A stretch of 64,000 bases of DNA from a virus. The notes beneath the pieces were generated by a model. The model was not told the DNA's origin and did no database searches. It saw only the letters and a program-made list of their open reading frames with translations. Below, piece by piece: positions 1 to 64,000 of this stretch (position 1 is its first letter; every line of letters starts with the position of its first letter). The stretch is taken from positions 1 through 64,000 of the IMG/VR virus record IMGVR_UViG_3300033056_000001; one strand, 5' to 3'. A program made the position numbers and the translations under genes.

Positions 1-1012
1 GAGTTATATTATCGGATTAGATCACGGAAACGGCTGGGTAAAAGCGAAAACTGCATCGAATGAATTAACGCTTCCATCTTATTATGCGAAATTAGAAACA
101 GTTAACGAAGGCTACGGAAACAATAAAATAGAAGTAAAAGAGTACGAAAGTAACATTTCGAAAGGTGAGAAATTCGTCTGGGGCGAAGAAATAAACCGCA
201 TCGACCACGTAGTTCCAACTTACGGCGCGCAAGATCGCTACAAACAAACGCCATACCGTCTGCTTACCGAATTCGCACTCGCAGAAGCAGCGTCTAAAGA
301 AGGTGACGCAATCTCGGACGTAATGGTCGTAACTGGCGTACCGTCAATCGAAAAAGGCACCGACTCAGAAAAAGACCTCATCAACGTAGTGCGCGGCGAC
401 CACCTCGTCAATATCAACGATAAAGGAATCATCTTACGCGTATCAGACGTTAAAGTCCTTCCGCAGCCGGTAGGCGTTGTAATGTCTGAATACCTTGACG
501 CAGACGGCTTCGTAGAGGACGAATCGTTTGAAACGGATAGCGTGGCCGTCATCGACATCGGAACGGGTACAACGGACATCGATCACGTTAAATCGCTCAA
601 ACGTCAGAAAGGCGACTCTGATTCGATTCTGCTCGGCATGAACGATGTTTACCGCCGTGTGGCCGACTGGATCAATTCGCAAAACCCATCGGCGCGCGCG
701 ACGGCCAGCAAAGTCGAAAGTCAGTTCGCGAATGACAGCTACGTAATCTCTAAACGCTCAGTAATCGAAATTGACGACATCAAAGAGCGTTCACTGGACG
801 AAGTGGCGGCCGAGTTAAAGACGGAAATCATCGGACGATGGAAAACGTGGGAACGATTCGACCGCATCTTACTAACTGGCGGCGGCGCGACGCAATTAGG
901 CCAACGCTTACAATCGCTTATTCCTGACGCTGAAATCGTTAAGAGCCCGCAGACGGCCAACGTAGAAGGTTTTTATCGTTATGGTAAATCGCTAGTAGGA
1001 GACGATGAGTAA
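1..1012 (+). CDS. Actin-like DNA segregation ATPase (ParM/Alp family), 5' end truncated by window edge
   Basis: The frame of ORF 323..1012 stays open back to nt 2 (SYIIGLDHGNGWVKAKT...). Actin-fold signatures present: GLDHGNG (phosphate 1), VIDIGTGTTD (phosphate 2), ILLTGGGA (adenosine). Stop overlaps the start of a small RHH gene (TAATG), as in parMR loci. Confidence 0.75.
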   Translation, partial: SYIIGLDHGNGWVKAKTASNELTLPSYYAKLETVNEGYGNNKIEVKEYESNISKGEKFVWGEEINRIDHVVPTYGAQDRYKQTPYRLLTEFALAEAASKEGDAISDVMVVTGVPSIEKGTDSEKDLINVVRGDHLVNINDKGIILRVSDVKVLPQPVGVVMSEYLDADGFVEDESFETDSVAVIDIGTGTTDIDHVKSLKRQKGDSDSILLGMNDVYRRVADWINSQNPSARATASKVESQFANDSYVISKRSVIEIDDIKERSLDEVAAELKTEIIGRWKTWERFDRILLTGGGATQLGQRLQSLIPDAEIVKSPQTANVEGFYRYGKSLVGDDE

Positions 1013-1284
1013 TGGCGCGTAAAATTTATCAACTTTCGTATGACGACGAATTGGACCACGATATTGTGGCGTTGTTTGAGAAACTCGATAAGCTGCCGAA
1101 GGATCGCAAGTCGGAGGCGGTGAGGTCGGCATTACGTATGTATGCGGATTATATCGGAGATTCGCCACGGTTATATTTTCCGCAGGTGAACTTCGGGCAG
1201 GCGCCGACGGCCGTTCCGGTTGAAGTGCCGAAGCCAGAAAAGAAAAAGAAGAAACGACCAGGATTTACGGGGGATGACTTTTAA
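1012..1284 (+). CDS. ParR-like ribbon-helix-helix centromere-binding adaptor (putative)
   Basis: 90 aa. RHH pattern: beta strand KIYQLSY, helices DHDIVALFEKL and RKSEAVRSALRMYA. Basic/acidic C-terminal tail KKKKKRPGFTGDDF. Translationally coupled to the ParM-like gene. Confidence 0.5.
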   Translation: MARKIYQLSYDDELDHDIVALFEKLDKLPKDRKSEAVRSALRMYADYIGDSPRLYFPQVNFGQAPTAVPVEVPKPEKKKKKRPGFTGDDF

Positions 1285-1298
1285 AGGAGGCGGAAAGT

Positions 1299-1436
1299 AT
1301 GTGGTTAATTATTACGCTATTAATAATCGCAGTTTTATTCGCAATCACACCGATGATTTTACTCCTAAGAAAACGAAAAGTGAATTACGCTAAAGAGTAC
1401 GAAAAGTATTTAGCGAATAACAATAAGGACTATTGA
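1299..1436 (+). CDS. Small membrane protein (45 aa), not in ORF track
   Basis: AAAGGAGG RBS 8 nt upstream of ATG. Sequence MWLIITLLIIAVLFAITPMILLLRKRKVNYAKEYEKYLANNNKDY, one TM helix. Followed by a terminator. Confidence 0.4.
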   Translation: MWLIITLLIIAVLFAITPMILLLRKRKVNYAKEYEKYLANNNKDY

Positions 1437-1442
1437 AGATAC

Positions 1443-1467
1443 GGCGGCCACTACGGTCGCTTTTTTA
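1443..1467 (+). terminator. Intrinsic terminator ending the par operon
   Basis: GCGGCC-actac-GGTCGC hairpin (one G-U pair) followed by TTTTTT. Confidence 0.55.
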
Positions 1468-1473
1468 TTTGCG

Positions 1474-1501
1474 CAAAAGAAAAGACGCCGTTTCAGGCGC
1501 C
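1474..1501 (-). terminator. Intrinsic terminator after the replication-relaxation gene
   Basis: Minus strand reads GGCGCC-tgaaac-GGCGTC followed by TTTTCTTTTG. Overlaps the stop codon. Confidence 0.55.
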
Positions 1502-2139
1502 TAACCAATTCGTATAGATATTCCATCGTTCTTAGGTTTCGGCTTCGTGGCCGCCAATAACTCGGATACGTCTTTCGTTTGAATAATACGCACGTACTCG
1601 CTGCTCACGTTGTATTTATGGTCGGCGATAATCCAAACGGCGGGGAATCGTTTTACCTTAAACGGTAAGCACTCACGCCATAGCTCCGACCGTGCGAACG
1701 CCTCATACCTGGCGATTTTCTGCTGCATGACTCTCGCCGTGTACCGCGTATTCTGAACCTCCGCGAAGAAGGCGGAACCGCGCCAGAACATGCAAATGTC
1801 CGGCCGTACATCTACGTTAGGGAATTGCGACTCAACAGCGAAATGTTTCAGATCCTTCTCGCCGTGGCCGCGCAGTTGAAGGTAGAAATCGGTGATTTTA
1901 AGGAAGTGGTCGACTTTTTGTCCGTTGGTTTTAATGCGGGCAGGTTTCGGAAAGTATACGTAAGGCTGACGGTTAGTATCAGCCTCGACATATCCACGAT
2001 CGCGCAGCCGTTTTAATACTTCGTTTGCATGGCGGATAGGATTCTTTGTGTCGGCGAAAAAGAGGGCCGCCAGCTGGTCACGCGTCATTGCGCGGAATTG
2101 TTGAAGCGTAGAGATTATTTCGAGGTCACGTTTTCTCAT
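1501..2139 (-). CDS. Replication-relaxation family protein (wHTH N-terminus)
   Basis: 212 aa. N-terminal pattern RDLEIISTLQQFRAMTRDQLAALFF...LKRLRDRGYV is typical of the Replic_Relax family. Overlaps the upstream FtsK-like gene by 4 nt, a pairing known from Gram-positive plasmids and phages. Confidence 0.65.
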   Translation of the reverse strand: MRKRDLEIISTLQQFRAMTRDQLAALFFADTKNPIRHANEVLKRLRDRGYVEADTNRQPYVYFPKPARIKTNGQKVDHFLKITDFYLQLRGHGEKDLKHFAVESQFPNVDVRPDICMFWRGSAFFAEVQNTRYTARVMQQKIARYEAFARSELWRECLPFKVKRFPAVWIIADHKYNVSSEYVRIIQTKDVSELLAATKPKPKNDGISIRIG

Positions 2140-3347
2140 TCGGATTCATCCTCCCAGTTTTCATCGTCTTGCCCGAAGATATTATCGGTGAGTTTTTTGA
2201 GGTCCGGCTCGGCGGCCGGCGGAGTTGGCGTCACATTCGTCGCAGACTTAGGCGCTCGCCAGTAAACGTTCAAAAGTTCCTTCGCCACGTCTAAATCGAG
2301 GTATGGCGCTTTGAGCTCGGTATTCTCGCCGCGGAAGTCGATTATAAACTGACCGCTGCTTTTAAGCTTCTCGGCGCCTGGCGTTTCGAGTATCTCGGCG
2401 CTAGTTTGATTGCGTACTTTAAAGCCCATACTTACGTCAAGACAATCACGAAGGGTAGTATCGATAACTTTATGCGAAGGGCGCTGCATCGATAGAATGG
2501 CGTAAATTCCAAGCGCACGGCCCATCGCTACCAATTCGATTAGCTTGGCGTTGAGCTCTTTGTCATCGCGCAGCATTACGTATTCGTCGATACATAATAG
2601 AATATAAGGTTTGCGGTGTTCTTTCGGCAGTTTGTCGATGTGGTCAATTCCGAAGACTTCGAGTAGTTTGGTGCGGTCGATCATTTCGGCGTGCAGTTCG
2701 TCAAGAATACGATTGGCGCCGCGTTTGTCGCTTTCGAGTGCTTTCGTATGTTGGATATTACGGAACAGGTGAAACTCCGACCGTTTACAGTCGATGAGGT
2801 ACAACGAAAGCTCTGACGGCTTTTTCGTAAGGATGAGCGTTGTTAGTATAATGCGTAGAATTGAAGACTTACCGGAGCCAGGGACGCCGCCGATGACCGC
2901 ATAAGGATTCGTAACCATATCATACGTAAACCATTTGCCGCGCTTATCTTTGCCGCAGACAATCGGCATTTTCTTGCCGTGGATCTCACGCATGAACTCG
3001 CCGTAGTTATAGTCGATTGTGTTTTGGTTGCTGCGGTTAAATATCGTAAGCGTGAAAACCTTATCTTCGCCGGATAACTCGATGTTGCCACCGAACGACT
3101 GCCGGAATACATACTCGCGCTTACGGAGCTCATCTGGCGAGTATCCCAACGGAATTGAAAACACATACGTAAATGTTTCCGATTCAGTGTCCGGCCGCAT
3201 ATCAAGTAGGCGAGGGTACTGGCGAATTTGCTTGCCGCCGCTGTTTTTATGTGCGATGTAAATGCCGCCTGCATTGAACGCCCGTTTTAACGCTCTACGC
3301 GCCATTCTCAGCGTTTTCTTTTGCGCTAGATAGTTACGTATACTCAT
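2136..3347 (-). CDS. FtsK/SpoIIIE-family DNA translocase ATPase
   Basis: Walker A GGVPGSGKSS, Walker B ILLCIDEY, and the FtsK-type motif GRALGIYAILSMQRPS. Start moved to Met58 of ORF 2136..3518: GGAGG lies 7 nt upstream and an ATGA overlap joins it to the preceding membrane-protein gene. Confidence 0.85.
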   Translation of the reverse strand: MSIRNYLAQKKTLRMARRALKRAFNAGGIYIAHKNSGGKQIRQYPRLLDMRPDTESETFTYVFSIPLGYSPDELRKREYVFRQSFGGNIELSGEDKVFTLTIFNRSNQNTIDYNYGEFMREIHGKKMPIVCGKDKRGKWFTYDMVTNPYAVIGGVPGSGKSSILRIILTTLILTKKPSELSLYLIDCKRSEFHLFRNIQHTKALESDKRGANRILDELHAEMIDRTKLLEVFGIDHIDKLPKEHRKPYILLCIDEYVMLRDDKELNAKLIELVAMGRALGIYAILSMQRPSHKVIDTTLRDCLDVSMGFKVRNQTSAEILETPGAEKLKSSGQFIIDFRGENTELKAPYLDLDVAKELLNVYWRAPKSATNVTPTPPAAEPDLKKLTDNIFGQDDENWEDESE

Positions 3348-3661
3348 CCGACTAACCTCCATAAGAACGCCATTAGAAAGCCGAAGAATGTGACGGGCAT
3401 TAAGACGTTGGCGGCACCGGCGATTAGTTCCGCAGCTTGGGACGCGCCTCGGCTGGCGAAGTGATTTTCGAGAAGGTTGGATATTATCGCGGTCAAGCCG
3501 ACTGCTGATACGAGCCAATATGCGCCTGCAATTTCGGGAGACATGCTGAAAAATCCCGCCCAGGTGAATCCGAAAGAGTAGATCGGTGCGCTAATTTTTC
3601 GTGGCTCATGACGATAGTTTCCAGACATAAAATCGTTGAATTTAATCGTTTGTACTTTCAT
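3344..3661 (-). CDS. Membrane protein, first gene of the FtsK-like operon
   Basis: 105 aa with 2-3 hydrophobic helices (FGFTWAGFFSM, AYWLVSAVGLTAIISNLL, VLMPVTFFGFLMAFLWRLV). GGAGGT RBS. Translationally coupled to the downstream gene. Confidence 0.5.
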   Translation of the reverse strand: MKVQTIKFNDFMSGNYRHEPRKISAPIYSFGFTWAGFFSMSPEIAGAYWLVSAVGLTAIISNLLENHFASRGASQAAELIAGAANVLMPVTFFGFLMAFLWRLVG

Positions 3662-3680
3662 TGTACATACCTCCTAATTA

Positions 3681-3758
3681 TACGTGTTGCTACACGGGTT
3701 TTAACACGGTTACTACTTACACGTGTTTACAAGCGTGAACAACAAGCGAGAGAAAGCT
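3681..3758. repeat. Iteron-like array of five (T)ACAC(G/A)(G/T)GTT repeats
   Basis: Copies: TACGTGTT 3681, TACACGGGTT 3691, TAACACGGTT 3702, TTACACGTGTT 3718, CTACACAGGTT 3748. They lie in the divergent intergenic region between the FtsK-like operon and an HTH gene. Confidence 0.6.
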
Positions 3759-3931
3759 ACACAGGTTCTGTTAGGAGTGAAATGAAGCGAGAGTGGAATG
3801 GAACGACGATAGCTTTAAAATACTATATGGGCGTAGGGTTGGTTATGTTTACGGATTTTTGTAATTTCGTGAATAATTTCCGTAAAGGTTGGCGAGGCTG
3901 TTGCTAACGAAATCAAACGGAGGTAATTCGA

Positions 3932-4156
3932 ATGTGGGGCTTGGGTAAGAAACGAACGAAGCTTGGTCGATTTTTAGATAAGAAAGGTCGTACGCAGAAT
4001 GAACTTGCGAAAGCTGCAGGCGTAAATAAGGAGACGATTAGCCGAGCGTGTAGCGATCCGAACTATTCGCCGACGGTCAAGACGTTGAGTAAAATTATGA
4101 AGGCGTTGCGGAAGTTAGATCCGAATGTAAAGGCGGAGGACTTTTTCGATTTATAG
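3932..4156 (+). CDS. XRE-family helix-turn-helix regulator
   Basis: 74 aa. HTH segment RTQNELAKAAGVNKETISRACS. GGAGGT RBS. Divergent from the FtsK-like operon across the iteron array. Confidence 0.7.
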   Translation: MWGLGKKRTKLGRFLDKKGRTQNELAKAAGVNKETISRACSDPNYSPTVKTLSKIMKALRKLDPNVKAEDFFDL

Positions 4157-4159
4157 ACA

Positions 4160-4205
4160 AAAAAAATAAGCGCCCACCCTACGAAAAGGTGAGCGCCGTT
4201 TTGTT
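4160..4205. terminator. Bidirectional intrinsic terminator
   Basis: A-tract, then GCGCCCACC-ctacgaaaa-GGTGAGCGC, then TTTTGTT. Serves the convergent genes 3932..4156 (+) and 4204..4620 (-). Confidence 0.6.
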
Positions 4206-4620
4206 AGCCGAGCATTGCCGAAATCATTACGTATTGTTTCTGGTCGCAGTGTATATGCAGTTTACACTCAACGCCATCTTCGCCGACCAGATAAACGAAG
4301 GCTTTCGATGTGTCTTTACGTCGTCCGCCGACCGCAGCGCCAGCGATTCCGCCTAACGGGCCTGCTACGATTGTCCCCGCGATTGCTCCGCCAGCCGCCT
4401 TGCCTGCGCTACGTTTACCGGATTTCGCCCATTCGATTCGCGCCAACTGCCAGCGCTTTTTATCTGCGAAAGGTAACTCCGTAATAACTTCGCCTGGCTT
4501 ATCGCCTTTGACTAGGTTTGCATTGCGAATCGGCACCGGAATGTGCTTATCTGTTAATACGTGTCCTCCGCTCAAAATATTAAGTTGAATGCGCTGACGA
4601 AACAATTCTTTCCAACCCAT
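4204..4620 (-). CDS. Glycine-zipper membrane protein, function unknown (stand-alone unit)
   Basis: 138 aa. Central AGKAAGGAIAGTIVAGPLGGIAGAAVGG glycine-zipper segment. GGAGGAG RBS. Own TATAAT box upstream and own terminator downstream. Confidence 0.5.
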   Translation of the reverse strand: MGWKELFRQRIQLNILSGGHVLTDKHIPVPIRNANLVKGDKPGEVITELPFADKKRWQLARIEWAKSGKRSAGKAAGGAIAGTIVAGPLGGIAGAAVGGRRKDTSKAFVYLVGEDGVECKLHIHCDQKQYVMISAMLG

Positions 4621-4656
4621 CGAAATCTCCTCCGTTTTAGTTTCCGTTATTTTCTA

Positions 4657-4686
4657 ATTATACTATATGTACGGACGAAAGCGAAA
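4657..4686 (-). promoter_or_regulatory. Putative sigma-A-type promoter for 4204..4620
   Basis: The minus strand has a perfect TATAAT (plus 4657..4662) with a weak -35 (TTCGCT) 17 nt upstream. Located after the holin stop. Confidence 0.35.
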
Positions 4687-4725
4687 AAAGATTCGCAATC
4701 GTCGAAAGTTTTTACTTCGTGCTGG

Positions 4726-4908
4726 CTAGTCGTCTCTGTTATTCGGATTATGTTTCGTGAAGAAGTACGCAGTAATCGCGGACAATGCGCCAATTAGCGC
4801 CGTGATAATCGTGTTGACTGTTTCGGAATCGTCGCGAAACATAAACATCGCCGTACCGAGTAAGCCGAGCACGCCGATAGATATTACGTATTCGAATCGG
4901 AATTTCAT
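4726..4908 (-). CDS. Holin-like small membrane protein
   Basis: 60 aa, two TM helices and a charged C-terminus (KHNPNNRDD). Start overlaps the endolysin stop (TAATG). Confidence 0.55.
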   Translation of the reverse strand: MKFRFEYVISIGVLGLLGTAMFMFRDDSETVNTIITALIGALSAITAYFFTKHNPNNRDD

Positions 4909-6116
4909 TACTTCGCCTCCTTATAGTACCAGCCTTTCTCGTTAAGGAATCGCTTAACTTTAACGAGGTCCAGTCCTCTAGCCGTAATTGTAGCGCTCGG
5001 GTTTCCGCCTTTCGCAAGGTTTAAAGCGCCGTCTAGTCCGATCGACTTCAAGAACGTACGGAACTCCGCTTCCATTGCCGGATTCAAGCCGCCTGTCTTT
5101 AACGTAACTGCGATTGGCTCAACGTCTTTCATTTGGACAAATCCGCCAGGAACCGCCCATGCTGCAGTCGTATATCCGTAAACGCTAAACACCGTGCCTG
5201 CTTTTAACGTTTTAGTCTTTTCGCTAATGTCAGCGTTTTTATATACGCCAGTAGCTACTTTCGCTTTAACTTGAACAGCGTATTTATCGCCAAGAGATGT
5301 TACTTTCGGCATTTCCTTCGCTGGCTCAACTTTCGCAGGTTCAGCCGGTTTAGTTTCGACTGCTTTCGCTTTTGCGTCAATTAAGTCGGCTAGTTTTGCG
5401 ATTGTTTTAGGTCCAGCGATTCCGTCTGCGTCTAAACCGTTCGCTTTTTGGAACGCCTTGATTGCCGCGACTGTTTTAGTGCCAACCACTCCGTCTACAG
5501 TTCCGAGGTCAAAACCAAGCGAAGTTAGTTTCGCCTGTACATCGATTACCGCTTCACCTTTCGAACCTAATTTAACGATAGTGCTTCCGGCTTCAACTTC
5601 GACTTTGATTTCGGAAACGTTTCCGCCTTTAACTTTTGCGATAACTTCCGCTTTGAATTGCGCCCAGCCTGCCGGATCCACAACGTAGAAATGCGGGCAG
5701 TCTTTGCCCGTTACGTCGTAGTGACGAATCATATGCGTAGACGGATCGATTCCGTGACGTTTACACACATCGGCTGCTAGTTCGACCGTGTTAGCGCGCA
5801 TTTTCGTGAAGACGCCGTCGCTGTTTACGCACATTTCGATTCCGATTGAGTTTGCGTTACGGCAGCTTGGATGAACGTATTTCTTAGCGCCAACGTGGTA
5901 GCCGAGTTCATTTTCGGGTAGTGCGCGTACGATTTGCGTACAGTCTACGAGATAGTGAGCGCTAGCAGAACGGTCGGTACTGTTGAAGTAGTTACGGTTA
6001 GCCATTGCGTTTGCGCCTTTACCTTCGTTTGCTGTCCAGTGAATTACGAGATACTTCGGATCTATTTTACGTCCTGGTCGATTATGACCGCTGATTAATT
6101 TTTCAGTGATATTCAT
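4908..6116 (-). CDS. Endolysin: N-acetylmuramoyl-L-alanine amidase (Amidase_2/PGRP) with PG_binding_1 and a C-terminal wall-binding region
   Basis: N-terminus VIHWTANEGKGANA...SAHYLVD...GIEMC...HYDVTGKDCP carries the zinc amidase motifs. The middle GSKGEAVIDVQAKLTSLGFDLGTVDGVVGTKTVAAIKAFQKANGLDADGIAGPKT is a peptidoglycan-binding domain. Confidence 0.9.
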   Translation of the reverse strand: MNITEKLISGHNRPGRKIDPKYLVIHWTANEGKGANAMANRNYFNSTDRSASAHYLVDCTQIVRALPENELGYHVGAKKYVHPSCRNANSIGIEMCVNSDGVFTKMRANTVELAADVCKRHGIDPSTHMIRHYDVTGKDCPHFYVVDPAGWAQFKAEVIAKVKGGNVSEIKVEVEAGSTIVKLGSKGEAVIDVQAKLTSLGFDLGTVDGVVGTKTVAAIKAFQKANGLDADGIAGPKTIAKLADLIDAKAKAVETKPAEPAKVEPAKEMPKVTSLGDKYAVQVKAKVATGVYKNADISEKTKTLKAGTVFSVYGYTTAAWAVPGGFVQMKDVEPIAVTLKTGGLNPAMEAEFRTFLKSIGLDGALNLAKGGNPSATITARGLDLVKVKRFLNEKGWYYKEAK

Positions 6117-6212
6117 TTCATCGCTTCCCTTCGTTCAATTTTAATCGTATAATAAGCGTAAGTGTCGGCGCCGCAATACTTTGGAGAGAGAGGCGCGGCA
6201 GTCCGACCGCAA

Positions 6213-6464
6213 TTAAAAAACGATTGATACTACGATTCCGCCTATTCCGATGAATAATGAAACCGCGATACCAATCGCCCATTTAATCGTTGTAGATAAT
6301 TGCGAGATGTCTCTTGCGTTTTCATTTGCGAGGGCTATTCCTTGTTCCGCTTTCTTATCAGCCTCTTCCGCTTTACTCCGCGATTCCATCGCCCAGTCTA
6401 ACTTCGTTTCCAGACGAGCCAATGCGATTGCTACGTCAAACTCTCGATTAGTTGGTTCGGACAA
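6213..6464 (-). CDS. xhlA: XhlA-like lysis-associated membrane protein
   Basis: Coiled-coil N-terminus plus a C-terminal TM helix (WAIGIAVSLFIGIGGIVVSIVF), like PBSX XhlA. Start set at an internal TTG preceded by AAGGAGGTG. The longer ATG at 6548 lacks an RBS and overlaps the promoter of the divergent gene. Confidence 0.65.
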   Translation of the reverse strand: MSEPTNREFDVAIALARLETKLDWAMESRSKAEEADKKAEQGIALANENARDISQLSTTIKWAIGIAVSLFIGIGGIVVSIVF

Positions 6465-6549
6465 TTTGCGCACCTCCTTTTTAGGGGATTTCTTACTATG
6501 ACTTAAGTTCCAAAAACATATATTTTCTGTATAATATCTTGTAAACATT

Positions 6550-6558
6550 TGGTATAAT
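6550..6558 (+). promoter_or_regulatory. Extended -10 promoter (TGgTATAAT) for the O-antigen-ligase-like gene
   Basis: TGGTATAAT lies about 65 nt upstream of ATG 6621, and a strong TGGAGG RBS lies 5 nt before the ATG. Confidence 0.5.
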
Positions 6559-6620
6559 GTATAGCTATGAGCATTTTTTCATATACTAATTAAATTTAAT
6601 GTAAATACTTTGGAGGAAAA

Positions 6621-7937
6621 ATGAAAATATTAGTTATATTTATCTTGTACTTTTTGATTTTTGCATTTTGGAACATCTTTTTTGCCAAAAGAGATAAATT
6701 TAAAAATTTGTATTTAGTATTTTTCTTGTTCTTATTTAGTTTCTACCTATCTACTCCGTATTATCAAATAAATCTAGATGGTTCAAGGGAAAGCGCATCG
6801 TTACATACTGTTTTCGTAGCCTTGATTGTTTGCTTGTTTTTTGTCGCAAATAAAAGGGTTCTTAAACCAGGAAAAGAACTGATATTATTTATCCCTATAT
6901 TCTTCCAAGCTTTAATTACTGTGTTATACTTTAAGTTTAGTAATATTGCGGATGTCTTTGGTATTTTAAATGCTTATATAAGTATTTATCTGATTATCCT
7001 TATATATCGGAGTGTACCCAATATAGATATTAACAAATTTTTATACAGTATAAACTATCTAGCTTTGGTAAACGGAATTTTAGGTATGGCTCAATACATA
7101 ACGGGCAAAAGTTTATTGATCGGAAGTTTCAATAGTTCAATTCTTTATACAGAAGGTATGGTAGATATAAAACGTGTCATAGGATTAGCAGGAGCTAATA
7201 ATGCTGCCGGTACTTTTAGTGCTATACTTTTCGGCGTTGTCTTGTATAATTTACTAAAGAAGCGAGATATTCTAAGCTTAATAACCTTAATTATAACGAC
7301 TGTATTTGCTGTTTTAACTTTCACTAGGGTTGGCTATGTCGCTATTTTTGCAGAAGTTTTAATTTTTTGGTTTTTATACAAACCGAAAACAAAGAGAACT
7401 CAGTTTACAAAAATAATTTCGTTTTGTTTTGGCCTTCCTATTATAGTAATCGTCACTAGTAGTTTCGTTTCAGGCCTAATTAATAAATTATTTACGGAAC
7501 GTGGTGATACGTCCTCAGAAAGATTTAGGCAATTCCAAAGGGCATATGATTATGTTATTTCTAACAATTGGTTTTCAGGAATAGGAATAGGTCAATATAA
7601 ACCATATCTACTCAATAACTACCGAATAGCTGATTTACCAATACACTCTCAATACTTAAATGTTTTAGCAGAACAAGGAGTACTTATCTTAATTGTTTTT
7701 GTCCTCTTTAATTTCACGATAATTTACAAGATACTTAGAAACAAACACATAGATAAAGATTTAAAAGTACTAACAGTGGCGATTTTTTCGGCAAACTTTA
7801 TGTGTTCTAACTTTAACCCCAACCAATTTTATTACATGAATAACGTGCTTTACTACATTATTATGCTTGGTTTATATTTTTACGCGAAAAGATATAAAGT
7901 AGCGCCTTTGGATAAAGAGTTAAAAATAGCAGCATAG
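6621..7937 (+). CDS. O-antigen ligase/polymerase-like (Wzy_C family) polytopic membrane protein
   Basis: 438 aa with about 10-12 TM helices. Wzy_C-like motif region: FTRVGYVAIF ... PIHSQYLNVLAEQGVLILIV. Very AT-rich (roughly 25-30% GC by eye) compared with its neighbours. Opposite strand, with its own promoter and terminator. Confidence 0.75.
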   Translation: MKILVIFILYFLIFAFWNIFFAKRDKFKNLYLVFFLFLFSFYLSTPYYQINLDGSRESASLHTVFVALIVCLFFVANKRVLKPGKELILFIPIFFQALITVLYFKFSNIADVFGILNAYISIYLIILIYRSVPNIDINKFLYSINYLALVNGILGMAQYITGKSLLIGSFNSSILYTEGMVDIKRVIGLAGANNAAGTFSAILFGVVLYNLLKKRDILSLITLIITTVFAVLTFTRVGYVAIFAEVLIFWFLYKPKTKRTQFTKIISFCFGLPIIVIVTSSFVSGLINKLFTERGDTSSERFRQFQRAYDYVISNNWFSGIGIGQYKPYLLNNYRIADLPIHSQYLNVLAEQGVLILIVFVLFNFTIIYKILRNKHIDKDLKVLTVAIFSANFMCSNFNPNQFYYMNNVLYYIIMLGLYFYAKRYKVAPLDKELKIAA

Positions 7938-7961
7938 ACGTTATTGTCTATGCTTTTTTAT
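7931..7961. terminator. Intrinsic terminator between convergent genes
   Basis: Perfect 9-bp hairpin AGCATAGAC-gttatt-GTCTATGCT followed by TTTTTT. An A-tract on the other side allows bidirectional function. Confidence 0.7.
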
Positions 7962-7967
7962 TTACCA

Positions 7968-9506
7968 TCAGTTACCGGTTATCATTCGGTCATCAACAAA
8001 TATACTACCGACTTGAAGCCAACCGCGAACAACATATTTACTTCCAGCCGTTCCAACCTCTGAAAGAGTTCCTACATTTTCAACGTAAGTGTCGTACCCT
8101 GTTATAGATGATGGTTTTGCGTCGTTCATATGTCTTGTAGTCTTTTTAGCGAAAAAGTGGATATTCCCAACGTATCCTGTAGTGTTGACATCTTTAATGA
8201 TATTACCTTGATTAGAGTTTGACGTAGAATAAACTCCGAACTTGTTATTAACCGATGTTTTAGTCGTATCAATCGATTCTATAATAATATTTTTAAGGAG
8301 GATGTTTGTTGGTTGGGAAATACCATTTGAATCTAATAAAATACCATGCCCTTTAGTTGCTGTAGACGTATCATTTTTACCGTTTGTACCCTTAACTGTA
8401 TTGTCTGTAATAACTAACCTATCCGAACCAGCCAGAACCACAATACCGTTATTTGAAGCGTTTAATATTTTATTACTGCTTGCAACGGTTCCCTTTGTAT
8501 TATACAGAGTTAATGCACCCATACTTCCGTAAGAACTACTTTCGTCTACTATATTTCCGCTAACGATATTATCATCTGACTGCCAAATTTCAATTTGATG
8601 GAATCGATTATTCTTAGACGTGTTTCCGATAATCGTATTTTGATAAGCTACTTTACCGCTGCCCCCGAATGATGTAATCCCTTCTTGTCCGTTACCTTCA
8701 CAGTAATTTCCGATAGCTTTACAATATCGAGCGCCTTTGCCTAACGTCGAGTTGTAACCGAATAAGATACCCTGACCGCCGTTATTCTTAACTCTGGGAT
8801 TGTTTAATACGAATACGCGAGTTCCGCTTAATACGTTTATGTGTGCGCAGTCGTTTTGTTCTACAGCGTAACCTCCAAACTCGGCAGGGTTATCGAAGAT
8901 GCTGTTAGTAATCAATATATTATCGCTATCGTTGTCGACAATAATACTGCTTTTTGTGATGTTGTTGAACTCACAGTTAGATACGTAGGAATTTTTCGCA
9001 CCGTAATAGTAAACACCAACAACGCCAATGTTTGTGAATTTACAACGCTCAAACGAGACTCTTTCTTTACCGTCCGCTTGAACTACGAAATTGTATCCAT
9101 CAAAATTAATTCCGATAAATAAGTTTCTATTCATAGCGTCCATGAATTTAGTCGTACCGCTGCCTGCTATCTTCGATTGGTTTCCGACAAACGTAAGATC
9201 ATCATAAGAAGTTATTTTCGTTTTTATATTGTATGTTTTATTATTTTTTAGAGTAACAATACGCTTACCATCGGTATTTGCTTTGTTTACAGCACGTTGA
9301 AATCTAGCCGAATCATCAACCTCGGGAGCAACGATAGGGAATGATTCCAAATGTACGGAACTCTCAGCCAAAACATCAATTTTATCTGCATTCTCTTTCG
9401 CCTTTGTGTCGAGTTTCGTAAAGTTATTATTTAACTCCGTCCGTTTGAAATAATCCGTCTCCGCCCATATATCCATTCCTAGATTCGGTGTTTTATTCGA
9501 TGCCAT
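7968..9506 (-). CDS. Tailspike / second receptor-binding protein with right-handed parallel beta-helix (pectate-lyase-like depolymerase fold)
   Basis: 512 aa. The N-terminus MASNKTPNLGMDIWAETDYFKRTELNNNFTKLD is homologous to the N-terminus of the adjacent fibre. Repeated PbH1-like units are present (ILITNSIFDN, VKNNGGQGILFG, IGNYCEGNGQEGITSFG, IIGNTSKNNRFHQIEIW, VSGNIVDES, ILNASNNGIVVLAG, ITDNTVKG). GC is lower than in the tail genes. Confidence 0.75.
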   Translation of the reverse strand: MASNKTPNLGMDIWAETDYFKRTELNNNFTKLDTKAKENADKIDVLAESSVHLESFPIVAPEVDDSARFQRAVNKANTDGKRIVTLKNNKTYNIKTKITSYDDLTFVGNQSKIAGSGTTKFMDAMNRNLFIGINFDGYNFVVQADGKERVSFERCKFTNIGVVGVYYYGAKNSYVSNCEFNNITKSSIIVDNDSDNILITNSIFDNPAEFGGYAVEQNDCAHINVLSGTRVFVLNNPRVKNNGGQGILFGYNSTLGKGARYCKAIGNYCEGNGQEGITSFGGSGKVAYQNTIIGNTSKNNRFHQIEIWQSDDNIVSGNIVDESSSYGSMGALTLYNTKGTVASSNKILNASNNGIVVLAGSDRLVITDNTVKGTNGKNDTSTATKGHGILLDSNGISQPTNILLKNIIIESIDTTKTSVNNKFGVYSTSNSNQGNIIKDVNTTGYVGNIHFFAKKTTRHMNDAKPSSITGYDTYVENVGTLSEVGTAGSKYVVRGWLQVGSIFVDDRMITGN

Positions 9507-9529
9507 TTAATCGACTCCCTTCGTTGTTA

Positions 9530-9563
9530 AAACGCAAATAAGCCCGCAAGTTAATGCGAGCTT
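9530..9563 (-). terminator. Intrinsic terminator after the tail fibre gene
   Basis: Minus strand reads AAGCTCGCA-ttaact-TGCGGGCTT followed by ATTTGCGTTTT. Overlaps the fibre stop codon. Confidence 0.5.
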
Positions 9564-11586
9564 ACTCTGCGATAGGTTTTAACGATTCAATTTCCGCTTT
9601 AAGTGCCGAGATTTCCGCATTTGACGCCTCAATGTGCGCTTCAAATTTCGCAGATAACTCCTGAACCGATTTAATAAGTGGCGCAATAAACTCTTCGTAA
9701 CCAACCGTTAATACGTCGCTACCACCGTTTTCTTTATGGTCTTGGAATCCGCCGAACTCAGCGCCCGTTTCGTCCATAACCGCTTTAACTTCTTGCGCGA
9801 TAACGCCTTGATGATAGCGAGTGCGCTTCTTGCTGCCGTCGTGATCGTTTACGATGATTTCGCCAGTTTCTTCGTTAACAACGAGATAGTCATCGCGATA
9901 GTCCCAACGGAAATCAACCGGACGAATCTTCTTAATGAAATCGAGTCCAAGCTGCGTATCACGAATGTCCGCCTTGTCGCGCATGTCTGAACGGTTCTGA
10001 ATAGCGCCGTAAGCATAAACGGTAGTACCCGTTGTCCCGAGTTGAATTTGATTGTCGCCACTAATACGGCTGTCAAATCCGATTGCAGTAGATCCGCTTG
10101 CTCCTACGGTGTTTGTGCCGTCTTGGTTATAGCGCATTGCTCCGTACCCTAATGCGGTATTCTTGTCGCCAAAACTTACGTTAATGCCTGACAATGCGCC
10201 AATCATTACGTTAAAGTCGCCGACTAAGTTACGTCCCGACCACGTTCCAAGCGCCGTGTTATTCTGACCACTCAACGAGTTCTCCATCGAATAGTTTCCG
10301 ATACTCGTATTGTTGTCGCTGACTTTAAGGTTCGCCGAGTTATTCGAATACCATGAGCTCGTTACTGATCCGCTTGTATTGTTATCGATAGGCGCTGTAA
10401 TTTCGAACGTGTCATTTAGAACGTTGGAGATGACGTATTGATTCTCCTCGACCGTTTTTAAGTTAGCGCCTGACGTCAGTAACAACGAAACAAGGTAACC
10501 GTTTTGTAAGCCATGCGCCGGAATAGTTACCGTAATCTTTTTGCCGGACCATACGTAAGTGCCAGATCCGCTCCAAGCGATTTTATTCTTGCCGTCGACT
10601 GTCATATCGGATTGTAAGTTGTACAGCGAGTTATAGCCCATTGATACGTTGTTTTTTGCTTTCGTAATGTTCATTGCGCTATATGAACCGACTGCCGTGT
10701 TATTGTCGCCGACTGTATTTAACAGCGCATTGTTACCGATTGCAGTAACGTTGTTAATGTCGTATTTCGTGTAGTCGACAATCTGGCCGGTTAAATCTAA
10801 CGGAGCCACGCCGCCGATTGCGTTAACGCCAAGCGCCGTATTATAGCTTCCGTTCTTCGTACACTGCATCGAGTTACGTCCGATTGCTAAGTTGTGATGT
10901 CCGTTGATGTTATAACGAAGGGCGTTGATTCCGATACCTACGTTACGAGTTGCGTTAAATGAATCTGACGTGTCCGTTAACTTCGTATTTAGAAGCGCCT
11001 CGTTTCCGATTGCGATGTTATGTTTCTCTCCGCTAAGTGCGGAAGATAACGCATCCCAACCGATTGCGATGTTGTTGTACGAACCGACTGCGTTCTTCAT
11101 CGCGTAGCCGCCGATTGCGATATTTTTGTAGAATTTATTGGATCCGTCATAACTCGGAAATGTTGGCGCCTGTGCTGCCGCTCCGAGTCCAGCAGAAATA
11201 ACGCCGTGATTCATTCGCATGACGTTCGCAAAGCTGGCGTCTAAGTAAGCGCCGTTATTTAAAAATCTTCCGTTCACGTATTTGTTTTTCGTAGGTAACG
11301 AGTTTACTAAGTACGTTTTCCCGCCGAGGTCAACGACTTTATCGGCGAAAGTAGATTCGATCGTATTAAATACCGCCGAATCGTTCGCTACTCCGTCACC
11401 TACTGCGTTAAATTCCCGCAAGTTAATAATGCCGTCGGTCTTCTTCGCTAATGCGTCAAAACCGGCTGACACTACCGTTGCGTGAGCGTCGATCTTATCG
11501 AAGTTATCATTAAACTCCTCGCGGTCAACATTATCGATTGGCGCCCACGTATTTAGATTCAAATTCGGTGTTTGATATGTCGCCAT
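9562..11586 (-). CDS. Tail fibre with YadA-head-like repeats and a C-terminal Peptidase_S74 intramolecular chaperone domain
   Basis: 674 aa. Many N(T/I)A(I/L/V)G..A repeats (NIAIGGYAM, NIAIGWDAL, NIAIGNEAL, NVGIGINAL, NLAIGRNSM, NTALGVNAI, VTAIGNNAL, NTAVGSYSA...). C-terminus SDMRDKADIRDTQLGLDFIKKIRPVDFRWDY...GVIAQEV...LTVGYEEFIAPLIKSVQEL plus a coiled coil is typical of auto-cleaving S74 chaperones. Confidence 0.85.
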   Translation of the reverse strand: MATYQTPNLNLNTWAPIDNVDREEFNDNFDKIDAHATVVSAGFDALAKKTDGIINLREFNAVGDGVANDSAVFNTIESTFADKVVDLGGKTYLVNSLPTKNKYVNGRFLNNGAYLDASFANVMRMNHGVISAGLGAAAQAPTFPSYDGSNKFYKNIAIGGYAMKNAVGSYNNIAIGWDALSSALSGEKHNIAIGNEALLNTKLTDTSDSFNATRNVGIGINALRYNINGHHNLAIGRNSMQCTKNGSYNTALGVNAIGGVAPLDLTGQIVDYTKYDINNVTAIGNNALLNTVGDNNTAVGSYSAMNITKAKNNVSMGYNSLYNLQSDMTVDGKNKIAWSGSGTYVWSGKKITVTIPAHGLQNGYLVSLLLTSGANLKTVEENQYVISNVLNDTFEITAPIDNNTSGSVTSSWYSNNSANLKVSDNNTSIGNYSMENSLSGQNNTALGTWSGRNLVGDFNVMIGALSGINVSFGDKNTALGYGAMRYNQDGTNTVGASGSTAIGFDSRISGDNQIQLGTTGTTVYAYGAIQNRSDMRDKADIRDTQLGLDFIKKIRPVDFRWDYRDDYLVVNEETGEIIVNDHDGSKKRTRYHQGVIAQEVKAVMDETGAEFGGFQDHKENGGSDVLTVGYEEFIAPLIKSVQELSAKFEAHIEASNAEISALKAEIESLKPIAE

Positions 11587-11598
11587 CTCACCGCCTCC

Positions 11599-12612
11599 TT
11601 AATCGAATTCTAATCGTATTCCTAAATCGCTAAATTTCAGTACGTCCGTATCTGCTTGCGTCGTATTCTCTAATCTCGACCAGGTTGCCGGAGCCTGCGG
11701 ATATGAAGCCTGCAACGTTTCCCACGAATAGCTATTTGCGTCCTCGAATCGCATGTCGACCGCTTCAACCTCCGACCACGGCACGAATGAATATCCGAAA
11801 ACAGGCTTGATGTGCGCCGGTATGACTTCCTGGACTGCGTGCTTAACGTCCGGCATATTCTTCGGCACACCTCGCCGCTCAGTAATCTTGATGTTTAAAG
11901 AGTTTGCCGAGTTTCGTTCGGTTACGTCCGATTTATAAAACGAGCCCACAATCGACTTCATGGTCGCCAACGTTGACGTATTTGTTCCGCGTAGCTTTGC
12001 GTTAATAAGATTTCGTCTTGCTTCATTCGAACGATTCGGTACGTACTCTATGCCGAGAATGTTTTCCCAACGGTCGAGCGTGACGTCATTACTAACGACG
12101 AAGAATTGATCGAATAAACGATTTAACTCCGCTCGTACTTTTGTAATCTCGTTAGCTTCCGTTTGAATAATTTTCATAGCTTCGCGAATGTCGCCGTAAT
12201 ACTTCGGCAAGTAATCTTTCATTGCGTAAAGGTTGTCGCGGTCAGTTCGATACGCTGTCGCTGTGGCCGTTGCAGTAACCGAAGCGCTAACTGTTTTGTA
12301 AACGATGACTCGACCGGTAGCTTTCGCTGTTGCAGTGGCGCTACCTTTTGCGTATTTAAGAAGTCGAAACTGCTTCGTCGAAATAGTCGATTTTGCCAGC
12401 ACGCTAGCCTTGACGTATCGGACAGTGCGAGTATTAGCAACAGTAGACGCCGCTCCCGAAGAAGCCGCGCCTGTTTTCATTCGCTTGATGATTTTCGCTT
12501 GTACTTTAGCCGAACCGGTAAGGTTTCCTTTAGAACGATAAATAGCCCGCGCTTTACCTTGCGTGGTTGCTTTCGCCTGCAGCGTGTTTATGCCAAGCGT
12601 TATAATCGCCAT
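11599..12612 (-). CDS. XkdU-like baseplate/fibre-associated protein (DUF2313) with low-complexity N-terminal extension
   Basis: The C-terminal 210 aa starts MKDYLPKYYGDIREAMKII...LDRWENILGI, a DUF2313-type sequence. The N-terminal ~125 aa is an Ala/Thr/Lys-rich repeat. Its position after the baseplate J gene matches PBSX. Confidence 0.7.
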   Translation of the reverse strand: MAIITLGINTLQAKATTQGKARAIYRSKGNLTGSAKVQAKIIKRMKTGAASSGAASTVANTRTVRYVKASVLAKSTISTKQFRLLKYAKGSATATAKATGRVIVYKTVSASVTATATATAYRTDRDNLYAMKDYLPKYYGDIREAMKIIQTEANEITKVRAELNRLFDQFFVVSNDVTLDRWENILGIEYVPNRSNEARRNLINAKLRGTNTSTLATMKSIVGSFYKSDVTERNSANSLNIKITERRGVPKNMPDVKHAVQEVIPAHIKPVFGYSFVPWSEVEAVDMRFEDANSYSWETLQASYPQAPATWSRLENTTQADTDVLKFSDLGIRLEFD

Positions 12613-12625
12613 TTAATACACCGCC

Positions 12626-13012
12626 TTACGCTAACGTGATTGTAACGTCGCCCGCTGCTACTTTTAGTTGGTCCGTAGACGAAATAGTTTTCGCTGTTGT
12701 TAGTACGCCGTAATAAAGCATGTTGCCCGCTGTTGCTGCGTCATAGATAGCGAAATGTGTGACGGTTCCCCAGCCGGCAGTTGCGACCGGAAATAGTACG
12801 TCTGCCGAGTTCGAGCTCGCTCCGTTTGAAGGTGCTGCGAAAGCCATCGACTGACGAGCGTATGCGCCGCCTGTAACTTCTGTTCCTGTTGCTGCGTCTG
12901 TAGGATCGCTAGTAAATAACGCCATGTAGACCGTTGCTGGCGCTGTATATGCTTGACCACGTAAGGTTGCGTTAACCAACGCGTTTTCTAAATAATCGCT
13001 CATTGCTGTCAT
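12626..13012 (-). CDS. Conserved phage tail-associated protein (function unknown)
   Basis: 128 aa. The pattern LRGQAYTAP..VYMALFTSDPTD..TGTEVTGGAYARQ...FP.ATAGWGTVTHFAIYDA..GNMLYYG recurs in many prophage tail modules (from memory). Confidence 0.5.
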   Translation of the reverse strand: MTAMSDYLENALVNATLRGQAYTAPATVYMALFTSDPTDAATGTEVTGGAYARQSMAFAAPSNGASSNSADVLFPVATAGWGTVTHFAIYDAATAGNMLYYGVLTTAKTISSTDQLKVAAGDVTITLA

Positions 13013-13025
13013 CTAAAATTCCTCC

Positions 13026-14093
13026 TTAGTTTTGCGTTACGACAACCGCACCAACAAACGGCACTTCATCGTCCGATAGAATAATATTTGCAACGGATCC
13101 GTTAACGGTTAAGTTTGCGTAATCGACTACGCCTTCAGCGTCAAGAATGGCGTTACCAATCTGCGAATAACGGACCGTCGTTTGTTCAAATGCGACGCTC
13201 TTTAGATAAGTTGTAACGTTATCGATAATGGTTGCAGTAATTGAATCGATAGAAGCTCCGTCAACTAGCGTTAATGTTGCTCTAACGTCGATTGGCACTT
13301 CGTTAACTCCTACAACCGTAACGTCTGCACCGATTGGACGAACAGACTCGATGTACGTATTCGCTGCGTCAATAACTGTCTGCGAAGGACATCGCTTCTC
13401 TTCGTTAACAAGTACGACTTTAACTGTTCCGGCGCCATTCCATAACGGATAACACCTAACGTCAGATACACCGTTAACCTCTTTCGCCCAGGCTTCGTAT
13501 TGATATTTGTTTCCGCTAGTAATCGGACGACTTACGTATTCTTGATAACGAGCGTATAAAGCTTCGTCATCTTCTTCGTCATAGCCGCCAGTAAATTCTG
13601 CGGTATTTGTAACGCCAACAATTCCTTCACTTACTAGTTCGCCGAGGTCAACGATTTCGTCTGCGCCTACGTTTCCATCAACGCCGCCTACTTCCGCTTC
13701 TGCAGGTGCTAGTGCAAAGCCGTCCGTAATTGTGACCGTTTCAGTTGTAACGAAGTAGATCGGTTCTTCATCGAGTGTACTTACGCGTGTATCTGCCGGA
13801 ATATCAATACCTTCGGATCCTGTAAACCGAAGCATTCCCGTCGCCTTTACCGCTGCCTTTCGCGTCAATCCTTGCTCGGCTACTTTGCGGTCGAGGTATT
13901 CGCCGTATGCTCCGTCAGCAAATCCGAGGTCGAGCACGTTATCCATTTCCATATAAGCTTGCGCAAATTCAAGCGCTGCAGGTGCCAGCATGTCATAAAC
14001 GACCGAACCTTCTCGCTTATCGACGTCGGAAGGGATGCGAGCCAACATGCGTTCAAGAATGGATTCGTATGTTTCGCCGTCAAATATCGTCAT
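13026..14093 (-). CDS. Baseplate J-like protein (XkdT-like)
   Basis: 355 aa. N-terminus YESILERMLARIPSDVDKREGSVVYDMLAPAALEFAQ is typical of the Baseplate_J family. Gene order is PBSX-like. Confidence 0.85.
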   Translation of the reverse strand: MTIFDGETYESILERMLARIPSDVDKREGSVVYDMLAPAALEFAQAYMEMDNVLDLGFADGAYGEYLDRKVAEQGLTRKAAVKATGMLRFTGSEGIDIPADTRVSTLDEEPIYFVTTETVTITDGFALAPAEAEVGGVDGNVGADEIVDLGELVSEGIVGVTNTAEFTGGYDEEDDEALYARYQEYVSRPITSGNKYQYEAWAKEVNGVSDVRCYPLWNGAGTVKVVLVNEEKRCPSQTVIDAANTYIESVRPIGADVTVVGVNEVPIDVRATLTLVDGASIDSITATIIDNVTTYLKSVAFEQTTVRYSQIGNAILDAEGVVDYANLTVNGSVANIILSDDEVPFVGAVVVTQN

Positions 14094-14527
14094 TACGTCA
14101 CCTCCAATTCGTCGAATTTGATTTCTTCGCCGTTACTATCCGTAATAGAAAACGAAATCGTAACCGTGTCTCCTATAGCCGTAACCTTTAAGTCGTTTAT
14201 ACTATCGATACGATCGTCATAAACCAACGCTTCCTCGATAACGCGCGGTATGTCCGTTTCGATAAACGCCTTTGTTACGCTGGAACCGATGAGGTCTTCG
14301 AGTTCGCATCCGTATTCGTCTGTGTAAATTAAAAACCGCTCACGGGCTGTAATTAACGCCTTGTGAATGGCTTGCTGTAACGCTTCAGTTTCATCGATAA
14401 AACCGCCGATGCGGCCGGTTGTGAAATCGAGTTTATATGTTTTCGAAGGCTGGACGTCTTCTTCCGCTTCTGTTTCGGCAAGAAGTTCCGCCAATTCCTC
14501 TTCGCTAAAGTCCGGTACTAAAGGCAT
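14093..14527 (-). CDS. Baseplate wedge protein, XkdS-like (DUF2634 / gp25-W-like)
   Basis: 144 aa. IGGFIDETEALQQAIHKALITARERFLIYTDEYGCELEDLIG motif. ATGA-type coupling to its neighbours. Confidence 0.65.
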   Translation of the reverse strand: MPLVPDFSEEELAELLAETEAEEDVQPSKTYKLDFTTGRIGGFIDETEALQQAIHKALITARERFLIYTDEYGCELEDLIGSSVTKAFIETDIPRVIEEALVYDDRIDSINDLKVTAIGDTVTISFSITDSNGEEIKFDELEVT

Positions 14528-14805
14528 TAATATCTCACCGCCTTATCTAATACGTAAAATAATGTTTGGGCTTCGTTGCTGGCTACGATAACACGGTCGC
14601 CTTCTTGTAACGGAGTGTCAGATAACCTACCTGCGAAGATCAAATCGCCTTTATCTAAATCGAAGCCAAGACTGTCAATCCGAATCAAGACTTCCGGAGG
14701 CGGCGCTGTGACCGTTCCGAGTTCGATTTCGACGTCTTTGTTGTGGCCGTGTTTGCGCATCAACTGCACTAGTTGCGAGAATCCATCGCCTTGCGGTTTT
14801 GTCAT
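14527..14805 (-). CDS. XkdR-like small baseplate protein (DUF2577)
   Basis: 92 aa. Called from position and size, between the hub and the wedge gene as in PBSX. Confidence 0.5.
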   Translation of the reverse strand: MTKPQGDGFSQLVQLMRKHGHNKDVEIELGTVTAPPPEVLIRIDSLGFDLDKGDLIFAGRLSDTPLQEGDRVIVASNEAQTLFYVLDKAVRY

Positions 14806-14817
14806 ACGATCGCCTCC

Positions 14818-16809
14818 TTAGAATTTAATAAAGTTACGCGGATTGACTGGGTTTTTCCAGCGTCCGTTATGAATCTCGAAGTGTAGATGCTGACCGGTTG
14901 ATCGTCCGGTATTACCCATTAATCCGATTTGCGTTCCTTGCGCTACTTTATCGCCGACTTTGAATCGACGTGAACCTTTGCGCATATGACCGTAAACTGT
15001 TTCGTATGTCTTGCCGTTAATGTTATGAACGATGAAAATAACCTCGCCATAACTTGCCGATACATACGATTTCGATACGGTTCCGCTTGCTGCCGCCTTA
15101 ATTGGAACGGTACCTGCTTTCGCGATATCAAGTCCTTCATGCGCTCTGCCCCAACGTTGCTTCATTTCGCTTGTGACCACGCCCTCGCACGGTCTTATGA
15201 ATCCGTTGCTGTTCGTAACCTTTCCGCCTGCGCTTGTCGTAGTTGTGACGGTTTTAGTTGAGCCTTCGTAGTAACGAAGTACGTGCGGAACGTAGTTAAC
15301 GTCGCCATAGCGTCTATAGCGATACTTCTTCGCCATTGCTGCGGAGAATGCTTTAACGTTAGTCATGTTGTAGCCGCCGCGTGCTTTTGCATATGCGATA
15401 AATCCTTGACCGAAGTTGTATGACTGCAACGCCAATTTGACTTCGCCGGCCTTTTTCAGAACTTGCGCGAAGTATTTAACGCCTTGCTTAATCGATGCTT
15501 CATATCGAAGTACGTTTCGGCCTAAACCGAGTGACTCTGACGATTGGAATAAATCCGGGTAACGTCCGCCAGACTCTTGCATCATTAACGCCAATAAAAG
15601 CTCCGTATAAGATTCGATTCCGTTAGCTCGCGCATATTTACGAACCGTTGGCTCCCATTTACGAACGATCTGCGGAACCTTCGCTCTGCCGCCTTTAATT
15701 GTCGTTGTAGTTGTCGTAGTTGTCCCGCTTGAACTTCCGTCAGAGCTTTCCGCTTTCTTCTCTTCCGGCGGATCGTAGTCTTCTTCGGCAATATCAAACG
15801 TACGTGATAACGTAAGAGACATTGTGTGATACCCGTCGGGACCGAAGTTGTGCGAGTCAGTGATAACGTAAAAAGCGCCGGAAATCTGCGTCATTGATTC
15901 GCGTACCAAAATTGACGTTCCGCTAATGACGTTTTCGATTCCGAGCGATTCGAGGTTGAACTCCTGCTCCGGCTTATTGATTCTCGGTAGCATGTTTTTC
16001 GCTAGGGCCTGCAGCCTTTTCGTATCTGTAATATCGCTGACGTGCTCGTAATGCTGCATCGTTCCATATACGTTCTTTGCGTTTTGATCGACTGTGAAAG
16101 CGTGAATCGGCTTATCCTCGTCACCGCCCGTCAAGCTAACTTGCGTCTTAACATCGTCCATATTCGAAGAATAACTGGCGCTAATTAAGTTCGCTCCATC
16201 TTCGATATACATGCGTGTTAACTGCTCCTTGCGTTCGACTAAATGTAAATAGCCGCCCTTCGACTGTAGTGAGAATTGGCGGTTGTTCTTTTTGCGCGTT
16301 TCAGTTAATGCGATAACAATTACGTCCCATAACGTTTTATCGCGAAGGATTAGTTTCGGTATTGCGTATCCAGTGTCCGAAATCTTACCCATCTTAATGC
16401 CGAACCTTTTACATACGTATTTAACGATGTCAGACGCCTTTTTATTATCAAACCTAAAACTATCGGAAACTTTCGTTAAGTAGTGGTTCGCATCATACGC
16501 CGTAATTGACTGTTCGCCTTGATCGTTGATTTCGTAGCTGAAGATGATTCCTTGAAACAGCTCGGTCCCGCCCGATAAGATTCGGATTCGACGGCCTAAT
16601 TTAAAAGCAACCGCGCGTGTCTCTCCATCTTTCGTATTCATTAGCGTAACGTCACATTTACGACTAGCTTGCGCCAAATCACCGGAAATCGTAACGCCCA
16701 TATTAGCGTCGTTCATAAAGACCGCTTTACTGCCTTCGTAGTAAATAACGCTTAGATTCGTACGGTCGGTATCGTAACCACTGTTAACGGTAACTTTTTT
16801 CGTAGCCAT
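14818..16809 (-). CDS. Tail hub (XkdQ-like) fused to a lysozyme-like muramidase and a Peptidase M23 domain (tail-associated lysin)
   Basis: 663 aa. N-terminal ~340 aa is hub-like. A Ser/Thr linker (SSDGSSSGTTTTTTTT) follows, then ELLLALMMQESGGRYPDLFQSSE (CwlT-type lysozyme-like), then HEGLDI...GNTGRSTGQHLHFEI (M23 HxxxD / HxH). Confidence 0.85.
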   Translation of the reverse strand: MATKKVTVNSGYDTDRTNLSVIYYEGSKAVFMNDANMGVTISGDLAQASRKCDVTLMNTKDGETRAVAFKLGRRIRILSGGTELFQGIIFSYEINDQGEQSITAYDANHYLTKVSDSFRFDNKKASDIVKYVCKRFGIKMGKISDTGYAIPKLILRDKTLWDVIVIALTETRKKNNRQFSLQSKGGYLHLVERKEQLTRMYIEDGANLISASYSSNMDDVKTQVSLTGGDEDKPIHAFTVDQNAKNVYGTMQHYEHVSDITDTKRLQALAKNMLPRINKPEQEFNLESLGIENVISGTSILVRESMTQISGAFYVITDSHNFGPDGYHTMSLTLSRTFDIAEEDYDPPEEKKAESSDGSSSGTTTTTTTTIKGGRAKVPQIVRKWEPTVRKYARANGIESYTELLLALMMQESGGRYPDLFQSSESLGLGRNVLRYEASIKQGVKYFAQVLKKAGEVKLALQSYNFGQGFIAYAKARGGYNMTNVKAFSAAMAKKYRYRRYGDVNYVPHVLRYYEGSTKTVTTTTSAGGKVTNSNGFIRPCEGVVTSEMKQRWGRAHEGLDIAKAGTVPIKAAASGTVSKSYVSASYGEVIFIVHNINGKTYETVYGHMRKGSRRFKVGDKVAQGTQIGLMGNTGRSTGQHLHFEIHNGRWKNPVNPRNFIKF

Positions 16810-17477
16810 TAAGGAATCACCAACTTCATACCGGCTTTGAGTCGATTCGGATTCTTACCGATTGTCTTTTTATTAGCGTCGTAGATTGTGCGCCATTTCT
16901 CGCCATTACCATAGTAGCGTTTCGCGATAATAAATAAGCTATCGTTCTTCTTAACGGTGTATGTGCGCTTCTTCGACGAGGTAGTTGTCGTCTTTTTCTT
17001 TGTGCTTGGCGGACGTGTCGCTTTTGGTTTCGACGTAACCTTCGTAGTTTCGTATCGAACTGGCAGCCATTTAAACTGCTTTAGCGTAATAGAGAAATAG
17101 ATGTCGCCACGGTTACCCGCACGTTCTACTTCGTAAGTGAAGTCGCGAACTGTTACGAGATAATTAATTTTCGAGCCAGTTACGATAAAGCGAATCGGCA
17201 ACTTACGGTCGCGCCACTTTTCGATGATTTCAACGTAAGTATAAGGCGCCTTGAATCCGCGATATTCGCAATATGATTCGTTGTAGTTTGCCGGAAAGAA
17301 CGTACCAAACGAAAACTCTTTAAGTCCACGATCACCGAAGATAGTTACTTCGCCGAGGTTAGCGACCGTTACATCGTTGAATCCAAACGGAGAAGTTACG
17401 TTGAGTGTGTCGGGATTGACCGGCAGTCGCACACGTTCGGTATTGCGTTCATTTGTTAACCAAAACTCAATTGCCAT
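16809..17477 (-). CDS. XkdP-like tail protein with C-terminal LysM domain
   Basis: The C-terminus YTVKKNDSLFIIAKRYYGNGEKWRTIYDANKKTIGKNPNRLKAGMKLVIP is a LysM domain. Located after the tape measure gene. Confidence 0.8.
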   Translation of the reverse strand: MAIEFWLTNERNTERVRLPVNPDTLNVTSPFGFNDVTVANLGEVTIFGDRGLKEFSFGTFFPANYNESYCEYRGFKAPYTYVEIIEKWRDRKLPIRFIVTGSKINYLVTVRDFTYEVERAGNRGDIYFSITLKQFKWLPVRYETTKVTSKPKATRPPSTKKKTTTTSSKKRTYTVKKNDSLFIIAKRYYGNGEKWRTIYDANKKTIGKNPNRLKAGMKLVIP

Positions 17478-19318
17478 TATGCGCCTGCCTCCCCTGCTAA
17501 GTAGATTTTTCGTGCTAGTGCTGACGCTAGTTTATCAACGTCTGCATCTTCGCGGATCGTTGTTCCGTTTAAGTTGATCGTTACGCCTCCACCTGTACCT
17601 TTCGCGAATTGGCGGTTTTCCTTCTTCGTCAAGACACGCTCGCCCTGGTGAAGTCGGTACATCATACCGTTACGTGGTACGTACGATTCGCCGTGGTAAG
17701 ACGATTTGTTTTTCTTCGACTTTGACTTCGACGGCCCCATTCCGGCTTTTGTGCTTGCGACACTTGGCGCTTTGAAATTTGGCATCTTAAACGACGATAC
17801 TGCGCTTGTGAACGCGTGGAATCTACCTTTAACTTTATCGATTACATTACCGATTGCGTTAAACGCTGAGGTACCTACCGCTTTGACTTTATCCCAGTTT
17901 TGACAAAGTTTAATACCGGTTGCGATAAGACCTCCGATAGGTCCGGAGAATGCTAGTATTTTCGTAATGAGACTTCCGAATTTAGACCATAATTGCTGTG
18001 CCTTTGCCTTAACGGTATCCCAGTTACGATAAAGAGCTACACCAATAGCTATCAAGGCTGCGATTGCTGCGATTACTAGTCCGATAGGGTTAGCTAGTAA
18101 AGCGACGTTGAATCCCATTTGCGCTGCGGTTGCGAGTAACGTTCCGGCTCGATATGCTGCCATTAACGTATTAATAGTTTGAATAATCGTCAGTGCCGCC
18201 ATTGCTCCACGGAAAACAACTACTGCAGTCGTTACGCCGACAATCGTTTCTTGTACAAGTGTCCAGTTTTGAACGATGAAATCACCGACCTGTTTCGCTT
18301 TGTCGTACATGAACTTTAACGCGTCACCAACCGGCGCCAATAACGATTGTGTCGATTGAAAATTCGCTTTAATCGTAGGCCAGTTCGTTTTGATGTAATC
18401 GGAGAACTTCGCTGCTTCAGCGCCGAGGAACGAGAACGCTGTACCCATCGACTTGAAGAATCCGTCTAGTGCTCCGTCACTGACCGCGTTTTTAATATCA
18501 ACGATAATCGGTTTTAGCGACTTCAACGCCTCGAAACCGACTGCTCGGAATTTCATCGATAGAGCTTCTTTAATCTGCGTAATGTATCCTAACGACGTGC
18601 TACCCATCGCGGTTACGAGTTTGTTCGTCATACCCATTTTGTTGTACAACTTATCGAGTTCTTTTAACTGCTGATCTAACGGAAGGTTCTTGATGTCGTT
18701 CAGCGCTTTACGCGGCATCTCGAATCGCTCAACCATCGACTGCGTATCGCCGCTCATTAACTCCTTCATCGCCATTACTGCGCCTTCAACACCCTGTTTC
18801 GGATCTACTGCGAGTAATCGTTCCGTTAAATTCCATATTTGTTCGAGTTGCTTAACATCCTTCGTCTGTGAGATAAACGATTTAGAATTCGAGAACATTT
18901 CCGATGAATCTAAAACGGGGGATTTGATTGCGAACGAGTTTAACATTTTCTGATAGTCTTTTGAAAGTTTCTTATCGTCAAACATTGCGTCGATAGTTAC
19001 TTGCGATTGTTCCATTTTCATCGCTTCGCCGACGGTGGCTTGCAACGTTTTATAAGCGCCTGCTGCCGTTATTACTCCTGCGGATAAAGCTCCGATACTC
19101 TTCAACGCTGAACCTGCGCTACTGCTAAAGTTAGATAAACCGCCAGACGCACCGTGTGTTGATCGTGTAAATCGACCCATCGAATCGTGCAATCGACCGT
19201 TAGCGTCACGGAAAGTGTTGGCTGTCCGCTGTGCATTTCTAAGAGAGTTGTTAACGTTGCGCAAACCACGCGACATATTATCTCTAAGCGTTAAGACTGC
19301 GGTTAAATCGTACGCCAA
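17477..19318 (-). CDS. Tail tape measure protein
   Basis: 613 aa, helical, with a hydrophobic glycine/alanine-rich central segment. TTG start preceded by GAGAGGAGG. Follows the chaperone frameshift pair. Confidence 0.85.
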   Translation of the reverse strand: MAYDLTAVLTLRDNMSRGLRNVNNSLRNAQRTANTFRDANGRLHDSMGRFTRSTHGASGGLSNFSSSAGSALKSIGALSAGVITAAGAYKTLQATVGEAMKMEQSQVTIDAMFDDKKLSKDYQKMLNSFAIKSPVLDSSEMFSNSKSFISQTKDVKQLEQIWNLTERLLAVDPKQGVEGAVMAMKELMSGDTQSMVERFEMPRKALNDIKNLPLDQQLKELDKLYNKMGMTNKLVTAMGSTSLGYITQIKEALSMKFRAVGFEALKSLKPIIVDIKNAVSDGALDGFFKSMGTAFSFLGAEAAKFSDYIKTNWPTIKANFQSTQSLLAPVGDALKFMYDKAKQVGDFIVQNWTLVQETIVGVTTAVVVFRGAMAALTIIQTINTLMAAYRAGTLLATAAQMGFNVALLANPIGLVIAAIAALIAIGVALYRNWDTVKAKAQQLWSKFGSLITKILAFSGPIGGLIATGIKLCQNWDKVKAVGTSAFNAIGNVIDKVKGRFHAFTSAVSSFKMPNFKAPSVASTKAGMGPSKSKSKKNKSSYHGESYVPRNGMMYRLHQGERVLTKKENRQFAKGTGGGVTINLNGTTIREDADVDKLASALARKIYLAGEAGA

Positions 19319-19866
19319 TTATTTCGACCTCCTCTCTGCCTCTTTTCTCGCTTTCTCTTCGTCTTCGTTACGGACAGCAATCGATGCGTAACTCATTAAG
19401 CGTTGCTTCTTAGTCCACGTATAAATCTCATGCATCGGAATGTTGTAATGCTGCGAAATTACGTGAATCGTCCACGCTTCGTCACTGTCCCTGATTATTT
19501 TTTTGCTTGCGCTAGGGTTGTATCAAATCCGCTGATGTCCATAATTTTCTCGACTACTTTAGCGATTTCGCCAACTTTAAGCGCTTTGTTAACGCAGTCG
19601 CTCGCTTCAGCAGCTCCGTAATGTTTAAGTAATGCCGCATCGTCGAAGTTAGGCTCAACACAGCTTCTGGCGATAATTAAGTTGTTAAGTTCCTTCTGTT
19701 TTAACTCACCGTCATACGTAGCTTCTTCTTGCGCCTGTTCAAATACGTCCTGGTCTAGCGCTTTAACGATGAAATCTGCGTCCAATCGTTTAATATAAAC
19801 CGTATCTTGTACGTCTGGATTTGCGCTCAATAATGCCTCTAATGCGTTAGGTTTGTTCGTTGCCAT
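19319..19866 (-). CDS. Tail assembly chaperone, -1 frameshifted long product (about 182 aa)
   Basis: The -1 frame is open for 59 codons from the A AAA AAA slippery site to a TAA at 19319..19321 (IIRDSDEAWTIHVISQHYNIPMHEIYTWTKKQRLMSYASIAVRNEDEEKARKEAERRSK). It ends just before the tape measure start. Confidence 0.6.
19495..19866 (-). CDS. Tail assembly chaperone, XkdN-like (short, in-frame product)
   Basis: 123 aa, between the tube and tape measure genes. Ends ...AQAKK on an A7 run. Confidence 0.7.
   Translation of the reverse strand: MATNKPNALEALLSANPDVQDTVYIKRLDADFIVKALDQDVFEQAQEEATYDGELKQKELNNLIIARSCVEPNFDDAALLKHYGAAEASDCVNKALKVGEIAKVVEKIMDISGFDTTLAQAKK
19498..19504 (-). promoter_or_regulatory. 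Programmed -1 ribosomal frameshift slippery heptamer A_AAA_AAA
   Basis: Seven consecutive T on the plus strand immediately 5' of the TAA stop, in X_XXY_YYZ register with the chaperone frame. Confidence 0.6.
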
Positions 19867-19924
19867 CTATAATCATCCTTTCGGTTGCTTTCGAATTTAA
19901 AAGCGAGCCGAAGCCCGCCGTGTC

Positions 19925-20344
19925 TTATACGTACATGAATCGAGTGAATGTGAACGGAAGTTCTTCTTCAACGATTGAGCCGACTTCGTAGTTCAAAATC
20001 GGAATCGTATTGAATTGAACGCCTTTCACACGAATATAAGCCTTTGATTCAGGGCTTTCCGGATCATTAATTCCGAACAGCAGCTCCGTAACAAAGGCTC
20101 CTTTTGCGTCGTTTGTAATTTGCGAGATTGCTTTGATTAGTTCATGCGTAACTTTGTAATTCGTAATTGTGCCTGTATATTCAATCGTCGTCGCTTTTTT
20201 ACCAACTGCGCGAGTGCCGGAGCGAACGATATCTTCGTAGTTAATTTCCGCTTGTAATTCAACGCCTTTAGCATTCGTCATCCATTTACCGTTATAGTAA
20301 ACTTTGCAGAATGAGCCGTTGATAGTTTTAGTAGCATCTAACAA
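19925..20344 (-). CDS. Tail tube protein (XkdM-like)
   Basis: 139 aa, directly downstream of the sheath gene. Size and position as in PBSX-like contractile tails. Confidence 0.75.
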   Translation of the reverse strand: MLDATKTINGSFCKVYYNGKWMTNAKGVELQAEINYEDIVRSGTRAVGKKATTIEYTGTITNYKVTHELIKAISQITNDAKGAFVTELLFGINDPESPESKAYIRVKGVQFNTIPILNYEVGSIVEEELPFTFTRFMYV

Positions 20345-20359
20345 TTAAGCCGCCTCCTT

Positions 20360-21424
20360 TTAAAGTTGAATGTTAATGAAGATGCGTTCCATCGAATCGA
20401 CTTCGGTATAACTGATAAGTAAGAACACTGCGTCGCCGACTGACTCTTTCGTTGGATCTAGGCGAACTGCAGGCGTATCGTCTTCGTCGGGAAGGATTAA
20501 TACATCTTCGTTTTCAAGCGTCTCTAAGTACGCTGTAATAGCTGCGATTAAAGCGACCTGTCCTGCTTCGTTGTTCGAAAGTTGGCCGATAAAGTTATCG
20601 CGTGCTGCTTTCGCAAGGTCAGTCGAGATTGCTTGGCGCGCACGAATAGAACGGATTTTCTTTCCGCTCGTCGTTAAGCCTTGTTCGATTTTTGCTTTCT
20701 CGCCGTCATGCGAAATAACTAATGAGCCCGCTTGAAGCGCTGCTTTGATTTCGCTGTTACGTAAGCGTTTAGTAACGTCGTCAATCGGAAGGACCGCATA
20801 AGTAATCGATTGGTTAATCTGCTTACCTGCGATAAGACCTGCGATATAAGGCGCATACTCTCGCGATGGGTAATTAATTCCGGAAACGTTTCCGCCTACG
20901 ATGAGATTTACGGAATAGTCGTCTTCTAATCGTGCTGAACGAGCGTTACCTAGTGTCGGATCTAAGTCCGTAGTTGCATCGCTGCCGAATACGACCATAA
21001 AATGCTTACCTTCGCCCGCATTCGTTTTACACCAAGTAAGCGTGCTGTCTTCTTGTGCGTCCGCCGCGCCTTTCGGATAAACGAATACATTGAACGGGCG
21101 TGCTTCGAATGCGTTTCGCATTGTAACGAAGTCTGCATCCGCTGGCGTTGCTGGCATCGTATAAACTAAAACTTCTGCTGCGCCTGCTTGAAGCGCAAAC
21201 TTAATCGGCTGTACGTTAGCAGAACCGAATAAAGTAACCGCGTCTGCCTCGTTCTCAACTGTGTAAAATTGTTTCGCTGTAGCTGATCCGCCTGTATACG
21301 TAAATAAAGGCATTGCTACGATTCCGCGGTCGCCACCGTTAATCTGAGCAATTGCCGCTTCTTCGAAATTGACATACAAACCTGGGCGAATCGGTAAATT
21401 CGTTGGATCCCATTGAGCTGCCAT
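20360..21424 (-). CDS. Contractile tail sheath protein (XkdK-like)
   Basis: 354 aa. N-terminus WDPTNLPIRPGLYVNFEEAA is typical of small sheath proteins. Followed by the tube gene. Confidence 0.85.
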   Translation of the reverse strand: MAAQWDPTNLPIRPGLYVNFEEAAIAQINGGDRGIVAMPLFTYTGGSATAKQFYTVENEADAVTLFGSANVQPIKFALQAGAAEVLVYTMPATPADADFVTMRNAFEARPFNVFVYPKGAADAQEDSTLTWCKTNAGEGKHFMVVFGSDATTDLDPTLGNARSARLEDDYSVNLIVGGNVSGINYPSREYAPYIAGLIAGKQINQSITYAVLPIDDVTKRLRNSEIKAALQAGSLVISHDGEKAKIEQGLTTSGKKIRSIRARQAISTDLAKAARDNFIGQLSNNEAGQVALIAAITAYLETLENEDVLILPDEDDTPAVRLDPTKESVGDAVFLLISYTEVDSMERIFINIQL

Positions 21425-21443
21425 CGAATCACTCCTTATCGTT

Positions 21444-22007
21444 TTATAGGAACTTTCCGCCTTCTAAATCGCGCATTCTAAAGGACTCGACTTCATTCAT
21501 CGTCATGTCGTCCGAAGTATCGTCCGGCGTTAACGAACCGTCTAGTCGTCCCCATTGCGCATAGTCTGCGGTTGTTTTAATCTCAATACGTTGAACAGTC
21601 GGAGCTTCATCTTTCGGAGTTGCGCCTTTACGCGTCGTCCCGACTAAAACGCCAATTACAGCGTCAAGATTGTCCGCCGTCTTGAACGGTTGAGAAAAAG
21701 AAAGAGACTCGACGGTTAAGTAGCGAGTCCCTTCAATCGGTATCTTTATTACGTTGTTGAATCGGTCTGTCAGCGCGTCAATTTTCGTTAGTAAATCAAC
21801 GTTGCTGAGTCCGAAGTAAACTATTTGATATTCGCGATTCAATACGTAGCTTGCGGACGTATCTACGCCGGAGTTCATTCGCTGAACACGTACGCAGATT
21901 TCGCCTTTAACCGGCTTTTCGGGTACGTATTGCTTGTTAACTTTGAGCGTAGGGAAGTCCGTTTTGATGACGTCTGATATCGCGTTGATTTCATCGATTA
22001 AGCCCAC
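21444..22007 (-). CDS. Tail completion/terminator-position protein (unknown family)
   Basis: 187 aa, between the HK97 gp10-like gene and the sheath gene. Called from position only. Confidence 0.4.
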   Translation of the reverse strand: MGLIDEINAISDVIKTDFPTLKVNKQYVPEKPVKGEICVRVQRMNSGVDTSASYVLNREYQIVYFGLSNVDLLTKIDALTDRFNNVIKIPIEGTRYLTVESLSFSQPFKTADNLDAVIGVLVGTTRKGATPKDEAPTVQRIEIKTTADYAQWGRLDGSLTPDDTSDDMTMNEVESFRMRDLEGGKFL

Positions 22008-22010
22008 GTA

Positions 22011-22433
22011 TTAAAACCCCCTTCGCCTAGCTGCTTCACGTAGGTCGTTTTCAAGCCAACGCATCCACTCCGCCTCACGCTCTTGCGCCGGTTCGTCGAG
22101 AAACTTTAACGATGTGCCTTGCGTTGACAGATTCGTAGAACTCGGCGCTTCTTCGTGTAAGTAGTAACCGTAATTAAATCGACCATATCCACGTGAACTG
22201 TTTGTCGCATTGCCGGTTACGATAACCTTCGAATTAGTGCCGTTCCCTTCTACTGTTCCGTTAATTTGGCGTCGTAAGTTTCCGTCGTCTAACGGGGCTA
22301 CATCGCGAGATTTCTGAACCCAGTCGTCTTTGATTTCGTCCATTGTGCCGTGAAGCGATCTTTGCGCCTCATCCTCGAATCCTCTTAGCGCTCGCATCAA
22401 TCCGGTTAGGTCTAGCTCTAAGTCACGCGCCAT
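22011..22433 (-). CDS. HK97 gp10-like head-tail joining protein
   Basis: 140 aa. LDLTGLMRALRGFEDEAQRSL...DWVQKSRDVAPLDDGNLRRQI resembles the HK97-gp10 family. Confidence 0.6.
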   Translation of the reverse strand: MARDLELDLTGLMRALRGFEDEAQRSLHGTMDEIKDDWVQKSRDVAPLDDGNLRRQINGTVEGNGTNSKVIVTGNATNSSRGYGRFNYGYYLHEEAPSSTNLSTQGTSLKFLDEPAQEREAEWMRWLENDLREAARRRGF

Positions 22434-22750
22434 TATACATACACCTGCGTCAGTGTCGCTTTACCATTCGGCATACGAATCGGTTTGATTTTTATCGGAG
22501 TTCGTTTGACTGTCACGCCTAGTTCATTCGTATAACTGATTTCGTCGTCATAACGTATATCCGGTAACTTATCGAAAAGGAACGATACTTCCGAAACAGA
22601 CTCTTCGCCTAATTGGTTTTGTACCGTGGCCGTCGTTTCTTCAGCACGACATTTAAGCGTAAATTCAACCGGTTCGCTTCCGTTTCCCCAGTCGTCCTTT
22701 ACGCCTTGCCGAATAATAGTGGCCGTTTGCTTTAACGGGATTAACGCCAT
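22433..22750 (-). CDS. Head closure / head-tail adaptor protein (putative)
   Basis: 105 aa. Called from position and size in the connector module. Overlapping start and stop with its neighbours. Confidence 0.45.
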   Translation of the reverse strand: MALIPLKQTATIIRQGVKDDWGNGSEPVEFTLKCRAEETTATVQNQLGEESVSEVSFLFDKLPDIRYDDEISYTNELGVTVKRTPIKIKPIRMPNGKATLTQVYV

Positions 22751-23143
22751 TTACAGCACCGTCCATTTCGCAGTTCGCGCTCGACTAACGCCCAGCATTT
22801 CGTATACTTCGTCGGGAATAAAACCCGCTAAATCTACCGGTGCGCCGTTCTTCGAGCCGATTCCATCCTTGAACGTGAAGTTAATGCCGGAAACTCCGAA
22901 ACTAGCGACGCCCTGCTGCGCCATTTTGTTCGTGTCGTTGAAGATTGCGCCGAGGGCAGCGCCAAACAGATAATAGGCTTCGTTGGGGATTTCGATATCT
23001 TTGAACTTGCGGTCGATTGTCCGCTTGCTAACGTTGAGTAACATTTGCTTGCGATCGTCGTCCGAGTCGAGGAAATCTTCGTTATCAATTGCGTTAAATT
23101 TGATATAGTCGTTGGCTTCCGCTAAATTCCACACGTAAAGCAC
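22751..23143 (-). CDS. Head-tail connector protein (putative)
   Basis: 130 aa, first of the connector genes after the capsid. Called from position only. Confidence 0.4.
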   Translation of the reverse strand: MLYVWNLAEANDYIKFNAIDNEDFLDSDDDRKQMLLNVSKRTIDRKFKDIEIPNEAYYLFGAALGAIFNDTNKMAQQGVASFGVSGINFTFKDGIGSKNGAPVDLAGFIPDEVYEMLGVSRARTAKWTVL

Positions 23144-23153
23144 CTCCGTTTAT

Positions 23154-23375
23154 TTATTTTGCGGAGGGTTTGCGTGCTGTCTTCGGCTTGGCCGCCGGTT
23201 TCGCCTCCGCTTTTGGTTCGTCGACGCGTTGAACGTCTACTAGCGATTCAAGTTCTGCGATGATAGCTTCGTCTTCAGTTACGAAACGACCGTCGTTAAA
23301 TTTGTGAAACTCTTCGCCTACATAAAAGCCAAGTGATAAGTAATGCGATTTAAATTCTGCCAAGATATTCACCAC
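23154..23375 (-). CDS. Small protein with Lys/Ala/Pro-rich tail (capsid-associated?)
   Basis: 73 aa ending KAEAKPAAKPKTARKPSAK. AGGTGG RBS. Start uncertain (GTG at 23375 or a TTG 12 nt downstream). Confidence 0.4.
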   Translation of the reverse strand: MVNILAEFKSHYLSLGFYVGEEFHKFNDGRFVTEDEAIIAELESLVDVQRVDEPKAEAKPAAKPKTARKPSAK

Positions 23376-23377
23376 CT

Positions 23378-23410
23378 AAAAGAAAAGCCCGCAGAATCAA
23401 CTGCGAGCCG
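23378..23410 (-). terminator. Intrinsic (probably partial) terminator after the major capsid gene
   Basis: Minus strand reads GGCTCGCAG-ttgatt-CTGCGGGCT followed by TTTCTTTT. Confidence 0.5.
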
Positions 23411-23420
23411 TTTGTATTAA

Positions 23421-24503
23421 TTAGTTAAGTCCTTTAAGACGTCCGTGTGCTTTCTCTTGTTTGAATTCTAATGTGTATTCCCCAACTAACATACCAACAG
23501 TGTAGTCACCTTTGTCTCCCATGAATTTGTGGAAGAATTCGCGTCCTACTAGTGGGCGGATAGCCATACGGTTAGTATCAACGAATAGTAACTCGTCAGC
23601 AGCCAAGTTGTTGTTTAACGCGATTTCGAATTGACCGAAGTCATTGATTAACGTGTCAACTACTTCACCACGTGAGTTTTCGCTGCGTCCGATTTGTACT
23701 TTGTTAGTATCTAGCGCAGAAAGTTTACGTTTTTGTTTAGCGCCTACGATTACTTTGTAGTCTCCGCCAGTAGCGAAACCGCCAGCTTCGTAGATTGATT
23801 GTCCTAAGTTAGTTACAGCGTCTAAAGTTAATGCGCCGTTAACGTTTGTTACGTTAGATTGGATGAATTGACGGATACCCTTCATTTGACGGATTTGACC
23901 GTTTTCGTATTGGATACCGTTGATTAATGCTTTTTCTAATTGAAGCGCAAGCTCAACTTGTTTCTTTTGTTTCTCGTACTCGTATAAGTCACCGATTCCG
24001 TATTGTTGAACCGCTGCAGCTGTACCAGAGATTTCAACAGCGTCATCAAAGATTTGAGTTTTGTTAGACTTCGGAACGCGTGCTTTGTAACGAGCTCCAC
24101 GAACGTCAGCACCCTCTTGGCCTTCAACGAATTGAACTTCGATTTTAGCTCCGTCAGCGATTGCTGCTGCAGTAGTTCCAGCATATCCGCGAGTAACAGT
24201 TAAAGTAGTACCTGAAACAGCAGTAACAAGTAATAACTCTTCGCCGATTTTAACAACGTGACCAACACGGAAAGGCTCAGCGCTTGCAACTACAACAGAA
24301 GTGTCAGAAACTAATTTAGCGCCTGCTACTGTTGATTCGTCAGAGATCATTTCATCTTCGAACCATTGGTGTGTAGTTTGCGTTACAGCTTCAGAGAAAC
24401 CTAATAATGAAAGTAAAGGTGTTTGATGTGGATTTAATAAAAGAATTTCATCTACTACCGACTGCTTCTTACCAATTAGACTAGCATCATAAATTTTTGC
24501 CAT
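23421..24503 (-). CDS. Major capsid protein (HK97 fold, DUF5309/SU10-like family)
   Basis: 360 aa. N-terminus YDASLIGKKQSVVDEILLLNPHQTPLLSLLGF...THQWFEDEM is characteristic. Preceded by the scaffold gene. Strong RBS and biased codon usage. Confidence 0.85.
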   Translation of the reverse strand: MAKIYDASLIGKKQSVVDEILLLNPHQTPLLSLLGFSEAVTQTTHQWFEDEMISDESTVAGAKLVSDTSVVVASAEPFRVGHVVKIGEELLLVTAVSGTTLTVTRGYAGTTAAAIADGAKIEVQFVEGQEGADVRGARYKARVPKSNKTQIFDDAVEISGTAAAVQQYGIGDLYEYEKQKKQVELALQLEKALINGIQYENGQIRQMKGIRQFIQSNVTNVNGALTLDAVTNLGQSIYEAGGFATGGDYKVIVGAKQKRKLSALDTNKVQIGRSENSRGEVVDTLINDFGQFEIALNNNLAADELLFVDTNRMAIRPLVGREFFHKFMGDKGDYTVGMLVGEYTLEFKQEKAHGRLKGLN

Positions 24504-24540
24504 GTGAGTGAATCCCCCTGTAATTTAAAGTTTTTAGAAT

Positions 24541-24566
24541 TAAAAAAGACGCCTAAAAAGGCGCCT
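24541..24566 (-). terminator. Hairpin plus U-tract between the scaffold and capsid genes
   Basis: Minus strand reads GGCGCC-ttttta-GGCGTC followed by TTTTTTAATT. Confidence 0.45.
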
Positions 24567-24581
24567 GCTTAAACGTTGATA

Positions 24582-25253
24582 TTAAATTCCTAATTCGCGC
24601 TTTAATTGCGCTAAAGCCATGCGATCTTCAATCTTGCCTGTGCGTTTTGCTTTCGCTGCGGCCTCGTTTACTAATTGCTCGGCTGTCTTCTCGGAAGTAT
24701 CGCGGTTTCCATTCGTACTTTCGCCGATTGGTTTCTGCGGCTTCTTAACTTCCGATAAAAAGCTATATTGTTCAACAAGCGTATTTAACACGACGTCTAA
24801 TCCGTTTACTTCGCCGTCTTCGACTTCTACCGCGGATAAGTCGGCTAGTTTTAACGCAGCGTCGATACGGTCAGCCGGAATGTTTACGCTTGGTGCCGCC
24901 TTAATGAATGCATTGACGATATCCTTACGTTTAGCCTGTTCGCGAACCGCTTCAAGCTCTTTCGCCAATCCCTGCTTTTCCTCTTCGTACTTCTTAGCGA
25001 TTTCCTCTAAACGTTCCTTTTCCGAAAGCTCAGACATGCGTTTTTCTTCGAGTAACTTTTCGTACTCGGACGCTTTCGTTTTAATCTCGTCGTAATCGGA
25101 ATACTTGTCGGTCTTCTTACGCTCACGTTGCAGGCGTTTTTCGATTAACTCGTTTACTTCGTCCTGTGTGAACGTTTTGACTTCGGGCTGTGCCTCGACT
25201 TGTTCTTCCGTTTGTTCAACTTCGACTTGTTCGTTTTTGATTTCTTCGCTCAT
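24582..25253 (-). CDS. Capsid scaffolding protein (DUF4355-like)
   Basis: 223 aa, highly charged coiled coil. FTQDEVNELIEKRLQRERKK motif. Located upstream of the capsid gene. Confidence 0.8.
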   Translation of the reverse strand: MSEEIKNEQVEVEQTEEQVEAQPEVKTFTQDEVNELIEKRLQRERKKTDKYSDYDEIKTKASEYEKLLEEKRMSELSEKERLEEIAKKYEEEKQGLAKELEAVREQAKRKDIVNAFIKAAPSVNIPADRIDAALKLADLSAVEVEDGEVNGLDVVLNTLVEQYSFLSEVKKPQKPIGESTNGNRDTSEKTAEQLVNEAAAKAKRTGKIEDRMALAQLKRELGI

Positions 25254-25328
25254 AGTATCTCCTCCGTTTTAAAGCCGTCGCTTATAATGTCCGTAGCTTT
25301 TAAAGTCCTCAACGTTTGGACGGTGTTT

Positions 25329-26159
25329 TTATACGCGGTCAGGCCGTTTCACCGGACTAACTACGTGTTTACATCGTGGGTGAAATATTTCTCGGTTAGG
25401 TAACTCGCTAATGTATGGGTAATCTCCTTCGGCCGCTGGCGTTAGCTTTACGATTTTACCTTCCCAGTTACGGCACGCATCTTTAGCGCCGTGGCTCGAA
25501 ATGACACCATAATAAGCGCCTCTACTAACCCCGTCGTTAATGGTCGCCTCTTTATGCGCATTAAGCATTTTCGTTTGAACAACCGTTTCTACGTATACTT
25601 CCGGCTTCCAACGCCTTCTGCTTGCGTCAATGATTCCGGTTTCGACTGCGGAACCTAACTGCTTGCGTAAATTCGCTACTAATTCGCTCGTCAGCGCCGA
25701 TGTACCGTTTATACCTTTAGTAGTGTTTGCGCGAAGCACTTCCGCCGTAACTTGCCGGATTGTTGTGCGGACCTTACGGTTTACATTCTGCGTAACCTGC
25801 AGCAAATCGTCTTGTGTATCGGCAACGACCGTTTTAACTAAGTCGCTGTTTATCCGACTAAACTTAACGATATTTTCTGCTTCGGCTACGGTATTAACGA
25901 TTTCTAGCGCAATGATTGATCGTACTATACCGTCGTTAACTGCGACTGGCACGTTCGTCTGAATCCATGCGCTAGTTGTTTCGTCAAGTTGTGCGAGTAT
26001 GTCAGCGATTGACTTTAACGTTGCGTTCGCTGTGGCTCGCTGAAAATCGTTGAGATTCATTCGTTCTAGTTCACGCTGTATATCAAGCATCGCCTGTTTA
26101 TATGCATTCACTAATTTCGAAATCTCATATTCGTAATTCGGAGGCGGTAATTCTCGCAT
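25329..26159 (-). CDS. Minor head protein (SPP1 gp7 / Mu F-like head morphogenesis)
   Basis: 276 aa, directly after the portal gene. C-terminus ...CRNWEGKIV...HPRCKHVVSP is typical of the family. Confidence 0.7.
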   Translation of the reverse strand: MRELPPPNYEYEISKLVNAYKQAMLDIQRELERMNLNDFQRATANATLKSIADILAQLDETTSAWIQTNVPVAVNDGIVRSIIALEIVNTVAEAENIVKFSRINSDLVKTVVADTQDDLLQVTQNVNRKVRTTIRQVTAEVLRANTTKGINGTSALTSELVANLRKQLGSAVETGIIDASRRRWKPEVYVETVVQTKMLNAHKEATINDGVSRGAYYGVISSHGAKDACRNWEGKIVKLTPAAEGDYPYISELPNREIFHPRCKHVVSPVKRPDRV

Positions 26160-27688
26160 TACTTAGTCGCCTCCTCCTGCGGTTGATTGAATATCGAAGA
26201 ATCGACCGTACCCATTGCGGTTGTTTCATCGTCTTCGATGCGGCTCATGATTTCCTTCGCTTTGTCGTCGTCTACTTCGTCCTGGCGCTTGATTGCCGAC
26301 TGAACGTCTATCGTAGACTTGCCCGCTGTACGAATCTGCATGATTTCCGCTTCTTCTTTTTCGTTTTTAGGAATGCCGTCTTTCCACATGATCTTCGGAT
26401 AGACTGATTCGCCTGCGTATTCGCCGAATTGTGAATCGAATAGATAACACGTATACAAGGCATCGCGGATTCCTTTATCGTAGTGATTGCGGATCCTGCG
26501 AACCTTACTGATAATCGGCATGAAGCGTGCTTTGATCGCTGCGCCGTCTGTATGCGAAGTTCCTGTTCCGCCTGAGTCTCCGTCAGCCATCGTTGTACCG
26601 AATAACCACTGCGGCGTCTCGGACATCTGGAATATATACGAAACTAGGAAGTTGATTTCCTTAAATACATAGTCTAATTGACCGTCCCATGTAATAGCGC
26701 CAGGTGTTGCGTCTTCTTTCGTAATCGGAATGTACTTTCCGCCGAAACTAACACTGTTGCCTACGCCTTCTAAGTCGGGGCCGTATAATGTTGGATCGCT
26801 GTGCTTCATTAAGATAAAATCGAGTTGCGCGATGCGGTCTTCGATAGCCTGCAGCGCCTTCTCAATCTTTTCGATGAATCCGTCGCCTTGCCAGTCGTCA
26901 TCTACCGAAGAATACGGAATGTGAAACACCGGAATATGCGAAAGGCCAGTTTCGACGATATCTTCGTCACGTCCAGTCGCTACTTTGTCGCCGATTGTAT
27001 ATAACGTGATAGGTGTGCCGTACGTATTATCTACGCCGACTTCTGGGCGAGTAATTAATCGATATCTTTCGTATAGAATGTAGCCGGGAATGTGACGCTC
27101 GATGTTCAAATACGGAATCTCATCGTTACGAGTCTCAACCCATTCAATCTGCGCAATATTTACCGCTTTGAACTTCTTAACGTCGCCGTTACTTGTTTCC
27201 GGAAACACATACGAAGCGTTAACGTGCTCGATAATCGGCTCCATTTCAACGTCTTCAGGCACGTCCAGCCCTAAACGTGTGAGCTCCGAGTAATCTTGGC
27301 GATAACCATAACGTACTTTTACGAAACTGTCGCCGCGATATCCGTTTGACGTTGTGCTTTCATAAATAAGCGTGTTTAAATCGTTTTCTTCGACGTAACT
27401 GTTCAGCGCCTTTTGTTCGTTGCTGCTGTCCGGTTTGCCTGCTTCGTAAATTGGCGCATCTCCTACGAGTAGATCCGCAGGTTTTAGCGTCAGAATGTAC
27501 GGTAGGTTAATGGCGATATATAGAACGTCGAGTTGCGGTCGTTGCGGCGAGTCTTTTAGTAGTAATCGCGCTCGATCGTATACTTCCCATTGCTGACCTT
27601 TGAAGAACTTACGCATTCGGCTGTATTTAGCTAGCCTTTGAATTGAATCTTCTGGCGGAAACTGTTTACCGGTTTCAAATAATGCCAC
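26159..27688 (-). CDS. Portal protein
   Basis: 509 aa, between TerL and the minor head protein, with an acidic C-terminus. GTG start with a GGAGGT RBS. Confidence 0.8.
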   Translation of the reverse strand: MALFETGKQFPPEDSIQRLAKYSRMRKFFKGQQWEVYDRARLLLKDSPQRPQLDVLYIAINLPYILTLKPADLLVGDAPIYEAGKPDSSNEQKALNSYVEENDLNTLIYESTTSNGYRGDSFVKVRYGYRQDYSELTRLGLDVPEDVEMEPIIEHVNASYVFPETSNGDVKKFKAVNIAQIEWVETRNDEIPYLNIERHIPGYILYERYRLITRPEVGVDNTYGTPITLYTIGDKVATGRDEDIVETGLSHIPVFHIPYSSVDDDWQGDGFIEKIEKALQAIEDRIAQLDFILMKHSDPTLYGPDLEGVGNSVSFGGKYIPITKEDATPGAITWDGQLDYVFKEINFLVSYIFQMSETPQWLFGTTMADGDSGGTGTSHTDGAAIKARFMPIISKVRRIRNHYDKGIRDALYTCYLFDSQFGEYAGESVYPKIMWKDGIPKNEKEEAEIMQIRTAGKSTIDVQSAIKRQDEVDDDKAKEIMSRIEDDETTAMGTVDSSIFNQPQEEATK

Positions 27689-27779
27689 AGAACGACCTCC
27701 TTCCTTTTTATAGTTGTTTAGTTAGCACATATCAGTAAATAATCATATTGGAAAAGACTTCTGCTAATAAAACAGATTC

Positions 27780-29546
27780 TTACATCCACGAAGGCTTTTG
27801 GCGTACCTTACGTTTACCCTGTTTCGATACTGATACGGAAATTTCGCAGCTATCGATAAGGTCATCGTTGTCAGCGCCGTAACGTTCAAACTGTTCAAGT
27901 AACAACGCATGTCTTCGCGAAAACTGTATCTTTCCGGTTTCTATATCCGGTAACATCGCCTCAATACGAAGCTCTTTACGGCTTCGCTGAAAGACCTTTT
28001 TAACGCGATTGTGTGCCGGATAACCCGTAATAGCTAATCGTTCTTTAAGCTTATCTACGAAGAATTCCTGCGCCATCTGCGCCTCTGCTCCGATTACGTC
28101 CGGCTGTAACTCTCGTACTTTATTAACGATAACTTCCATAAAAACGTCAGGATGAACGCGATCGCCATACGAATCTATTACGTAAACGACGCCTGTCTCT
28201 CGATGTCTTGCCGTTGCTGTAATCGCTGAGTAATCCCCGCGTTGTTTTCCCATCGCAAAGTCAATTCCGAGTGCTATCGTATAGTCCTTATGCGGAAACT
28301 GACGCGCCGGATCCTTATCGTCCCAGTACGTAAACTTCTCCGGATTGAATAGCATCGATTCTTCGTCGATAGGGTTGTTCATATACTCGGTGTTGAACGC
28401 TTTCGAGCCGTTGTCCCATTTCCACGCCATTAGCTTAAATAACGGCTGTACTTCAGGCCAGAGGACATTGGCGCCGCGGTCCATTTCGTCCTTATTCGCA
28501 ATATAAAAGAGCTCCGCCGTCTTTGCCGAGCGTGGATCTTCTCTATTTACGTATATCTGACGGCACTCTTCCCATAGGTCCATTCGTTCGGGCAAGTCGA
28601 TAATCGCTTGATATCGTTTCGCCTCGAAGTCAGCACGGTGTTTCATGACGTCGATTAAAAGTGATTCGTGATGGACTGTCGTACCCATGAATACGGTGGC
28701 AGTCTTTTTACCTTCCGGATCACCTAACGGAATTACTACTTGGCGGAACCAATCCTTTAGTTCCTGGCGCAACTGCTCCGTATTTGTGTTCCGTTTATCT
28801 TCTAAATCATCGCAGACAATTAAGTCCGGTCGATTTCCGTTCCAGTTACGTCCGCGTAGCGCTTGCCCTGACGAAGCAGCCTGCACTAGCGTAAGCATTT
28901 TCTGTTTACCGTTGCCGAGGTCTTCCCAGGCGATAAACTCTCCGCTGTTATCCTTCGGATTCATCTGCTGTTTAGGCGAAAGAATCTGGCCGAAATCGCG
29001 AATTAACTTTTCGTTGCCTTGCAGCTGTAACTTAATCCATTCGAGGTTAGCGCTAGCAACTGACGGCGTTTCCGAGATAATAATGATGTATTTACGCTTA
29101 CGATAAACGATTTCGTGTATCGGAAATGCTTTCGATAAGAAGCTCGACTTCGCATGTGATCGTGGCGCCGCAACTACTACGCGCTTGTTTATTTCTTCGT
29201 TCGATACTACGTTCATGATGTCGCAGATTTCATGATGGAAGTCCGGCGCGTGCTTCGTTATTGTGGTCATATCGTCGTCATGCTCAAATGCCGGAATCCA
29301 GTTTCCGCTATTATCGGGATTGGCGTTTTCACCGAACCAGTTATATGCGAAAAACAGCAGGTCGGTATCGCCTCGTTCGATTGCCTCTAAACGTTTCAAC
29401 TCGCGAATATACATCGCTAAGTCACGCTTTTCATCGGCGGTTAATTTGTCTATGTTGCGCGTTCTAGGGACGATGTACTGCCGCAGCTTATCGATTTCTT
29501 TTCTGCGTGTTTTTGCATCGCTCCAACTACCGTTAGTCCACGACAT
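27780..29546 (-). CDS. terL: Terminase large subunit
   Basis: 588 aa. Walker A-like VVAAPRSHAKSS, Walker B LIVCDDLED, and a C-terminal RNaseH-like nuclease region (LGIDFA...D). Followed by the portal gene. Confidence 0.85.
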   Translation of the reverse strand: MSWTNGSWSDAKTRRKEIDKLRQYIVPRTRNIDKLTADEKRDLAMYIRELKRLEAIERGDTDLLFFAYNWFGENANPDNSGNWIPAFEHDDDMTTITKHAPDFHHEICDIMNVVSNEEINKRVVVAAPRSHAKSSFLSKAFPIHEIVYRKRKYIIIISETPSVASANLEWIKLQLQGNEKLIRDFGQILSPKQQMNPKDNSGEFIAWEDLGNGKQKMLTLVQAASSGQALRGRNWNGNRPDLIVCDDLEDKRNTNTEQLRQELKDWFRQVVIPLGDPEGKKTATVFMGTTVHHESLLIDVMKHRADFEAKRYQAIIDLPERMDLWEECRQIYVNREDPRSAKTAELFYIANKDEMDRGANVLWPEVQPLFKLMAWKWDNGSKAFNTEYMNNPIDEESMLFNPEKFTYWDDKDPARQFPHKDYTIALGIDFAMGKQRGDYSAITATARHRETGVVYVIDSYGDRVHPDVFMEVIVNKVRELQPDVIGAEAQMAQEFFVDKLKERLAITGYPAHNRVKKVFQRSRKELRIEAMLPDIETGKIQFSRRHALLLEQFERYGADNDDLIDSCEISVSVSKQGKRKVRQKPSWM

Positions 29547-29587
29547 TACATCGCCTCCTTTCTGCGTAATTATTTTTTAATTTATCG

Positions 29588-29618
29588 TTGACTTTCGATT
29601 ATGTATCGTGTTATATTG
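29588..29618 (+). promoter_or_regulatory. Putative promoter of the recombinase gene
   Basis: TTGACT at 29588, and TGtTATATT (extended -10) around 29610..29618. Spacer is 17-19 nt depending on which -10 is chosen. Confidence 0.45.
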
Positions 29619-29648
29619 AATGTAACAAAACGAGATAACGTTACGAAA
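29602..29648. repeat. Left copy of an imperfect direct repeat flanking the recombinase gene (contains a TGTAAC-N14-GTTACG dyad)
   Basis: Sequence TGTATCGTG-TTATATTGAATGTAACAAAACGAGATAACGTTACG. Compare with 30362..30421. Confidence 0.6.
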
Positions 29649-29660
29649 GGGGATTCCGAC

Positions 29661-30203
29661 ATGAACATCGTCCAACCAATCCGTAAGAAAACCGACATTA
29701 ATAAAATGAAAGCTGCGCTAGGTAATCCGCGCGACAAGTTACTGTTTATTTTCGGCATAAATTCAGCGTTAAGGATCTCCGACATACTAAAGCTAAAGGT
29801 TGGCGATGTTCGCGGTAAAGATGCGCTGAAACTGCGCGAAACTAAAACGAAAAAAGCGAAAGACTTCCTGCTGAATGATTCGATTAAGAAGGCGCTGAAG
29901 GAAATGTTACCTACCGACGCTAAAGACGGCGACTGGCTGTTTCCGTCACGTAAAGGCGACAAGGCTATTACGCGAGTTCAGGCGTATCGAGTATTAAACG
30001 CCGCCGCTGAACGTGCTGGCTTGGCGATTGAAATCGGAACACATACGTTAAGGAAGACATTCGCTTACCATGCGTATAAAGCAGGCGTTGATCTTACGTT
30101 GCTAATGTCCGTATTAAACCATTCAAGCCAACGCGAAACGCTTAAATATATCGGAATCGTCCAAGACGACGTTAACAGCGTATTTGCTGGCGTTAATTTA
30201 TAG
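29661..30203 (+). CDS. Minimal (catalytic-domain-only, 180 aa) tyrosine recombinase
   Basis: Catalytic residues are recognisable: ALRISD (Arg), HTLRKTF (His-x-x-Arg), LNHSS (His), ETLKYIG (Tyr). Start moved to Met21 of ORF 29601 (AAAGGGG RBS). About the size of FimB/FimE/RecV-type recombinases. Confidence 0.85.
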   Translation: MNIVQPIRKKTDINKMKAALGNPRDKLLFIFGINSALRISDILKLKVGDVRGKDALKLRETKTKKAKDFLLNDSIKKALKEMLPTDAKDGDWLFPSRKGDKAITRVQAYRVLNAAAERAGLAIEIGTHTLRKTFAYHAYKAGVDLTLLMSVLNHSSQRETLKYIGIVQDDVNSVFAGVNL

Positions 30204-30228
30204 AAACACTATTCGTTAGAATCGAAAG

Positions 30229-30266
30229 GCCCTCCGCCTACTTGACGGAAGGGCTTATTTTCGTTT
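30229..30266 (+). terminator. Intrinsic terminator after the recombinase gene
   Basis: GCCCTCCG-cctacttga-CGGAAGGGC (one bulge) followed by TTATTTTCGTTT. Confidence 0.5.
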
Positions 30267-30361
30267 ATGCTGACGTAAAGTCAAACGTTATTTTGATACG
30301 CCGATTTTTCTGGCGTCAGGAAACGGGATTCGGAGTGGGGCGGCCTGGGGGCTCGGTCCCG

Positions 30362-30421
30362 TGTATCGTTCATTCATTCGTTTGTATATCGAATGTAACA
30401 CAAACGCTTTATGTTACGTTT
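30362..30421. repeat. Right copy of the imperfect direct repeat flanking the recombinase gene
   Basis: Sequence TGTATCGTT(cattcattcgt)TTGTATATCGAATGTAACACAAACGCTTTATGTTACG. Shares TGTATCGT, TATAT(T/C)GAATGTAACA, AAACG and GTTACG with the left copy. Confidence 0.6.
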
Positions 30422-30689
30422 AAATATTAATTAAATCGTTGATATAACAACGTTCGCAATGAATCAAATGCGTTATTAATTACGAATACATTTATGCATG
30501 CGTCATATCAACGTTTGTGCTACGCTATTAACCTACGTATAATGCATAAGATACTGCATAAACGACAGTCATTCCGAAAAGTTTCAGGCGCCTGTCTGTC
30601 AGACCCTACGTGCTGGTAGATAGTACATCGTAGTACATACGCTACTCACACTACCGCCGAGTATCTACTATTATATAGTACGTACTATC

Positions 30690-31094
30690 TTACGCCTTGT
30701 ACTCCTCGCCATCTAACCTCTTAGCAAACGACTCTATCTCTGCGTCAATCACATCGTAATCCACACCGTTAGTATTATCGACTGCTGATACTTCGTGCTT
30801 CTCCGTTAGCATTTCGTTAAGCTGTAATACGAGCTTAGCCATCGCTGCATTCTCCGTTTCTGCTGCAACGCGGTAGATATTATCGAGTACTTCCGGTAGC
30901 CTCGACTGTGCATTCCGTACCATCTCACGCTTTAACTCTCGCTCAAATAACGGATCCTTCTTCCAGTTGAATATCGTTGTTCTACCTACGCCTACTTCCT
31001 GCGCTATCTGTTCCGCTGTAAGACCGCCTTGCTTCGGTTGTGATAACAGCTTAATAGCGTGATAGTGTTCGGTAGATAATCGTTTAAGTGCCAT
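30690..31094 (-). CDS. Terminase small subunit candidate (HTH, phBC6A51-type)
   Basis: 134 aa. N-terminal HTH GGLTAEQIAQEVGVGRTTIFNWKK, acidic C-terminus. It is the last gene before the TerL region, but is separated from terL by the recombinase cassette. Confidence 0.55.
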   Translation of the reverse strand: MALKRLSTEHYHAIKLLSQPKQGGLTAEQIAQEVGVGRTTIFNWKKDPLFERELKREMVRNAQSRLPEVLDNIYRVAAETENAAMAKLVLQLNEMLTEKHEVSAVDNTNGVDYDVIDAEIESFAKRLDGEEYKA

Positions 31095-31110
31095 TCGTTG
31101 TCACCTCCGT

Positions 31111-31218
31111 TTAGAATACAGACGCTCCAACTAAAACGCCTGCACCGAATATAAGTACAGCTAATCCAATTCCGAATACACCTACGATAAACCATATAAC
31201 GCCTTCTAATCCGTCCAT
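31111..31218 (-). CDS. Small membrane peptide (35 aa), not in ORF track
   Basis: MDGLEGVIWFIVGVFGIGLAVLIFGAGVLVGASVF. Ends 16 nt before the TerS-like start. Weak RBS. Confidence 0.35.
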   Translation of the reverse strand: MDGLEGVIWFIVGVFGIGLAVLIFGAGVLVGASVF

Positions 31219-31239
31219 ATATTCCGTCAGTCCTTTCGT

Positions 31240-31428
31240 TTAATCGAATATCTCGTATACGTCAATGCCGAGAATATTTAACGTTTGAGCTAATCCCGCT
31301 GCTTTGTAATACGCCTTTTCCGACTGCTTATCGTTTAAGTCTGCGTGAATATCTTTGCATAATTCATCACGAAATTCCTTTAGTTTACGTATTTGTTCAT
31401 CGGTTAACTTATACGTTTCTTCGCTCAT
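31240..31428 (-). CDS. Hypothetical protein (62 aa)
   Basis: Start moved to MSEETYKL (GGAAGGAAG RBS). The longer ORF to 31506 has no RBS. Confidence 0.5.
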   Translation of the reverse strand: MSEETYKLTDEQIRKLKEFRDELCKDIHADLNDKQSEKAYYKAAGLAQTLNILGIDVYEIFD

Positions 31429-31544
31429 ATTCCGCACTTCCTTCCGTTTAGTAATACGAGTACATAAAGTACAAAACCTTCTGTCCGCTGCCGCGTCCAG
31501 TATCATCGTCCCTTATTACTTATATGTATTAGGCGATGGTCTTT

Positions 31545-31595
31545 AAAAGAAAACGAAAAGACGCCGCCGAGTCACGGTCTTTGTGACGAAGGCGG
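31545..31595 (-). terminator. Two-tier intrinsic terminator separating the middle genes from the packaging/late genes
   Basis: Minus strand reads CCGCC-ttc-GTCAC-aaagacc-GTGAC-tc-GGCGG followed by CGTCTTTTCGTTTTCTTTT. Confidence 0.6.
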
Positions 31596-31706
31596 AATCC
31601 CTTAATTGTTTTACTTAGGCGTATGTGCTAACAAAGACTAAGAAATAATTCGAAGCCTAAAATCGCTGTATCCCTTGTCGCTCTAAGCGCGAAGGCACTT
31701 TTTAAG

Positions 31707-31756
31707 TGTCCGAATAATGTCGTGTTTTTGGCTGATTTGTCCGAATAATGTCGTGT
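31707..31756. repeat. Two perfect 19-bp direct repeats TGTCCGAATAATGTCGTGT, 31 bp apart (start to start)
   Basis: Copies at 31707..31725 and 31738..31756, in the 3' flank of gene 31774..32583 and upstream of the terminator. Confidence 0.7.
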
Positions 31757-31773
31757 CTGTTATCAACGCATTC

Positions 31774-32583
31774 TCATTTAGACACGTTAAACATCGCCAC
31801 TAACGTATTATCTGGCTCGGTATCCTTACGATAAAACACGCTAGGATTGAACGTATATCTTTCCGGATCTCCTCCGACTTTAATTCTCGCAATCACGTAT
31901 TTGCCATCGAATGTCATCTTCGGCAATCTCCTGCGAAGCGTGTCCGGATCTACGCCAATCACTTGCGCCAATTCCTTACGATTGAACCAACGTATCTTAG
32001 TCGGATCCTTTTCGAATGGATTCTCGCATAAAGCGTTTGTTTCCTGGTGAACGTAAGGCAACATGCGATAAATCAAGCCGATGTCTGTCGCTTTTACTTC
32101 GCGATAAACGTGCTTAATCTTCGTTGTATACGACTTAACGACGTATTGGTTATTGAAAGCACCGCGGAAGTGATAACGTTCATTTACCGCATATGTGCCG
32201 TTAGTGTTCTCGTTGATAACGCCGTGCTCAATACACGCTTTAATAAAGTCGTAGAATGTGCTTCGTTTTCGTTTCAGTTGTAAGACGCTCATCATATCAG
32301 CTGTACTCATCGGTGACTTATCCGAATTAATAAGAGTACCTCCGTCATAACTAACGTAGCATTGTAAAAGCATTAAATAACCGCACTGCGCAGTTGTCAG
32401 TACGGTGTAGACTTCGTTTAAGTTTTTCATATTCGAAGCAGTAAAGTCGTGTTGACGTCCTCGCTGCCATTTTTCGATTTCTTGTTTGCGAGCGTATGAT
32501 TCGGCTTGTTTTCGATTGATTATCGAATTATCGGCCGTTACGTCTTCGCCAGTTTCAATGTTGATAACTCGTAAAGTACTCAT
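31774..32583 (-). CDS. Hypothetical DNA-binding-like protein (possible wHTH regulator)
   Basis: 269 aa. GGGAGGG RBS. The segments FYDFIKACIEHGVI and NRKELAQVIGVDPDTLRRRLPKM look HTH-like. Located between the GIY-YIG gene and the late genes. Confidence 0.45.
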   Translation of the reverse strand: MSTLRVINIETGEDVTADNSIINRKQAESYARKQEIEKWQRGRQHDFTASNMKNLNEVYTVLTTAQCGYLMLLQCYVSYDGGTLINSDKSPMSTADMMSVLQLKRKRSTFYDFIKACIEHGVINENTNGTYAVNERYHFRGAFNNQYVVKSYTTKIKHVYREVKATDIGLIYRMLPYVHQETNALCENPFEKDPTKIRWFNRKELAQVIGVDPDTLRRRLPKMTFDGKYVIARIKVGGDPERYTFNPSVFYRKDTEPDNTLVAMFNVSK

Positions 32584-32784
32584 TGTTTTCCCTCCCGTAT
32601 TTTATAAACGGAAAGGGCGGTCGGAGCATACCCGACTCATTCGTTTCCCTTGCCTGTCTTGCAATTAGATGTACTAAGACTCACAAAACAAAAGTTAATT
32701 CGCTCTGAGAGCTCCATAGCAACATCAAGATTACTCATTCCCACTCTATAGGTGCCTAAATAGCCATTTTAGGATAGTATTTTG

Positions 32785-33372
32785 CTAGAGTTTCTTCCTC
32801 AAATCATGTATTTTAGCCCTAATTCTCGGCATTTCGACCTCAATTTCCGCCAGTCTTTCGCCGTCCCTTAACGCCTGCCCTAGCGATAATTCATTAAAAT
32901 AGTCGTCGTCCAGCAATTCGTGGTCCGGATTCTCTTCGAATTCCTCTCCGTCATTCATGTACGACCATTCAATCGACTGCTTTTCTTCGGATAGTTGGTA
33001 CAGCGTATACTCTAACCGGTCGATTTCCTCCTCAATACCAGCGCGAACTTCCGGAACCTCATCGTAAACTTTGGCGACATTATATTTCGGCTGCAATTCG
33101 TTAATGAAGAACGTCTCGTATACTTCCCGTTCGTAATCATCCGGAATATCGTATAGCTGGATTGTTTCGATTTGACCAACGAATAACTTACTGCGCCCGT
33201 CTCCTCGGCGATGATCCGCCAGTCTTTTACGGAACTGCATCGTTTTACCGACGTATAAAACAAGGCCGAAGCGATCTTTGAATACGTAGACCCCTCCGAC
33301 TGACTCTCGCAAGCTGTTAATCTCTTTTAGCGTAATTGTGGCGTATACTTCCGGCGCTGTTATTTTAATCAA
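32785..33372 (-). CDS. GIY-YIG nuclease (homing-endonuclease-like)
   Basis: GGVYVFKDRFGLVLYVGKTMQFRKRLADHRRG ... YETFFINELQPKYN carries the GIY..YVG..R..H..E..N motifs. 195 aa. Confidence 0.8.
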   Translation of the reverse strand: MIKITAPEVYATITLKEINSLRESVGGVYVFKDRFGLVLYVGKTMQFRKRLADHRRGDGRSKLFVGQIETIQLYDIPDDYEREVYETFFINELQPKYNVAKVYDEVPEVRAGIEEEIDRLEYTLYQLSEEKQSIEWSYMNDGEEFEENPDHELLDDDYFNELSLGQALRDGERLAEIEVEMPRIRAKIHDLRKKL

Positions 33373-33374
33373 CG

Positions 33375-34121
33375 TTAATTCCCCCTTAATTTGAATAGCT
33401 TGCGTTTTTCTAATCGATACTCAATTCCGTAACTATCTTCGTCATTTTTTATCGCTAACTTACGCGTACCTACAACGTCGCCAGGCGGAAATACTTCTTC
33501 TACGTAGGTGATTCGGCGGTCGTCCCAGCGCATTTGTTCGTCGCTCAAGCAAGGATATTCCGGTCCTTCATCTTCCGGTAGATAAACGAATCCTTCAGCG
33601 ATTTGACGAACGAACTCCTTCGATTTATAGTCACGTTCAGCGAATCGGTTAGCAATTGCGTTAAAAACTGCGTGCGAAGGCTCCTCGATACGTAGTCCGG
33701 CTGATATTGCGTTTAACCACTTATCGAGCTCATCCGTTATATATAAGTCGTGCGTTGGATCACCTTTCGAGAATGTCTGTCCGCTAGACATGTTCGCTGC
33801 GATTCGATTTAGGGCGCCGTTAATGTGATAACGAACAACCCTAGCGTCGATACCGAGTACCGCAGCGCATTCCTCTAACGTTAATTTTGCGAAATAGTGA
33901 AGCGCGATTGTCTGTCGCTGCCTCACCGTAAGTACCTCGCCGTTCATTGCAACGTCTAAGTCTGCGAGGATTACTGCTGTATCGATATCACCGCCGTAGA
34001 ACATCGTACTATTCAGGCGATAAACATCCTTTAGCAGCGCCGTAACGCCGTCCTTATCATACGAATACTGCTCGTCGTACTCTCGGCCTTTTTTATAAAT
34101 ATCGCGGGATACTGCACCCAT
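33375..34121 (-). CDS. Sigma-70 region-4-like HTH protein (ArpU/late-regulator-like, atypical architecture)
   Basis: LTVRQRQTIALHYFAKLTLEECAAVLGIDARVVRYHINGALNRI is a region-4 HTH placed at residues ~64-107. There is no clear region 2. The C-terminal 130 aa domain is unknown. Confidence 0.55.
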   Translation of the reverse strand: MGAVSRDIYKKGREYDEQYSYDKDGVTALLKDVYRLNSTMFYGGDIDTAVILADLDVAMNGEVLTVRQRQTIALHYFAKLTLEECAAVLGIDARVVRYHINGALNRIAANMSSGQTFSKGDPTHDLYITDELDKWLNAISAGLRIEEPSHAVFNAIANRFAERDYKSKEFVRQIAEGFVYLPEDEGPEYPCLSDEQMRWDDRRITYVEEVFPPGDVVGTRKLAIKNDEDSYGIEYRLEKRKLFKLRGN

Positions 34122-34402
34122 TAAACCACCTCCTCATCACGTTTTAATTCCGCTTCATACGCTTTGATTTCGATTTTCTTCTTAACGCTGACGCCTTTTT
34201 TGCCGAAAATGAGCCAGCTAGATAAATCGTCTAATTCTCGAATGTCCGGCTGCTCGCCCGTTGTATTTACGTAAGAATCCGTTACCGCCTGTACTAACGC
34301 ATTCTTGTAAGCTGCATCCGAATAGTCATTGCGAGTGATTGCCGTCACCGCACGATTAAATTCCGTTTTGTAATCTCCGTTGATATCAAATGTAAAAGTC
34401 AT
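34121..34402 (-). CDS. Hypothetical protein (93 aa)
   Basis: Start moved to MTFTFDING (ACGGAGGAA RBS). The upstream part of ORF 34121..34759 overlaps a plus-strand gene and its promoter. Confidence 0.5.
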   Translation of the reverse strand: MTFTFDINGDYKTEFNRAVTAITRNDYSDAAYKNALVQAVTDSYVNTTGEQPDIRELDDLSSWLIFGKKGVSVKKKIEIKAYEAELKRDEEVV

Positions 34403-34440
34403 TATAATTCCTCCGTTTCTAATTTTCGTTTTATTTACCG

Positions 34441-34468
34441 TTGATTTAGCGTATAATAAATCTATAAT
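34441..34468 (+). promoter_or_regulatory. Near-consensus sigma-A promoter
   Basis: TTGATT, 16 nt spacer, TATAAT (34463..34468). A second TATAAT lies at 34452. GAAAGG RBS and the ATG at 34494 follow. Confidence 0.55.
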
Positions 34469-34493
34469 CCATTCCGAAAGGTTGTGTCGTTTT

Positions 34494-34883
34494 ATGTCGC
34501 TTAATTTCGAACCGTTAGTCAAGAACCGCGCCCGTAACTTCGGCAAGTATATTACGCTAGACAAGCAAGGCCGCATCATGCTGAGCGCCGAGTTCCGCCG
34601 TGAGTTTTCGCCAATCCAATACGAGAAGCAGATTCCGTTTGATGTTTTCGTCTTCCTAGAGAAGTCGCGTAAGATAATCGGAATCGTTAACGCTGAGAAA
34701 GAACGTATGGTGGCTAGCGATAGGTTGCGCGTGGATAAGCGCGGATACGCTAACGGCAAGGATATCGCCGAGGCTTTCCGCTTAGATCCGAAACAAGGTC
34801 CGTATCGTTTTACGTATGAAGGGCGTAGTGGTCACGAAGGTTATACGCTTGATACGTTTCGGTTAGTTGAATCCGAAAGCTGA
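34494..34883 (+). CDS. AbrB/MraZ-like (SpoVT-AbrB fold) small protein, opposite strand to its neighbours
   Basis: 129 aa. YITLDKQGRIMLSAEFRREF matches the D.KGRI.IP..FR looped-hinge motif. Has its own promoter. The 3' end overlaps the convergent methyltransferase gene by 43 nt. Confidence 0.5.
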   Translation: MSLNFEPLVKNRARNFGKYITLDKQGRIMLSAEFRREFSPIQYEKQIPFDVFVFLEKSRKIIGIVNAEKERMVASDRLRVDKRGYANGKDIAEAFRLDPKQGPYRFTYEGRSGHEGYTLDTFRLVESES

Positions 34884-35788
34884 TCCGCCAGTGCCTTACC
34901 GATTTCATACGCTACTTTCGATGCGATTCCGTTGCCTACGATTCGGTATTGAGCGCCTAGACCAAGTTCTTCCGGCAACGTATACCAGTCAGGCACGGAT
35001 TGAATTCGTAAACATTCGCGCGCTGTAAATCGTCCTGGCGCTCGGCCCGGATGAATCGGTTGACCGCTGTTGTGGTGCGCTGGAATCGTATTACACGGAC
35101 CGTCCCACGATTGAATGCGATTGGCCTGACCGTAAGTGTATTCGCTTTTTGGCGTCCAGTATCGTCCGTTTACTTGCTGTTCTGGCGCCGGTAAGTCGCC
35201 AATAACGTCGTGTAGAGTTTTCGTACGGTATTCCGCTGGGTTTGGCTCCGGAAACTTAAACGTAAAGCCGAGGTCCTGGCGAATACCTACGATAAATACA
35301 CGCTCGCGCTTCTGCGCTACTCCGTAATCCCATGCGTTAACTAACTTCCAACTAACGTTATACCCTAACGCCTCAAACTCTGCGATTAGCTTATCAAATG
35401 TATGTCGGTGCTTCTTCGAGATAAGTCCTTTTACGTTTTCGAATACGAAGAACTTCGGCTGCTTAATTCGAAGCGTGTCTACGTATTGCCAAACGAGTTT
35501 ACCGCGCTCGCCCTCTTCGCCTACGCCATCACCTGCTTGCGAGTAGTCTTGGCAAGGTGGTCCGCCGAACAATCCGTCAGTGTCGGGGAATTCGTGAGGA
35601 TCTTTCGTGCTTAGGTCGGCTAACTCCGCGTGATCTCCGAGGTTCTTTTTGTAGGCGTTGATTGCCTGCGCATTGAAGTCGTATGATTTGACGATTTTAT
35701 AGCCGGCGAGTAACATTCCTATAGCTCCGAGCCCGCCTCCGCAATACACTTCCGTTAGTGTTAATCCGTTCATTTCTAACTGTTCCAT
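34841..35788 (-). CDS. DNA (cytosine-5)-methyltransferase (orphan)
   Basis: Motif I VYCGGGLGAIG, motif IV GGPPCQDYS, motif VI FENVKG, and a C-terminal QxRxR-like region ...GNGIA. Start set at MEQLEMNG (GGAGGTGG RBS). Confidence 0.9.
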   Translation of the reverse strand: MEQLEMNGLTLTEVYCGGGLGAIGMLLAGYKIVKSYDFNAQAINAYKKNLGDHAELADLSTKDPHEFPDTDGLFGGPPCQDYSQAGDGVGEEGERGKLVWQYVDTLRIKQPKFFVFENVKGLISKKHRHTFDKLIAEFEALGYNVSWKLVNAWDYGVAQKRERVFIVGIRQDLGFTFKFPEPNPAEYRTKTLHDVIGDLPAPEQQVNGRYWTPKSEYTYGQANRIQSWDGPCNTIPAHHNSGQPIHPGRAPGRFTARECLRIQSVPDWYTLPEELGLGAQYRIVGNGIASKVAYEIGKALADQLSDSTNRNVSSV

Positions 35789-35865
35789 TCGTCCACCTCC
35801 GTAAAATAAGAAAAGCGACCGCCTCAATCGAGAACAGTCGCTAGTTAATCAATATTCAATTAGAA

Positions 35866-36459
35866 CTACTCTCCGCGACTTAACTTCTCTACGCCTAGCT
35901 CCGCTAATATACTGTCGATTTGATCGTACAGCGAATCAGGCGATAGATTATTCAACACCTCGTAATCAGGCGTTATCTTGTCAATGAACGTTTCGGTAGG
36001 ATTCGTTAAGTCTGTTTCGGTGAAATTGTCGCCAGCTTCTCGCGCTCGCTCAATGCGAAGCTCATCTGCTGCAGTAATTCGTATAATCGTAAAGTTCTCG
36101 GCTTGCATTCGTCTGTATTCCGGCTCTTTCCGCATGTCACTAATAACGACGAGTGGCGCATTGTCGGCGTTAATCTTGCGCATCACCTTTTCGACCCAAA
36201 CGTCGTCGCCTAAGATTTCGCAGGACATTTCGCCGAATTTGACGTAGCCTGCGCGTGGTTTCGGTATGTGCGGGACTTGCGGATATGCTCGGTGAAACGC
36301 CACTTTCATTTCGTCAGCAAATGCGTAAGTGTTGAATCCGTAGAACAGCGATAGGTAGCTTGCGGCTAGGTCTTTTCCAGCCCGAAATTTCCCAGCGAGT
36401 ACGATTCTTACTTGTGGCTGATCGATTACTTTTCCGCAGTCTTCACAACGTTTAACCAT
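35866..36459 (-). CDS. dNMP kinase-like P-loop protein
   Basis: IVLAGKFRAGKD P-loop, FADEMK, and a phage deoxynucleoside-monophosphate-kinase-like layout. Has an N-terminal CxxC. Confidence 0.6.
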   Translation of the reverse strand: MVKRCEDCGKVIDQPQVRIVLAGKFRAGKDLAASYLSLFYGFNTYAFADEMKVAFHRAYPQVPHIPKPRAGYVKFGEMSCEILGDDVWVEKVMRKINADNAPLVVISDMRKEPEYRRMQAENFTIIRITAADELRIERAREAGDNFTETDLTNPTETFIDKITPDYEVLNNLSPDSLYDQIDSILAELGVEKLSRGE

Positions 36460-37198
36460 TCCGCAACGCCTCCTCTAATTCTCTTCGTAACTTATGCAAG
36501 CTGTATACGCTCAACGTTTCTAGTACGCCGGTTTCTCGCACTCTGTCCGCAATCGACTTCTCTTCAGCCTCCGCACCGTCGCCTAAGTCGCTTTTATGCT
36601 CGATAACCACCGTAAGGTTTTGTTCCAATTCTTCGACGTCTTTTTCGTTCTCATCTATACGTTCTTCCAAATCAGTAACGTCGTCCTTCACGTTTGTCAA
36701 TTCACGTTTTAGGTCGGAGAGTTCATCCTCTAAATCGCTTAATCCAGCGACTATTTCTAATCGTAATTTCTTTTCCTTCGCAACTTCCTGCGCAAGATTT
36801 GCGATTAAGTCAGTTTCGGTGAGTGTTGGCGTTGACTCGATTGGTTCTAATACGAGATATCTCGAATGGTTCATTAATGGAGCCTTATCGGTGGTTATAC
36901 CGCACAAGATATGATCGTCGTCTTTTACGGTGTGTATTTCGCCAATCTTTCCGTAACCGAAGTCTTCAACTACTACAATCAAATCTCCGATATCTGCCTT
37001 ACGATTGACCTTGCGGTATAGTTGCGAGTTGTGTTCGATGACTTCTTCGCAGTCAGTGACGTCGACCAAAAATCCGCTTCCTACTCGATGTTGAGGTAAT
37101 CCGAAATCTTCTGTTATATACCGAGAATTAAACACCTCCCCGATTTTATTTGCGTACCAATAATTCGGGCTGCTCGCTTTTACAATTCGAATTTTCAT
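36452..37198 (-). CDS. Hypothetical protein with two SH3/KOW-like segments and an acidic coiled coil
   Basis: 248 aa, good coding context, no recognisable catalytic motif. Confidence 0.5.
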   Translation of the reverse strand: MKIRIVKASSPNYWYANKIGEVFNSRYITEDFGLPQHRVGSGFLVDVTDCEEVIEHNSQLYRKVNRKADIGDLIVVVEDFGYGKIGEIHTVKDDDHILCGITTDKAPLMNHSRYLVLEPIESTPTLTETDLIANLAQEVAKEKKLRLEIVAGLSDLEDELSDLKRELTNVKDDVTDLEERIDENEKDVEELEQNLTVVIEHKSDLGDGAEAEEKSIADRVRETGVLETLSVYSLHKLRRELEEALRNG

Positions 37199-37200
37199 AT

Positions 37201-37929
37201 TTACGCCTCCTCGAAAAATTTATCCGTCCAACCTTCGACTGCTACGACTTCTTCTCTTAATCTCTCGGCTAATTGCGTTATTTCTGACTGCGCTCCACGT
37301 CCGGCTTTCCTTTTCGCATAGAAGTCGAGTAGTGCTCGTAAGTTTACCGTCATGACTAGATTCGTTGCTGCTGCATTCGGTAGGACTGAGCGAGCGTCTT
37401 CTGCTGGCACGCCCGCGTCTCTGAGTACATCGTAATAACTCTGAAGCGTCTTCATAATCGATGTGAAATGTACTTCCGCATCTGAATTTTCACTAATACT
37501 ATCTGGCATTACATAATCGAATCCTTTACTACGATCACCGCTGCCGAACTTCACATAACGCTGTGACTGAACGCTGAAGCTAAATCCAACTCTATGACGT
37601 GTGAGCTGCGCTAGTAGTGCTCGGCTGACTCCTTCGACTGCAAACGTAAATGTAATATGCTCGACAGTCGACAGATGTTTAGAGCGCATAATTGTACGGA
37701 TTAATCTATCGGCTTCTGTTCCGCCTTCTCCGTCCGTTGCAGACTTACCGAAGTACTTGGCGCCTTCTTTCGCTACAATTTCGCTCGGCTTATTCGGTGA
37801 GTAACACGTTCTAATCGCTGACAGTCCGACTACTTGACCGTCAGTTGTTGGTACTGACCATTCACGTAAATGCGTTGAGTTAACGAACTCCTCGGCTAAC
37901 TGCGTGTGTGCCATTAACGTAACTTTCAT
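37201..37929 (-). CDS. thyX: FAD-dependent thymidylate synthase ThyX
   Basis: ThyX signature RHRVGFSFSVQSQRY (RHRxxSxxxxSxR). 242 aa. Confidence 0.9.
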   Translation of the reverse strand: MKVTLMAHTQLAEEFVNSTHLREWSVPTTDGQVVGLSAIRTCYSPNKPSEIVAKEGAKYFGKSATDGEGGTEADRLIRTIMRSKHLSTVEHITFTFAVEGVSRALLAQLTRHRVGFSFSVQSQRYVKFGSGDRSKGFDYVMPDSISENSDAEVHFTSIMKTLQSYYDVLRDAGVPAEDARSVLPNAAATNLVMTVNLRALLDFYAKRKAGRGAQSEITQLAERLREEVVAVEGWTDKFFEEA

Positions 37930-38375
37930 TCGCCTGCCTCCTCGCTAGTATCAAAAGCTAACTGACCGTTATTTTCTTCTACGATCGGATAACTCGCTTG
38001 TCTTTCAATCTCCGCTTCCAACAACGGTTCCGGACGAACAAACGTCGGCGGCTTCATCACCTTACCCGTTTCCGGATTCGTATGGACCTTGCCGTCAGGC
38101 CATAGCTTCGACATGTTAGCGCGATGTACAATTGCGAATAACTCTTCCGGCTGTACTCCGATTTCAACTAACGTACCTAATGCGAGATACATCAGGTCAA
38201 TCATGGCGTCTGCCTGGTCGACTACTGTGTTGGCGTCAAAGAATTCCGTTAACTCTTCGTCCATATAACCGAATCTATCTTCGCGGCGTTTCTTATCCAT
38301 AACAGTCGGCGCAGTAGCTACCGGCTGATTCATTACCGTTTGAAAATCGCGCACCATTTCGTATTGTTTATTCAT
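37926..38375 (-). CDS. All-alpha NTP pyrophosphohydrolase (MazG/dUTPase-like)
   Basis: RFGYMDEELTEFFDA...DQADAMIDLMYLALG has the EExxE/D metal-binding helix pattern. 149 aa. Confidence 0.6.
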   Translation of the reverse strand: MNKQYEMVRDFQTVMNQPVATAPTVMDKKRREDRFGYMDEELTEFFDANTVVDQADAMIDLMYLALGTLVEIGVQPEELFAIVHRANMSKLWPDGKVHTNPETGKVMKPPTFVRPEPLLEAEIERQASYPIVEENNGQLAFDTSEEAGE

Positions 38376-38524
38376 TTTTCGTCCTCCTCGATAATTTGGA
38401 ATTCCGTTCTATATTCGTCTGCTATACATTTCGGACAGCAATTTACGTCCTGTGTTGCGGAAATACTTAATTCGTAGAATCGTTTGAAACGGTAGGAGCA
38501 CTTCGGACATTCGTACTTAGTCAT
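38372..38524 (-). CDS. Zinc-ribbon protein (50 aa), not in ORF track
   Basis: MTKYECPKCSYRFKRFYELSISATQDVNCCPKCIADEYRTEFQIIEEDEK. ATGA overlaps at both ends. Confidence 0.45.
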   Translation of the reverse strand: MTKYECPKCSYRFKRFYELSISATQDVNCCPKCIADEYRTEFQIIEEDEK

Positions 38525-38799
38525 CGTATACTTCCTCCGCTCATTAATTTTTCGATTGCTTCTATTAACGGTGCATTGTCGGGCTGATTCCGTAAAATAT
38601 ATAGCCGTAACTCGTTGAAATTCCGAATGCCTGCTTCGGCCCTCAGTCGGTCGCTATCCCGCTTCCAATAGTCGGCTACATGGCGGACGGTTAAAAAGAT
38701 ATCATGGCGATCTTTATCCGTCATTGCTACGCCTCTGTTTTCGCCTAATACGTGGCATAAGTGATGGCCGGCGGCTTCTATGCGAGGATCGTATCTCAT
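38521..38799 (-). CDS. Hypothetical protein
   Basis: 92 aa ORF, translationally coupled within the operon. Confidence 0.5.
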   Translation of the reverse strand: MRYDPRIEAAGHHLCHVLGENRGVAMTDKDRHDIFLTVRHVADYWKRDSDRLRAEAGIRNFNELRLYILRNQPDNAPLIEAIEKLMSGGSIR

Positions 38800-38957
38800 A
38801 CAACGTCGTCCTTATCGATAATCGCTAGGTCATCGTCTATTTTTAATCCGTATTTATCTAAGACAGCTTCGATATTTCCGAAATCGCATTCTCCGCCTTC
38901 TATTTCGCGAAGTAACTCACGATACACCGCCTTTAAATCCTCTCGGAATTGCTCCAT
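38796..38957 (-). CDS. Hypothetical acidic protein (53 aa), not in ORF track
   Basis: GGAGGGGG RBS. MEQFREDLKAVYRELLREIEGGECDFGNIEAVLDKYGLKIDDDLAIIDKDDVV. ATGA overlap with the next gene. Confidence 0.4.
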   Translation of the reverse strand: MEQFREDLKAVYRELLREIEGGECDFGNIEAVLDKYGLKIDDDLAIIDKDDVV

Positions 38958-38988
38958 ACCGTAACCCCCTCCGATTTATAATTTACGT

Positions 38989-39567
38989 CTATTCAAAAAC
39001 GACTGCCTCAACGTTATTTATCTTCAATACGAGCCCGCGCACTACTTTCTCGGCGTTTGCCTCCGCCTTATCCTGCGCCTGCTTATCATTCGCAATGTCC
39101 TTACGTATAGCCTTTTCCGCTTTCTTGTATAGTGCCTTCGTCGTCTCTTCCGAGATATCTTTGCGAAACACTCCGCTGCTCTTATGGACGTCGGTTGTGT
39201 CATACGGAAGGCTGAGCGAGATTAGCTCCGGCTGCGGCAATCGAACCTTCACAACGTTGCCAGACGTCGTAACTTCGATTTTCGCCGTATTGATTCCAAG
39301 CTTAAACGGTCCTTCTACGTGGACGAACGCCTGCTGATCTCCGTACCACTTAGCGTCGAGATACGGAATTGTCTTTTCCGCTTCGCCTGTTAGCGTGACG
39401 AGTTCCGCTGATTTCGTTAAGTTGCGGAGGATTGTTTCTTCGTTGAGGACGACCGCTTTAGTGACCTGCGGCTGCGCTTCGGCTTTATCCGTGTGACCTG
39501 CGATGTTGAACGTTAGACTGCCTACGATGATGGCTCCGGCTGTGAATGCGATTAGCGTGCGTTTCAT
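38989..39567 (-). CDS. Secreted/membrane-anchored DUF4230-like protein
   Basis: 192 aa. N-terminal signal/anchor MKRTLIAFTAGAIIVGSLTF. The overall pattern resembles the DUF4230 family (from memory). Confidence 0.5.
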   Translation of the reverse strand: MKRTLIAFTAGAIIVGSLTFNIAGHTDKAEAQPQVTKAVVLNEETILRNLTKSAELVTLTGEAEKTIPYLDAKWYGDQQAFVHVEGPFKLGINTAKIEVTTSGNVVKVRLPQPELISLSLPYDTTDVHKSSGVFRKDISEETTKALYKKAEKAIRKDIANDKQAQDKAEANAEKVVRGLVLKINNVEAVVFE

Positions 39568-39767
39568 TTGCCGGACTTCCTTTCGAACTCTTTTATTAAT
39601 TCGTATAGATCATCGAAATCACTATCCCACGGAACAGCAACGTTTACATTGTAGTTTATAGCGAATTTCTTTCCGCAGTTATGACAACCGAGTTTATCAG
39701 TGTTTGTCGATACCTTTTCGATTGTATAAAACGAGTGCTTTCCGAAGAAACATTTAATTCGTTTCAT
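39564..39767 (-). CDS. Small zinc-binding protein
   Basis: 67 aa with C..GKH...CHNCG cysteine/histidine pairs. Confidence 0.45.
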   Translation of the reverse strand: MKRIKCFFGKHSFYTIEKVSTNTDKLGCHNCGKKFAINYNVNVAVPWDSDFDDLYELIKEFERKSGK

Positions 39768-39794
39768 CTCATCGCCTCCACTTCGTAATTTTCG

Positions 39795-39890
39795 TCATTT
39801 ACAAAACGTATATTCGAATAAAAATTTCATTACGAAACCTAGCGTCGTACCTACGACTAAGCCTGCGGTTGCCACTGCGATGTATTTCAT
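39795..39890 (-). CDS. Small membrane peptide (31 aa), not in ORF track
   Basis: GGAGGCGACAAC-ATG. MKYIAVATAGLVVGTTLGFVMKFLFEYTFCK. Confidence 0.3.
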   Translation of the reverse strand: MKYIAVATAGLVVGTTLGFVMKFLFEYTFCK

Positions 39891-39901
39891 GTTGTCGCCT
39901 C

Positions 39902-40555
39902 CTACCAGTTGAGATTATCCGCATGTTGCGCGAGTTTACCTCGGAAGTTAACACTTAGTTTTACAACGTTGCAATACTCTTCGCCTTCGAAATGTTCAAT
40001 GTACGGAGCGAATCCGCTTTTGCTTTCGTCAGGTAAATCGCATTGTCCGACGTGCCCTTCCATAATAACGGTGCAACTATCGTGAATACGCGTCAGAATC
40101 TTCTTTAAGTCACCTTTCGTAAAGTTCTGGCTTTCCGCAATTACAACCGTTTTATCTTTCAGGTTGATACCGCGAGCGAACGTATGTGACATCGGATAGA
40201 CCCACACATGCCCCGCTTTAAGTGCGTCGACGTTCTCTTCGTTGTAGATTACCTTTTCGGGAACCTCTGCGATTTCTAGTAGCGCATCCTTCAACGGAGT
40301 TAAATATTCGCTTTCCTTTTCCGTTTGATTACCTGGACGGAATCCCATTCGCTTCTCTTCCACTGGCGCAAAGACGTATACGAGTGGCTTTCCGATGATC
40401 TTAGCGCAAGCTACTGCGAGAGTAGTCTTACCGCTTCCGCTTTTCGCATTTACAATCGTAAGCTGCTTATCGAAAATTGAATCGACGTAAGCTCGTTGTT
40501 CATTCGTTAGTTTCGGCTCAAATCCGAATAGTAAGTTGTTTTCCGGTAATGGCAT
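39902..40555 (-). CDS. phoH: PhoH-like ATPase
   Basis: Walker A NAKSGSGKTTLAVA and Walker B VVIAES... PhoH-family length and layout. Confidence 0.8.
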   Translation of the reverse strand: MPLPENNLLFGFEPKLTNEQRAYVDSIFDKQLTIVNAKSGSGKTTLAVACAKIIGKPLVYVFAPVEEKRMGFRPGNQTEKESEYLTPLKDALLEIAEVPEKVIYNEENVDALKAGHVWVYPMSHTFARGINLKDKTVVIAESQNFTKGDLKKILTRIHDSCTVIMEGHVGQCDLPDESKSGFAPYIEHFEGEEYCNVVKLSVNFRGKLAQHADNLNW

Positions 40556-40634
40556 TGCGACCGCCTCCTCGATTGATTGTTTCGCCTTACACTAGATACT
40601 ACGAAGCGTATAATTACTTCGCACAAAATAAACG

Positions 40635-40662
40635 AAAAAAAAAGCCCGACATTTCTGCCGGA
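40635..40662 (-). terminator. Intrinsic terminator after nrdF
   Basis: Minus strand reads CCGGCA-gaaa-TGTCGGG followed by CTTTTTTTTT. Confidence 0.65.
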
Positions 40663-40674
40663 CCTGCTTCGTTC

Positions 40675-41712
40675 TTATAAATCGTCGAACCCGTTCGCAT
40701 CTGACGCCTTCGTATACTGGCGTGATTTCTGCTCGAAGAAGTCCGTCTTGCCTAAGTCGACCTCCTGGTAAGCGATGATCCAACGCATCGGATTCTCGTT
40801 GTAGCCTTCGAATGGTTTATCGAATCCTAGCTGTTTACAGCGCTTGTTTGCCATAAATTTGATGTATGCGTCTAGTTCCGCTTTGCTTACCCCGTCGAAT
40901 TTATCGCCAACAACACCATTCCCCCAAGCAATTTCTAATTCGGCAGCACGAACGAATGTATCTCGAACGAACTCGGCTAGTTCTGGCGTGTTGTGTTCTG
41001 GATTTTCGTCTAGTACGGCTTGAAATATCTTGATAAATAAATCAACGTGTAATTCCTCATCACGATTAATAAAATTTATCATTGTTGACGTCGAAACCAT
41101 TTTTCGATTTCGTGCTAAGTTGTAGAAGAAAGCAAATCCGCTGTAGAAGAATAATCCTTCGAGAATAACGTCATAAACAATAGATTTTAAGAAATTAGCG
41201 ACTGTCGGATCCTCAGCAAAATCTTTATAGCCATCCGTTACGAATTCATTACGTTCAAGCAATAACGGTTCAGTACGCCAGTAATCAAATACCTCGTCTT
41301 GTTTCGCTTTATTAACAACGCTTGAAAGTACGTACGAATAAGAATGGTTATGTACGACCTCCTGCTGTGCTAAGATAATCATTAAAGCGTTAATTGAAGA
41401 GTCGGTGATGTAGTCTGCTGCTTTCATTGCGTAATCTGATTGAATTGAATCTAATAATGCTAAAAGTCCGATAATCTTTAAGAATGATTCTTGCTCATCC
41501 TTTGTTAGTTGCGGGAACTGCTTGATATCTTGCCCCATGTTAACTTCGAAAGGTACCCAAAAATTAGCTAGCATTCTCTTATATTTAGGGAATGCGAACG
41601 GGAATCTTACGTCATCCCAGTTTAGGATATTCGAGGACTGTCCATTGACAATCCCCGTTGATCTATTCGGTGCGTTTACGTCCACTAATTTACGTTTTTC
41701 CATATTAAGCAA
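40675..41712 (-). CDS. nrdF: Ribonucleotide reductase beta (R2) subunit
   Basis: Di-iron ligand helices present (EVVHNHSYSY, ILEGLFFYSGF, RDEELH). 345 aa. Confidence 0.9.
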   Translation of the reverse strand: MLNMEKRKLVDVNAPNRSTGIVNGQSSNILNWDDVRFPFAFPKYKRMLANFWVPFEVNMGQDIKQFPQLTKDEQESFLKIIGLLALLDSIQSDYAMKAADYITDSSINALMIILAQQEVVHNHSYSYVLSSVVNKAKQDEVFDYWRTEPLLLERNEFVTDGYKDFAEDPTVANFLKSIVYDVILEGLFFYSGFAFFYNLARNRKMVSTSTMINFINRDEELHVDLFIKIFQAVLDENPEHNTPELAEFVRDTFVRAAELEIAWGNGVVGDKFDGVSKAELDAYIKFMANKRCKQLGFDKPFEGYNENPMRWIIAYQEVDLGKTDFFEQKSRQYTKASDANGFDDL

Positions 41713-42247
41713 CCTCCCAATTTTTAGATAGAATAAAAGTATGGTTTAATTTTTTATAATAAAAACCTGATGGATTTTTCCTAATGCTTTTAATTAAATA
41801 GTCGTAGTTTACATTTAAGTCTTCAGCGCACTCTAATACAGAAGAAAAGAAGCGAACATTGCCCGCAGAATCTTTCAATAATACTGGACACTTACTACGA
41901 GGTATTTTGGGTACTTTTTTATTAGTCGTAGCAATCAGACCTGTATCAACAGCATGTTTTATATTATTAGAAGGACTGACCCACTCTAAGTTATTCGGAT
42001 GATTGTTAGTTTTATCGCCGTCGATGTGATTAACTTGTGTTTTTACTTTGGGATTATCGTTATCAAGCCAGGTAAGCGCCACTACCCGATGGGCGCTATA
42101 CCATTTCTTGTTAAGACAATACTTAAAGTAACCGTTAGTTCCTGGAAGTTCTTTCAAAACCCTCTTAGTAATTGAATTTCTAATCTTACCTTCGAAATTA
42201 ACCTCGTAATCTAAATCCAACGGAAAAGGTAACCATTCGAACAGCAT
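41705..42247 (-). CDS. HNH homing endonuclease (NUMOD4 + HNH_3-like) between nrdE and nrdF
   Basis: WLPFP..DYEVNFEGKIRN and NHIDGDKTNNHPNNLEWVSPSNNIKHA. Clearly more AT-rich than the flanking RNR genes. Confidence 0.85.
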   Translation of the reverse strand: MLFEWLPFPLDLDYEVNFEGKIRNSITKRVLKELPGTNGYFKYCLNKKWYSAHRVVALTWLDNDNPKVKTQVNHIDGDKTNNHPNNLEWVSPSNNIKHAVDTGLIATTNKKVPKIPRSKCPVLLKDSAGNVRFFSSVLECAEDLNVNYDYLIKSIRKNPSGFYYKKLNHTFILSKNWEVA

Positions 42248-42265
42248 CGTATCAACCTCCGTATA

Positions 42266-44566
42266 TTATGAGTAACAGTTTTCGCAAGCTTCTTCGCTTG
42301 TTTCTGACGTAGAGCGAACGTAATAAGTCGTTTTCAATTTGCTTTTCCATGCCGTCATATGAATATCGAGTAACTCAGCCGCCTTCACATCGCTGTAAAC
42401 GTAAATATTAAACGACTGCGATTGGTCGATATGACGCTGACGTGCCGCATTCTGAGCGATACTAGCCTTCGCATGTCTTACGTCGCGGAAATACGAGTAG
42501 AAGTTGCGTGTTCCTGGCGATAAGTCAGGCGCAGTAACCGGAATCTTCGCGTTCTTTTTCTCAACTGAATACTCTAATCGGAATACTGGATCGCTTGCTG
42601 CCGTAGAACCTCCGATATCTGCAGTAGATCCGTTAGGTGCTGGCGACATTAAGTAACCGTTGCGGATTCCGTTGTTTTGGATATCGTACGCTAATTGATT
42701 CCATCGTCCAGAACCCTCGCCAATTTCCGGAATATCATCTACGTGATTTACGTAAAAACGTCTGACGAAATACTCTCCGGTTTGGAATTCGCTACCTTCG
42801 AATACTTTGTAGGCGCCTTTCTCTTTCGCTAAATCAGCGCTCGCCTTAATCGTCAAGTACGCAATATCCTCGTATAACTCATCCGCTAACTTAACTGCGT
42901 CGTCCGACAACCATGGAATCTTCTTCAACGCTAAAAGGTGATGCCATCCGAATGCTCCGAGTCCTACTGCGCGGTACTTTTCGTTAGTCATGCGCGCCTG
43001 TGGTACTTCGATAGTATTCAAGTCTATTACGTTATCAAGCATACGAACTTGAATCGGAATTAACTGCTCCAAAACTCCGTCCGTTACTGCACGCGCTAGA
43101 TTAATTGACGATAGGTTACATACAACGAAGTCGCCTGCTTTCTTGCGAATGATGATTTCGTCGCCTTCCGTTGTCTCTTCGACTACATACGTTGGGCTTT
43201 GGTTCTGCGTGATTTCCGTACAAAGATTCGAGCAATAAATCATACCAGCGTGTTTATTCTGATTCGCACGGTTAACTGTGTCGCGATAGAACATATACGG
43301 CGTGCCCGTTTCAAGTTGCGAAATCATAATACGTTTGAAAATCTCAATCGCTGGAACCTTCGTTTTAGATAGTTCGTTAGATTGTACGCATTCTTCGTAT
43401 TTCGTACGGAAGCTGCCTGCGCCTTCTTCTTCGTCGTAAAAGTCCTGCAGTCGGAACCCCATTACTTGCTCGACTTCGTGCGGATCGAATAAGAACCAAT
43501 CGCCACGCTTTTCGACTTGCTCCATGAATAAATCCGGCAAGCAGACGCCTGTGAAAATATCGTGAGCACGTTGGCGTTCGTCTCCGTTGTTCAAACGCAA
43601 GTCTAAAAACGCTTGAATATCCTTATGCCATACGTCCTGGTAAACAGCGATTGCGCCCGGTCTTTGACCCAACTGATCTACTGATACCGCCGTATTATTT
43701 AACTGCTTAATCCACGGAACTGTTCCGCTGCTGACGCCTTTGAATCCCTTAATGTCGCTACCACGGCTTCGAATGTTCCCCGCGTATACTCCGATTCCGC
43801 CTCCGTCTTTAGATAAGCGAGCAACATCAGTATTACTGTCGTAGATGCCACGTAAACTATCGTCGATTGTGTCGATAAAGCAACTCGAAAGCTGGCCGTA
43901 TGTTTTGCCCGCGTTAGCTAGCGTTGGAGTTGCTACCGTCATATACAAACTAGACAGCGCCCAGTACGCTTCTTTTACGAGTGCGATTCGGTTGTTCTTT
44001 TCCTGCGACATTAACGTCATCGCGATAACTAAGAAGCGCTCTTGCGGAAGCTCATATACGTTCTTTGCGTGGTCCGTCGCTAGGTACCGGTCAGATAGCG
44101 TAAACAAGCCGAAATAAGTAAATAGTTTGTCGCGCTCCGGATCAATAACCGTGCCTAATTCGTTGATTTCCTCTTTCGAATAGGTTTCGAGTAGCTTCGG
44201 ATTATATATACCCTTGTCGGTCAACGTAACCAACAACGAATAGAAGTCTCCGTACTTATTGACCGCATCGTACACGCGATTCTTTGACGCTTTCTTGTAA
44301 AGCTGGCGATTCAATACGTATGCTGCAACGTAAGTCCAGTCCGGCGTACGAGCGCTAACGTTCTCCAACGCGGCTAAGATTAGTAGATTCGAAATCTGAT
44401 CGGCGCTATATTCTTCCTTTGCGTCAATACTGCGAATGACTTTTTCGCTGTAGCTTTCTACGTCTAGTTTTGGATATCGGTGTGCAGCCGACTGGATAAA
44501 CGCTAGCAGTCGGTGCTCATCGAAAGGTAATTTGCGTTGGCCGTTATTTTTAGTAATTGTCGTCAT
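42266..44566 (-). CDS. nrdE: Ribonucleotide reductase alpha (R1) subunit
   Basis: 766 aa. Active-site NLCTEI, the SSCFI cysteine, and a C-terminal CxxC tail (EEACENCYS). Confidence 0.9.
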   Translation of the reverse strand: MTTITKNNGQRKLPFDEHRLLAFIQSAAHRYPKLDVESYSEKVIRSIDAKEEYSADQISNLLILAALENVSARTPDWTYVAAYVLNRQLYKKASKNRVYDAVNKYGDFYSLLVTLTDKGIYNPKLLETYSKEEINELGTVIDPERDKLFTYFGLFTLSDRYLATDHAKNVYELPQERFLVIAMTLMSQEKNNRIALVKEAYWALSSLYMTVATPTLANAGKTYGQLSSCFIDTIDDSLRGIYDSNTDVARLSKDGGGIGVYAGNIRSRGSDIKGFKGVSSGTVPWIKQLNNTAVSVDQLGQRPGAIAVYQDVWHKDIQAFLDLRLNNGDERQRAHDIFTGVCLPDLFMEQVEKRGDWFLFDPHEVEQVMGFRLQDFYDEEEGAGSFRTKYEECVQSNELSKTKVPAIEIFKRIMISQLETGTPYMFYRDTVNRANQNKHAGMIYCSNLCTEITQNQSPTYVVEETTEGDEIIIRKKAGDFVVCNLSSINLARAVTDGVLEQLIPIQVRMLDNVIDLNTIEVPQARMTNEKYRAVGLGAFGWHHLLALKKIPWLSDDAVKLADELYEDIAYLTIKASADLAKEKGAYKVFEGSEFQTGEYFVRRFYVNHVDDIPEIGEGSGRWNQLAYDIQNNGIRNGYLMSPAPNGSTADIGGSTAASDPVFRLEYSVEKKNAKIPVTAPDLSPGTRNFYSYFRDVRHAKASIAQNAARQRHIDQSQSFNIYVYSDVKAAELLDIHMTAWKSKLKTTYYVRSTSETSEEACENCYS

Positions 44567-44757
44567 TCAACATCGCTCCCTTTTTCTTCTTTTTCAATTA
44601 ATTCAATCGTATCTTGTAAACCGCGCAATATCTCTTCGCGTTCTCGCTTCTTTTCGACTACTTTCCGTTCAGCTCTTACGATGTCGTATTCGTTATCCTG
44701 CAGCGATTTCTCTTGGCGATGTTTCATGTTATATAATTCGCCTAGCGTATGTTTCAT
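44563..44757 (-). CDS. Hypothetical coiled-coil protein
   Basis: 64 aa, overlapping start and stop with its neighbours. Confidence 0.45.
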   Translation of the reverse strand: MKHTLGELYNMKHRQEKSLQDNEYDIVRAERKVVEKKREREEILRGLQDTIELIEKEEKGSDVE

Positions 44758-45299
44758 TTCGAAATCAACTCCTCGTTAATTAAGTACGCTAATCCCAAAG
44801 CCGCTGCGTCCGATTCGTCATCGCAAGCAAACTCGCCTTTGTAACCAGTAATGGTTCGAACCGAAGCTTCAATTTCTTCTTTCGTTGCAACTCCCGAACC
44901 AACTACGATATTCTTCATATTCGACTGTGGAATGCCGAGGTGTATTTTCCGCTTGCCTTTACGGTCGACTGTAACGAATTGCGAAAACTCTAGTCCGAGA
45001 AACTCAACGGCCCTCGCACACGCTGCCCAAGCGCTAAGAACCGGATAATTCTGTTTCGATGATTGACCGTGAAAGTCTTCGCGAGTTACGATATCGATGC
45101 CTTTTCCGATGTGATTCGATATAAAAGAAACGGCCCACGCATAGACTAATTCGTGCCGTATTGCGTGGCTTAGTTTTGTATTTGGTTTAACGTGACTCAC
45201 TGCGATGATTTTCGGTTTGTTGTCCCGAACCTCAATCAAACATAGGCCGGGAGAGCTGAGACTTGTATCAAATGAGAGTATCCTAGTAATCGTGGGCAT
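44754..45299 (-). CDS. RuvC-like Holliday junction resolvase
   Basis: Catalytic acidic residues in RuvC order: ILSFDTS (Asp), TREDFHG (Glu), DDESDAAALGLAYL (Asp/Asp). Confidence 0.65.
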   Translation of the reverse strand: MPTITRILSFDTSLSSPGLCLIEVRDNKPKIIAVSHVKPNTKLSHAIRHELVYAWAVSFISNHIGKGIDIVTREDFHGQSSKQNYPVLSAWAACARAVEFLGLEFSQFVTVDRKGKRKIHLGIPQSNMKNIVVGSGVATKEEIEASVRTITGYKGEFACDDESDAAALGLAYLINEELISK

Positions 45300-46203
45300 C
45301 TTTTACCCTCCTTAAAAATTCTCCGAACTGCGACTTAGTATTATTCTTATATCCATAAGTCATATGGAAACTTTTATGGCACCTTCTGCATAACGTAGCG
45401 CCATTGGAAACATCGAATCTTAATTCTTCTTTTGCGTCATAAGATTCTATATGATGAGCAACCATGATTTCCTCAGATATACCACACTTTACACAAGTAT
45501 TATCATCACGCTTTTTAACATGCCTCGCCCATTTACGAATAGGTCCGTCAGCACCTCTACCTAGCCTTCTTTGTCTTTCTGTTCTCTCACTGTTCCAATT
45601 ATGATGATTTTCTCCTTTTCGCTTTTCTGATGAACACTCTTTACATCTGTTCCCGTTAAGAAAACTTTTGAAGGTAATTTTTGATTTATTGCCGCAACTA
45701 CAAATGTAATTTAATTTAGCGTGATTGTTCGTGTACGTCTTATCCAAAAGAATGCATCCTGCGGAGGAGAAGTATGAAGATACAAAACTATAATCGTATG
45801 CTAATTTTTCAGCTACTTTAGATACGCCACACGCCTTACATCTTTTACCTGTTTTGAAATCAGATAATGTTATCTTTGAAGAATTACCGCAAGAGCACCG
45901 GTATCTCATAGCTGTGTGGTTGTTTTCGTAATTATCTTCAAGTAATTCACACCCTCCGTTTACAAACACTTCTTTCGCCTGATCTATTGTTAATTTCTTC
46001 AGCGCAGCGACCTTTTTGGCGCCACAATGTCTACATCTTATTCCTCGTTTGAATCTGTGCGTTTGTGTATAAGCTTCGTTCCCACAAACACATTTATATC
46101 GTAACTTTTGATTACAGCCCAAGTATTCATCTTCCAATAACTCGCAACCTTCCTCGGAAAACATGGTTTTTAGTTCATCTAGGGTATATTTACCCGCCAT
46201 CAA
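45283..46203 (-). CDS. HNH endonuclease with three tandem zinc-ribbon repeats
   Basis: Three ~48-aa repeats (GCELLEDxY....LxYxCxCGN...T...F..G.RC..CG) followed by HNH (CVKCG...HHI...N...LCRRCHKSFH). AT-rich. Confidence 0.75.
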   Translation of the reverse strand: MMAGKYTLDELKTMFSEEGCELLEDEYLGCNQKLRYKCVCGNEAYTQTHRFKRGIRCRHCGAKKVAALKKLTIDQAKEVFVNGGCELLEDNYENNHTAMRYRCSCGNSSKITLSDFKTGKRCKACGVSKVAEKLAYDYSFVSSYFSSAGCILLDKTYTNNHAKLNYICSCGNKSKITFKSFLNGNRCKECSSEKRKGENHHNWNSERTERQRRLGRGADGPIRKWARHVKKRDDNTCVKCGISEEIMVAHHIESYDAKEELRFDVSNGATLCRRCHKSFHMTYGYKNNTKSQFGEFLRRVKDAHDY

Positions 46204-47201
46204 ACCGCCTCCTCTTCGCGTGTATCAACGATAAACTCATACGCCTCTAAATACTTTTTCTTCTTCCATTCCGGTAAACTCGACTTCATTGCCAGCGAAG
46301 CCTGCTTTCTAATTTCCGTAACCTCTTCGTCGCTAAGATCCAGCGCACACGCCGTTTTGAAGTTGTTGAATCCGAATCGCTCGATGTCCAGTTTCGGTGC
46401 CTCGCCTGTTGCCACCGCTTCTGTAATCGCTGCAAAGTTGTCGAGTACTTCACGTTTCATCTCTTCGGTAATCTCTACGCCAAACACTCGCACGTCAGGC
46501 GTTTTCTCGTATTCTTCCTTCGTCATATTCCACGCCTTCTTACTAGCGTTCACATATACGACTAAGTAATAATCGACGTCATACATGAGCGAATAACACG
46601 TAATCTGCTTAACGTGGTCCTCTTTCGGTTCACGCATCGAATGAAGCGACGTTTGTGCTGCGGTAGTTTGTTTCGATTTAATTTCGAGCCCTACGCGAAT
46701 GATCTCGCCATCTTCATTTACGTAGTCAAGTACGCCATCGCACGTACCTAACAAGCTAAATCGCTGACCGTTATGTTCAATGAATCGCTGCGTCTTAACG
46801 AAGTCTTCGAAGAATGGCTCGCCTGCTTCCGTTCGTGACATTCCGAATCGAGGTCGTTCGCCAGTAAACTTTTCGTAATGACGTTCCGCTAATAAGACCT
46901 CGCGCTGTAGCCAGTCGCCCAAACTTGTGCCCTGCGCAGTCCAGCGACGTCGCCACGGTTTCACATCTTCGTCGTCCTTACGTGCTTTCTTCGCTTTTAC
47001 GTATAGTTCACGCGGACAACTGTTGGCGCTACTTGGCGAGAAATATACGCTTTTGAAGTCTAGTCGTTGGTATTTGCGTTTTACCTTTGCGTATATTTCG
47101 TGAAGCCAGGCGTCTAGCTTATCGTCATATGGCTCCCGGTAAGAATGGAACGTATCTAAGAATTCGGTAAAGTCCTGCGCAATTTGATTAACGTTTGTCA
47201 T
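46200..47201 (-). CDS. PD-(D/E)XK nuclease (RecB/Cas4-like exonuclease fold)
   Basis: The motifs GTCDGVLDY ... VGLEIKSKQ fit D...ExK. 333 aa. Confidence 0.55.
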   Translation of the reverse strand: MTNVNQIAQDFTEFLDTFHSYREPYDDKLDAWLHEIYAKVKRKYQRLDFKSVYFSPSSANSCPRELYVKAKKARKDDEDVKPWRRRWTAQGTSLGDWLQREVLLAERHYEKFTGERPRFGMSRTEAGEPFFEDFVKTQRFIEHNGQRFSLLGTCDGVLDYVNEDGEIIRVGLEIKSKQTTAAQTSLHSMREPKEDHVKQITCYSLMYDVDYYLVVYVNASKKAWNMTKEEYEKTPDVRVFGVEITEEMKREVLDNFAAITEAVATGEAPKLDIERFGFNNFKTACALDLSDEEVTEIRKQASLAMKSSLPEWKKKKYLEAYEFIVDTREEEAV

Positions 47202-47407
47202 TCAGTTTCCTCCGTCTCTTTATCTAACGATTCTTTATTCGTTGCCACTAAAATAACTTCCGCCGGCTTATGCAACGCCTCGCTATACGCAACAACTATC
47301 GCAGCAATCACTAACGACTGCACTAGCGTAAAATCTACGAAGTCCGTCATCGGAACCAATACGTAGTTGACTGCGGCGATGATTGCGAATTTTAGTATCG
47401 GGTTCAT
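47198..47407 (-). CDS. Small membrane protein
   Basis: 69 aa with two hydrophobic helices. Confidence 0.45.
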   Translation of the reverse strand: MNPILKFAIIAAVNYVLVPMTDFVDFTLVQSLVIAAIVVAYSEALHKPAEVILVATNKESLDKETEETE

Positions 47408-47688
47408 TTCGCTGTTCTCGCGTATTCTAAAGCATCCTCGAACTCATTTATCGCAGTCGGTCCGCTTGTACGCGCCATTTCGTGACCATTTCGTAAGAAT
47501 ACGATTAGAGGCGCTTGCTGCATTCTGTATTTATCGATAAGTGTTTCGCGAACTTCAGGCAGTACCGCGTCGATGTTCGTGTATTCGATATTTACGTTAG
47601 TTAACACCGTTTCCTGTTCCGATAAAAATAGTTTAGTAGGACCGCAGTAACGGCAGTTGTTTTTAGTTAGCACTTTAATTTCGATCAT
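47404..47688 (-). CDS. nrdH: NrdH/glutaredoxin-like redoxin
   Basis: 94 aa with a CRYC (CxxC) site near the N-terminus after a beta strand (IEIKVLTKNNCRYCGP). Thioredoxin-fold size. Confidence 0.65.
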   Translation of the reverse strand: MIEIKVLTKNNCRYCGPTKLFLSEQETVLTNVNIEYTNIDAVLPEVRETLIDKYRMQQAPLIVFLRNGHEMARTSGPTAINEFEDALEYARTAK

Positions 47689-49869
47689 TTAAATAGCCCC
47701 CTTTATTTTTTCAAACCATTCGTCTTCCTCTACTTTGTCAAACCAACGTATTGGATTTATTTCTACGTCGCATCGAACTGGAACGACCATTGTTACCGCC
47801 TGCTCCATCGTTTCTTTGATACGGTATAATTCGTCTCTCTGAATATCTGCGGGACATTCGATGACCAGTTCGTCGTGTACCTGCAGTAGTATCGAAGCGT
47901 CAGTCTCTTTTAACACCGGCTGCAAATCGACGATAGCCTTTTTCAGAATCGACCCAGCGCTTGCTTGCACCGGAAAGTTACCCGCCATACGATCCGCTCT
48001 AAAATGTTGGAAACGGTCCTTCGATCGGTAATCGGAATTCAATCTACGCTTACGGCCGAATAAGTCAGTAACGTAGCCTTGTTTGCGAGCTAGTCGTTTC
48101 TGTTCGTCCATATAACGCTTGATGCCCGGATAACCTTTGAAGTAGTTGTCGATGATTTCCTGCGCCTCTTCCTTCGTAATTTCAAGTGTATTAGAAAGGC
48201 CGGCCGCGCTCATTCCGTATACAATCCCGAAGTTAACTACCTTCGCCTGCTTACGAAACTTCTGCTGCGGTGAGCCCTGCGTTTCTTTGTCTTTCTCGAT
48301 GTCCTCATACGTAAACTTGCCTGCGCTAATCATCGAAGCTGTCATCGAGTGAATGTCGAGCCCTTCTTTAAACGCCTTGATTAGTTCCTTTTCGTTAGCT
48401 AGATGCGCAAGTACACGTAATTCAATTTGGCTGTAATCAATCGAAACTAAGATGCGTTCTTCACTCGTCGATAGGAACAGCTGCCGTATTTCCGGTCGTT
48501 TAGCCGGTATCTGCTGCGTATTAGGATTCGAACAAGTGAATCGCCCAGTCGCCGCCCCAAGCGTATTGTGCCAGGGATGGATTCGACCGTCGCTCTTAAC
48601 CTCTTTCGGTAGCTTCTGCGTAAATGCTTGGCGGAGCTTACCTACTTCGCGATACTCGAGCATTTTCGGAATCACTGGATGCGCGTTCTTGATTTTCTTC
48701 AACGCCTTAACTCCGGTAGATCCTTTTTCTAAATCCGGAAGCTTTAAATCAACGAATAACTTTCGCTTCAGTTGAACCGGGCTGTTTAGGTTAATTTCCT
48801 CGCCGAACATTTCTGTTATCTCAGCGATCAATTCCGATTCTTCTTTCGCCAGTTTTTCATCGATAGTACTAGCAGCGTCCTTATCGAATCTGATTCCGCG
48901 AATATCTGACCAGATAAATTGGCGACAAACCGGCATTTCAATTTCGAATACTAGTCGCTGGATTTGCTTTAAGTCGTCGCTTTTGCTGTAGAATTGCGAT
49001 ATCCAATCGTAAAGCATTAACGTTTTCTCTGTATCACCTGCAGCGTAAGGTAACGCCACATCTAACGGAATCTTATTAAACTGCGTATTCGGGAATAACT
49101 GGTCGAAGTTGTCGCTCGGTATCTTTAGCCAGTCGGTGATTAAGTCTTTCAATCGGTGCGACCGGTTTTCATCGAACGCCATCGCCATGATCCTCGTGTC
49201 AGCGTGCAAGTTATCGATTAAGTTAACGCCGTACTTTACGTAGAACCATTTGCAGTCGAAAGGGGCATTGTGCATCACCGTTTTAACTCGTTCCAGGTGC
49301 GGTTTCAATAGTCCGATAATGTCAACACCGATTAATCCTTCTGGTGTTTCTTCGTGATTTAACGGGACGTAGTAATGACGTTGCCGCGTCGATACTGAAA
49401 ATCCCGCCATGTTACCGCGCCAAGGATCTAGCGCACCGTTATCTTCGCCGAATGTCTCGCAGTCAAGACCGACTAAATCAGCCGTTTGCAAATCTGCGAT
49501 TAAGGCGTCGATGTCAGTACGCGTTGATACTAGCACGTAATTACTCGGAGTCTTCGCCACTAACTCCACTAACTTCTCTTCACGTTGGCTCTCCGCTAAA
49601 TCCTTCCACAGCCGAAGCGCCTCCGCCTTCGAGAATCGCTTGCTCACATCCGCCGGATTCCTGCCGACCTTACCCGAAGCCATCGCCTGTTTGACTTCGA
49701 GTAGTTTCGCTTGGTCGGAATCGGAAGTTTTCATCGATAGGATACGCTGCCACGCCTCCTCGATAGTTTCATTCGCCGCAGCCTTGCGCTCGCTTGCCTG
49801 CTTAACGCGCTGCTTGGCGGTAGTGTCTTTTTCGCTGTCGTTGCCGCTTAGTTTTAATCGTAGCTGCAA
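47689..49869 (-). CDS. Family A DNA polymerase (Pol I-like) with 3'-5' exonuclease domain
   Basis: Exo motif LDCETFG. Pol motif A (DYSQIELRVLAH), motif B (RKQAKVVNFGIVYG), motif C (QVHDELV). TTG start with a GGAGGTG RBS. Confidence 0.9.
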   Translation of the reverse strand: MQLRLKLSGNDSEKDTTAKQRVKQASERKAAANETIEEAWQRILSMKTSDSDQAKLLEVKQAMASGKVGRNPADVSKRFSKAEALRLWKDLAESQREEKLVELVAKTPSNYVLVSTRTDIDALIADLQTADLVGLDCETFGEDNGALDPWRGNMAGFSVSTRQRHYYVPLNHEETPEGLIGVDIIGLLKPHLERVKTVMHNAPFDCKWFYVKYGVNLIDNLHADTRIMAMAFDENRSHRLKDLITDWLKIPSDNFDQLFPNTQFNKIPLDVALPYAAGDTEKTLMLYDWISQFYSKSDDLKQIQRLVFEIEMPVCRQFIWSDIRGIRFDKDAASTIDEKLAKEESELIAEITEMFGEEINLNSPVQLKRKLFVDLKLPDLEKGSTGVKALKKIKNAHPVIPKMLEYREVGKLRQAFTQKLPKEVKSDGRIHPWHNTLGAATGRFTCSNPNTQQIPAKRPEIRQLFLSTSEERILVSIDYSQIELRVLAHLANEKELIKAFKEGLDIHSMTASMISAGKFTYEDIEKDKETQGSPQQKFRKQAKVVNFGIVYGMSAAGLSNTLEITKEEAQEIIDNYFKGYPGIKRYMDEQKRLARKQGYVTDLFGRKRRLNSDYRSKDRFQHFRADRMAGNFPVQASAGSILKKAIVDLQPVLKETDASILLQVHDELVIECPADIQRDELYRIKETMEQAVTMVVPVRCDVEINPIRWFDKVEEDEWFEKIKGAI

Positions 49870-49884
49870 GTCGAATCACCTCCG

Positions 49885-50094
49885 TTACAAATCAACTCGC
49901 CCACAGTTCTCCTTTTTATATTCGTAAGCAAGCGTATCTACGTTATCTCTCGCCCACTCTACGAAACAACTCTGGTTACAGTAGTGGACTTCGCGTTTGT
50001 CATCGTAGAATGCCGATTGGCCTTCGTATAGTTCTGCGTTGCATTCGTTGCAGAGCGCAGCCAGCTTTCCTGCGGCTAGGACCGGCTTGCTCAT
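49885..50094 (-). CDS. Small cysteine-rich (zinc-binding) protein
   Basis: 69 aa. CNECN ... HYCNQSC. Confidence 0.45.
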   Translation of the reverse strand: MSKPVLAAGKLAALCNECNAELYEGQSAFYDDKREVHYCNQSCFVEWARDNVDTLAYEYKKENCGRVDL

Positions 50095-50585
50095 CGGTCG
50101 AACCGCGCTTCTACTGGCGTGATTAGTTCGATCTGTCCGATATGCGATTTCTTAATACCGTTAGCGAATACGCCCACTTCTGTTCCGGAGAATTCAGGTG
50201 CAGGAACTAGTTCTCCGATTGTACCTACTCTATGTCCGAAAGTCGTGTCAGTCACGCGAACAATATCACCGGATTTGAATTCGTTAAACTTGCGGCCAAT
50301 CTTCGACCATTTATCTTCTACTTTACGGAAGGCTTGAACGTCTGATTGATATCCATTCGCTATTTGTTTAACATAGACGAAACCACGCCCCATATCGTAC
50401 TCGATCTTTTCAACACTATAAAATTCTCCGTTATTAATTGTTAAGCACCATTCTTTAACGATTAAAACGATATCACCTTTCGTAGCGTCGCCTTCAACTT
50501 TCGCATAAACAGCGCCGTCATACTCAACCTTCGTAATCTCACCGTTAACCATATCCAACGTTTTAACTCCGTTTAACTTTGCCAT
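50091..50585 (-). CDS. Hypothetical protein (two KOW/SH3-like segments)
   Basis: 164 aa, coupled within the operon. Confidence 0.5.
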   Translation of the reverse strand: MAKLNGVKTLDMVNGEITKVEYDGAVYAKVEGDATKGDIVLIVKEWCLTINNGEFYSVEKIEYDMGRGFVYVKQIANGYQSDVQAFRKVEDKWSKIGRKFNEFKSGDIVRVTDTTFGHRVGTIGELVPAPEFSGTEVGVFANGIKKSHIGQIELITPVEARFDR

Positions 50586-50980
50586 TACGCAATCTCCCCT
50601 TTTCGATTAAAATTTATCGGTAAATGCGTCCACTTTTCCGCCAGCTTATCTTCCGTCGTCCAGTACTCGCCGATCTCTCTATTCGGAAACATATAAACCT
50701 CGTTATCGAGTATGCCGATTAAGTAGCTGCAATCACTCAACGTATAAGTCGTACCGTTATTCTTTTTGGCGTAGACAACGACCTGACCTTCGCGATCGAG
50801 CCGTCGTCGTGCCGTTTTGACTTGAATTTTGATTAGCGTTGAATCGTCGCCAGGAGCCGTCACCCACAGATCCGCAGGTTCGGGCGTTACTGGCTTGGCG
50901 ATTGTGTAGCCGTTAGCAATCAACGCTGTTTGTGCGAGGAGCTCGGAGTGAGCGCCTTTATCAACCGTTTCGTGCGCCAT
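50585..50980 (-). CDS. PD-(D/E)XK endonuclease (archaeal-Hjc / group-I-intron-endonuclease-like family)
   Basis: GAHSELLAQTALIANGYTIAKPV..PADLWV.....LIKIQVKT fits the E...D...(Q/E)VK motif of that family. Confidence 0.5.
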   Translation of the reverse strand: MAHETVDKGAHSELLAQTALIANGYTIAKPVTPEPADLWVTAPGDDSTLIKIQVKTARRRLDREGQVVVYAKKNNGTTYTLSDCSYLIGILDNEVYMFPNREIGEYWTTEDKLAEKWTHLPINFNRKGEIA

Positions 50981-50994
50981 TCACTTCGCCTCCC

Positions 50995-51780
50995 TTAAAA
51001 TTCGTATTGCTCATTTCCGTTTGCAAAATCGGAATCGTTTCCGCCATTGTCGGCGTCAGTGTCAAGGCTCAGCCCGATTAAGTTTAAATCGAAGCCAGCC
51101 GCGACTAAGTTTTCTTTCTGCGTCTTCTCGTCGGCCTCAAACAGCAAGCCTTCGAATAGTTTCGAATTAAACGACTGACCGACTGCTTTCTCGAAGTTCG
51201 CACGCTCTTTGTCCGTTAAGTCATCGTCCATGTCAATAATCGGCATAAGCGTAACTTTCGTATCCTGGCGAGCGCCCTGCTTCGATAACTCGAACGCCAT
51301 CTTGTCGAGTTTCTTTCCGTATTTATTAATAATTGCGTAAAGCTCTTTCGCCTGCACTTTCGTAAAGTCAACTACGATGTCGGCTCCGTCAGTTAAGTCG
51401 TGGAATCCGATAGCGTAGCGCTCTTTGCCCGCATACTTATACGCTTCCTGGCGAATCGCCTTCACTTCGTCCTCGCTGGCGCCATTGTCCGCAGTTGCTT
51501 TCGCTTTATCGTAGTAGTGTTGGCTCGCTTTGTCCCACGGAGTAGGATTCGATTCTACGTAGCCGCGATCGTTTCGCGTTGACGGATTCTTGGCGACGAA
51601 AGTGTTAACCTTCTTAAATACGCCGTAGCCGAAATACTGCATGATATCTTCGACGCCTTGTACTTTAACTTTCAGCGTTGTGCCCGACTTAAACTTCGCA
51701 AACTCTGACGAAGCTGCTGCTCCCGCTGATTCTTGGTTTAATGCGCCTAGTGCCGCTGCACCCGTTTTAAATTGACTCAT
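50995..51780 (-). CDS. Putative ssDNA-binding protein (gp2.5-like; acidic C-terminal tail ending in Phe)
   Basis: 261 aa, next to the replication genes. C-terminus DTDADNGGNDSDFANGNEQYEF. No canonical OB-SSB motif recognised. Confidence 0.4.
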   Translation of the reverse strand: MSQFKTGAAALGALNQESAGAAASSEFAKFKSGTTLKVKVQGVEDIMQYFGYGVFKKVNTFVAKNPSTRNDRGYVESNPTPWDKASQHYYDKAKATADNGASEDEVKAIRQEAYKYAGKERYAIGFHDLTDGADIVVDFTKVQAKELYAIINKYGKKLDKMAFELSKQGARQDTKVTLMPIIDMDDDLTDKERANFEKAVGQSFNSKLFEGLLFEADEKTQKENLVAAGFDLNLIGLSLDTDADNGGNDSDFANGNEQYEF

Positions 51781-51947
51781 TCAATCCGCTCCCTTTTTCG
51801 TTTTGATTTTTTGAGCGCGGGTAATCCCGAACCCAATCGCAAAGCGCAGATATCTACTATGAAAACTCTGCCAGCGCGAAGCAGTAGCCGAGCGACACCT
51901 AATTACCTAATCATAGTCTCTACACTCTCCGATTGAGCACGGAGTTA

Positions 51948-52724
51948 TTACTCCGTATTCTCAAAGCAACCGTCGTAGTATTTTTTATAATCATCGACTG
52001 TCATTTTGTTGACCTCAGCCAAATACTCTATAGTAGCGTCAAATCTTTCTTGATCTAAGTTATAGATGAGTTTATTAGACTGAAACCACTCGAAGATGTT
52101 TTTATCTTGTTTGCTTGCGTTTAAATTAGCATTTAAAGGAAGGATGTTTTCAAGAACCGTGCCTCTATGTCCAGTAGCGATGGGGATAACGTGATCTATC
52201 TGTACATCTTCTCGTTTTCCTGAAAGTGCACAAGAGTTATCGAACTTAGCTAATACTTCCTTCCACTGGATATCTGTTAGATTGTTTGGTAATTTTTTAA
52301 CGCGGGCCCTCCGGTTACTATCTTTGGTTCTGATTTTCTCTGGATTCCTGTGACGCCATTCTTGGTGAACTTTTCTATAATGCTCCGGATTCGCTCTTCT
52401 AGCTTGGCGTTTTTGCTCAATGCGCCTTTCGTGGTTAGCTTTATACCAAGCGTCCAATCGATCTGCGTTATCCTCCCTCCACTTTTTTCGATACTCTTTC
52501 ACTTTATCTGTATATCTATAAACGTGAGAGCAGGAGGAACATTCTCCCCTGGTACTAGCGAAAGCTTTTTTGTCTGCCCAAAAATCGTTTATATACGTGA
52601 CTTTATCGCATTTTCTACATACTTTAGCTACTATTTCACCTGAACTATTTTCGTAATAAATAGTTCCTTTTCGATTTTTCTTCTCGATGCAACCTTGCGC
52701 AAGTAATTCTTCACGCAAACCCAT
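51948..52724 (-). CDS. HNH homing endonuclease (paralog of 58988..59686)
   Basis: N-terminal zinc-ribbon Cys pairs, a basic middle, then IDHVIPIATGHRGTVLENILPLNANLNASKQDKN. AT-rich. Confidence 0.8.
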   Translation of the reverse strand: MGLREELLAQGCIEKKNRKGTIYYENSSGEIVAKVCRKCDKVTYINDFWADKKAFASTRGECSSCSHVYRYTDKVKEYRKKWREDNADRLDAWYKANHERRIEQKRQARRANPEHYRKVHQEWRHRNPEKIRTKDSNRRARVKKLPNNLTDIQWKEVLAKFDNSCALSGKREDVQIDHVIPIATGHRGTVLENILPLNANLNASKQDKNIFEWFQSNKLIYNLDQERFDATIEYLAEVNKMTVDDYKKYYDGCFENTE

Positions 52725-52820
52725 TCGCTATCACCTCCGCTTGACTTTCATTCGCCGATTTGTTACGTTATAAACCTAGTTGTAAGTTTTTGCTGGGCGT
52801 ATAGTTCTCCGCTATACGCC

Positions 52821-52910
52821 TTAATTGCGTTTTAAATCGAGGTACGTTACGACGAACATTCCAACGATAAACGCGATTGCCGGAGCTGCTTCGAATATCA
52901 TTTCGTGCAT
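52821..52910 (-). CDS. Small membrane peptide (29 aa), not in ORF track
   Basis: GAGGAGG RBS. MHEMIFEAAPAIAFIVGMFVVTYLDLKRN. Confidence 0.3.
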   Translation of the reverse strand: MHEMIFEAAPAIAFIVGMFVVTYLDLKRN

Positions 52911-52933
52911 ACTTCGTCCTCCTCTTGCGCTTG

Positions 52934-53437
52934 TTACTCCGCTAAGTAAGCGTGAGCGTTTTGCTTCAACGAATTAAAATCGAATTGTTTGTTTCGGCGT
53001 TCTTCATTTAACGACTGTAATTCGCTGTTTACCGCATCCAGTTTCGTTTGAATTGACGAGATGACTTTCGGAGACTTAGCTCGCAAACTATTTAACGTTA
53101 ATTGCGCTTGTTCGATTGACAGCTGCGCAATTCTTACGGCGAATTCTTTATCTAACTTCTTATGAATACGCTCGGCTTTTGCGATTTCTTTTTGAATCGC
53201 CTTTACTACCTGGCTATTAAACGTAATGTCTTTCGTTTCGATGATCGTAATAACATAGTTACCGTTGACAACAATGCGCTTATCTTTATGAAGGTAATTT
53301 TCGTTACCTTTATCGATTCCAACGAACTTAGCCGCCTGCATGATTTGATTAATCCAGTTTTCCGCCTGCTCCGGTTTAACTCCGAATCTACTTACCGCAC
53401 GTTCGATTGCATGTCGGCGTGGAATATACTTCTTCAT
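52934..53437 (-). CDS. Hypothetical coiled-coil protein
   Basis: 167 aa ORF. Confidence 0.5.
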   Translation of the reverse strand: MKKYIPRRHAIERAVSRFGVKPEQAENWINQIMQAAKFVGIDKGNENYLHKDKRIVVNGNYVITIIETKDITFNSQVVKAIQKEIAKAERIHKKLDKEFAVRIAQLSIEQAQLTLNSLRAKSPKVISSIQTKLDAVNSELQSLNEERRNKQFDFNSLKQNAHAYLAE

Positions 53438-53556
53438 CCGAGTTTCACCGCCTTGATTGTACCTAATTTAATGTAATCCGCTGGATCTTCGTAGGGCTTT
53501 AGTCCACCGTTATATATTTTTTCCACATCTTTCGACAAATTTTTCGGGTTTTTCAT
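53434..53556 (-). CDS. Hypothetical protein (40 aa), not in ORF track
   Basis: GAGGT RBS. MKNPKNLSKDVEKIYNGGLKPYEDPADYIKLGTIKAVKLG. ATGA overlap with the next gene. Confidence 0.4.
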   Translation of the reverse strand: MKNPKNLSKDVEKIYNGGLKPYEDPADYIKLGTIKAVKLG

Positions 53557-53710
53557 CTCAATTTACCTCATTTCCATTGTTTATTTACGAAATATCATAT
53601 AAAATAGCGTTAGAAGTCATAAAAAAGAGGTTTCATTTCTTTTCGAATGACGTATAATAATAATAAGAATACACGTCGGGCCTCACGCCTGAAGTTCCGA
53701 CGTATCGAAA

Positions 53711-54322
53711 TTAAAGCGCAACCAAGTAGTCGGTATGATTGCCGAATTGCTTTGAATCGAATTTGCCTGCCAGCTTTTCGAGTTTGCGTGTAACAGTGTA
53801 ATGATGCATTCCTAAACTTTTCGCGATTGCCAACGCTGAAGATTTAGGTTGTGTCCGGTAAGCTTCAACGATTGCCGTCGTTGTTGCATCCGAATCTTTC
53901 GTAAGGAAGTCGATCAGTTGCCTCTGGTCGGCTTCTTTTATTTCCGTAACTTCTTCCGCCAAGTTGAAGTCGTCTGCGATTTCGAAAGTTGCCGCTTCCG
54001 AATCATCTTCGTTTTGTTGCCACGTTGTTTCTCTTTCGCTTAGTTTCTTTTTCTTACGATAAACATCCGTTCTTGCTCTCGCTACACTGGAAAGGTAAAA
54101 TTTGATGAAGTCCGTTGAGCCGTCGTATTTGCCGATACAACGTAGTAACGTGTCTTCGTAGATTGCGTGAACTTCGTGCTTATCTGCTCGAATCGATTTG
54201 CCGATCTTTTCGAACGCTCTAGCACCTTTCGCAATTACCTCCGCGTAGATTTCGTTGAATACTTCGTCTGAACCAGAAGTTTGATACGCGATTACTAAGC
54301 TATTTAATTTTTTCATTTCCAT
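53711..54322 (-). CDS. Sigma-70-family (ECF/phage-type) sigma factor
   Basis: Region-2-like FNEIYAEV...DFIKFYLSSVARARTDVYRKKKK and region-4 HTH SSALAIAKSLGMHHYTVTRKLEKL. AGGAGGAA RBS. First gene after the aimP-like terminator. Confidence 0.7.
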   Translation of the reverse strand: MEMKKLNSLVIAYQTSGSDEVFNEIYAEVIAKGARAFEKIGKSIRADKHEVHAIYEDTLLRCIGKYDGSTDFIKFYLSSVARARTDVYRKKKKLSERETTWQQNEDDSEAATFEIADDFNLAEEVTEIKEADQRQLIDFLTKDSDATTTAIVEAYRTQPKSSALAIAKSLGMHHYTVTRKLEKLAGKFDSKQFGNHTDYLVAL

Positions 54323-54532
54323 TATTTATTTCCTCCTATCGTTGGTTACAACTGATATTACGAACGTTGTTTTTAGTTCGCACACATTTTCGAAAAACTT
54401 TTTAACTTTCTTTTTTTTTCGAAGTTAGTACGTTCTCGTCCGTACTTGTATTTATATAATACATGCTAATTGAGGATTTTTATGGAAAAGGGCGTGGATT
54501 TTACTTGGTCATTTTAAGTCCTTTTTACACAC

Positions 54533-54560
54533 AAAAAAAAGAGCGCCCAACTAGGCGCTT
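54533..54560 (-). terminator. Strong intrinsic terminator 22 nt after the AimP-like ORF
   Basis: Minus strand reads AAGCGCC-tagttg-GGCGCTC followed by TTTTTTTT. Confidence 0.75.
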
Positions 54561-54581
54561 CAAAAACGTTTATTCCTGGAA

Positions 54582-54683
54582 TCAGCCTCCGCGTGGTACA
54601 TGAGCAGAAGCATCACCGCCGAACAGGATAAGGGCTCCTACAATGATCACCGCAGCAACTACAAATGGTAAATACTTTTTCAT
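54582..54683 (-). CDS. aimP: AimP-like secreted signalling pre-pro-peptide (33 aa), not in ORF track
   Basis: MKKYLPFVVAAVIIVGALILFGGDASAHVPRGG. Basic N-terminus, hydrophobic signal segment, C-terminal ...HVPRGG. The GAGGAGG RBS overlaps the stop of the AimR-like gene. Confidence 0.7.
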   Translation of the reverse strand: MKKYLPFVVAAVIIVGALILFGGDASAHVPRGG

Positions 54684-54697
54684 AAGAAATTTCCTCC

Positions 54698-55885
54698 TCA
54701 TTTAGCGAATTGCCCGTATACCGCCTCTGCCACAGATTTTAGAGTTTCGGATTTTCTTAGCTGTTCTAACGGTAGTTGCGCAAAGAATAAATCACCGACT
54801 TTCAAGAATTGGCTTAACGATTTAAACAGCATATCACTGTCGTTAGTGGCTAACCCTTTGTAATAGAAGTAGTACATCGCTTCTTCCGCTTCACTAACTT
54901 CCTTTTCGATAATCTCTAGGGCTTTACCTTTATCGCCCCATTTTGCCTCATAATGCGCAATTACTACCGGTACGCCTTCCGTAACCTTTACTCCATGGTG
55001 CGCGTCTAAAAACGGGAGGAACCATCGTTCTAACTCGTCAGCAAAACCTTCGTAATTAGCTTCGCGGTAAACATCGATCGCCTGCTTCGTATTTAGCACG
55101 CTCAGCTCGTAGCTTTCGAATGTAAACGACGTTCCTAATAGATAATACGAATTCGCTTTAAATATCGCACAAATATCCTGTGAAATATTTTTTGTTGCGT
55201 GCTCTCTTGCCTTTTCTACGTCTGCCAATACGTATAAAAAGCGTTTCCCTAATAGATCATTGAGCCTTACCTCAAAAGACATTCTGAAAAAGCAATCTTT
55301 CAAATTATACACGTCTTGTTCAATTTCATCACATATCCTAGACATAGTATGTAGATAAGCTGCTGATGTTGAAAGTATTCTATAACATACGTTAGCCTCT
55401 ACTAAGTTTAATAATAGTTTCATCTCACTGTCGTTTGTAGACACTTTTCTGACTTTATCTAACATTTCTTTATTTTTTATTTCTCCAGCTTCGTAGCTGG
55501 ATATCATTCCGTAAAGAGCACCCCAACGTTTTAAATTTTTATTTGTTGAAGTATCAACCTTTACTTTAATATAGTCATTTAAGACATCTAAATTTTTGTT
55601 TAGAGATAAGTACTCCATCGCAGCTTTTATATTTTCAGGTAACTCTAATTTGTATGCCCAATCTATAAGTTGAACATCGTCCTTAAATAAACTTCTTGAT
55701 ATTTTATAGAGTTTACAAAAACCAGGCTCCACTCCTTCATATAGGTATCTTCTCATAGTTCTAACATCTACTTCTGCAATTCTAGCCAAATCCTTAACCG
55801 GTATATTTTCTTCCAAACAATCCAACATTGTTTCAAGTGCGTTCCCGATCAATCGCAACACCCTTTCGAAAGTGCCTGCCAGCAT
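54698..55885 (-). CDS. aimR: AimR-like arbitrium receptor / transcription regulator (N-terminal HTH plus TPR-like helical repeats, RRNPP-type)
   Basis: 395 aa. HTH IPVKDLARIAEVDVRTMRRYL. All-helical body. The C-terminus YYFYYKGL...FLKVGDLFFAQLPLEQLRK resembles SPbeta AimR (from memory). The true start may be an internal TTG near 55852, preceded by GAAAGGG. Confidence 0.8.
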   Translation of the reverse strand: MLAGTFERVLRLIGNALETMLDCLEENIPVKDLARIAEVDVRTMRRYLYEGVEPGFCKLYKISRSLFKDDVQLIDWAYKLELPENIKAAMEYLSLNKNLDVLNDYIKVKVDTSTNKNLKRWGALYGMISSYEAGEIKNKEMLDKVRKVSTNDSEMKLLLNLVEANVCYRILSTSAAYLHTMSRICDEIEQDVYNLKDCFFRMSFEVRLNDLLGKRFLYVLADVEKAREHATKNISQDICAIFKANSYYLLGTSFTFESYELSVLNTKQAIDVYREANYEGFADELERWFLPFLDAHHGVKVTEGVPVVIAHYEAKWGDKGKALEIIEKEVSEAEEAMYYFYYKGLATNDSDMLFKSLSQFLKVGDLFFAQLPLEQLRKSETLKSVAEAVYGQFAK

Positions 55886-55895
55886 TATATTTTTA

Positions 55896-55924
55896 TTGAC
55901 TATGTAAATCTAAGATGTTATGTT
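55896..55924 (+). promoter_or_regulatory. Putative promoter for the plus-strand HTH gene pair
   Basis: TTGACT, 17 nt spacer, TATGTT. Back-to-back with the aimR promoter. Confidence 0.45.
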
Positions 55925-55925
55925 T

Positions 55926-55953
55926 ATTATACACAAAATGTCTGACGAAGCAA
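55926..55953 (-). promoter_or_regulatory. Putative aimR promoter
   Basis: Minus strand reads TTGCTT, 16 nt spacer, TATAAT. Confidence 0.4.
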
Positions 55954-55986
55954 ACATTTTTTTGGATAAAAAAGGAGATAATTATT

Positions 55987-56193
55987 ATGATAAGTTATGA
56001 GCCATTTAAAGAAACACTCAAAGAGAAGAACATAAAAATAAGCCACCTTCGTACTGATAAAGGAGGATTTCTTACTACTGATGTTATTAGACGTATTAAT
56101 AAGGGAATGAACATTGATATCGTTAATATTGAGAAGATTTGTAGAGAGTTAGATGTACCAATAGAAAAAGTTATAAAATTCGTTAAAGAATAA
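55987..56193 (+). CDS. XRE-family HTH regulator (68 aa)
   Basis: Start at MISYEPFK (AAAGGAG RBS). HTH IKISHLRTDKGGFLTTDVIRRINKG. AT-rich. Confidence 0.65.
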   Translation: MISYEPFKETLKEKNIKISHLRTDKGGFLTTDVIRRINKGMNIDIVNIEKICRELDVPIEKVIKFVKE

Positions 56194-56251
56194 TTGGACA
56201 CATTTTCCTGTTTTGTTGTATAGTTAGTCTGTCACCTTTGGATGGAGGTGT

Positions 56252-56476
56252 TTGATGTACGAGGTAGGAAAGTGCAGACTCAAGATACTTCTGAAAGAAC
56301 GTAGGATCACGCAAAACGAATTCGCTAGTATGATGGGTATGTCGAAGCAGCAAATCAACGATTACATAACGGGCCACACAGCCACAATGTCGTTAAAAAC
56401 TGCGAAAAACATCGCACATAAGCTCGACTGCTCCATTGATGATCTATACGAATGGACACGTTCAAAGACGAAGTAA
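56252..56476 (+). CDS. XRE/Cro-CI-family HTH regulator (74 aa)
   Basis: ITQNEFASMMGMSKQQINDYITG is a classic HTH_3. GGAGGTG RBS. Confidence 0.75.
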   Translation: MMYEVGKCRLKILLKERRITQNEFASMMGMSKQQINDYITGHTATMSLKTAKNIAHKLDCSIDDLYEWTRSKTK

Positions 56477-56512
56477 AAGGCGATTCCCACAATCGCCCCT
56501 GCACTTCCGCCT
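56477..56512 (-). terminator. Intrinsic terminator ending the early/replication operon (after primase)
   Basis: Minus strand reads GGGCGATT-gtggg-AATCGCC followed by TTTTACTT. Confidence 0.55.
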
Positions 56513-56541
56513 CATGGTACGCCCAAGAACGTACTCACTCG

Positions 56542-57519
56542 CTAAAAAATACGCAAAGCCCTCACCGCTTTAGCCCCTAGAATTATTTCACGTAAACACT
56601 CCGGTCCTTCTTTCGTTAAAACTTCATTCGCATCTTTACACGTATCAATGTTTGCGACTGCCAGTTCGCAATGCCCACGCATTTTCTCAACGACTTGATC
56701 CCGCAGTTTGCCTCCCGCTTTATCATTATCGCCCAACACGATCAACCGACGAATCGGCGACCGAATGAGTAAATCGCGTTGATAGTCCGTAAAGTTTGCT
56801 CCGCCTAACGCAAGTCCAAGCAGTTTCGCGCCGCTGCTCATCGCCGACATTGCATCGATTTCAGCCTCGGTCACAACCGCCGTAGTCGCTCGCAAGCGAT
56901 AGACGTTATTCAATCCGTATATTAGATTTCGAATCGGTACGGCGCCTTTCTCGTAGTAAAACACCTTGCCGAGTGTCTTACGATACTTCACGTTGGCCAG
57001 TTTTCCGTTCGTTGAGTACCATGGTATCACGACCGTTCTATTAGACGAATCGTAACCGGTGGTCATAAATCGCTGCACCTTTTCCGTTATGCCCCTTCGC
57101 GTTAGATAGTCCGATTCATTTGACGCTGAGTATCTCGACATAAAGGTATCCGGCAGGTACATTTTCGGCTGCGGAAGTGTTAGCTTCGGTAGCACCAACG
57201 CCAACTCGCAATCGGTTGCCTTGCCGTATTTATAAACGAGAAATTCTTCGGCCTCCTCGTAAGTCTCATTGCGAAGAAATGCCAGTAACTTCGCGAAATT
57301 GCCCGAAGACCACTCGGAGTCGTATGCGCCGCTGTCGCCAAAACAGCCGGCGTACTCACCGGTCAAATTTACGAAGAACGAAGGGTTGCCGTCATCTCTA
57401 AAAGGTGAAGCTGCGATTAGTTTGTCGCTGGTCCAACGTGGTCGCGTCCAATTGAAATTTTCAAGCTCGGTTTGTATGTCGATTTCCATCGGCTGACTAC
57501 GTATCTTGATTATACTCAT
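56542..57519 (-). CDS. DNA primase (TOPRIM domain)
   Basis: TOPRIM motifs VVTEAEIDAMS and VLGDNDKAGG. N-terminal degenerate zinc-finger-like SPFRDDGNPSF. AGGGGTGG RBS. Confidence 0.8.
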   Translation of the reverse strand: MSIIKIRSQPMEIDIQTELENFNWTRPRWTSDKLIAASPFRDDGNPSFFVNLTGEYAGCFGDSGAYDSEWSSGNFAKLLAFLRNETYEEAEEFLVYKYGKATDCELALVLPKLTLPQPKMYLPDTFMSRYSASNESDYLTRRGITEKVQRFMTTGYDSSNRTVVIPWYSTNGKLANVKYRKTLGKVFYYEKGAVPIRNLIYGLNNVYRLRATTAVVTEAEIDAMSAMSSGAKLLGLALGGANFTDYQRDLLIRSPIRRLIVLGDNDKAGGKLRDQVVEKMRGHCELAVANIDTCKDANEVLTKEGPECLREIILGAKAVRALRIF

Positions 57520-57644
57520 TTTTCCACCCCTTGTCTTCTAATCTGTCAAACTTTTCGGAATAGTTTTCCGTCATTTCGTGCGTGATTAAGAACATATTGG
57601 CGGAATTGTTACACCGTTGTAAATATTGTGACGATTAGTTGGCA

Positions 57645-58988
57645 TCAAAAATCAAACTGTGAAGCCGCCGCCTGTCCGGTTTCCAGCTCGCGAACCAATC
57701 CGTAGTTAGGCATGTATAATACTTCGACCTGGGCGCCTTCGCTTGAACTATTACGAGACTTGCCGATCTCGATAAGCCCTTGCCCGTCTAACGTATCAAT
57801 ACCGAATGTGTTCGCTGCATCTTCGAGTACTGCTTTCGTTTTCTTAATTTCCGCACGCTTTGGCGCTCTTAACTCACGATTACCTTCTTCGTCAGTGTCG
57901 TCGCGCACCTCTTCCGCCTGCGTGATAACGTGAATCACCGTACCCGTAAGACCTGCCATTCTACGAATCTTCTTACTCGTATTCGCCACGTCACCGCCAG
58001 CCACTCGCGCTGTGTTAGCTTCGAAGTCCATTAAATAAATTGGATCGACGACTACAACGTCTGCTTTCGTTTGGTGTATATCGGATTCCAGCTGCGCCAC
58101 ATCGCGCTTGTGAAAGTCTACGTCATCGGCTGCACGTAAAATAATCTCACCTTTTAGCGATTCATTCAACGATAATAAGAACACTTCGAAGCCACTTTCG
58201 AACTCTTCCGACAATTTACCAGTGAGCAATGCGCGGTTCTCAAAACCCACGTCGTAGTTGACTCCTTCGATGTTTGCATCGATGATTCCCTGGCGTGCGG
58301 ATAGCGAAGAATACGCTCGCGCCATCCATTCAAAACGGCTCATCTCCATCGCCCATACGAGAACTCTAGCGCCTTGTGTTGCAGCTTCTAACGCTTCCTC
58401 CATTGTGAATACGGATTTACCGCGACCGGATCGCCCGTACCAACTATACATATTTCCGCTGAGATAACCGCCGACTTCGTTGTTGATTGTGGCGAATTTA
58501 CTTTTCCAAATCTTGAATGATTCGCCTGACTTGCGGCGTTTGTATTCGTCTAAGAACGCTTGGGTATCGGTCTTTAAGCTTGTGCCTATGACGTCTAGAA
58601 CGTCTGTTCTCATCTTAACCCGATTTGCATGAGAAATCAAGAGGTCAGCTAATTTATTTCCATCACTTTCGTTGGTGAACGCATCTACAAATTCCTGCTC
58701 TATAAAGTCTTTTATTTCTATTTTGGCTTTATGTGATTTTACTTGTTTTACTAAAAACGTAAAACTATCCTCTACTTGTGGAACATATTCAAATTCATTA
58801 CATTCTGAAACTACTGTCGCGTAAGAAGGTGTTTGGTTCTTATTATTGGCCGCGTATTTTTGAATGAAATCAAATGTTTCTTTTTCTCCTTTTGTGGAGA
58901 AGTGTGAAATATCGATAGCGTACTTGTTAAATACACTCACATCATTACCGTCTATAACTTTTGATAGCAACATATTCCCATAATTCAT
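57645..58988 (-). CDS. DnaB-like replicative helicase
   Basis: RecA-like core: Walker A GRSGRGKSVF, Walker B VVVVDPIYLM. DnaB-type N-terminal domain. 447 aa. Confidence 0.85.
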   Translation of the reverse strand: MNYGNMLLSKVIDGNDVSVFNKYAIDISHFSTKGEKETFDFIQKYAANNKNQTPSYATVVSECNEFEYVPQVEDSFTFLVKQVKSHKAKIEIKDFIEQEFVDAFTNESDGNKLADLLISHANRVKMRTDVLDVIGTSLKTDTQAFLDEYKRRKSGESFKIWKSKFATINNEVGGYLSGNMYSWYGRSGRGKSVFTMEEALEAATQGARVLVWAMEMSRFEWMARAYSSLSARQGIIDANIEGVNYDVGFENRALLTGKLSEEFESGFEVFLLSLNESLKGEIILRAADDVDFHKRDVAQLESDIHQTKADVVVVDPIYLMDFEANTARVAGGDVANTSKKIRRMAGLTGTVIHVITQAEEVRDDTDEEGNRELRAPKRAEIKKTKAVLEDAANTFGIDTLDGQGLIEIGKSRNSSSEGAQVEVLYMPNYGLVRELETGQAAASQFDF

Positions 58989-59686
58989 CAGCTTACCTCC
59001 TTGTTATCTGCACGTCTGTCTCGCCATATATCTACTGAATTTCTTTTAAACCCATAGGTATCGGTATCCCTTGACACTTGCTCTAAAGATCGTGGGTTTT
59101 CAAAGCACCAGTACACATACTCTTTGTACTCGGTCGGTGTCAGTCCGTTTAATTCAGCTAGGTAATTAACGGAATACTCAAATACCTCGATATCCAGGTC
59201 CGGCCTTTCTTTTATCCACTCAAAGGGATTCTTATTATTCTTTGCGCAATTTATTGTTCGACTAACGGGAAGTAGATTCTCCTTGATTGTTCCGCCATGT
59301 CCAGTAGATATTGCTACGAAATGATCTACACCTAGGTCTTCATCTATTGATTTAACCTCAGATATAGCACACTTAAAATTGAATTCCTTAACAAGGTTTA
59401 TATAATCGCGACTTTCCCACTCTTTCGGTAAAGCTCTCGCCATATCTTGGTAGGATTTACTTGGGTAAGGATTACCTTTCTTTTTGTTTCTTTGATAGTG
59501 ATTTTTAGCCCGTTGGTTTCTACATGACCTACAGATTGATGTTTTAATATTCTTACCTGGCGAATTACTAATTGTAAAATCTTCAACCTTTTTCACCAAA
59601 ATACATTGGCTACATTTTCTAGAAAGAACTTCCTCCCCGTCGATAATAGAAAGGAAGTCAATGATTTTTCTAGGCATTCGCATCAC
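58988..59686 (-). CDS. HNH homing endonuclease (paralog of 51948..52724)
   Basis: VDHFVAISTGHGGTIKENLLPVSRTINCAKNNKN and C-terminus YLAELNGLTPTEYKEYVYWCFEN (compare YLAEVNKMTVDDYKKYYDGCFEN). AT-rich. Confidence 0.8.
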   Translation of the reverse strand: MMRMPRKIIDFLSIIDGEEVLSRKCSQCILVKKVEDFTISNSPGKNIKTSICRSCRNQRAKNHYQRNKKKGNPYPSKSYQDMARALPKEWESRDYINLVKEFNFKCAISEVKSIDEDLGVDHFVAISTGHGGTIKENLLPVSRTINCAKNNKNPFEWIKERPDLDIEVFEYSVNYLAELNGLTPTEYKEYVYWCFENPRSLEQVSRDTDTYGFKRNSVDIWRDRRADNKEVS

Positions 59687-60263
59687 TCACCTTCGCTAAA
59701 AACGCATCGTACTTCGCAATCTTACGTTCATACTTCGCTTTATCTTCCGGAAACACTTCGATAGCATCCGTCAACGCTAAACGGCTATCCAACGCGCGAT
59801 CCACCATTTCCGCCTTCTTCTTACGCGCTGCCTTCTTTTCCGCTGCCACTTTGTTCGATTGCTCACGGTAAGATAATTTACGTTCGTTATCCTTCGCCAT
59901 ATTAATCGCCCCTTTATCTTCGAATTGATAAATCGTAATATCCATAGCATCAAACTTACGCGCCTTCTTCGGCTTCGGTCCCATATTCGCTATAAAGTCG
60001 TCCGCCTGGGCCGCATCTGCTACTAGCGTCAAATCTTCGTCACAAGCGACTACCCATTCGTCCGTATGAATATTGATAACGTCGTAATAAACTTCGGTGA
60101 ATTTTTCGTTAGCGTAGCGCTCGACGTCTACGTGCTGACAGTCGACTTTGAAAAACCCTTCGTAGCCGTCCACTTCGACGATTTCACCAGGTAACGCTAC
60201 AAATTCGAAATTAATCTCCACTTCGTCGCGGTCAAACTCTTCGTTGCGTCCTTCGTTGTTCAT
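59670..60263 (-). CDS. Hypothetical protein (acidic N-terminal half, basic coiled-coil C-terminal half)
   Basis: 197 aa ORF. Confidence 0.5.
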   Translation of the reverse strand: MNNEGRNEEFDRDEVEINFEFVALPGEIVEVDGYEGFFKVDCQHVDVERYANEKFTEVYYDVINIHTDEWVVACDEDLTLVADAAQADDFIANMGPKPKKARKFDAMDITIYQFEDKGAINMAKDNERKLSYREQSNKVAAEKKAARKKKAEMVDRALDSRLALTDAIEVFPEDKAKYERKIAKYDAFLAKVSDANA

Positions 60264-60445
60264 TCGCCATCGCCTCCGTTATGTTTAAGTGATTTGCTCA
60301 ATTCACGCCAATACTCTACCGTTTCTTCTTTAAAGTCGAATTTGACGCCGTTATTAGCACGTGCCTCCCACCGTATTAAAAGATGAAATCCGTATAAAGG
60401 TATACACATCAACAAAACTATTAATTTTTTAATGCGGAGTTTCAT
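60260..60445 (-). CDS. Small membrane protein
   Basis: 61 aa. TM helix LIVLLMCIPLYGFHLLI. Confidence 0.45.
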   Translation of the reverse strand: MKLRIKKLIVLLMCIPLYGFHLLIRWEARANNGVKFDFKEETVEYWRELSKSLKHNGGDGE

Positions 60446-60463
60446 TCGTCATCGCCTCCGTTT

Positions 60464-60637
60464 TTATTTATCACCTACAACTAACCAACGAACTAACCAA
60501 TACGGCCATGTAAATACAACAATCGCTAGAAACGGTAAGAACATTAGCCAATAACCGCTATGATCGTCTTTACACGCCCAAACTACGAATGTGATGCCGA
60601 TAATTAAGTAAATCGCAATACTTATAACTACAATCAT
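60464..60637 (-). CDS. Small membrane protein (57 aa), not in ORF track
   Basis: MIVVISIAIYLIIGITFVVWACKDDHSGYWLMFLPFLAIVVFTWPYWLVRWLVVGDK. ATGA coupling to the upstream ORF. Confidence 0.35.
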   Translation of the reverse strand: MIVVISIAIYLIIGITFVVWACKDDHSGYWLMFLPFLAIVVFTWPYWLVRWLVVGDK

Positions 60638-60783
60638 TCGCTATCGACTCCTACAGCTAGCCCGAAAAAATAAGTCGACGCATATGTGAACATAAAGAGT
60701 ACGCCTTGCCACGTAGTTAGGTCAGTAAAGCCGAAAAACAAAGTAACAAATAATAGTGATATAAACATTAGTGTAGGTTTCAT
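60634..60783 (-). CDS. Small membrane protein (49 aa), not in ORF track
   Basis: MKPTLMFISLLFVTLFFGFTDLTTWQGVLFMFTYASTYFFGLAVGVDSE. ATGA overlaps at both ends. Confidence 0.35.
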   Translation of the reverse strand: MKPTLMFISLLFVTLFFGFTDLTTWQGVLFMFTYASTYFFGLAVGVDSE

Positions 60784-61067
60784 CCCACCGCCTCCTCGCC
60801 TGTAATAAATACTAAGACTTTCGCTGGGCCTTCAATTCTTTTAACCTCCCCGACAGAATCAGAAATAACGAGAGTGTGTCCTGCTGCCGTACAAATCTCG
60901 CTTACGGCTGATCTTAAAAGTAATTCCTTACGCAATTCATTCGTCGGGATATCCTGCAATTTACTGCCTTCCTCTTCTGTCACTTTTCCAATACCTTTGC
61001 AATAGAAGCAGTCTTTGTAAGGTCCGTATACTTCGTCTACGCAAACACATTCAGTTTTGTTACTCAT
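60780..61067 (-). CDS. Small cysteine-rich protein (DnaJ-type CxxCxGxG-like motif)
   Basis: 95 aa. CVCVDE...CFYCKGIGKV. Confidence 0.45.
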   Translation of the reverse strand: MSNKTECVCVDEVYGPYKDCFYCKGIGKVTEEEGSKLQDIPTNELRKELLLRSAVSEICTAAGHTLVISDSVGEVKRIEGPAKVLVFITGEEAVG

Positions 61068-61079
61068 TCCGCCGCCTCC

Positions 61080-61166
61080 TCAAACGTAATATTTTAATGC
61101 CAACGCAAAGGCCAGCACGTCTATCGTAAATACGAGAATCGTCGCAATCCACCAACGTCGGCTCAT
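61080..61166 (-). CDS. Small membrane peptide (28 aa), not in ORF track
   Basis: MSRRWWIATILVFTIDVLAFALALKYYV. ATGA overlap with the upstream gene. Confidence 0.3.
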   Translation of the reverse strand: MSRRWWIATILVFTIDVLAFALALKYYV

Positions 61167-61954
61167 TTACGCATCCCTCGTTTCGATGTGCCCGTATACT
61201 GAATTTCTAGCGCCATGTCCTTAATTCTGTCCGCCAGTCTAGCTTCGCCGAATACTAACGGAAGGTCCTTAATCGGAATATTACTCGTATAAATCGTGGG
61301 TAGCTGATTCGATACCCTTGCGTTAATTATCGAATGTAAATCTCCGCGGAATCCTTCCGTCACATTATCGCGAACACCAACGTCATCAAGTACGCAAAAC
61401 GGAACAACTTTCGCCTGTTCAATCGTCTTGTAATATCGTTGGGCTGCCGGCTCTGCTACCGAATCTGGCACGCGTGGCCGATTGAATTGGTTATAATCCG
61501 TTTGCAGTTGGTTGACATCGACGAATAGGACCGGTCGCTGCAGCATCTGCGTTTTATGCGTCAAGGATCCGATATAGTGCGTAATTAGATACGTATTAGC
61601 AAGCGCGCTAGCCGTCGTAGTTTTACCGGTTCCAGGTGACGCCGACCATAAATACAGCGATTTAATGCGCTCTCCTGACGGCTCAAACTGGCGTTTAAAG
61701 CTGTCTGCGTACGAGTCTAATACGTTAGCTAGGGTCGGTGTTTTATCGTCTATTTTGACGGTTAAATCGCGTGTAGGCATGTTCTTTACGGTGACTAGTC
61801 GATAGTCATTCGGAATGCTGGCCGCCGCAACTCTGCCGCCATTTCCCGAGGCCGCGTGCAGTGAGACGAACGCTTGGCATCGCGAGTTGCAGGACGCTTG
61901 GTTGCCTGCGTTTTTACATACGCCTGCTAGGACGCAATTACGTTCGTTAGTCAT
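61163..61954 (-). CDS. DnaC/DnaI-like AAA+ helicase loader
   Basis: Walker A SASPGTGKTTTA, Walker B FCVLDDVG. Cys-rich N-terminus (CVLAGVCKNAGNQASCNSRCQAF). Confidence 0.7.
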   Translation of the reverse strand: MTNERNCVLAGVCKNAGNQASCNSRCQAFVSLHAASGNGGRVAAASIPNDYRLVTVKNMPTRDLTVKIDDKTPTLANVLDSYADSFKRQFEPSGERIKSLYLWSASPGTGKTTTASALANTYLITHYIGSLTHKTQMLQRPVLFVDVNQLQTDYNQFNRPRVPDSVAEPAAQRYYKTIEQAKVVPFCVLDDVGVRDNVTEGFRGDLHSIINARVSNQLPTIYTSNIPIKDLPLVFGEARLADRIKDMALEIQYTGTSKRGMRK

Positions 61955-62309
61955 TCACATCACCTTTCCCAAACGCTTTTTTGATATCTTCCGAAAACTG
62001 ATCTCTTGTTAAGTTTTCAAAATAACTACTGACAATCTTCATTCTATCCTTCTCCGTAACTACCGGAATTTTATCGCAAAACGCTTTTCGCTTATCAGTT
62101 ACATTTCCAATAACTTTGTAATCCTCGCCACAGACCATCGAGTACTCACCATTCTCATCGATGATTTCAGCGTCAAAACCATCCAAGCTTCCTACAACGA
62201 CGTACTTATTGCCGATTTTGTGACTTGGTGCGTAGTGCGAGGGAATAATTTCGATAATATCAAACGGCTTTACATCATGATCCGTAAACAACTTCCGTTC
62301 TTCACTCAT
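61947..62309 (-). CDS. Hypothetical protein
   Basis: 120 aa ORF in the early operon. Confidence 0.5.
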   Translation of the reverse strand: MSEERKLFTDHDVKPFDIIEIIPSHYAPSHKIGNKYVVVGSLDGFDAEIIDENGEYSMVCGEDYKVIGNVTDKRKAFCDKIPVVTEKDRMKIVSSYFENLTRDQFSEDIKKAFGKGDVND

Positions 62310-62353
62310 TAAATCCGCTCCTTTTAACGTTTTATTGGTGTTCCCTTGTCTTA

Positions 62354-62656
62354 CTATTCGAAGGTTAATACGGCTTTAATTTCACGGCGAAATCCCTTTA
62401 TTTCCGCGAGCAATTCCGCAAAGGTTTCCGCTTGGCTGTCGCGTACCTGTTGTTCGAAAATAACCTGCAGCGCATCCTCAACGCGAGTACAATATTTATA
62501 ATCACGCCACACTTCGCGAACCTCGGCGGAAGCTCCTTCGGATTTACGTTTCTCCCAGTTCGGCGCCTTCGTTGGATCCGATAAGTGTTTACGTTGAATG
62601 ATTACGTTCATAGCATCACTCTTCAATCGGTAATTTTCGTTAACTTGGATATTCAT
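62354..62656 (-). CDS. Hypothetical protein
   Basis: 100 aa ORF in the early operon. Confidence 0.5.
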   Translation of the reverse strand: MNIQVNENYRLKSDAMNVIIQRKHLSDPTKAPNWEKRKSEGASAEVREVWRDYKYCTRVEDALQVIFEQQVRDSQAETFAELLAEIKGFRREIKAVLTFE

Positions 62657-62657
62657 A

Positions 62658-63062
62658 TTAAAACCACCCTTTCAACTCGTTAATATTTTCGGAAGATTCC
62701 GTCTTTTCTACTGGCGCCTCTTCCTCCGCAAACAACCTTTCCGCTTTCATCTGCAGCTGGACTTTCGGCAGTATCCTATCCGCCATGTAAGTCCGCATAA
62801 AATAGAAGTTCAGCGTCGGATACTTCGGCGTCGGCTTATAGTCGGCAAAGCAAGCGTCGATAAACGCCTTGACCGTCGCCTTATCCGTTTTCTTAATCAT
62901 GTCGCTAATCATTCCGCAGTCACGCTTGACGGCTCCTACGTAGTCTAGTCCGTAGAGTTCGCGATGGCGGTCGTATAAATAACTACGATAGGTCGTTACG
63001 TTCCAATCGGCAATATCTCGCGCTTGCCAGTCGTCGGCTTTCGGTAATTTAGGCTTCGGCAT
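62658..63062 (-). CDS. Hypothetical protein (possible replication organiser by position)
   Basis: 134 aa, upstream of the loader and helicase genes. No motif recognised. Confidence 0.45.
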   Translation of the reverse strand: MPKPKLPKADDWQARDIADWNVTTYRSYLYDRHRELYGLDYVGAVKRDCGMISDMIKKTDKATVKAFIDACFADYKPTPKYPTLNFYFMRTYMADRILPKVQLQMKAERLFAEEEAPVEKTESSENINELKGWF

Positions 63063-63282
63063 CTACGTCCCACCCTTCGATAATATCTTCGAGAGAATGA
63101 ATCGAATACTTATTAATGCGATATTCTAATTCGGATAGCAATTCAGCATATTTTTCGTTTTGTCTTTCAAGTTTCTGAATTTCTATCTGCGCTATCATGT
63201 GTAATTCGTGAAAACTTCCGCCTAATTTACTTTTCGCCGTTCTTGACGATCCTTTAAATAGTTCGCGTTGGAAGTTTGACAT
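63049..63282 (-). CDS. Hypothetical protein
   Basis: 77 aa ORF. Confidence 0.45.
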   Translation of the reverse strand: MSNFQRELFKGSSRTAKSKLGGSFHELHMIAQIEIQKLERQNEKYAELLSELEYRINKYSIHSLEDIIEGWDVDAEA

Positions 63283-63584
63283 TACTTCGACGCCTCCTCG
63301 GCTTTATATTTCGTAATCAATTCTTTACGCGATATTCCGAGTAACTTTAATGCGTGGGACAGTAGTGCATAATCTTCGAAGTCTTCTTGGCGGCAGTAGT
63401 CGCAACTAGTTTCTTGTTCCCAAGATGAACCTTCCGGAGTGTATCCGTCCTCCTCTTGGCGATATCCTTCAACTTCGGCGCAATCATCGCAACACCAGTG
63501 ACGTCCGCAATCACAACTTACATAATCACCACAATCCGGAAAAGTATGACCGCAGTTTTCACAAGCGTAAAAATCTACTCCCAT
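63282..63584 (-). CDS. Cysteine-rich (multi zinc-ribbon) protein
   Basis: 100 aa. CENCGH...CGDYVSCDCGRHWCCDDC...CDYC. Confidence 0.5.
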   Translation of the reverse strand: MGVDFYACENCGHTFPDCGDYVSCDCGRHWCCDDCAEVEGYRQEEDGYTPEGSSWEQETSCDYCRQEDFEDYALLSHALKLLGISRKELITKYKAEEASK

Positions 63585-63815
63585 TTATTCCGCCTCCTTA
63601 TCTAGAAACGATTTGATTTTACGTAATACCATTAACCTTCCGTGAGTGTCGCCATGTTCATCGCCCATACGGTATGCGTCATCAAAGTTACCGCCGCTCG
63701 CATCGCAAGGGTTAAAGTCATCTTCTAGCATTTCGTTAATTTCTTCTTGCTCCGCTTCATACGTAGGTAGTTCTGCCTCAATGTATTCTTTAATCATTTT
63801 TAATACTTCGCTCAT
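63585..63815 (-). CDS. Hypothetical acidic protein, first gene of the early operon in the window
   Basis: 76 aa. AAGGGAG RBS. Preceded by an AT-rich repeat-containing region. Confidence 0.5.
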   Translation of the reverse strand: MSEVLKMIKEYIEAELPTYEAEQEEINEMLEDDFNPCDASGGNFDDAYRMGDEHGDTHGRLMVLRKIKSFLDKEAE

Positions 63816-63937
63816 ATAATCGCTCCCTTTCGGTATCTTTTATATTTAATTACTTTGTCGACTATAAATATACTCAAGTAACTTGTTACGAAGAGTCGTA
63901 CGTTAGTACGAAAGCACTTATGTCGCTATCTCTTTTT

Positions 63938-63977
63938 ATTCTTTATAGAATCATTCTTTATATAATTATTCTTTATA
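63938..63977. repeat. Three direct ATTCTTTATA repeats with 15-bp periodicity
   Basis: Copies at 63938, 63953 and 63968, upstream of the early operon. The nearby palindrome AAGTAACTT occurs at about 63876 and again (AAGTAACTT) at about 63980. Confidence 0.6.
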
Positions 63978-64000
63978 CAAGTAACTTTTTTCCGTTAGCT

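Follow-up and report, generated by a model that had tools for sequence, protein, structure and literature searches.

In-depth study of arbitrium has been limited to clade-2 systems, and work continues on how arbitrium converts peptide sensing into a choice between lysis and lysogeny. AimX is known to act by three unrelated mechanisms. A survey by Stokar-Avihail et al. from 2019 reportedly defined 10 AimR clades. In SPbeta and phi3T (clade 2, gene order aimR-aimP-aimX), the operators are 6-bp inverted repeats placed 25 bp apart downstream of aimP, and SPbeta AimR is able to bind additional operators (PMC6458997). An extended module in phi106, Wbeta, Waukesha92 and BMBtp14 consists of aimR-aimP-aimX, a convergent aimC, and aimL (Kabel et al., 2025, bioRxiv 10.1101/2025.11.23.689978). 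The same preprint, which nowhere in its text refers to a sigma factor, has a scheme that would class the locus described here as generic 'RP' (10.1101/2025.11.23.689978). Published work already documents arbitrium for phage-plasmids and for many Bacillus elements.

The DNA analysed here (the window) is a 64,000-nt stretch of a viral record (IMGVR_UViG_3300033056_000001), and all coordinates refer to it. It carries a phage that has a contractile tail, a replisome of its own and partition/replication genes; structural genes, terminase, endolysin, a ParA-like partition protein, a replication initiator and an FtsK-like protein were recognised. This gene content bears out the preliminary description of the DNA, which had read it as a PBSX-like myovirus backbone with its own replisome and partition genes, unlike SPbeta. 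No integrase was found among about 40 window ORFs scanned. DNA-level searches of phage and plasmid collections returned no relatives, and relatives were therefore identified through proteins. They comprise stand-alone contigs, about 61-68 kb long and with CP180721.1 among them, as well as circular plasmids. The carrier is a contractile-tailed Priestia megaterium phage of roughly 65 kb that probably persists as a plasmid. SPbeta/phi3T arbitrium resides, in contrast, on a 130-kb integrated siphovirus, and the window phage (Priestia, about 65 kb, contractile tail) has plasmid-type genes.

The receptor gene aimR was located on the minus strand at 54698..55885, where it had been placed initially, as an ORF of 395 aa whose product has an HTH at the N-terminus followed by TPR-like repeats. 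No RBS precedes the ATG at 55885, whereas AAGGGTG stands upstream of a TTG at 55852 (384 aa), and the TTG is therefore judged from the sequence to be the likelier start. The start given by NCBI for a 99% identical relative is the counterpart of this TTG (384 aa). AimR/RRNPP profile searches with the 395-aa ORF yielded AimR-specific matches, to Pfam PF22871 (AimR; E=1.6e-54, 185.6 bits, cut-off 26.7) and to the NCBIfam equivalog NF038310 (lysogeny_AimR; 189.4 bits, cut-off 70). Solved AimR chains in the PDB were matched by HMMER at E values of 4.5e-13 to 4e-8. A C-terminal likeness to SPbeta AimR, noted in the preliminary description, is real: the HMMER alignment pairs YYFYYKGLATNDSDMLFKSLSQFLKVGDLFFAQLPLEQLRK of the window protein with ...YYYYKGLISQDKTDYYKSIRYFKKSDDKYFIQLPLLQLER of SPbeta/phi3T AimR. 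The AF2 model (pLDDT 90, pTM 0.88) was compared with the PDB, AimR crystal structures included, using Foldseek, and the best 16 matches were all AimR (TM 0.64-0.77 over about 400 columns). Membership of the AimR family is firmly established by profiles, PDB chains and predicted fold. The 99% identical Priestia megaterium protein carries the NCBI name 'AimR family lysis-lysogeny pheromone receptor'; the receptor is thus already recognised, and only the peptide gene is untracked.

The RRNPP(A) pairs PlcR-PapR, NprR-NprX and Rap-Phr likewise join a TPR receptor to an adjacent secreted pro-peptide gene, but their fold match to the window AimR is weaker (PlcR and Rap reached TM 0.3-0.4 at most), and the profile matches are specific to AimR. 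Identity to SPbeta/phi3T AimR is only 20-26%. The Arg-binding Asp of SPbeta AimR, D360, corresponds to D365, invariant in the window clade, in an alignment of about 22% identity that leaves individual anchor-residue equivalences uncertain. D360 is the only one of the SPbeta anchors N202, N206, R228, T236, E300, N329 and D360 to be conserved in this clade. N202 is replaced by K214, N206 by Y218 and R228 by I, L or F, and the T236 position is variable. These anchors characterise clade 2 rather than the entire AimR family. Since most of them are replaced, docking of the SPbeta peptide is not simply transferable to the window AimR.

The signal-peptide gene aimP lies at 54582..54683 on the minus strand and encodes the 33-aa pre-peptide MKKYLPFVVAAVIIVGALILFGGDASAHVPRGG, which consists of MKK, a 20-residue hydrophobic segment and DASA|HVPRGG. 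The preliminary description had noticed this 33-codon ORF, and the aimR stop codon inside its RBS, and was right on both: GAGGAGG (54693..54699, minus) overlaps the aimR TGA (54700..54698) and stands 9 nt before the aimP ATG. GAGGAGG or AGGAGG is kept ahead of the small ORF in relatives. A 39-codon version starting at an ATG at 54701 was rejected, as GGAGG falls between the two ATGs and relatives begin at the downstream position, some with TTG. Thirteen related loci reach beyond aimR, and all of them have the gene at this place, in 11 distinct sequences with an invariant A|xxPRGG. Conservation sits in this motif and not in the hydrophobic segment. Pairwise comparison of the codons for Ala(-1), Pro, Arg, Gly and Gly gave 187 synonymous differences and no nonsynonymous one, the Arg alone being encoded by five different codons among relatives, and a locus whose AimR is 85% identical (P0002) has the same HVPRGG in other codons. 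Because the motif is invariant under synonymous change only, with Arg in five codons, the small ORF is firmly established from sequence as a genuine aimP, a pre-peptide gene under purifying selection far beyond chance. The NCBIfam AimP models did not match it, and in the 99% relative it was not called as a gene.

The mature signal is predicted to be HVPRGG, similar in its xxxRG[GA] end to GMPRGA of SPbeta/phi3T. A stop codon directly follows GG in lineage L012 and in the HVPRGG lineage (window, L005, L101), and GG is therefore taken as the functional C-terminus. The invariant peptide Arg matches the invariant Arg-binding Asp D365 of AimR. The initial reading of the peptide was confirmed in its basic N-terminus, hydrophobic segment and HVPRGG end. 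The short pro-region it also contained is absent, as the ASA motif, of signal-peptidase type, abuts HVPRGG directly. The same holds for the clade, in which Ala immediately precedes the hexapeptide and thus leaves no pro-region, unlike in the AimP of SPbeta/phi3T; pro-regions do occur in the canonical AimPs of other AimR lineages within this phage family. From its layout (MKK, hydrophobic core, ASA) the window AimP looks like a signal peptide and its export is predicted. Among the 10 distinct clade peptides first compared, 8 have the motif internally, followed by a tail of 5-9 aa, and in most relatives the tail is hydrophobic. One tailed relative has the core DLPRGG and the tailed form DLPRGGFILLNK. 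The -3 residue is D or N, poor for signal peptidase, in several relatives. These tails and -3 residues make it uncertain whether signal peptidase releases the signal directly and exactly how long the mature peptide is. Some Phr and NprX mature peptides lie internal to their precursors. AimPs with repeated mature units are known (PMC9765709).

A strong intrinsic terminator follows aimP at 54533..54559 (minus), with a 7-bp stem (5 G-C), a 4-nt loop, C and T8. Its stem (54559..54542) starts 22 nt past the aimP stop according to the terminator scan and RNA fold, and its position is conserved in all relatives. An 8-U terminator at this distance, and an order of receptor, pro-peptide and terminator equal to aimR-aimP, had been noted before, and both observations hold. 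Between the terminator and a -10-only promoter element, intergenic alignment and an inverted-repeat scan revealed a candidate AimR operator, GGACTT-N20-ACGCCC (54490..54521, minus), with 6-bp arms and a 20-bp spacer. The order aimR, aimP, terminator and 6-bp inverted repeat with a long AT-rich spacer is that of SPbeta/phi3T, although the spacer is 25 bp there. Binding of AimR to the repeat is predicted, since the experimentally defined SPbeta/phi3T operators agree with it in location, in the length of the arms and in having a long AT-rich spacer. The window copy is imperfect, pairing at 4 of 6 arm positions, or 8 of 10 when the AAAA/TTTT flanks are included. Both arms deviate at arm position 5, the counterpart of a key SPbeta-box position. 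Relatives have perfect repeats, GGACAT-N20-ATGTCC and GGGCAT-N20-ATGCCC, whose two arms vary together between lineages, and the perfect GGGCAT/ATGCCC palindrome goes with a nearly identical AimR HTH in L015. L013 has a perfect palindrome as well. The candidate is degenerate also in the closest relatives, the left arm in L101 being GGACTC, and it is identical to that of the window in a 99% relative from another isolate. Its pattern has one exact match in the 64 kb, at 54490..54521. In other AimR lineages, 24 of 50 corresponding regions contain a long-spacer inverted repeat, where shuffles would lead one to expect 11.2, and phage 268TH002 has an analogous one. A reading of the repeat as an RNA hairpin was rejected, since 6 bp are too few to close a 20-nt loop stably and known AimR operators share this geometry.

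The right arm of the candidate operator ends 28 nt upstream of the TATTAT hexamer of TGTATTAT (54456..54463, minus). This extended -10-like element has no recognisable -35 and forms a conserved column block in the intergenic alignment; we infer that it is a putative AimR-dependent promoter of the next gene. The promoter scan called no full sigma-A consensus promoter in this region. The leader that follows (54323..54455, minus) is structured, with an RNA fold of -26.7 kcal/mol (z = -2.25). It contains a hairpin AGTACG-N8-CGTACT (54446..54427) and an AT-rich inverted repeat TTCGAAAAA...TTTTTCGAA (about 54423..54389), both conserved in relatives, and ends in a GGAGG RBS.

The next gene past the aimP terminator (53711..54322, minus) encodes a 203-aa protein that we assign to the sigma-70 family (group 4/ECF-like, sigma2 + sigma4). 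NCBIfam TIGR02937 matched profile positions 15-160 of 165 at E=1.8e-6 and 27.6 bits, below the cut-off of 42.9, and further NCBIfam sigma models also matched. Pfam gave no significant match to the window protein; Sigma70_r2 was found in 2 of 65 members of its family (5.5e-8), these being the distant homologues. Several homologues are named sigma-70 or sigma-24 factors by their sources, and the 268TH002 orthologue is annotated as RNA polymerase sigma factor. A PDB profile search with the family returned generic winged-helix matches only. The AF2 model (pLDDT 80) has two helical domains joined by a disordered linker (residues 107-120). In a fold search with this model the 50 best PDB matches were all sigma factors, the top ones at probability 1.0, with a best E of 4e-3 and a TM of about 0.35, a low value because the relative orientation of the two domains is free. 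The sub-threshold profile match and the low-TM fold matches thus point to a sigma-70-family factor. A repeated two-block sigma promoter motif was sought in 32 upstream regions of the window, and nothing rose above shuffles. AAGTA...CGAA dyads were rejected as such a motif, as they lie mostly within coding sequence and reflect codon bias. The window has a second sigma-like gene at 33375..34121.

Two small regulators diverge from aimR. A 68-aa HTH_26 protein (55987..56193, plus; Pfam HTH_26, E=1.6e-5) accompanies the arbitrium cassette and is syntenic in relatives. A 74-aa XRE-type regulator (56252..56476, plus; Pfam HTH_3/HTH_26, E about 1e-12) falls into PHROG transcriptional repressor families, matches an RstR-type repressor in NCBIfam (2.4e-7) and is a candidate prophage repressor. 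A separate 10-bp inverted repeat is present in the aimR/HTH divergent region (55935..55960). The phi106-type module resembles this arrangement in that AimR/AimP stand beside small single-HTH regulators of the cI/cro kind and some of the elements are phage-plasmids. It differs in that the HTH genes are downstream and convergent there, upstream and divergent here, and in that a sigma gene takes the place of the small AimX antirepressor ORF past aimP. No aimX-like ORF lies between aimP and the sigma gene in the window.

Of 80 related viral contigs, 58 have the order aimR-aimP-sigma, with about 280-440 bp between the end of AimR and the sigma gene downstream on the same strand. It recurs in circular plasmids of 63-65 kb and in isolated temperate B. 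subtilis phages (268TH002, 268TH007 and phi18-2). Across this large phage family the succession of aimR, aimP, terminator, long-spacer repeat, -10 element and sigma gene is kept. An AimR HMM built from the clade found no AimR in the other 22 loci. In 10 of these, checked with Pfam, the ORF upstream of sigma is a primase (Toprim_2), and arbitrium is therefore absent there. In the arbitrium-less relatives examined, a homologue of the 74-aa XRE gene diverges directly from the sigma gene, which places the latter at a repressor-controlled switch. The GC content of the region is 0.37, that of the backbone about 0.46. Sigma cascades are used by SPO1-type phages. In PBSX, the sigma-like factor Xpf turns on late genes of a phage element (PMC8347963). 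PBSX also has a contractile-tail module and an XRE-type repressor (Xre) adjoining its sigma-like factor, to which the XRE gene divergent from sigma in the arbitrium-less relatives appears analogous, but it lacks a peptide-sensing receptor.

The locus is, on sequence and modelled receptor fold, a genuine and complete arbitrium lysis-or-dormancy module (AimR + AimP). Our explanation of the whole, to which we assign a probability of roughly 0.6, is that an arbitrium module on a plasmid-like Priestia phage has AimR driving the sigma gene and HVPRGG shutting it off; we infer that the sigma gene is the output of the module. AimP would leave the cell by the Sec route, and signal peptidase I would cleave it behind ASA, freeing HVPRGG directly; unlike in SPbeta-type AimPs, no extracellular trimming of a pro-peptide would be needed. 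The peptide would build up with the number of infections and be re-imported. Peptide-free AimR dimers bound to the inverted repeat, centred at about -56, would activate the -35-less sigma promoter, much as the peptide-free receptor of SPbeta/phi3T is expected to switch on a downstream lysis-promoting gene. There that gene is aimX (RNA or MazE-like peptide); here the 203-aa sigma factor would steer host RNA polymerase to the phage middle/late genes, possibly via the second sigma-like gene (33375..34121), and lead to lysis. AimR bound to HVPRGG would be unable to span the operator, no sigma factor would be made, and the XRE-type repressor(s) would set up plasmid lysogeny. In the proposed circuit the sigma gene would thus fill the aimX role found elsewhere. 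A broader version is more tentative, at somewhat less than even odds: in a widespread family of Bacillaceae phages and phage-plasmids of about 55-70 kb AimR would directly gate sigma, and the cassette would have been inserted in an ancestral XRE/sigma switch; in the xxPRGG clade maturation would moreover require signal peptidase only, and an optional tail would have been lost at least twice.

Arbitrium could also work here with the sigma gene not being its direct target, which we regard as unlikely. XRE-type repressor(s) would then control the sigma promoter, and AimR would have some other target, such as the promoter region between the divergent aimR and HTH genes, or a host gene. Such an arrangement would agree with the arbitrium-less relatives, where a divergent XRE gene alone governs this sigma gene, with the imperfect inverted repeat of the window, with the separate 10-bp repeat at 55935..55960 and with the additional operators bound by SPbeta AimR (PMC6458997). 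Against it, the long-spacer repeat lies past the aimP terminator, exactly where all characterised AimR operators sit, its geometry is atypical of small XRE dimers, its pattern has no second match in the window, and the cassette is always inserted immediately ahead of the sigma gene. Direct control of the sigma gene by AimR is preferred.

We think it improbable that the window module is decaying or a mere eavesdropper, its degenerate operator uncoupling receptor and peptide from the switch. Both aimR and aimP are intact, the same peptide is encoded in synonymous codons beside an AimR of 85% identity, the operator does not differ in the 99% relative, which came from another isolate, and conservation extends to the -10 element, the leader and the sigma gene. 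Decay would nonetheless account for an operator matching at 4 of 6 arm positions when a near-identical HTH in L015 has a perfect GGGCAT/ATGCCC, and a region GC of 0.37 (backbone about 0.46) is expected of a recently acquired cassette. Least credible, and very improbable in our estimate, is a 33-aa product that serves as a small membrane-anchored protein rather than a processed, diffusible signal. Its single long hydrophobic segment, the missing N-terminal pro-region and the poor -3 residue (D or N) of several relatives would suit a membrane protein, but not the focus of conservation on A|xxPRGG instead of the hydrophobic segment, nor the AimR neighbour, whose Arg-binding Asp and the conserved peptide Arg fit a ligand; other AimR lineages of the same phage family moreover have canonical AimPs with pro-regions.

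Literature searches outside the 2019 AimR-clade survey found neither a description of an arbitrium signal feeding a sigma factor nor, in the searchable literature, an HVPRGG signal. For annotation, the aimP genes of the xxPRGG clade are overlooked by NCBIfam and at times by gene callers. The clade offers natural variants with or without a tail and with no pro-region, which bear on arbitrium peptide maturation. The sigma-output idea is directly testable in the existing phages 268TH002, 268TH007 and phi18-2. If it is true, sigma gating would be a fourth and the most direct arbitrium output, beside aimX RNA, the MazE-like AimX and the AimX antirepressor, and aimR-aimP-sigma would lead from the signal to a global switch in transcription in a single step. 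The arbitrium cassette would then qualify as a portable input module, fit for use ahead of different master regulators.

On re-reading of the sequence, the ORFs, ribosome-binding site (RBS) and terminator of the arbitrium region were found to be laid out as in the preliminary description. The receptor gene aimR occupies 54698..55885 (-) and encodes 395 aa, and its TGA stop (54700..54698, -) overlaps a GAGGAGG motif at 54699..54693. No Shine-Dalgarno sequence precedes the ATG at 55885; one precedes the TTG at 55852, which gives a 384-aa form, the start chosen by NCBI for the closest relative. Membership of the AimR family, proposed earlier with a C-terminal similarity, was borne out by profile searches of the 395-aa protein, in which the scores against both curated AimR models lie far above their cut-offs (Pfam PF22871, E = 1.6e-54, 185.6 bits, cut-off 26.7; NCBIfam NF038310, 189.4 bits, cut-off 70). 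PHROG 1728 was matched at E = 3.5e-56 and all solved AimR chains at E = 4.5e-13 to 4e-8, and the C-terminal block pointed out earlier (YYKGL...F.KS...F...LPL.QL) is conserved in the match to these chains. An AlphaFold2 model was built on 20 homologues (pLDDT 90, pTM 0.88). Its best 16 PDB matches are all AimR crystal structures, aligned over the full length (TM 0.64-0.77); of the other RRNPP families, PlcR and Rap come next, at a TM of only 0.3-0.4.

Identity to the AimRs of isolated phages is only 21-26%, and no DNA similarity to the window was found in any phage or plasmid record searched. A large protein collection yielded 19 closer relatives (47-99% identity), mostly from Priestia megaterium and one from Cytobacillus solani, many of them on contigs of 61-68 kb. 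Several are already named 'AimR family lysis-lysogeny pheromone receptor' by NCBI, so the receptor itself is no discovery. The clade was aligned to an SPbeta-numbered reference AimR, using the SPbeta peptide contacts listed in PMC6458997; identity is ~22% and single-residue equivalences are tentative. SPbeta D360, which forms the salt bridge to the peptide Arg, corresponds to an invariant D365, which fits the invariant Arg of the xxPRGG signals. N202 is replaced by an invariant Lys (K214), N206 by Tyr and R228, the anchor of the C-terminal carboxylate, by I, L or F; the T236 position is variable. By this alignment the window AimR is a separate AimR lineage with an apparently re-built pocket.

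The signal gene aimP (54683..54582, -; 33 codons) starts at an ATG 9 nt beyond GAGGAGG and reads MKKYLPFVVAAVIIVGALILFGGDASAHVPRGG. Its terminator, also called by a terminator scan, lies 22 nt past the stop (54559..54533, -) and consists of a 7-bp stem with 5 G-C pairs followed by T8. The peptide was unrecognised in an NCBIfam search, and aimP is missing from the gene calls of the 99% relative. Relatives' loci were retrieved, and a small ORF with a GAGGAGG-type RBS and a terminator is present at every one that reaches past aimR. The peptides end (slash, start of the hexapeptide) in DASA/HVPRGG in the window and the 99% relative (L005), in DVSA/HVPRGG in an 85% relative and elsewhere in IALA/DMPRGG, VNVA/DLPRGG-FIFTK, VDMA/SDPRGG-IIILDTLMQ, VDMA/SNPRGG-IIILDE(Q/K)LQ, ADMA/TDPRGG-FILFHK and -FIFFNK, NLA/DVPRGG-FILFK, ALA/DIPRGG-FILLTK and ALA/DLPRGG-FILLNK. 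Among 11 distinct sequences, pairwise differences in the codons for Ala(-1), Pro, Arg, Gly and Gly number 187 synonymous and 0 nonsynonymous, and Arg is encoded by CGC, CGT, CGA, CGG or AGA; the ORF is therefore translated and strongly constrained. Variation in the hexapeptides is confined to positions 1-2, likewise the variable ones in SPbeta-type peptides. None of the clade hexapeptides was found in an arbitrium context within the searchable literature. We regard the receptor-peptide identification as secure (probability about 0.97); that HVPRGG is the exact mature ligand is plausible and somewhat favoured.

The short pro-region described earlier is absent: Ala, a small residue, immediately precedes the hexapeptide. 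Canonical AimP has a pro-region, whereas AimP of the xxPRGG clade does not. Where a good signal-peptidase site (ASA, VSA or ALA) is present, as in the window and in relatives L101, L011, L012 and L015, signal peptidase alone could free the mature N-terminus; the -3 residue is D or N in other relatives, and direct cleavage is therefore less clear there. In another departure from canonical AimP, 8 of the 10 distinct peptides in the first comparison do not end at the motif but run on into a hydrophobic tail of 5-9 residues, which leaves the motif internal. In the HVPRGG lineage and L012 a stop codon falls exactly after GG (GG*FQE*, GG*LIKTFQ, GG*ICSER*), which argues that GG is the functional C-terminus and the tail dispensable. 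AimPs of other AimR lineages, taken from sigma-linked viral contigs, are canonical, with a pro-region and a C-terminal motif (...SDRVGG, ...ANKVGG, ...SDKVGG twice in one precursor, ...ADIRVGA, ...AIKVGG, ...DPVPGG, ...ETRPGG), which makes the xxPRGG clade the odd one. Two mature-type motif copies per precursor (...SDKVGGFVTPYSDKVGG, AYDPGDGPIGGAS...AYDPGDGPIGGAS) were seen among four such IMG/VR loci (L022, L049, L026 and L036), and glycine-rich tails (...MYIPGGGGGIGGG) occur in other AimR lineages of the same phage family.

The next gene, 53711..54322 (-), encodes a 203-aa protein. Its match to NCBIfam TIGR02937 (sigma70-ECF; E = 1.8e-6) spans profile positions 15-160 of 165 but stays below the cut-off, and several other sigma models are matched too. 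Its family counts >120 proteins, several of them bearing the name of a sigma-70 or sigma-24 factor; Pfam Sigma70_r2 is found in the most distant ones. A structure model built on 65 homologues (pLDDT 80) has two helical domains with a disordered linker between them. The best 50 PDB matches of this model are all sigma factors (sigma-32, SigH, SigB, ECF sigma-L, sigma-E and sigma-H included), with a best E of 4e-3 and a low TM because domain orientation is free. In 268TH002, an isolated temperate B. subtilis phage, the orthologue carries the annotation RNA polymerase sigma factor. As judged by profiles and predicted fold, the gene downstream of aimP probably encodes a sigma factor. A second sigma-like gene (33375..34121, -; 248 aa; Pfam Sigma70_r4, E = 3.9e-6, above cut-off) sits between nucleotide-metabolism genes and the terminase/structural module, a position that suggests a two-step sigma cascade.

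With the sigma family as query, 80 viral contigs were fetched. In 58 of the 80, a gap of ~280-440 bp separates the sigma gene from the end of a co-directional AimR-like gene upstream; L070 and L073 are outliers with larger gaps. The AimRs at sigma loci belong to many divergent lineages (60-640 bits against the clade profile). The order helicase, primase, two divergent HTH genes, AimR, AimP, sigma recurs in several annotated records. It is complete in 268TH002, where AimP ends in ...AINAIGG and GAACAA-N18-TTGTTC lies past the terminator, and on the circular 65,049-bp plasmid p1 of B. paralicheniformis. The sigma gene, scored for presence only, was also found in phages 268TH007, phi18-2 and Mgbh1 and in a 62.9-kb Paenibacillus plasmid; the genome announcement of 268TH002 and 268TH007 is silent on either gene. 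In the 10 loci checked from arbitrium-less relatives, the sigma gene comes directly after the primase gene. Closer inspection of two such loci showed a single XRE gene of 77-86 aa, a homologue of the 74-aa XRE in the window, that diverges from the sigma gene with ~100 bp between, in what appears to be a classic repressor/lytic-regulator switch. This layout implies that the arbitrium cassette and a 68-aa HTH gene were inserted between repressor gene and sigma gene; the cassette is also poorer in GC (0.37, elsewhere ~0.46), which fits modular exchange.

No aimX-like ORF was found after the aimP terminator in the window. The 340-420-bp intergenic regions of 13 loci were aligned, and four features are conserved in order: an inverted repeat whose two 6-bp boxes are always separated by 20 bp of AT-rich sequence; a TTTTCCAT block; TGTATTAT, an extended -10-like element without a usable -35, at which a consensus promoter scan called no promoter; and a structured leader of ~130 nt before the RBS of the sigma gene. 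The repeat reads GGACAT-N20-ATGTCC in five loci, GGGCAT-N20-ATGCCC in L015 (both arms changed) and ACACGAA...TTCGTGT in L011. Known AimR operators are two 6-bp inverted boxes 25 bp apart, an architecture otherwise unseen in the PDB, and lie downstream of aimP in SPbeta (ATCACT-N25-AGTGAT) and phi3T (ATGTTC-N25-GAACAT) (PMC6458997). A box of the SPbeta type was found in SPbetaL1. The clade repeat agrees with these operators in type and position, with a spacer of 20 instead of 25 bp. In other lineages, long-spacer inverted repeats (GTAAAC-N22-GTTTAC and AAGTACAC...GTGTACTT, for example) start 12-32 nt past the terminator T-run, and 24 of 50 distinct regions contain a perfect 6-bp repeat, where shuffles would give 11.2.

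In the candidate operator of the window (54521..54490, -; GGACTT-N20-ACGCCC), 4 of the 6 arm positions match, rising to 8 of 10 when the AAAA/TTTT flanks are counted. Nowhere else in the 64 kb is the degenerate pattern matched exactly; three sites with one mismatch, a number in line with chance (5.1 expected), lie inside genes. The AimR HTH is nearly identical to that of L015, which has a perfect palindrome, so the window probably has a weakened copy. This degeneracy is the main weakness of the proposed mechanism for the window element. With the putative -10 hexamer of the sigma gene at 54461..54456 (-), the right box would lie at about -46..-41 and the repeat centre at about -56, an activator position. 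AimR would act directly on the sigma-gene promoter; judged purely from position, geometry and comparative genomics, this is the best-supported mechanism, at slightly better than even odds. Within the sigma-gene leader, an AT-rich inverted repeat (TTCGAAAAA...TTTTTCGAA; 54389..54423, -) is kept in 7 relatives, with a spacer that varies from 15 to 24 nt. As RNA it folds into a hairpin, and both a second operator and an RNA element are possible readings. Between the divergent aimR and 68-aa HTH genes, a 10-bp inverted repeat with a 6-nt spacer (AAAATGTCTG/CAAACATTTT; 55935..55960) may be an operator of the small HTH/XRE regulators.

Gene content was taken from PHROG and Pfam scans. Virion and lysis genes encode tail sheath, baseplate wedge, tape measure, tail spike, portal, large terminase, major head protein and endolysin; replication and nucleotide genes encode a DnaB-like helicase, primase, DnaC-like loader, PolA, ribonucleotide reductase, ThyX and a DNA methyltransferase. 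A plasmid-type maintenance cluster lies at one end: ParA-like partition protein (323..1012, +), replication-initiation protein (1501..2139, -) and FtsK/SpoIIIE-like protein (2136..3518, -). No integrase was found among the ~40 ORFs scanned in the window, and the relatives are stand-alone contigs of 61-68 kb, CP180721.1 included. A phage-plasmid lifestyle is likely. In a low-GC island (0.33-0.40; 6621..7937, +, and 7968..9506, -), a Wzy_C O-antigen-ligase-like membrane protein adjoins, on the opposite strand, a right-handed beta-helix protein; the island may be a lysogenic-conversion or receptor-modifying moron beside a tail spike. A 333-aa protein (46200..47201, -) matching PHROG 1706, 'CRISPR/Cas system associated' (E = 4.6e-64), is encoded with an HNH endonuclease gene on one side and the PolA region on the other. 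Homing-type endonuclease genes of endonuclease VII/HNH-like and GIY-YIG types are scattered in the replication module (51948..52724, 58988..59686, 45283..46203 and 32785..33372, all -), and in the relative L013 an HNH_3 gene abuts a shortened PolA.

Published arbitrium architectures comprise an SPbeta-like one, an 'extended' one (aimX, convergent aimC, aimL) and a generic receptor-peptide class; the window locus fits neither of the two defined architectures. In-depth characterisation is limited to clade 2, AimX is known to act by three mechanisms (RNA, MazE-like antitoxin, antirepressor), and AimR on phage-plasmids has been described before. No link between arbitrium and a sigma factor was found in the accessible literature; the 2019 clade survey lies outside that scope, and a prior listing of the clade is possible. 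The closest functional analogue for a sigma output is Xre/Xpf of PBSX. The system is a known one in a new host and backbone, set apart from known arbitrium by its proposed sigma output, the absent pro-region and the tail variants.
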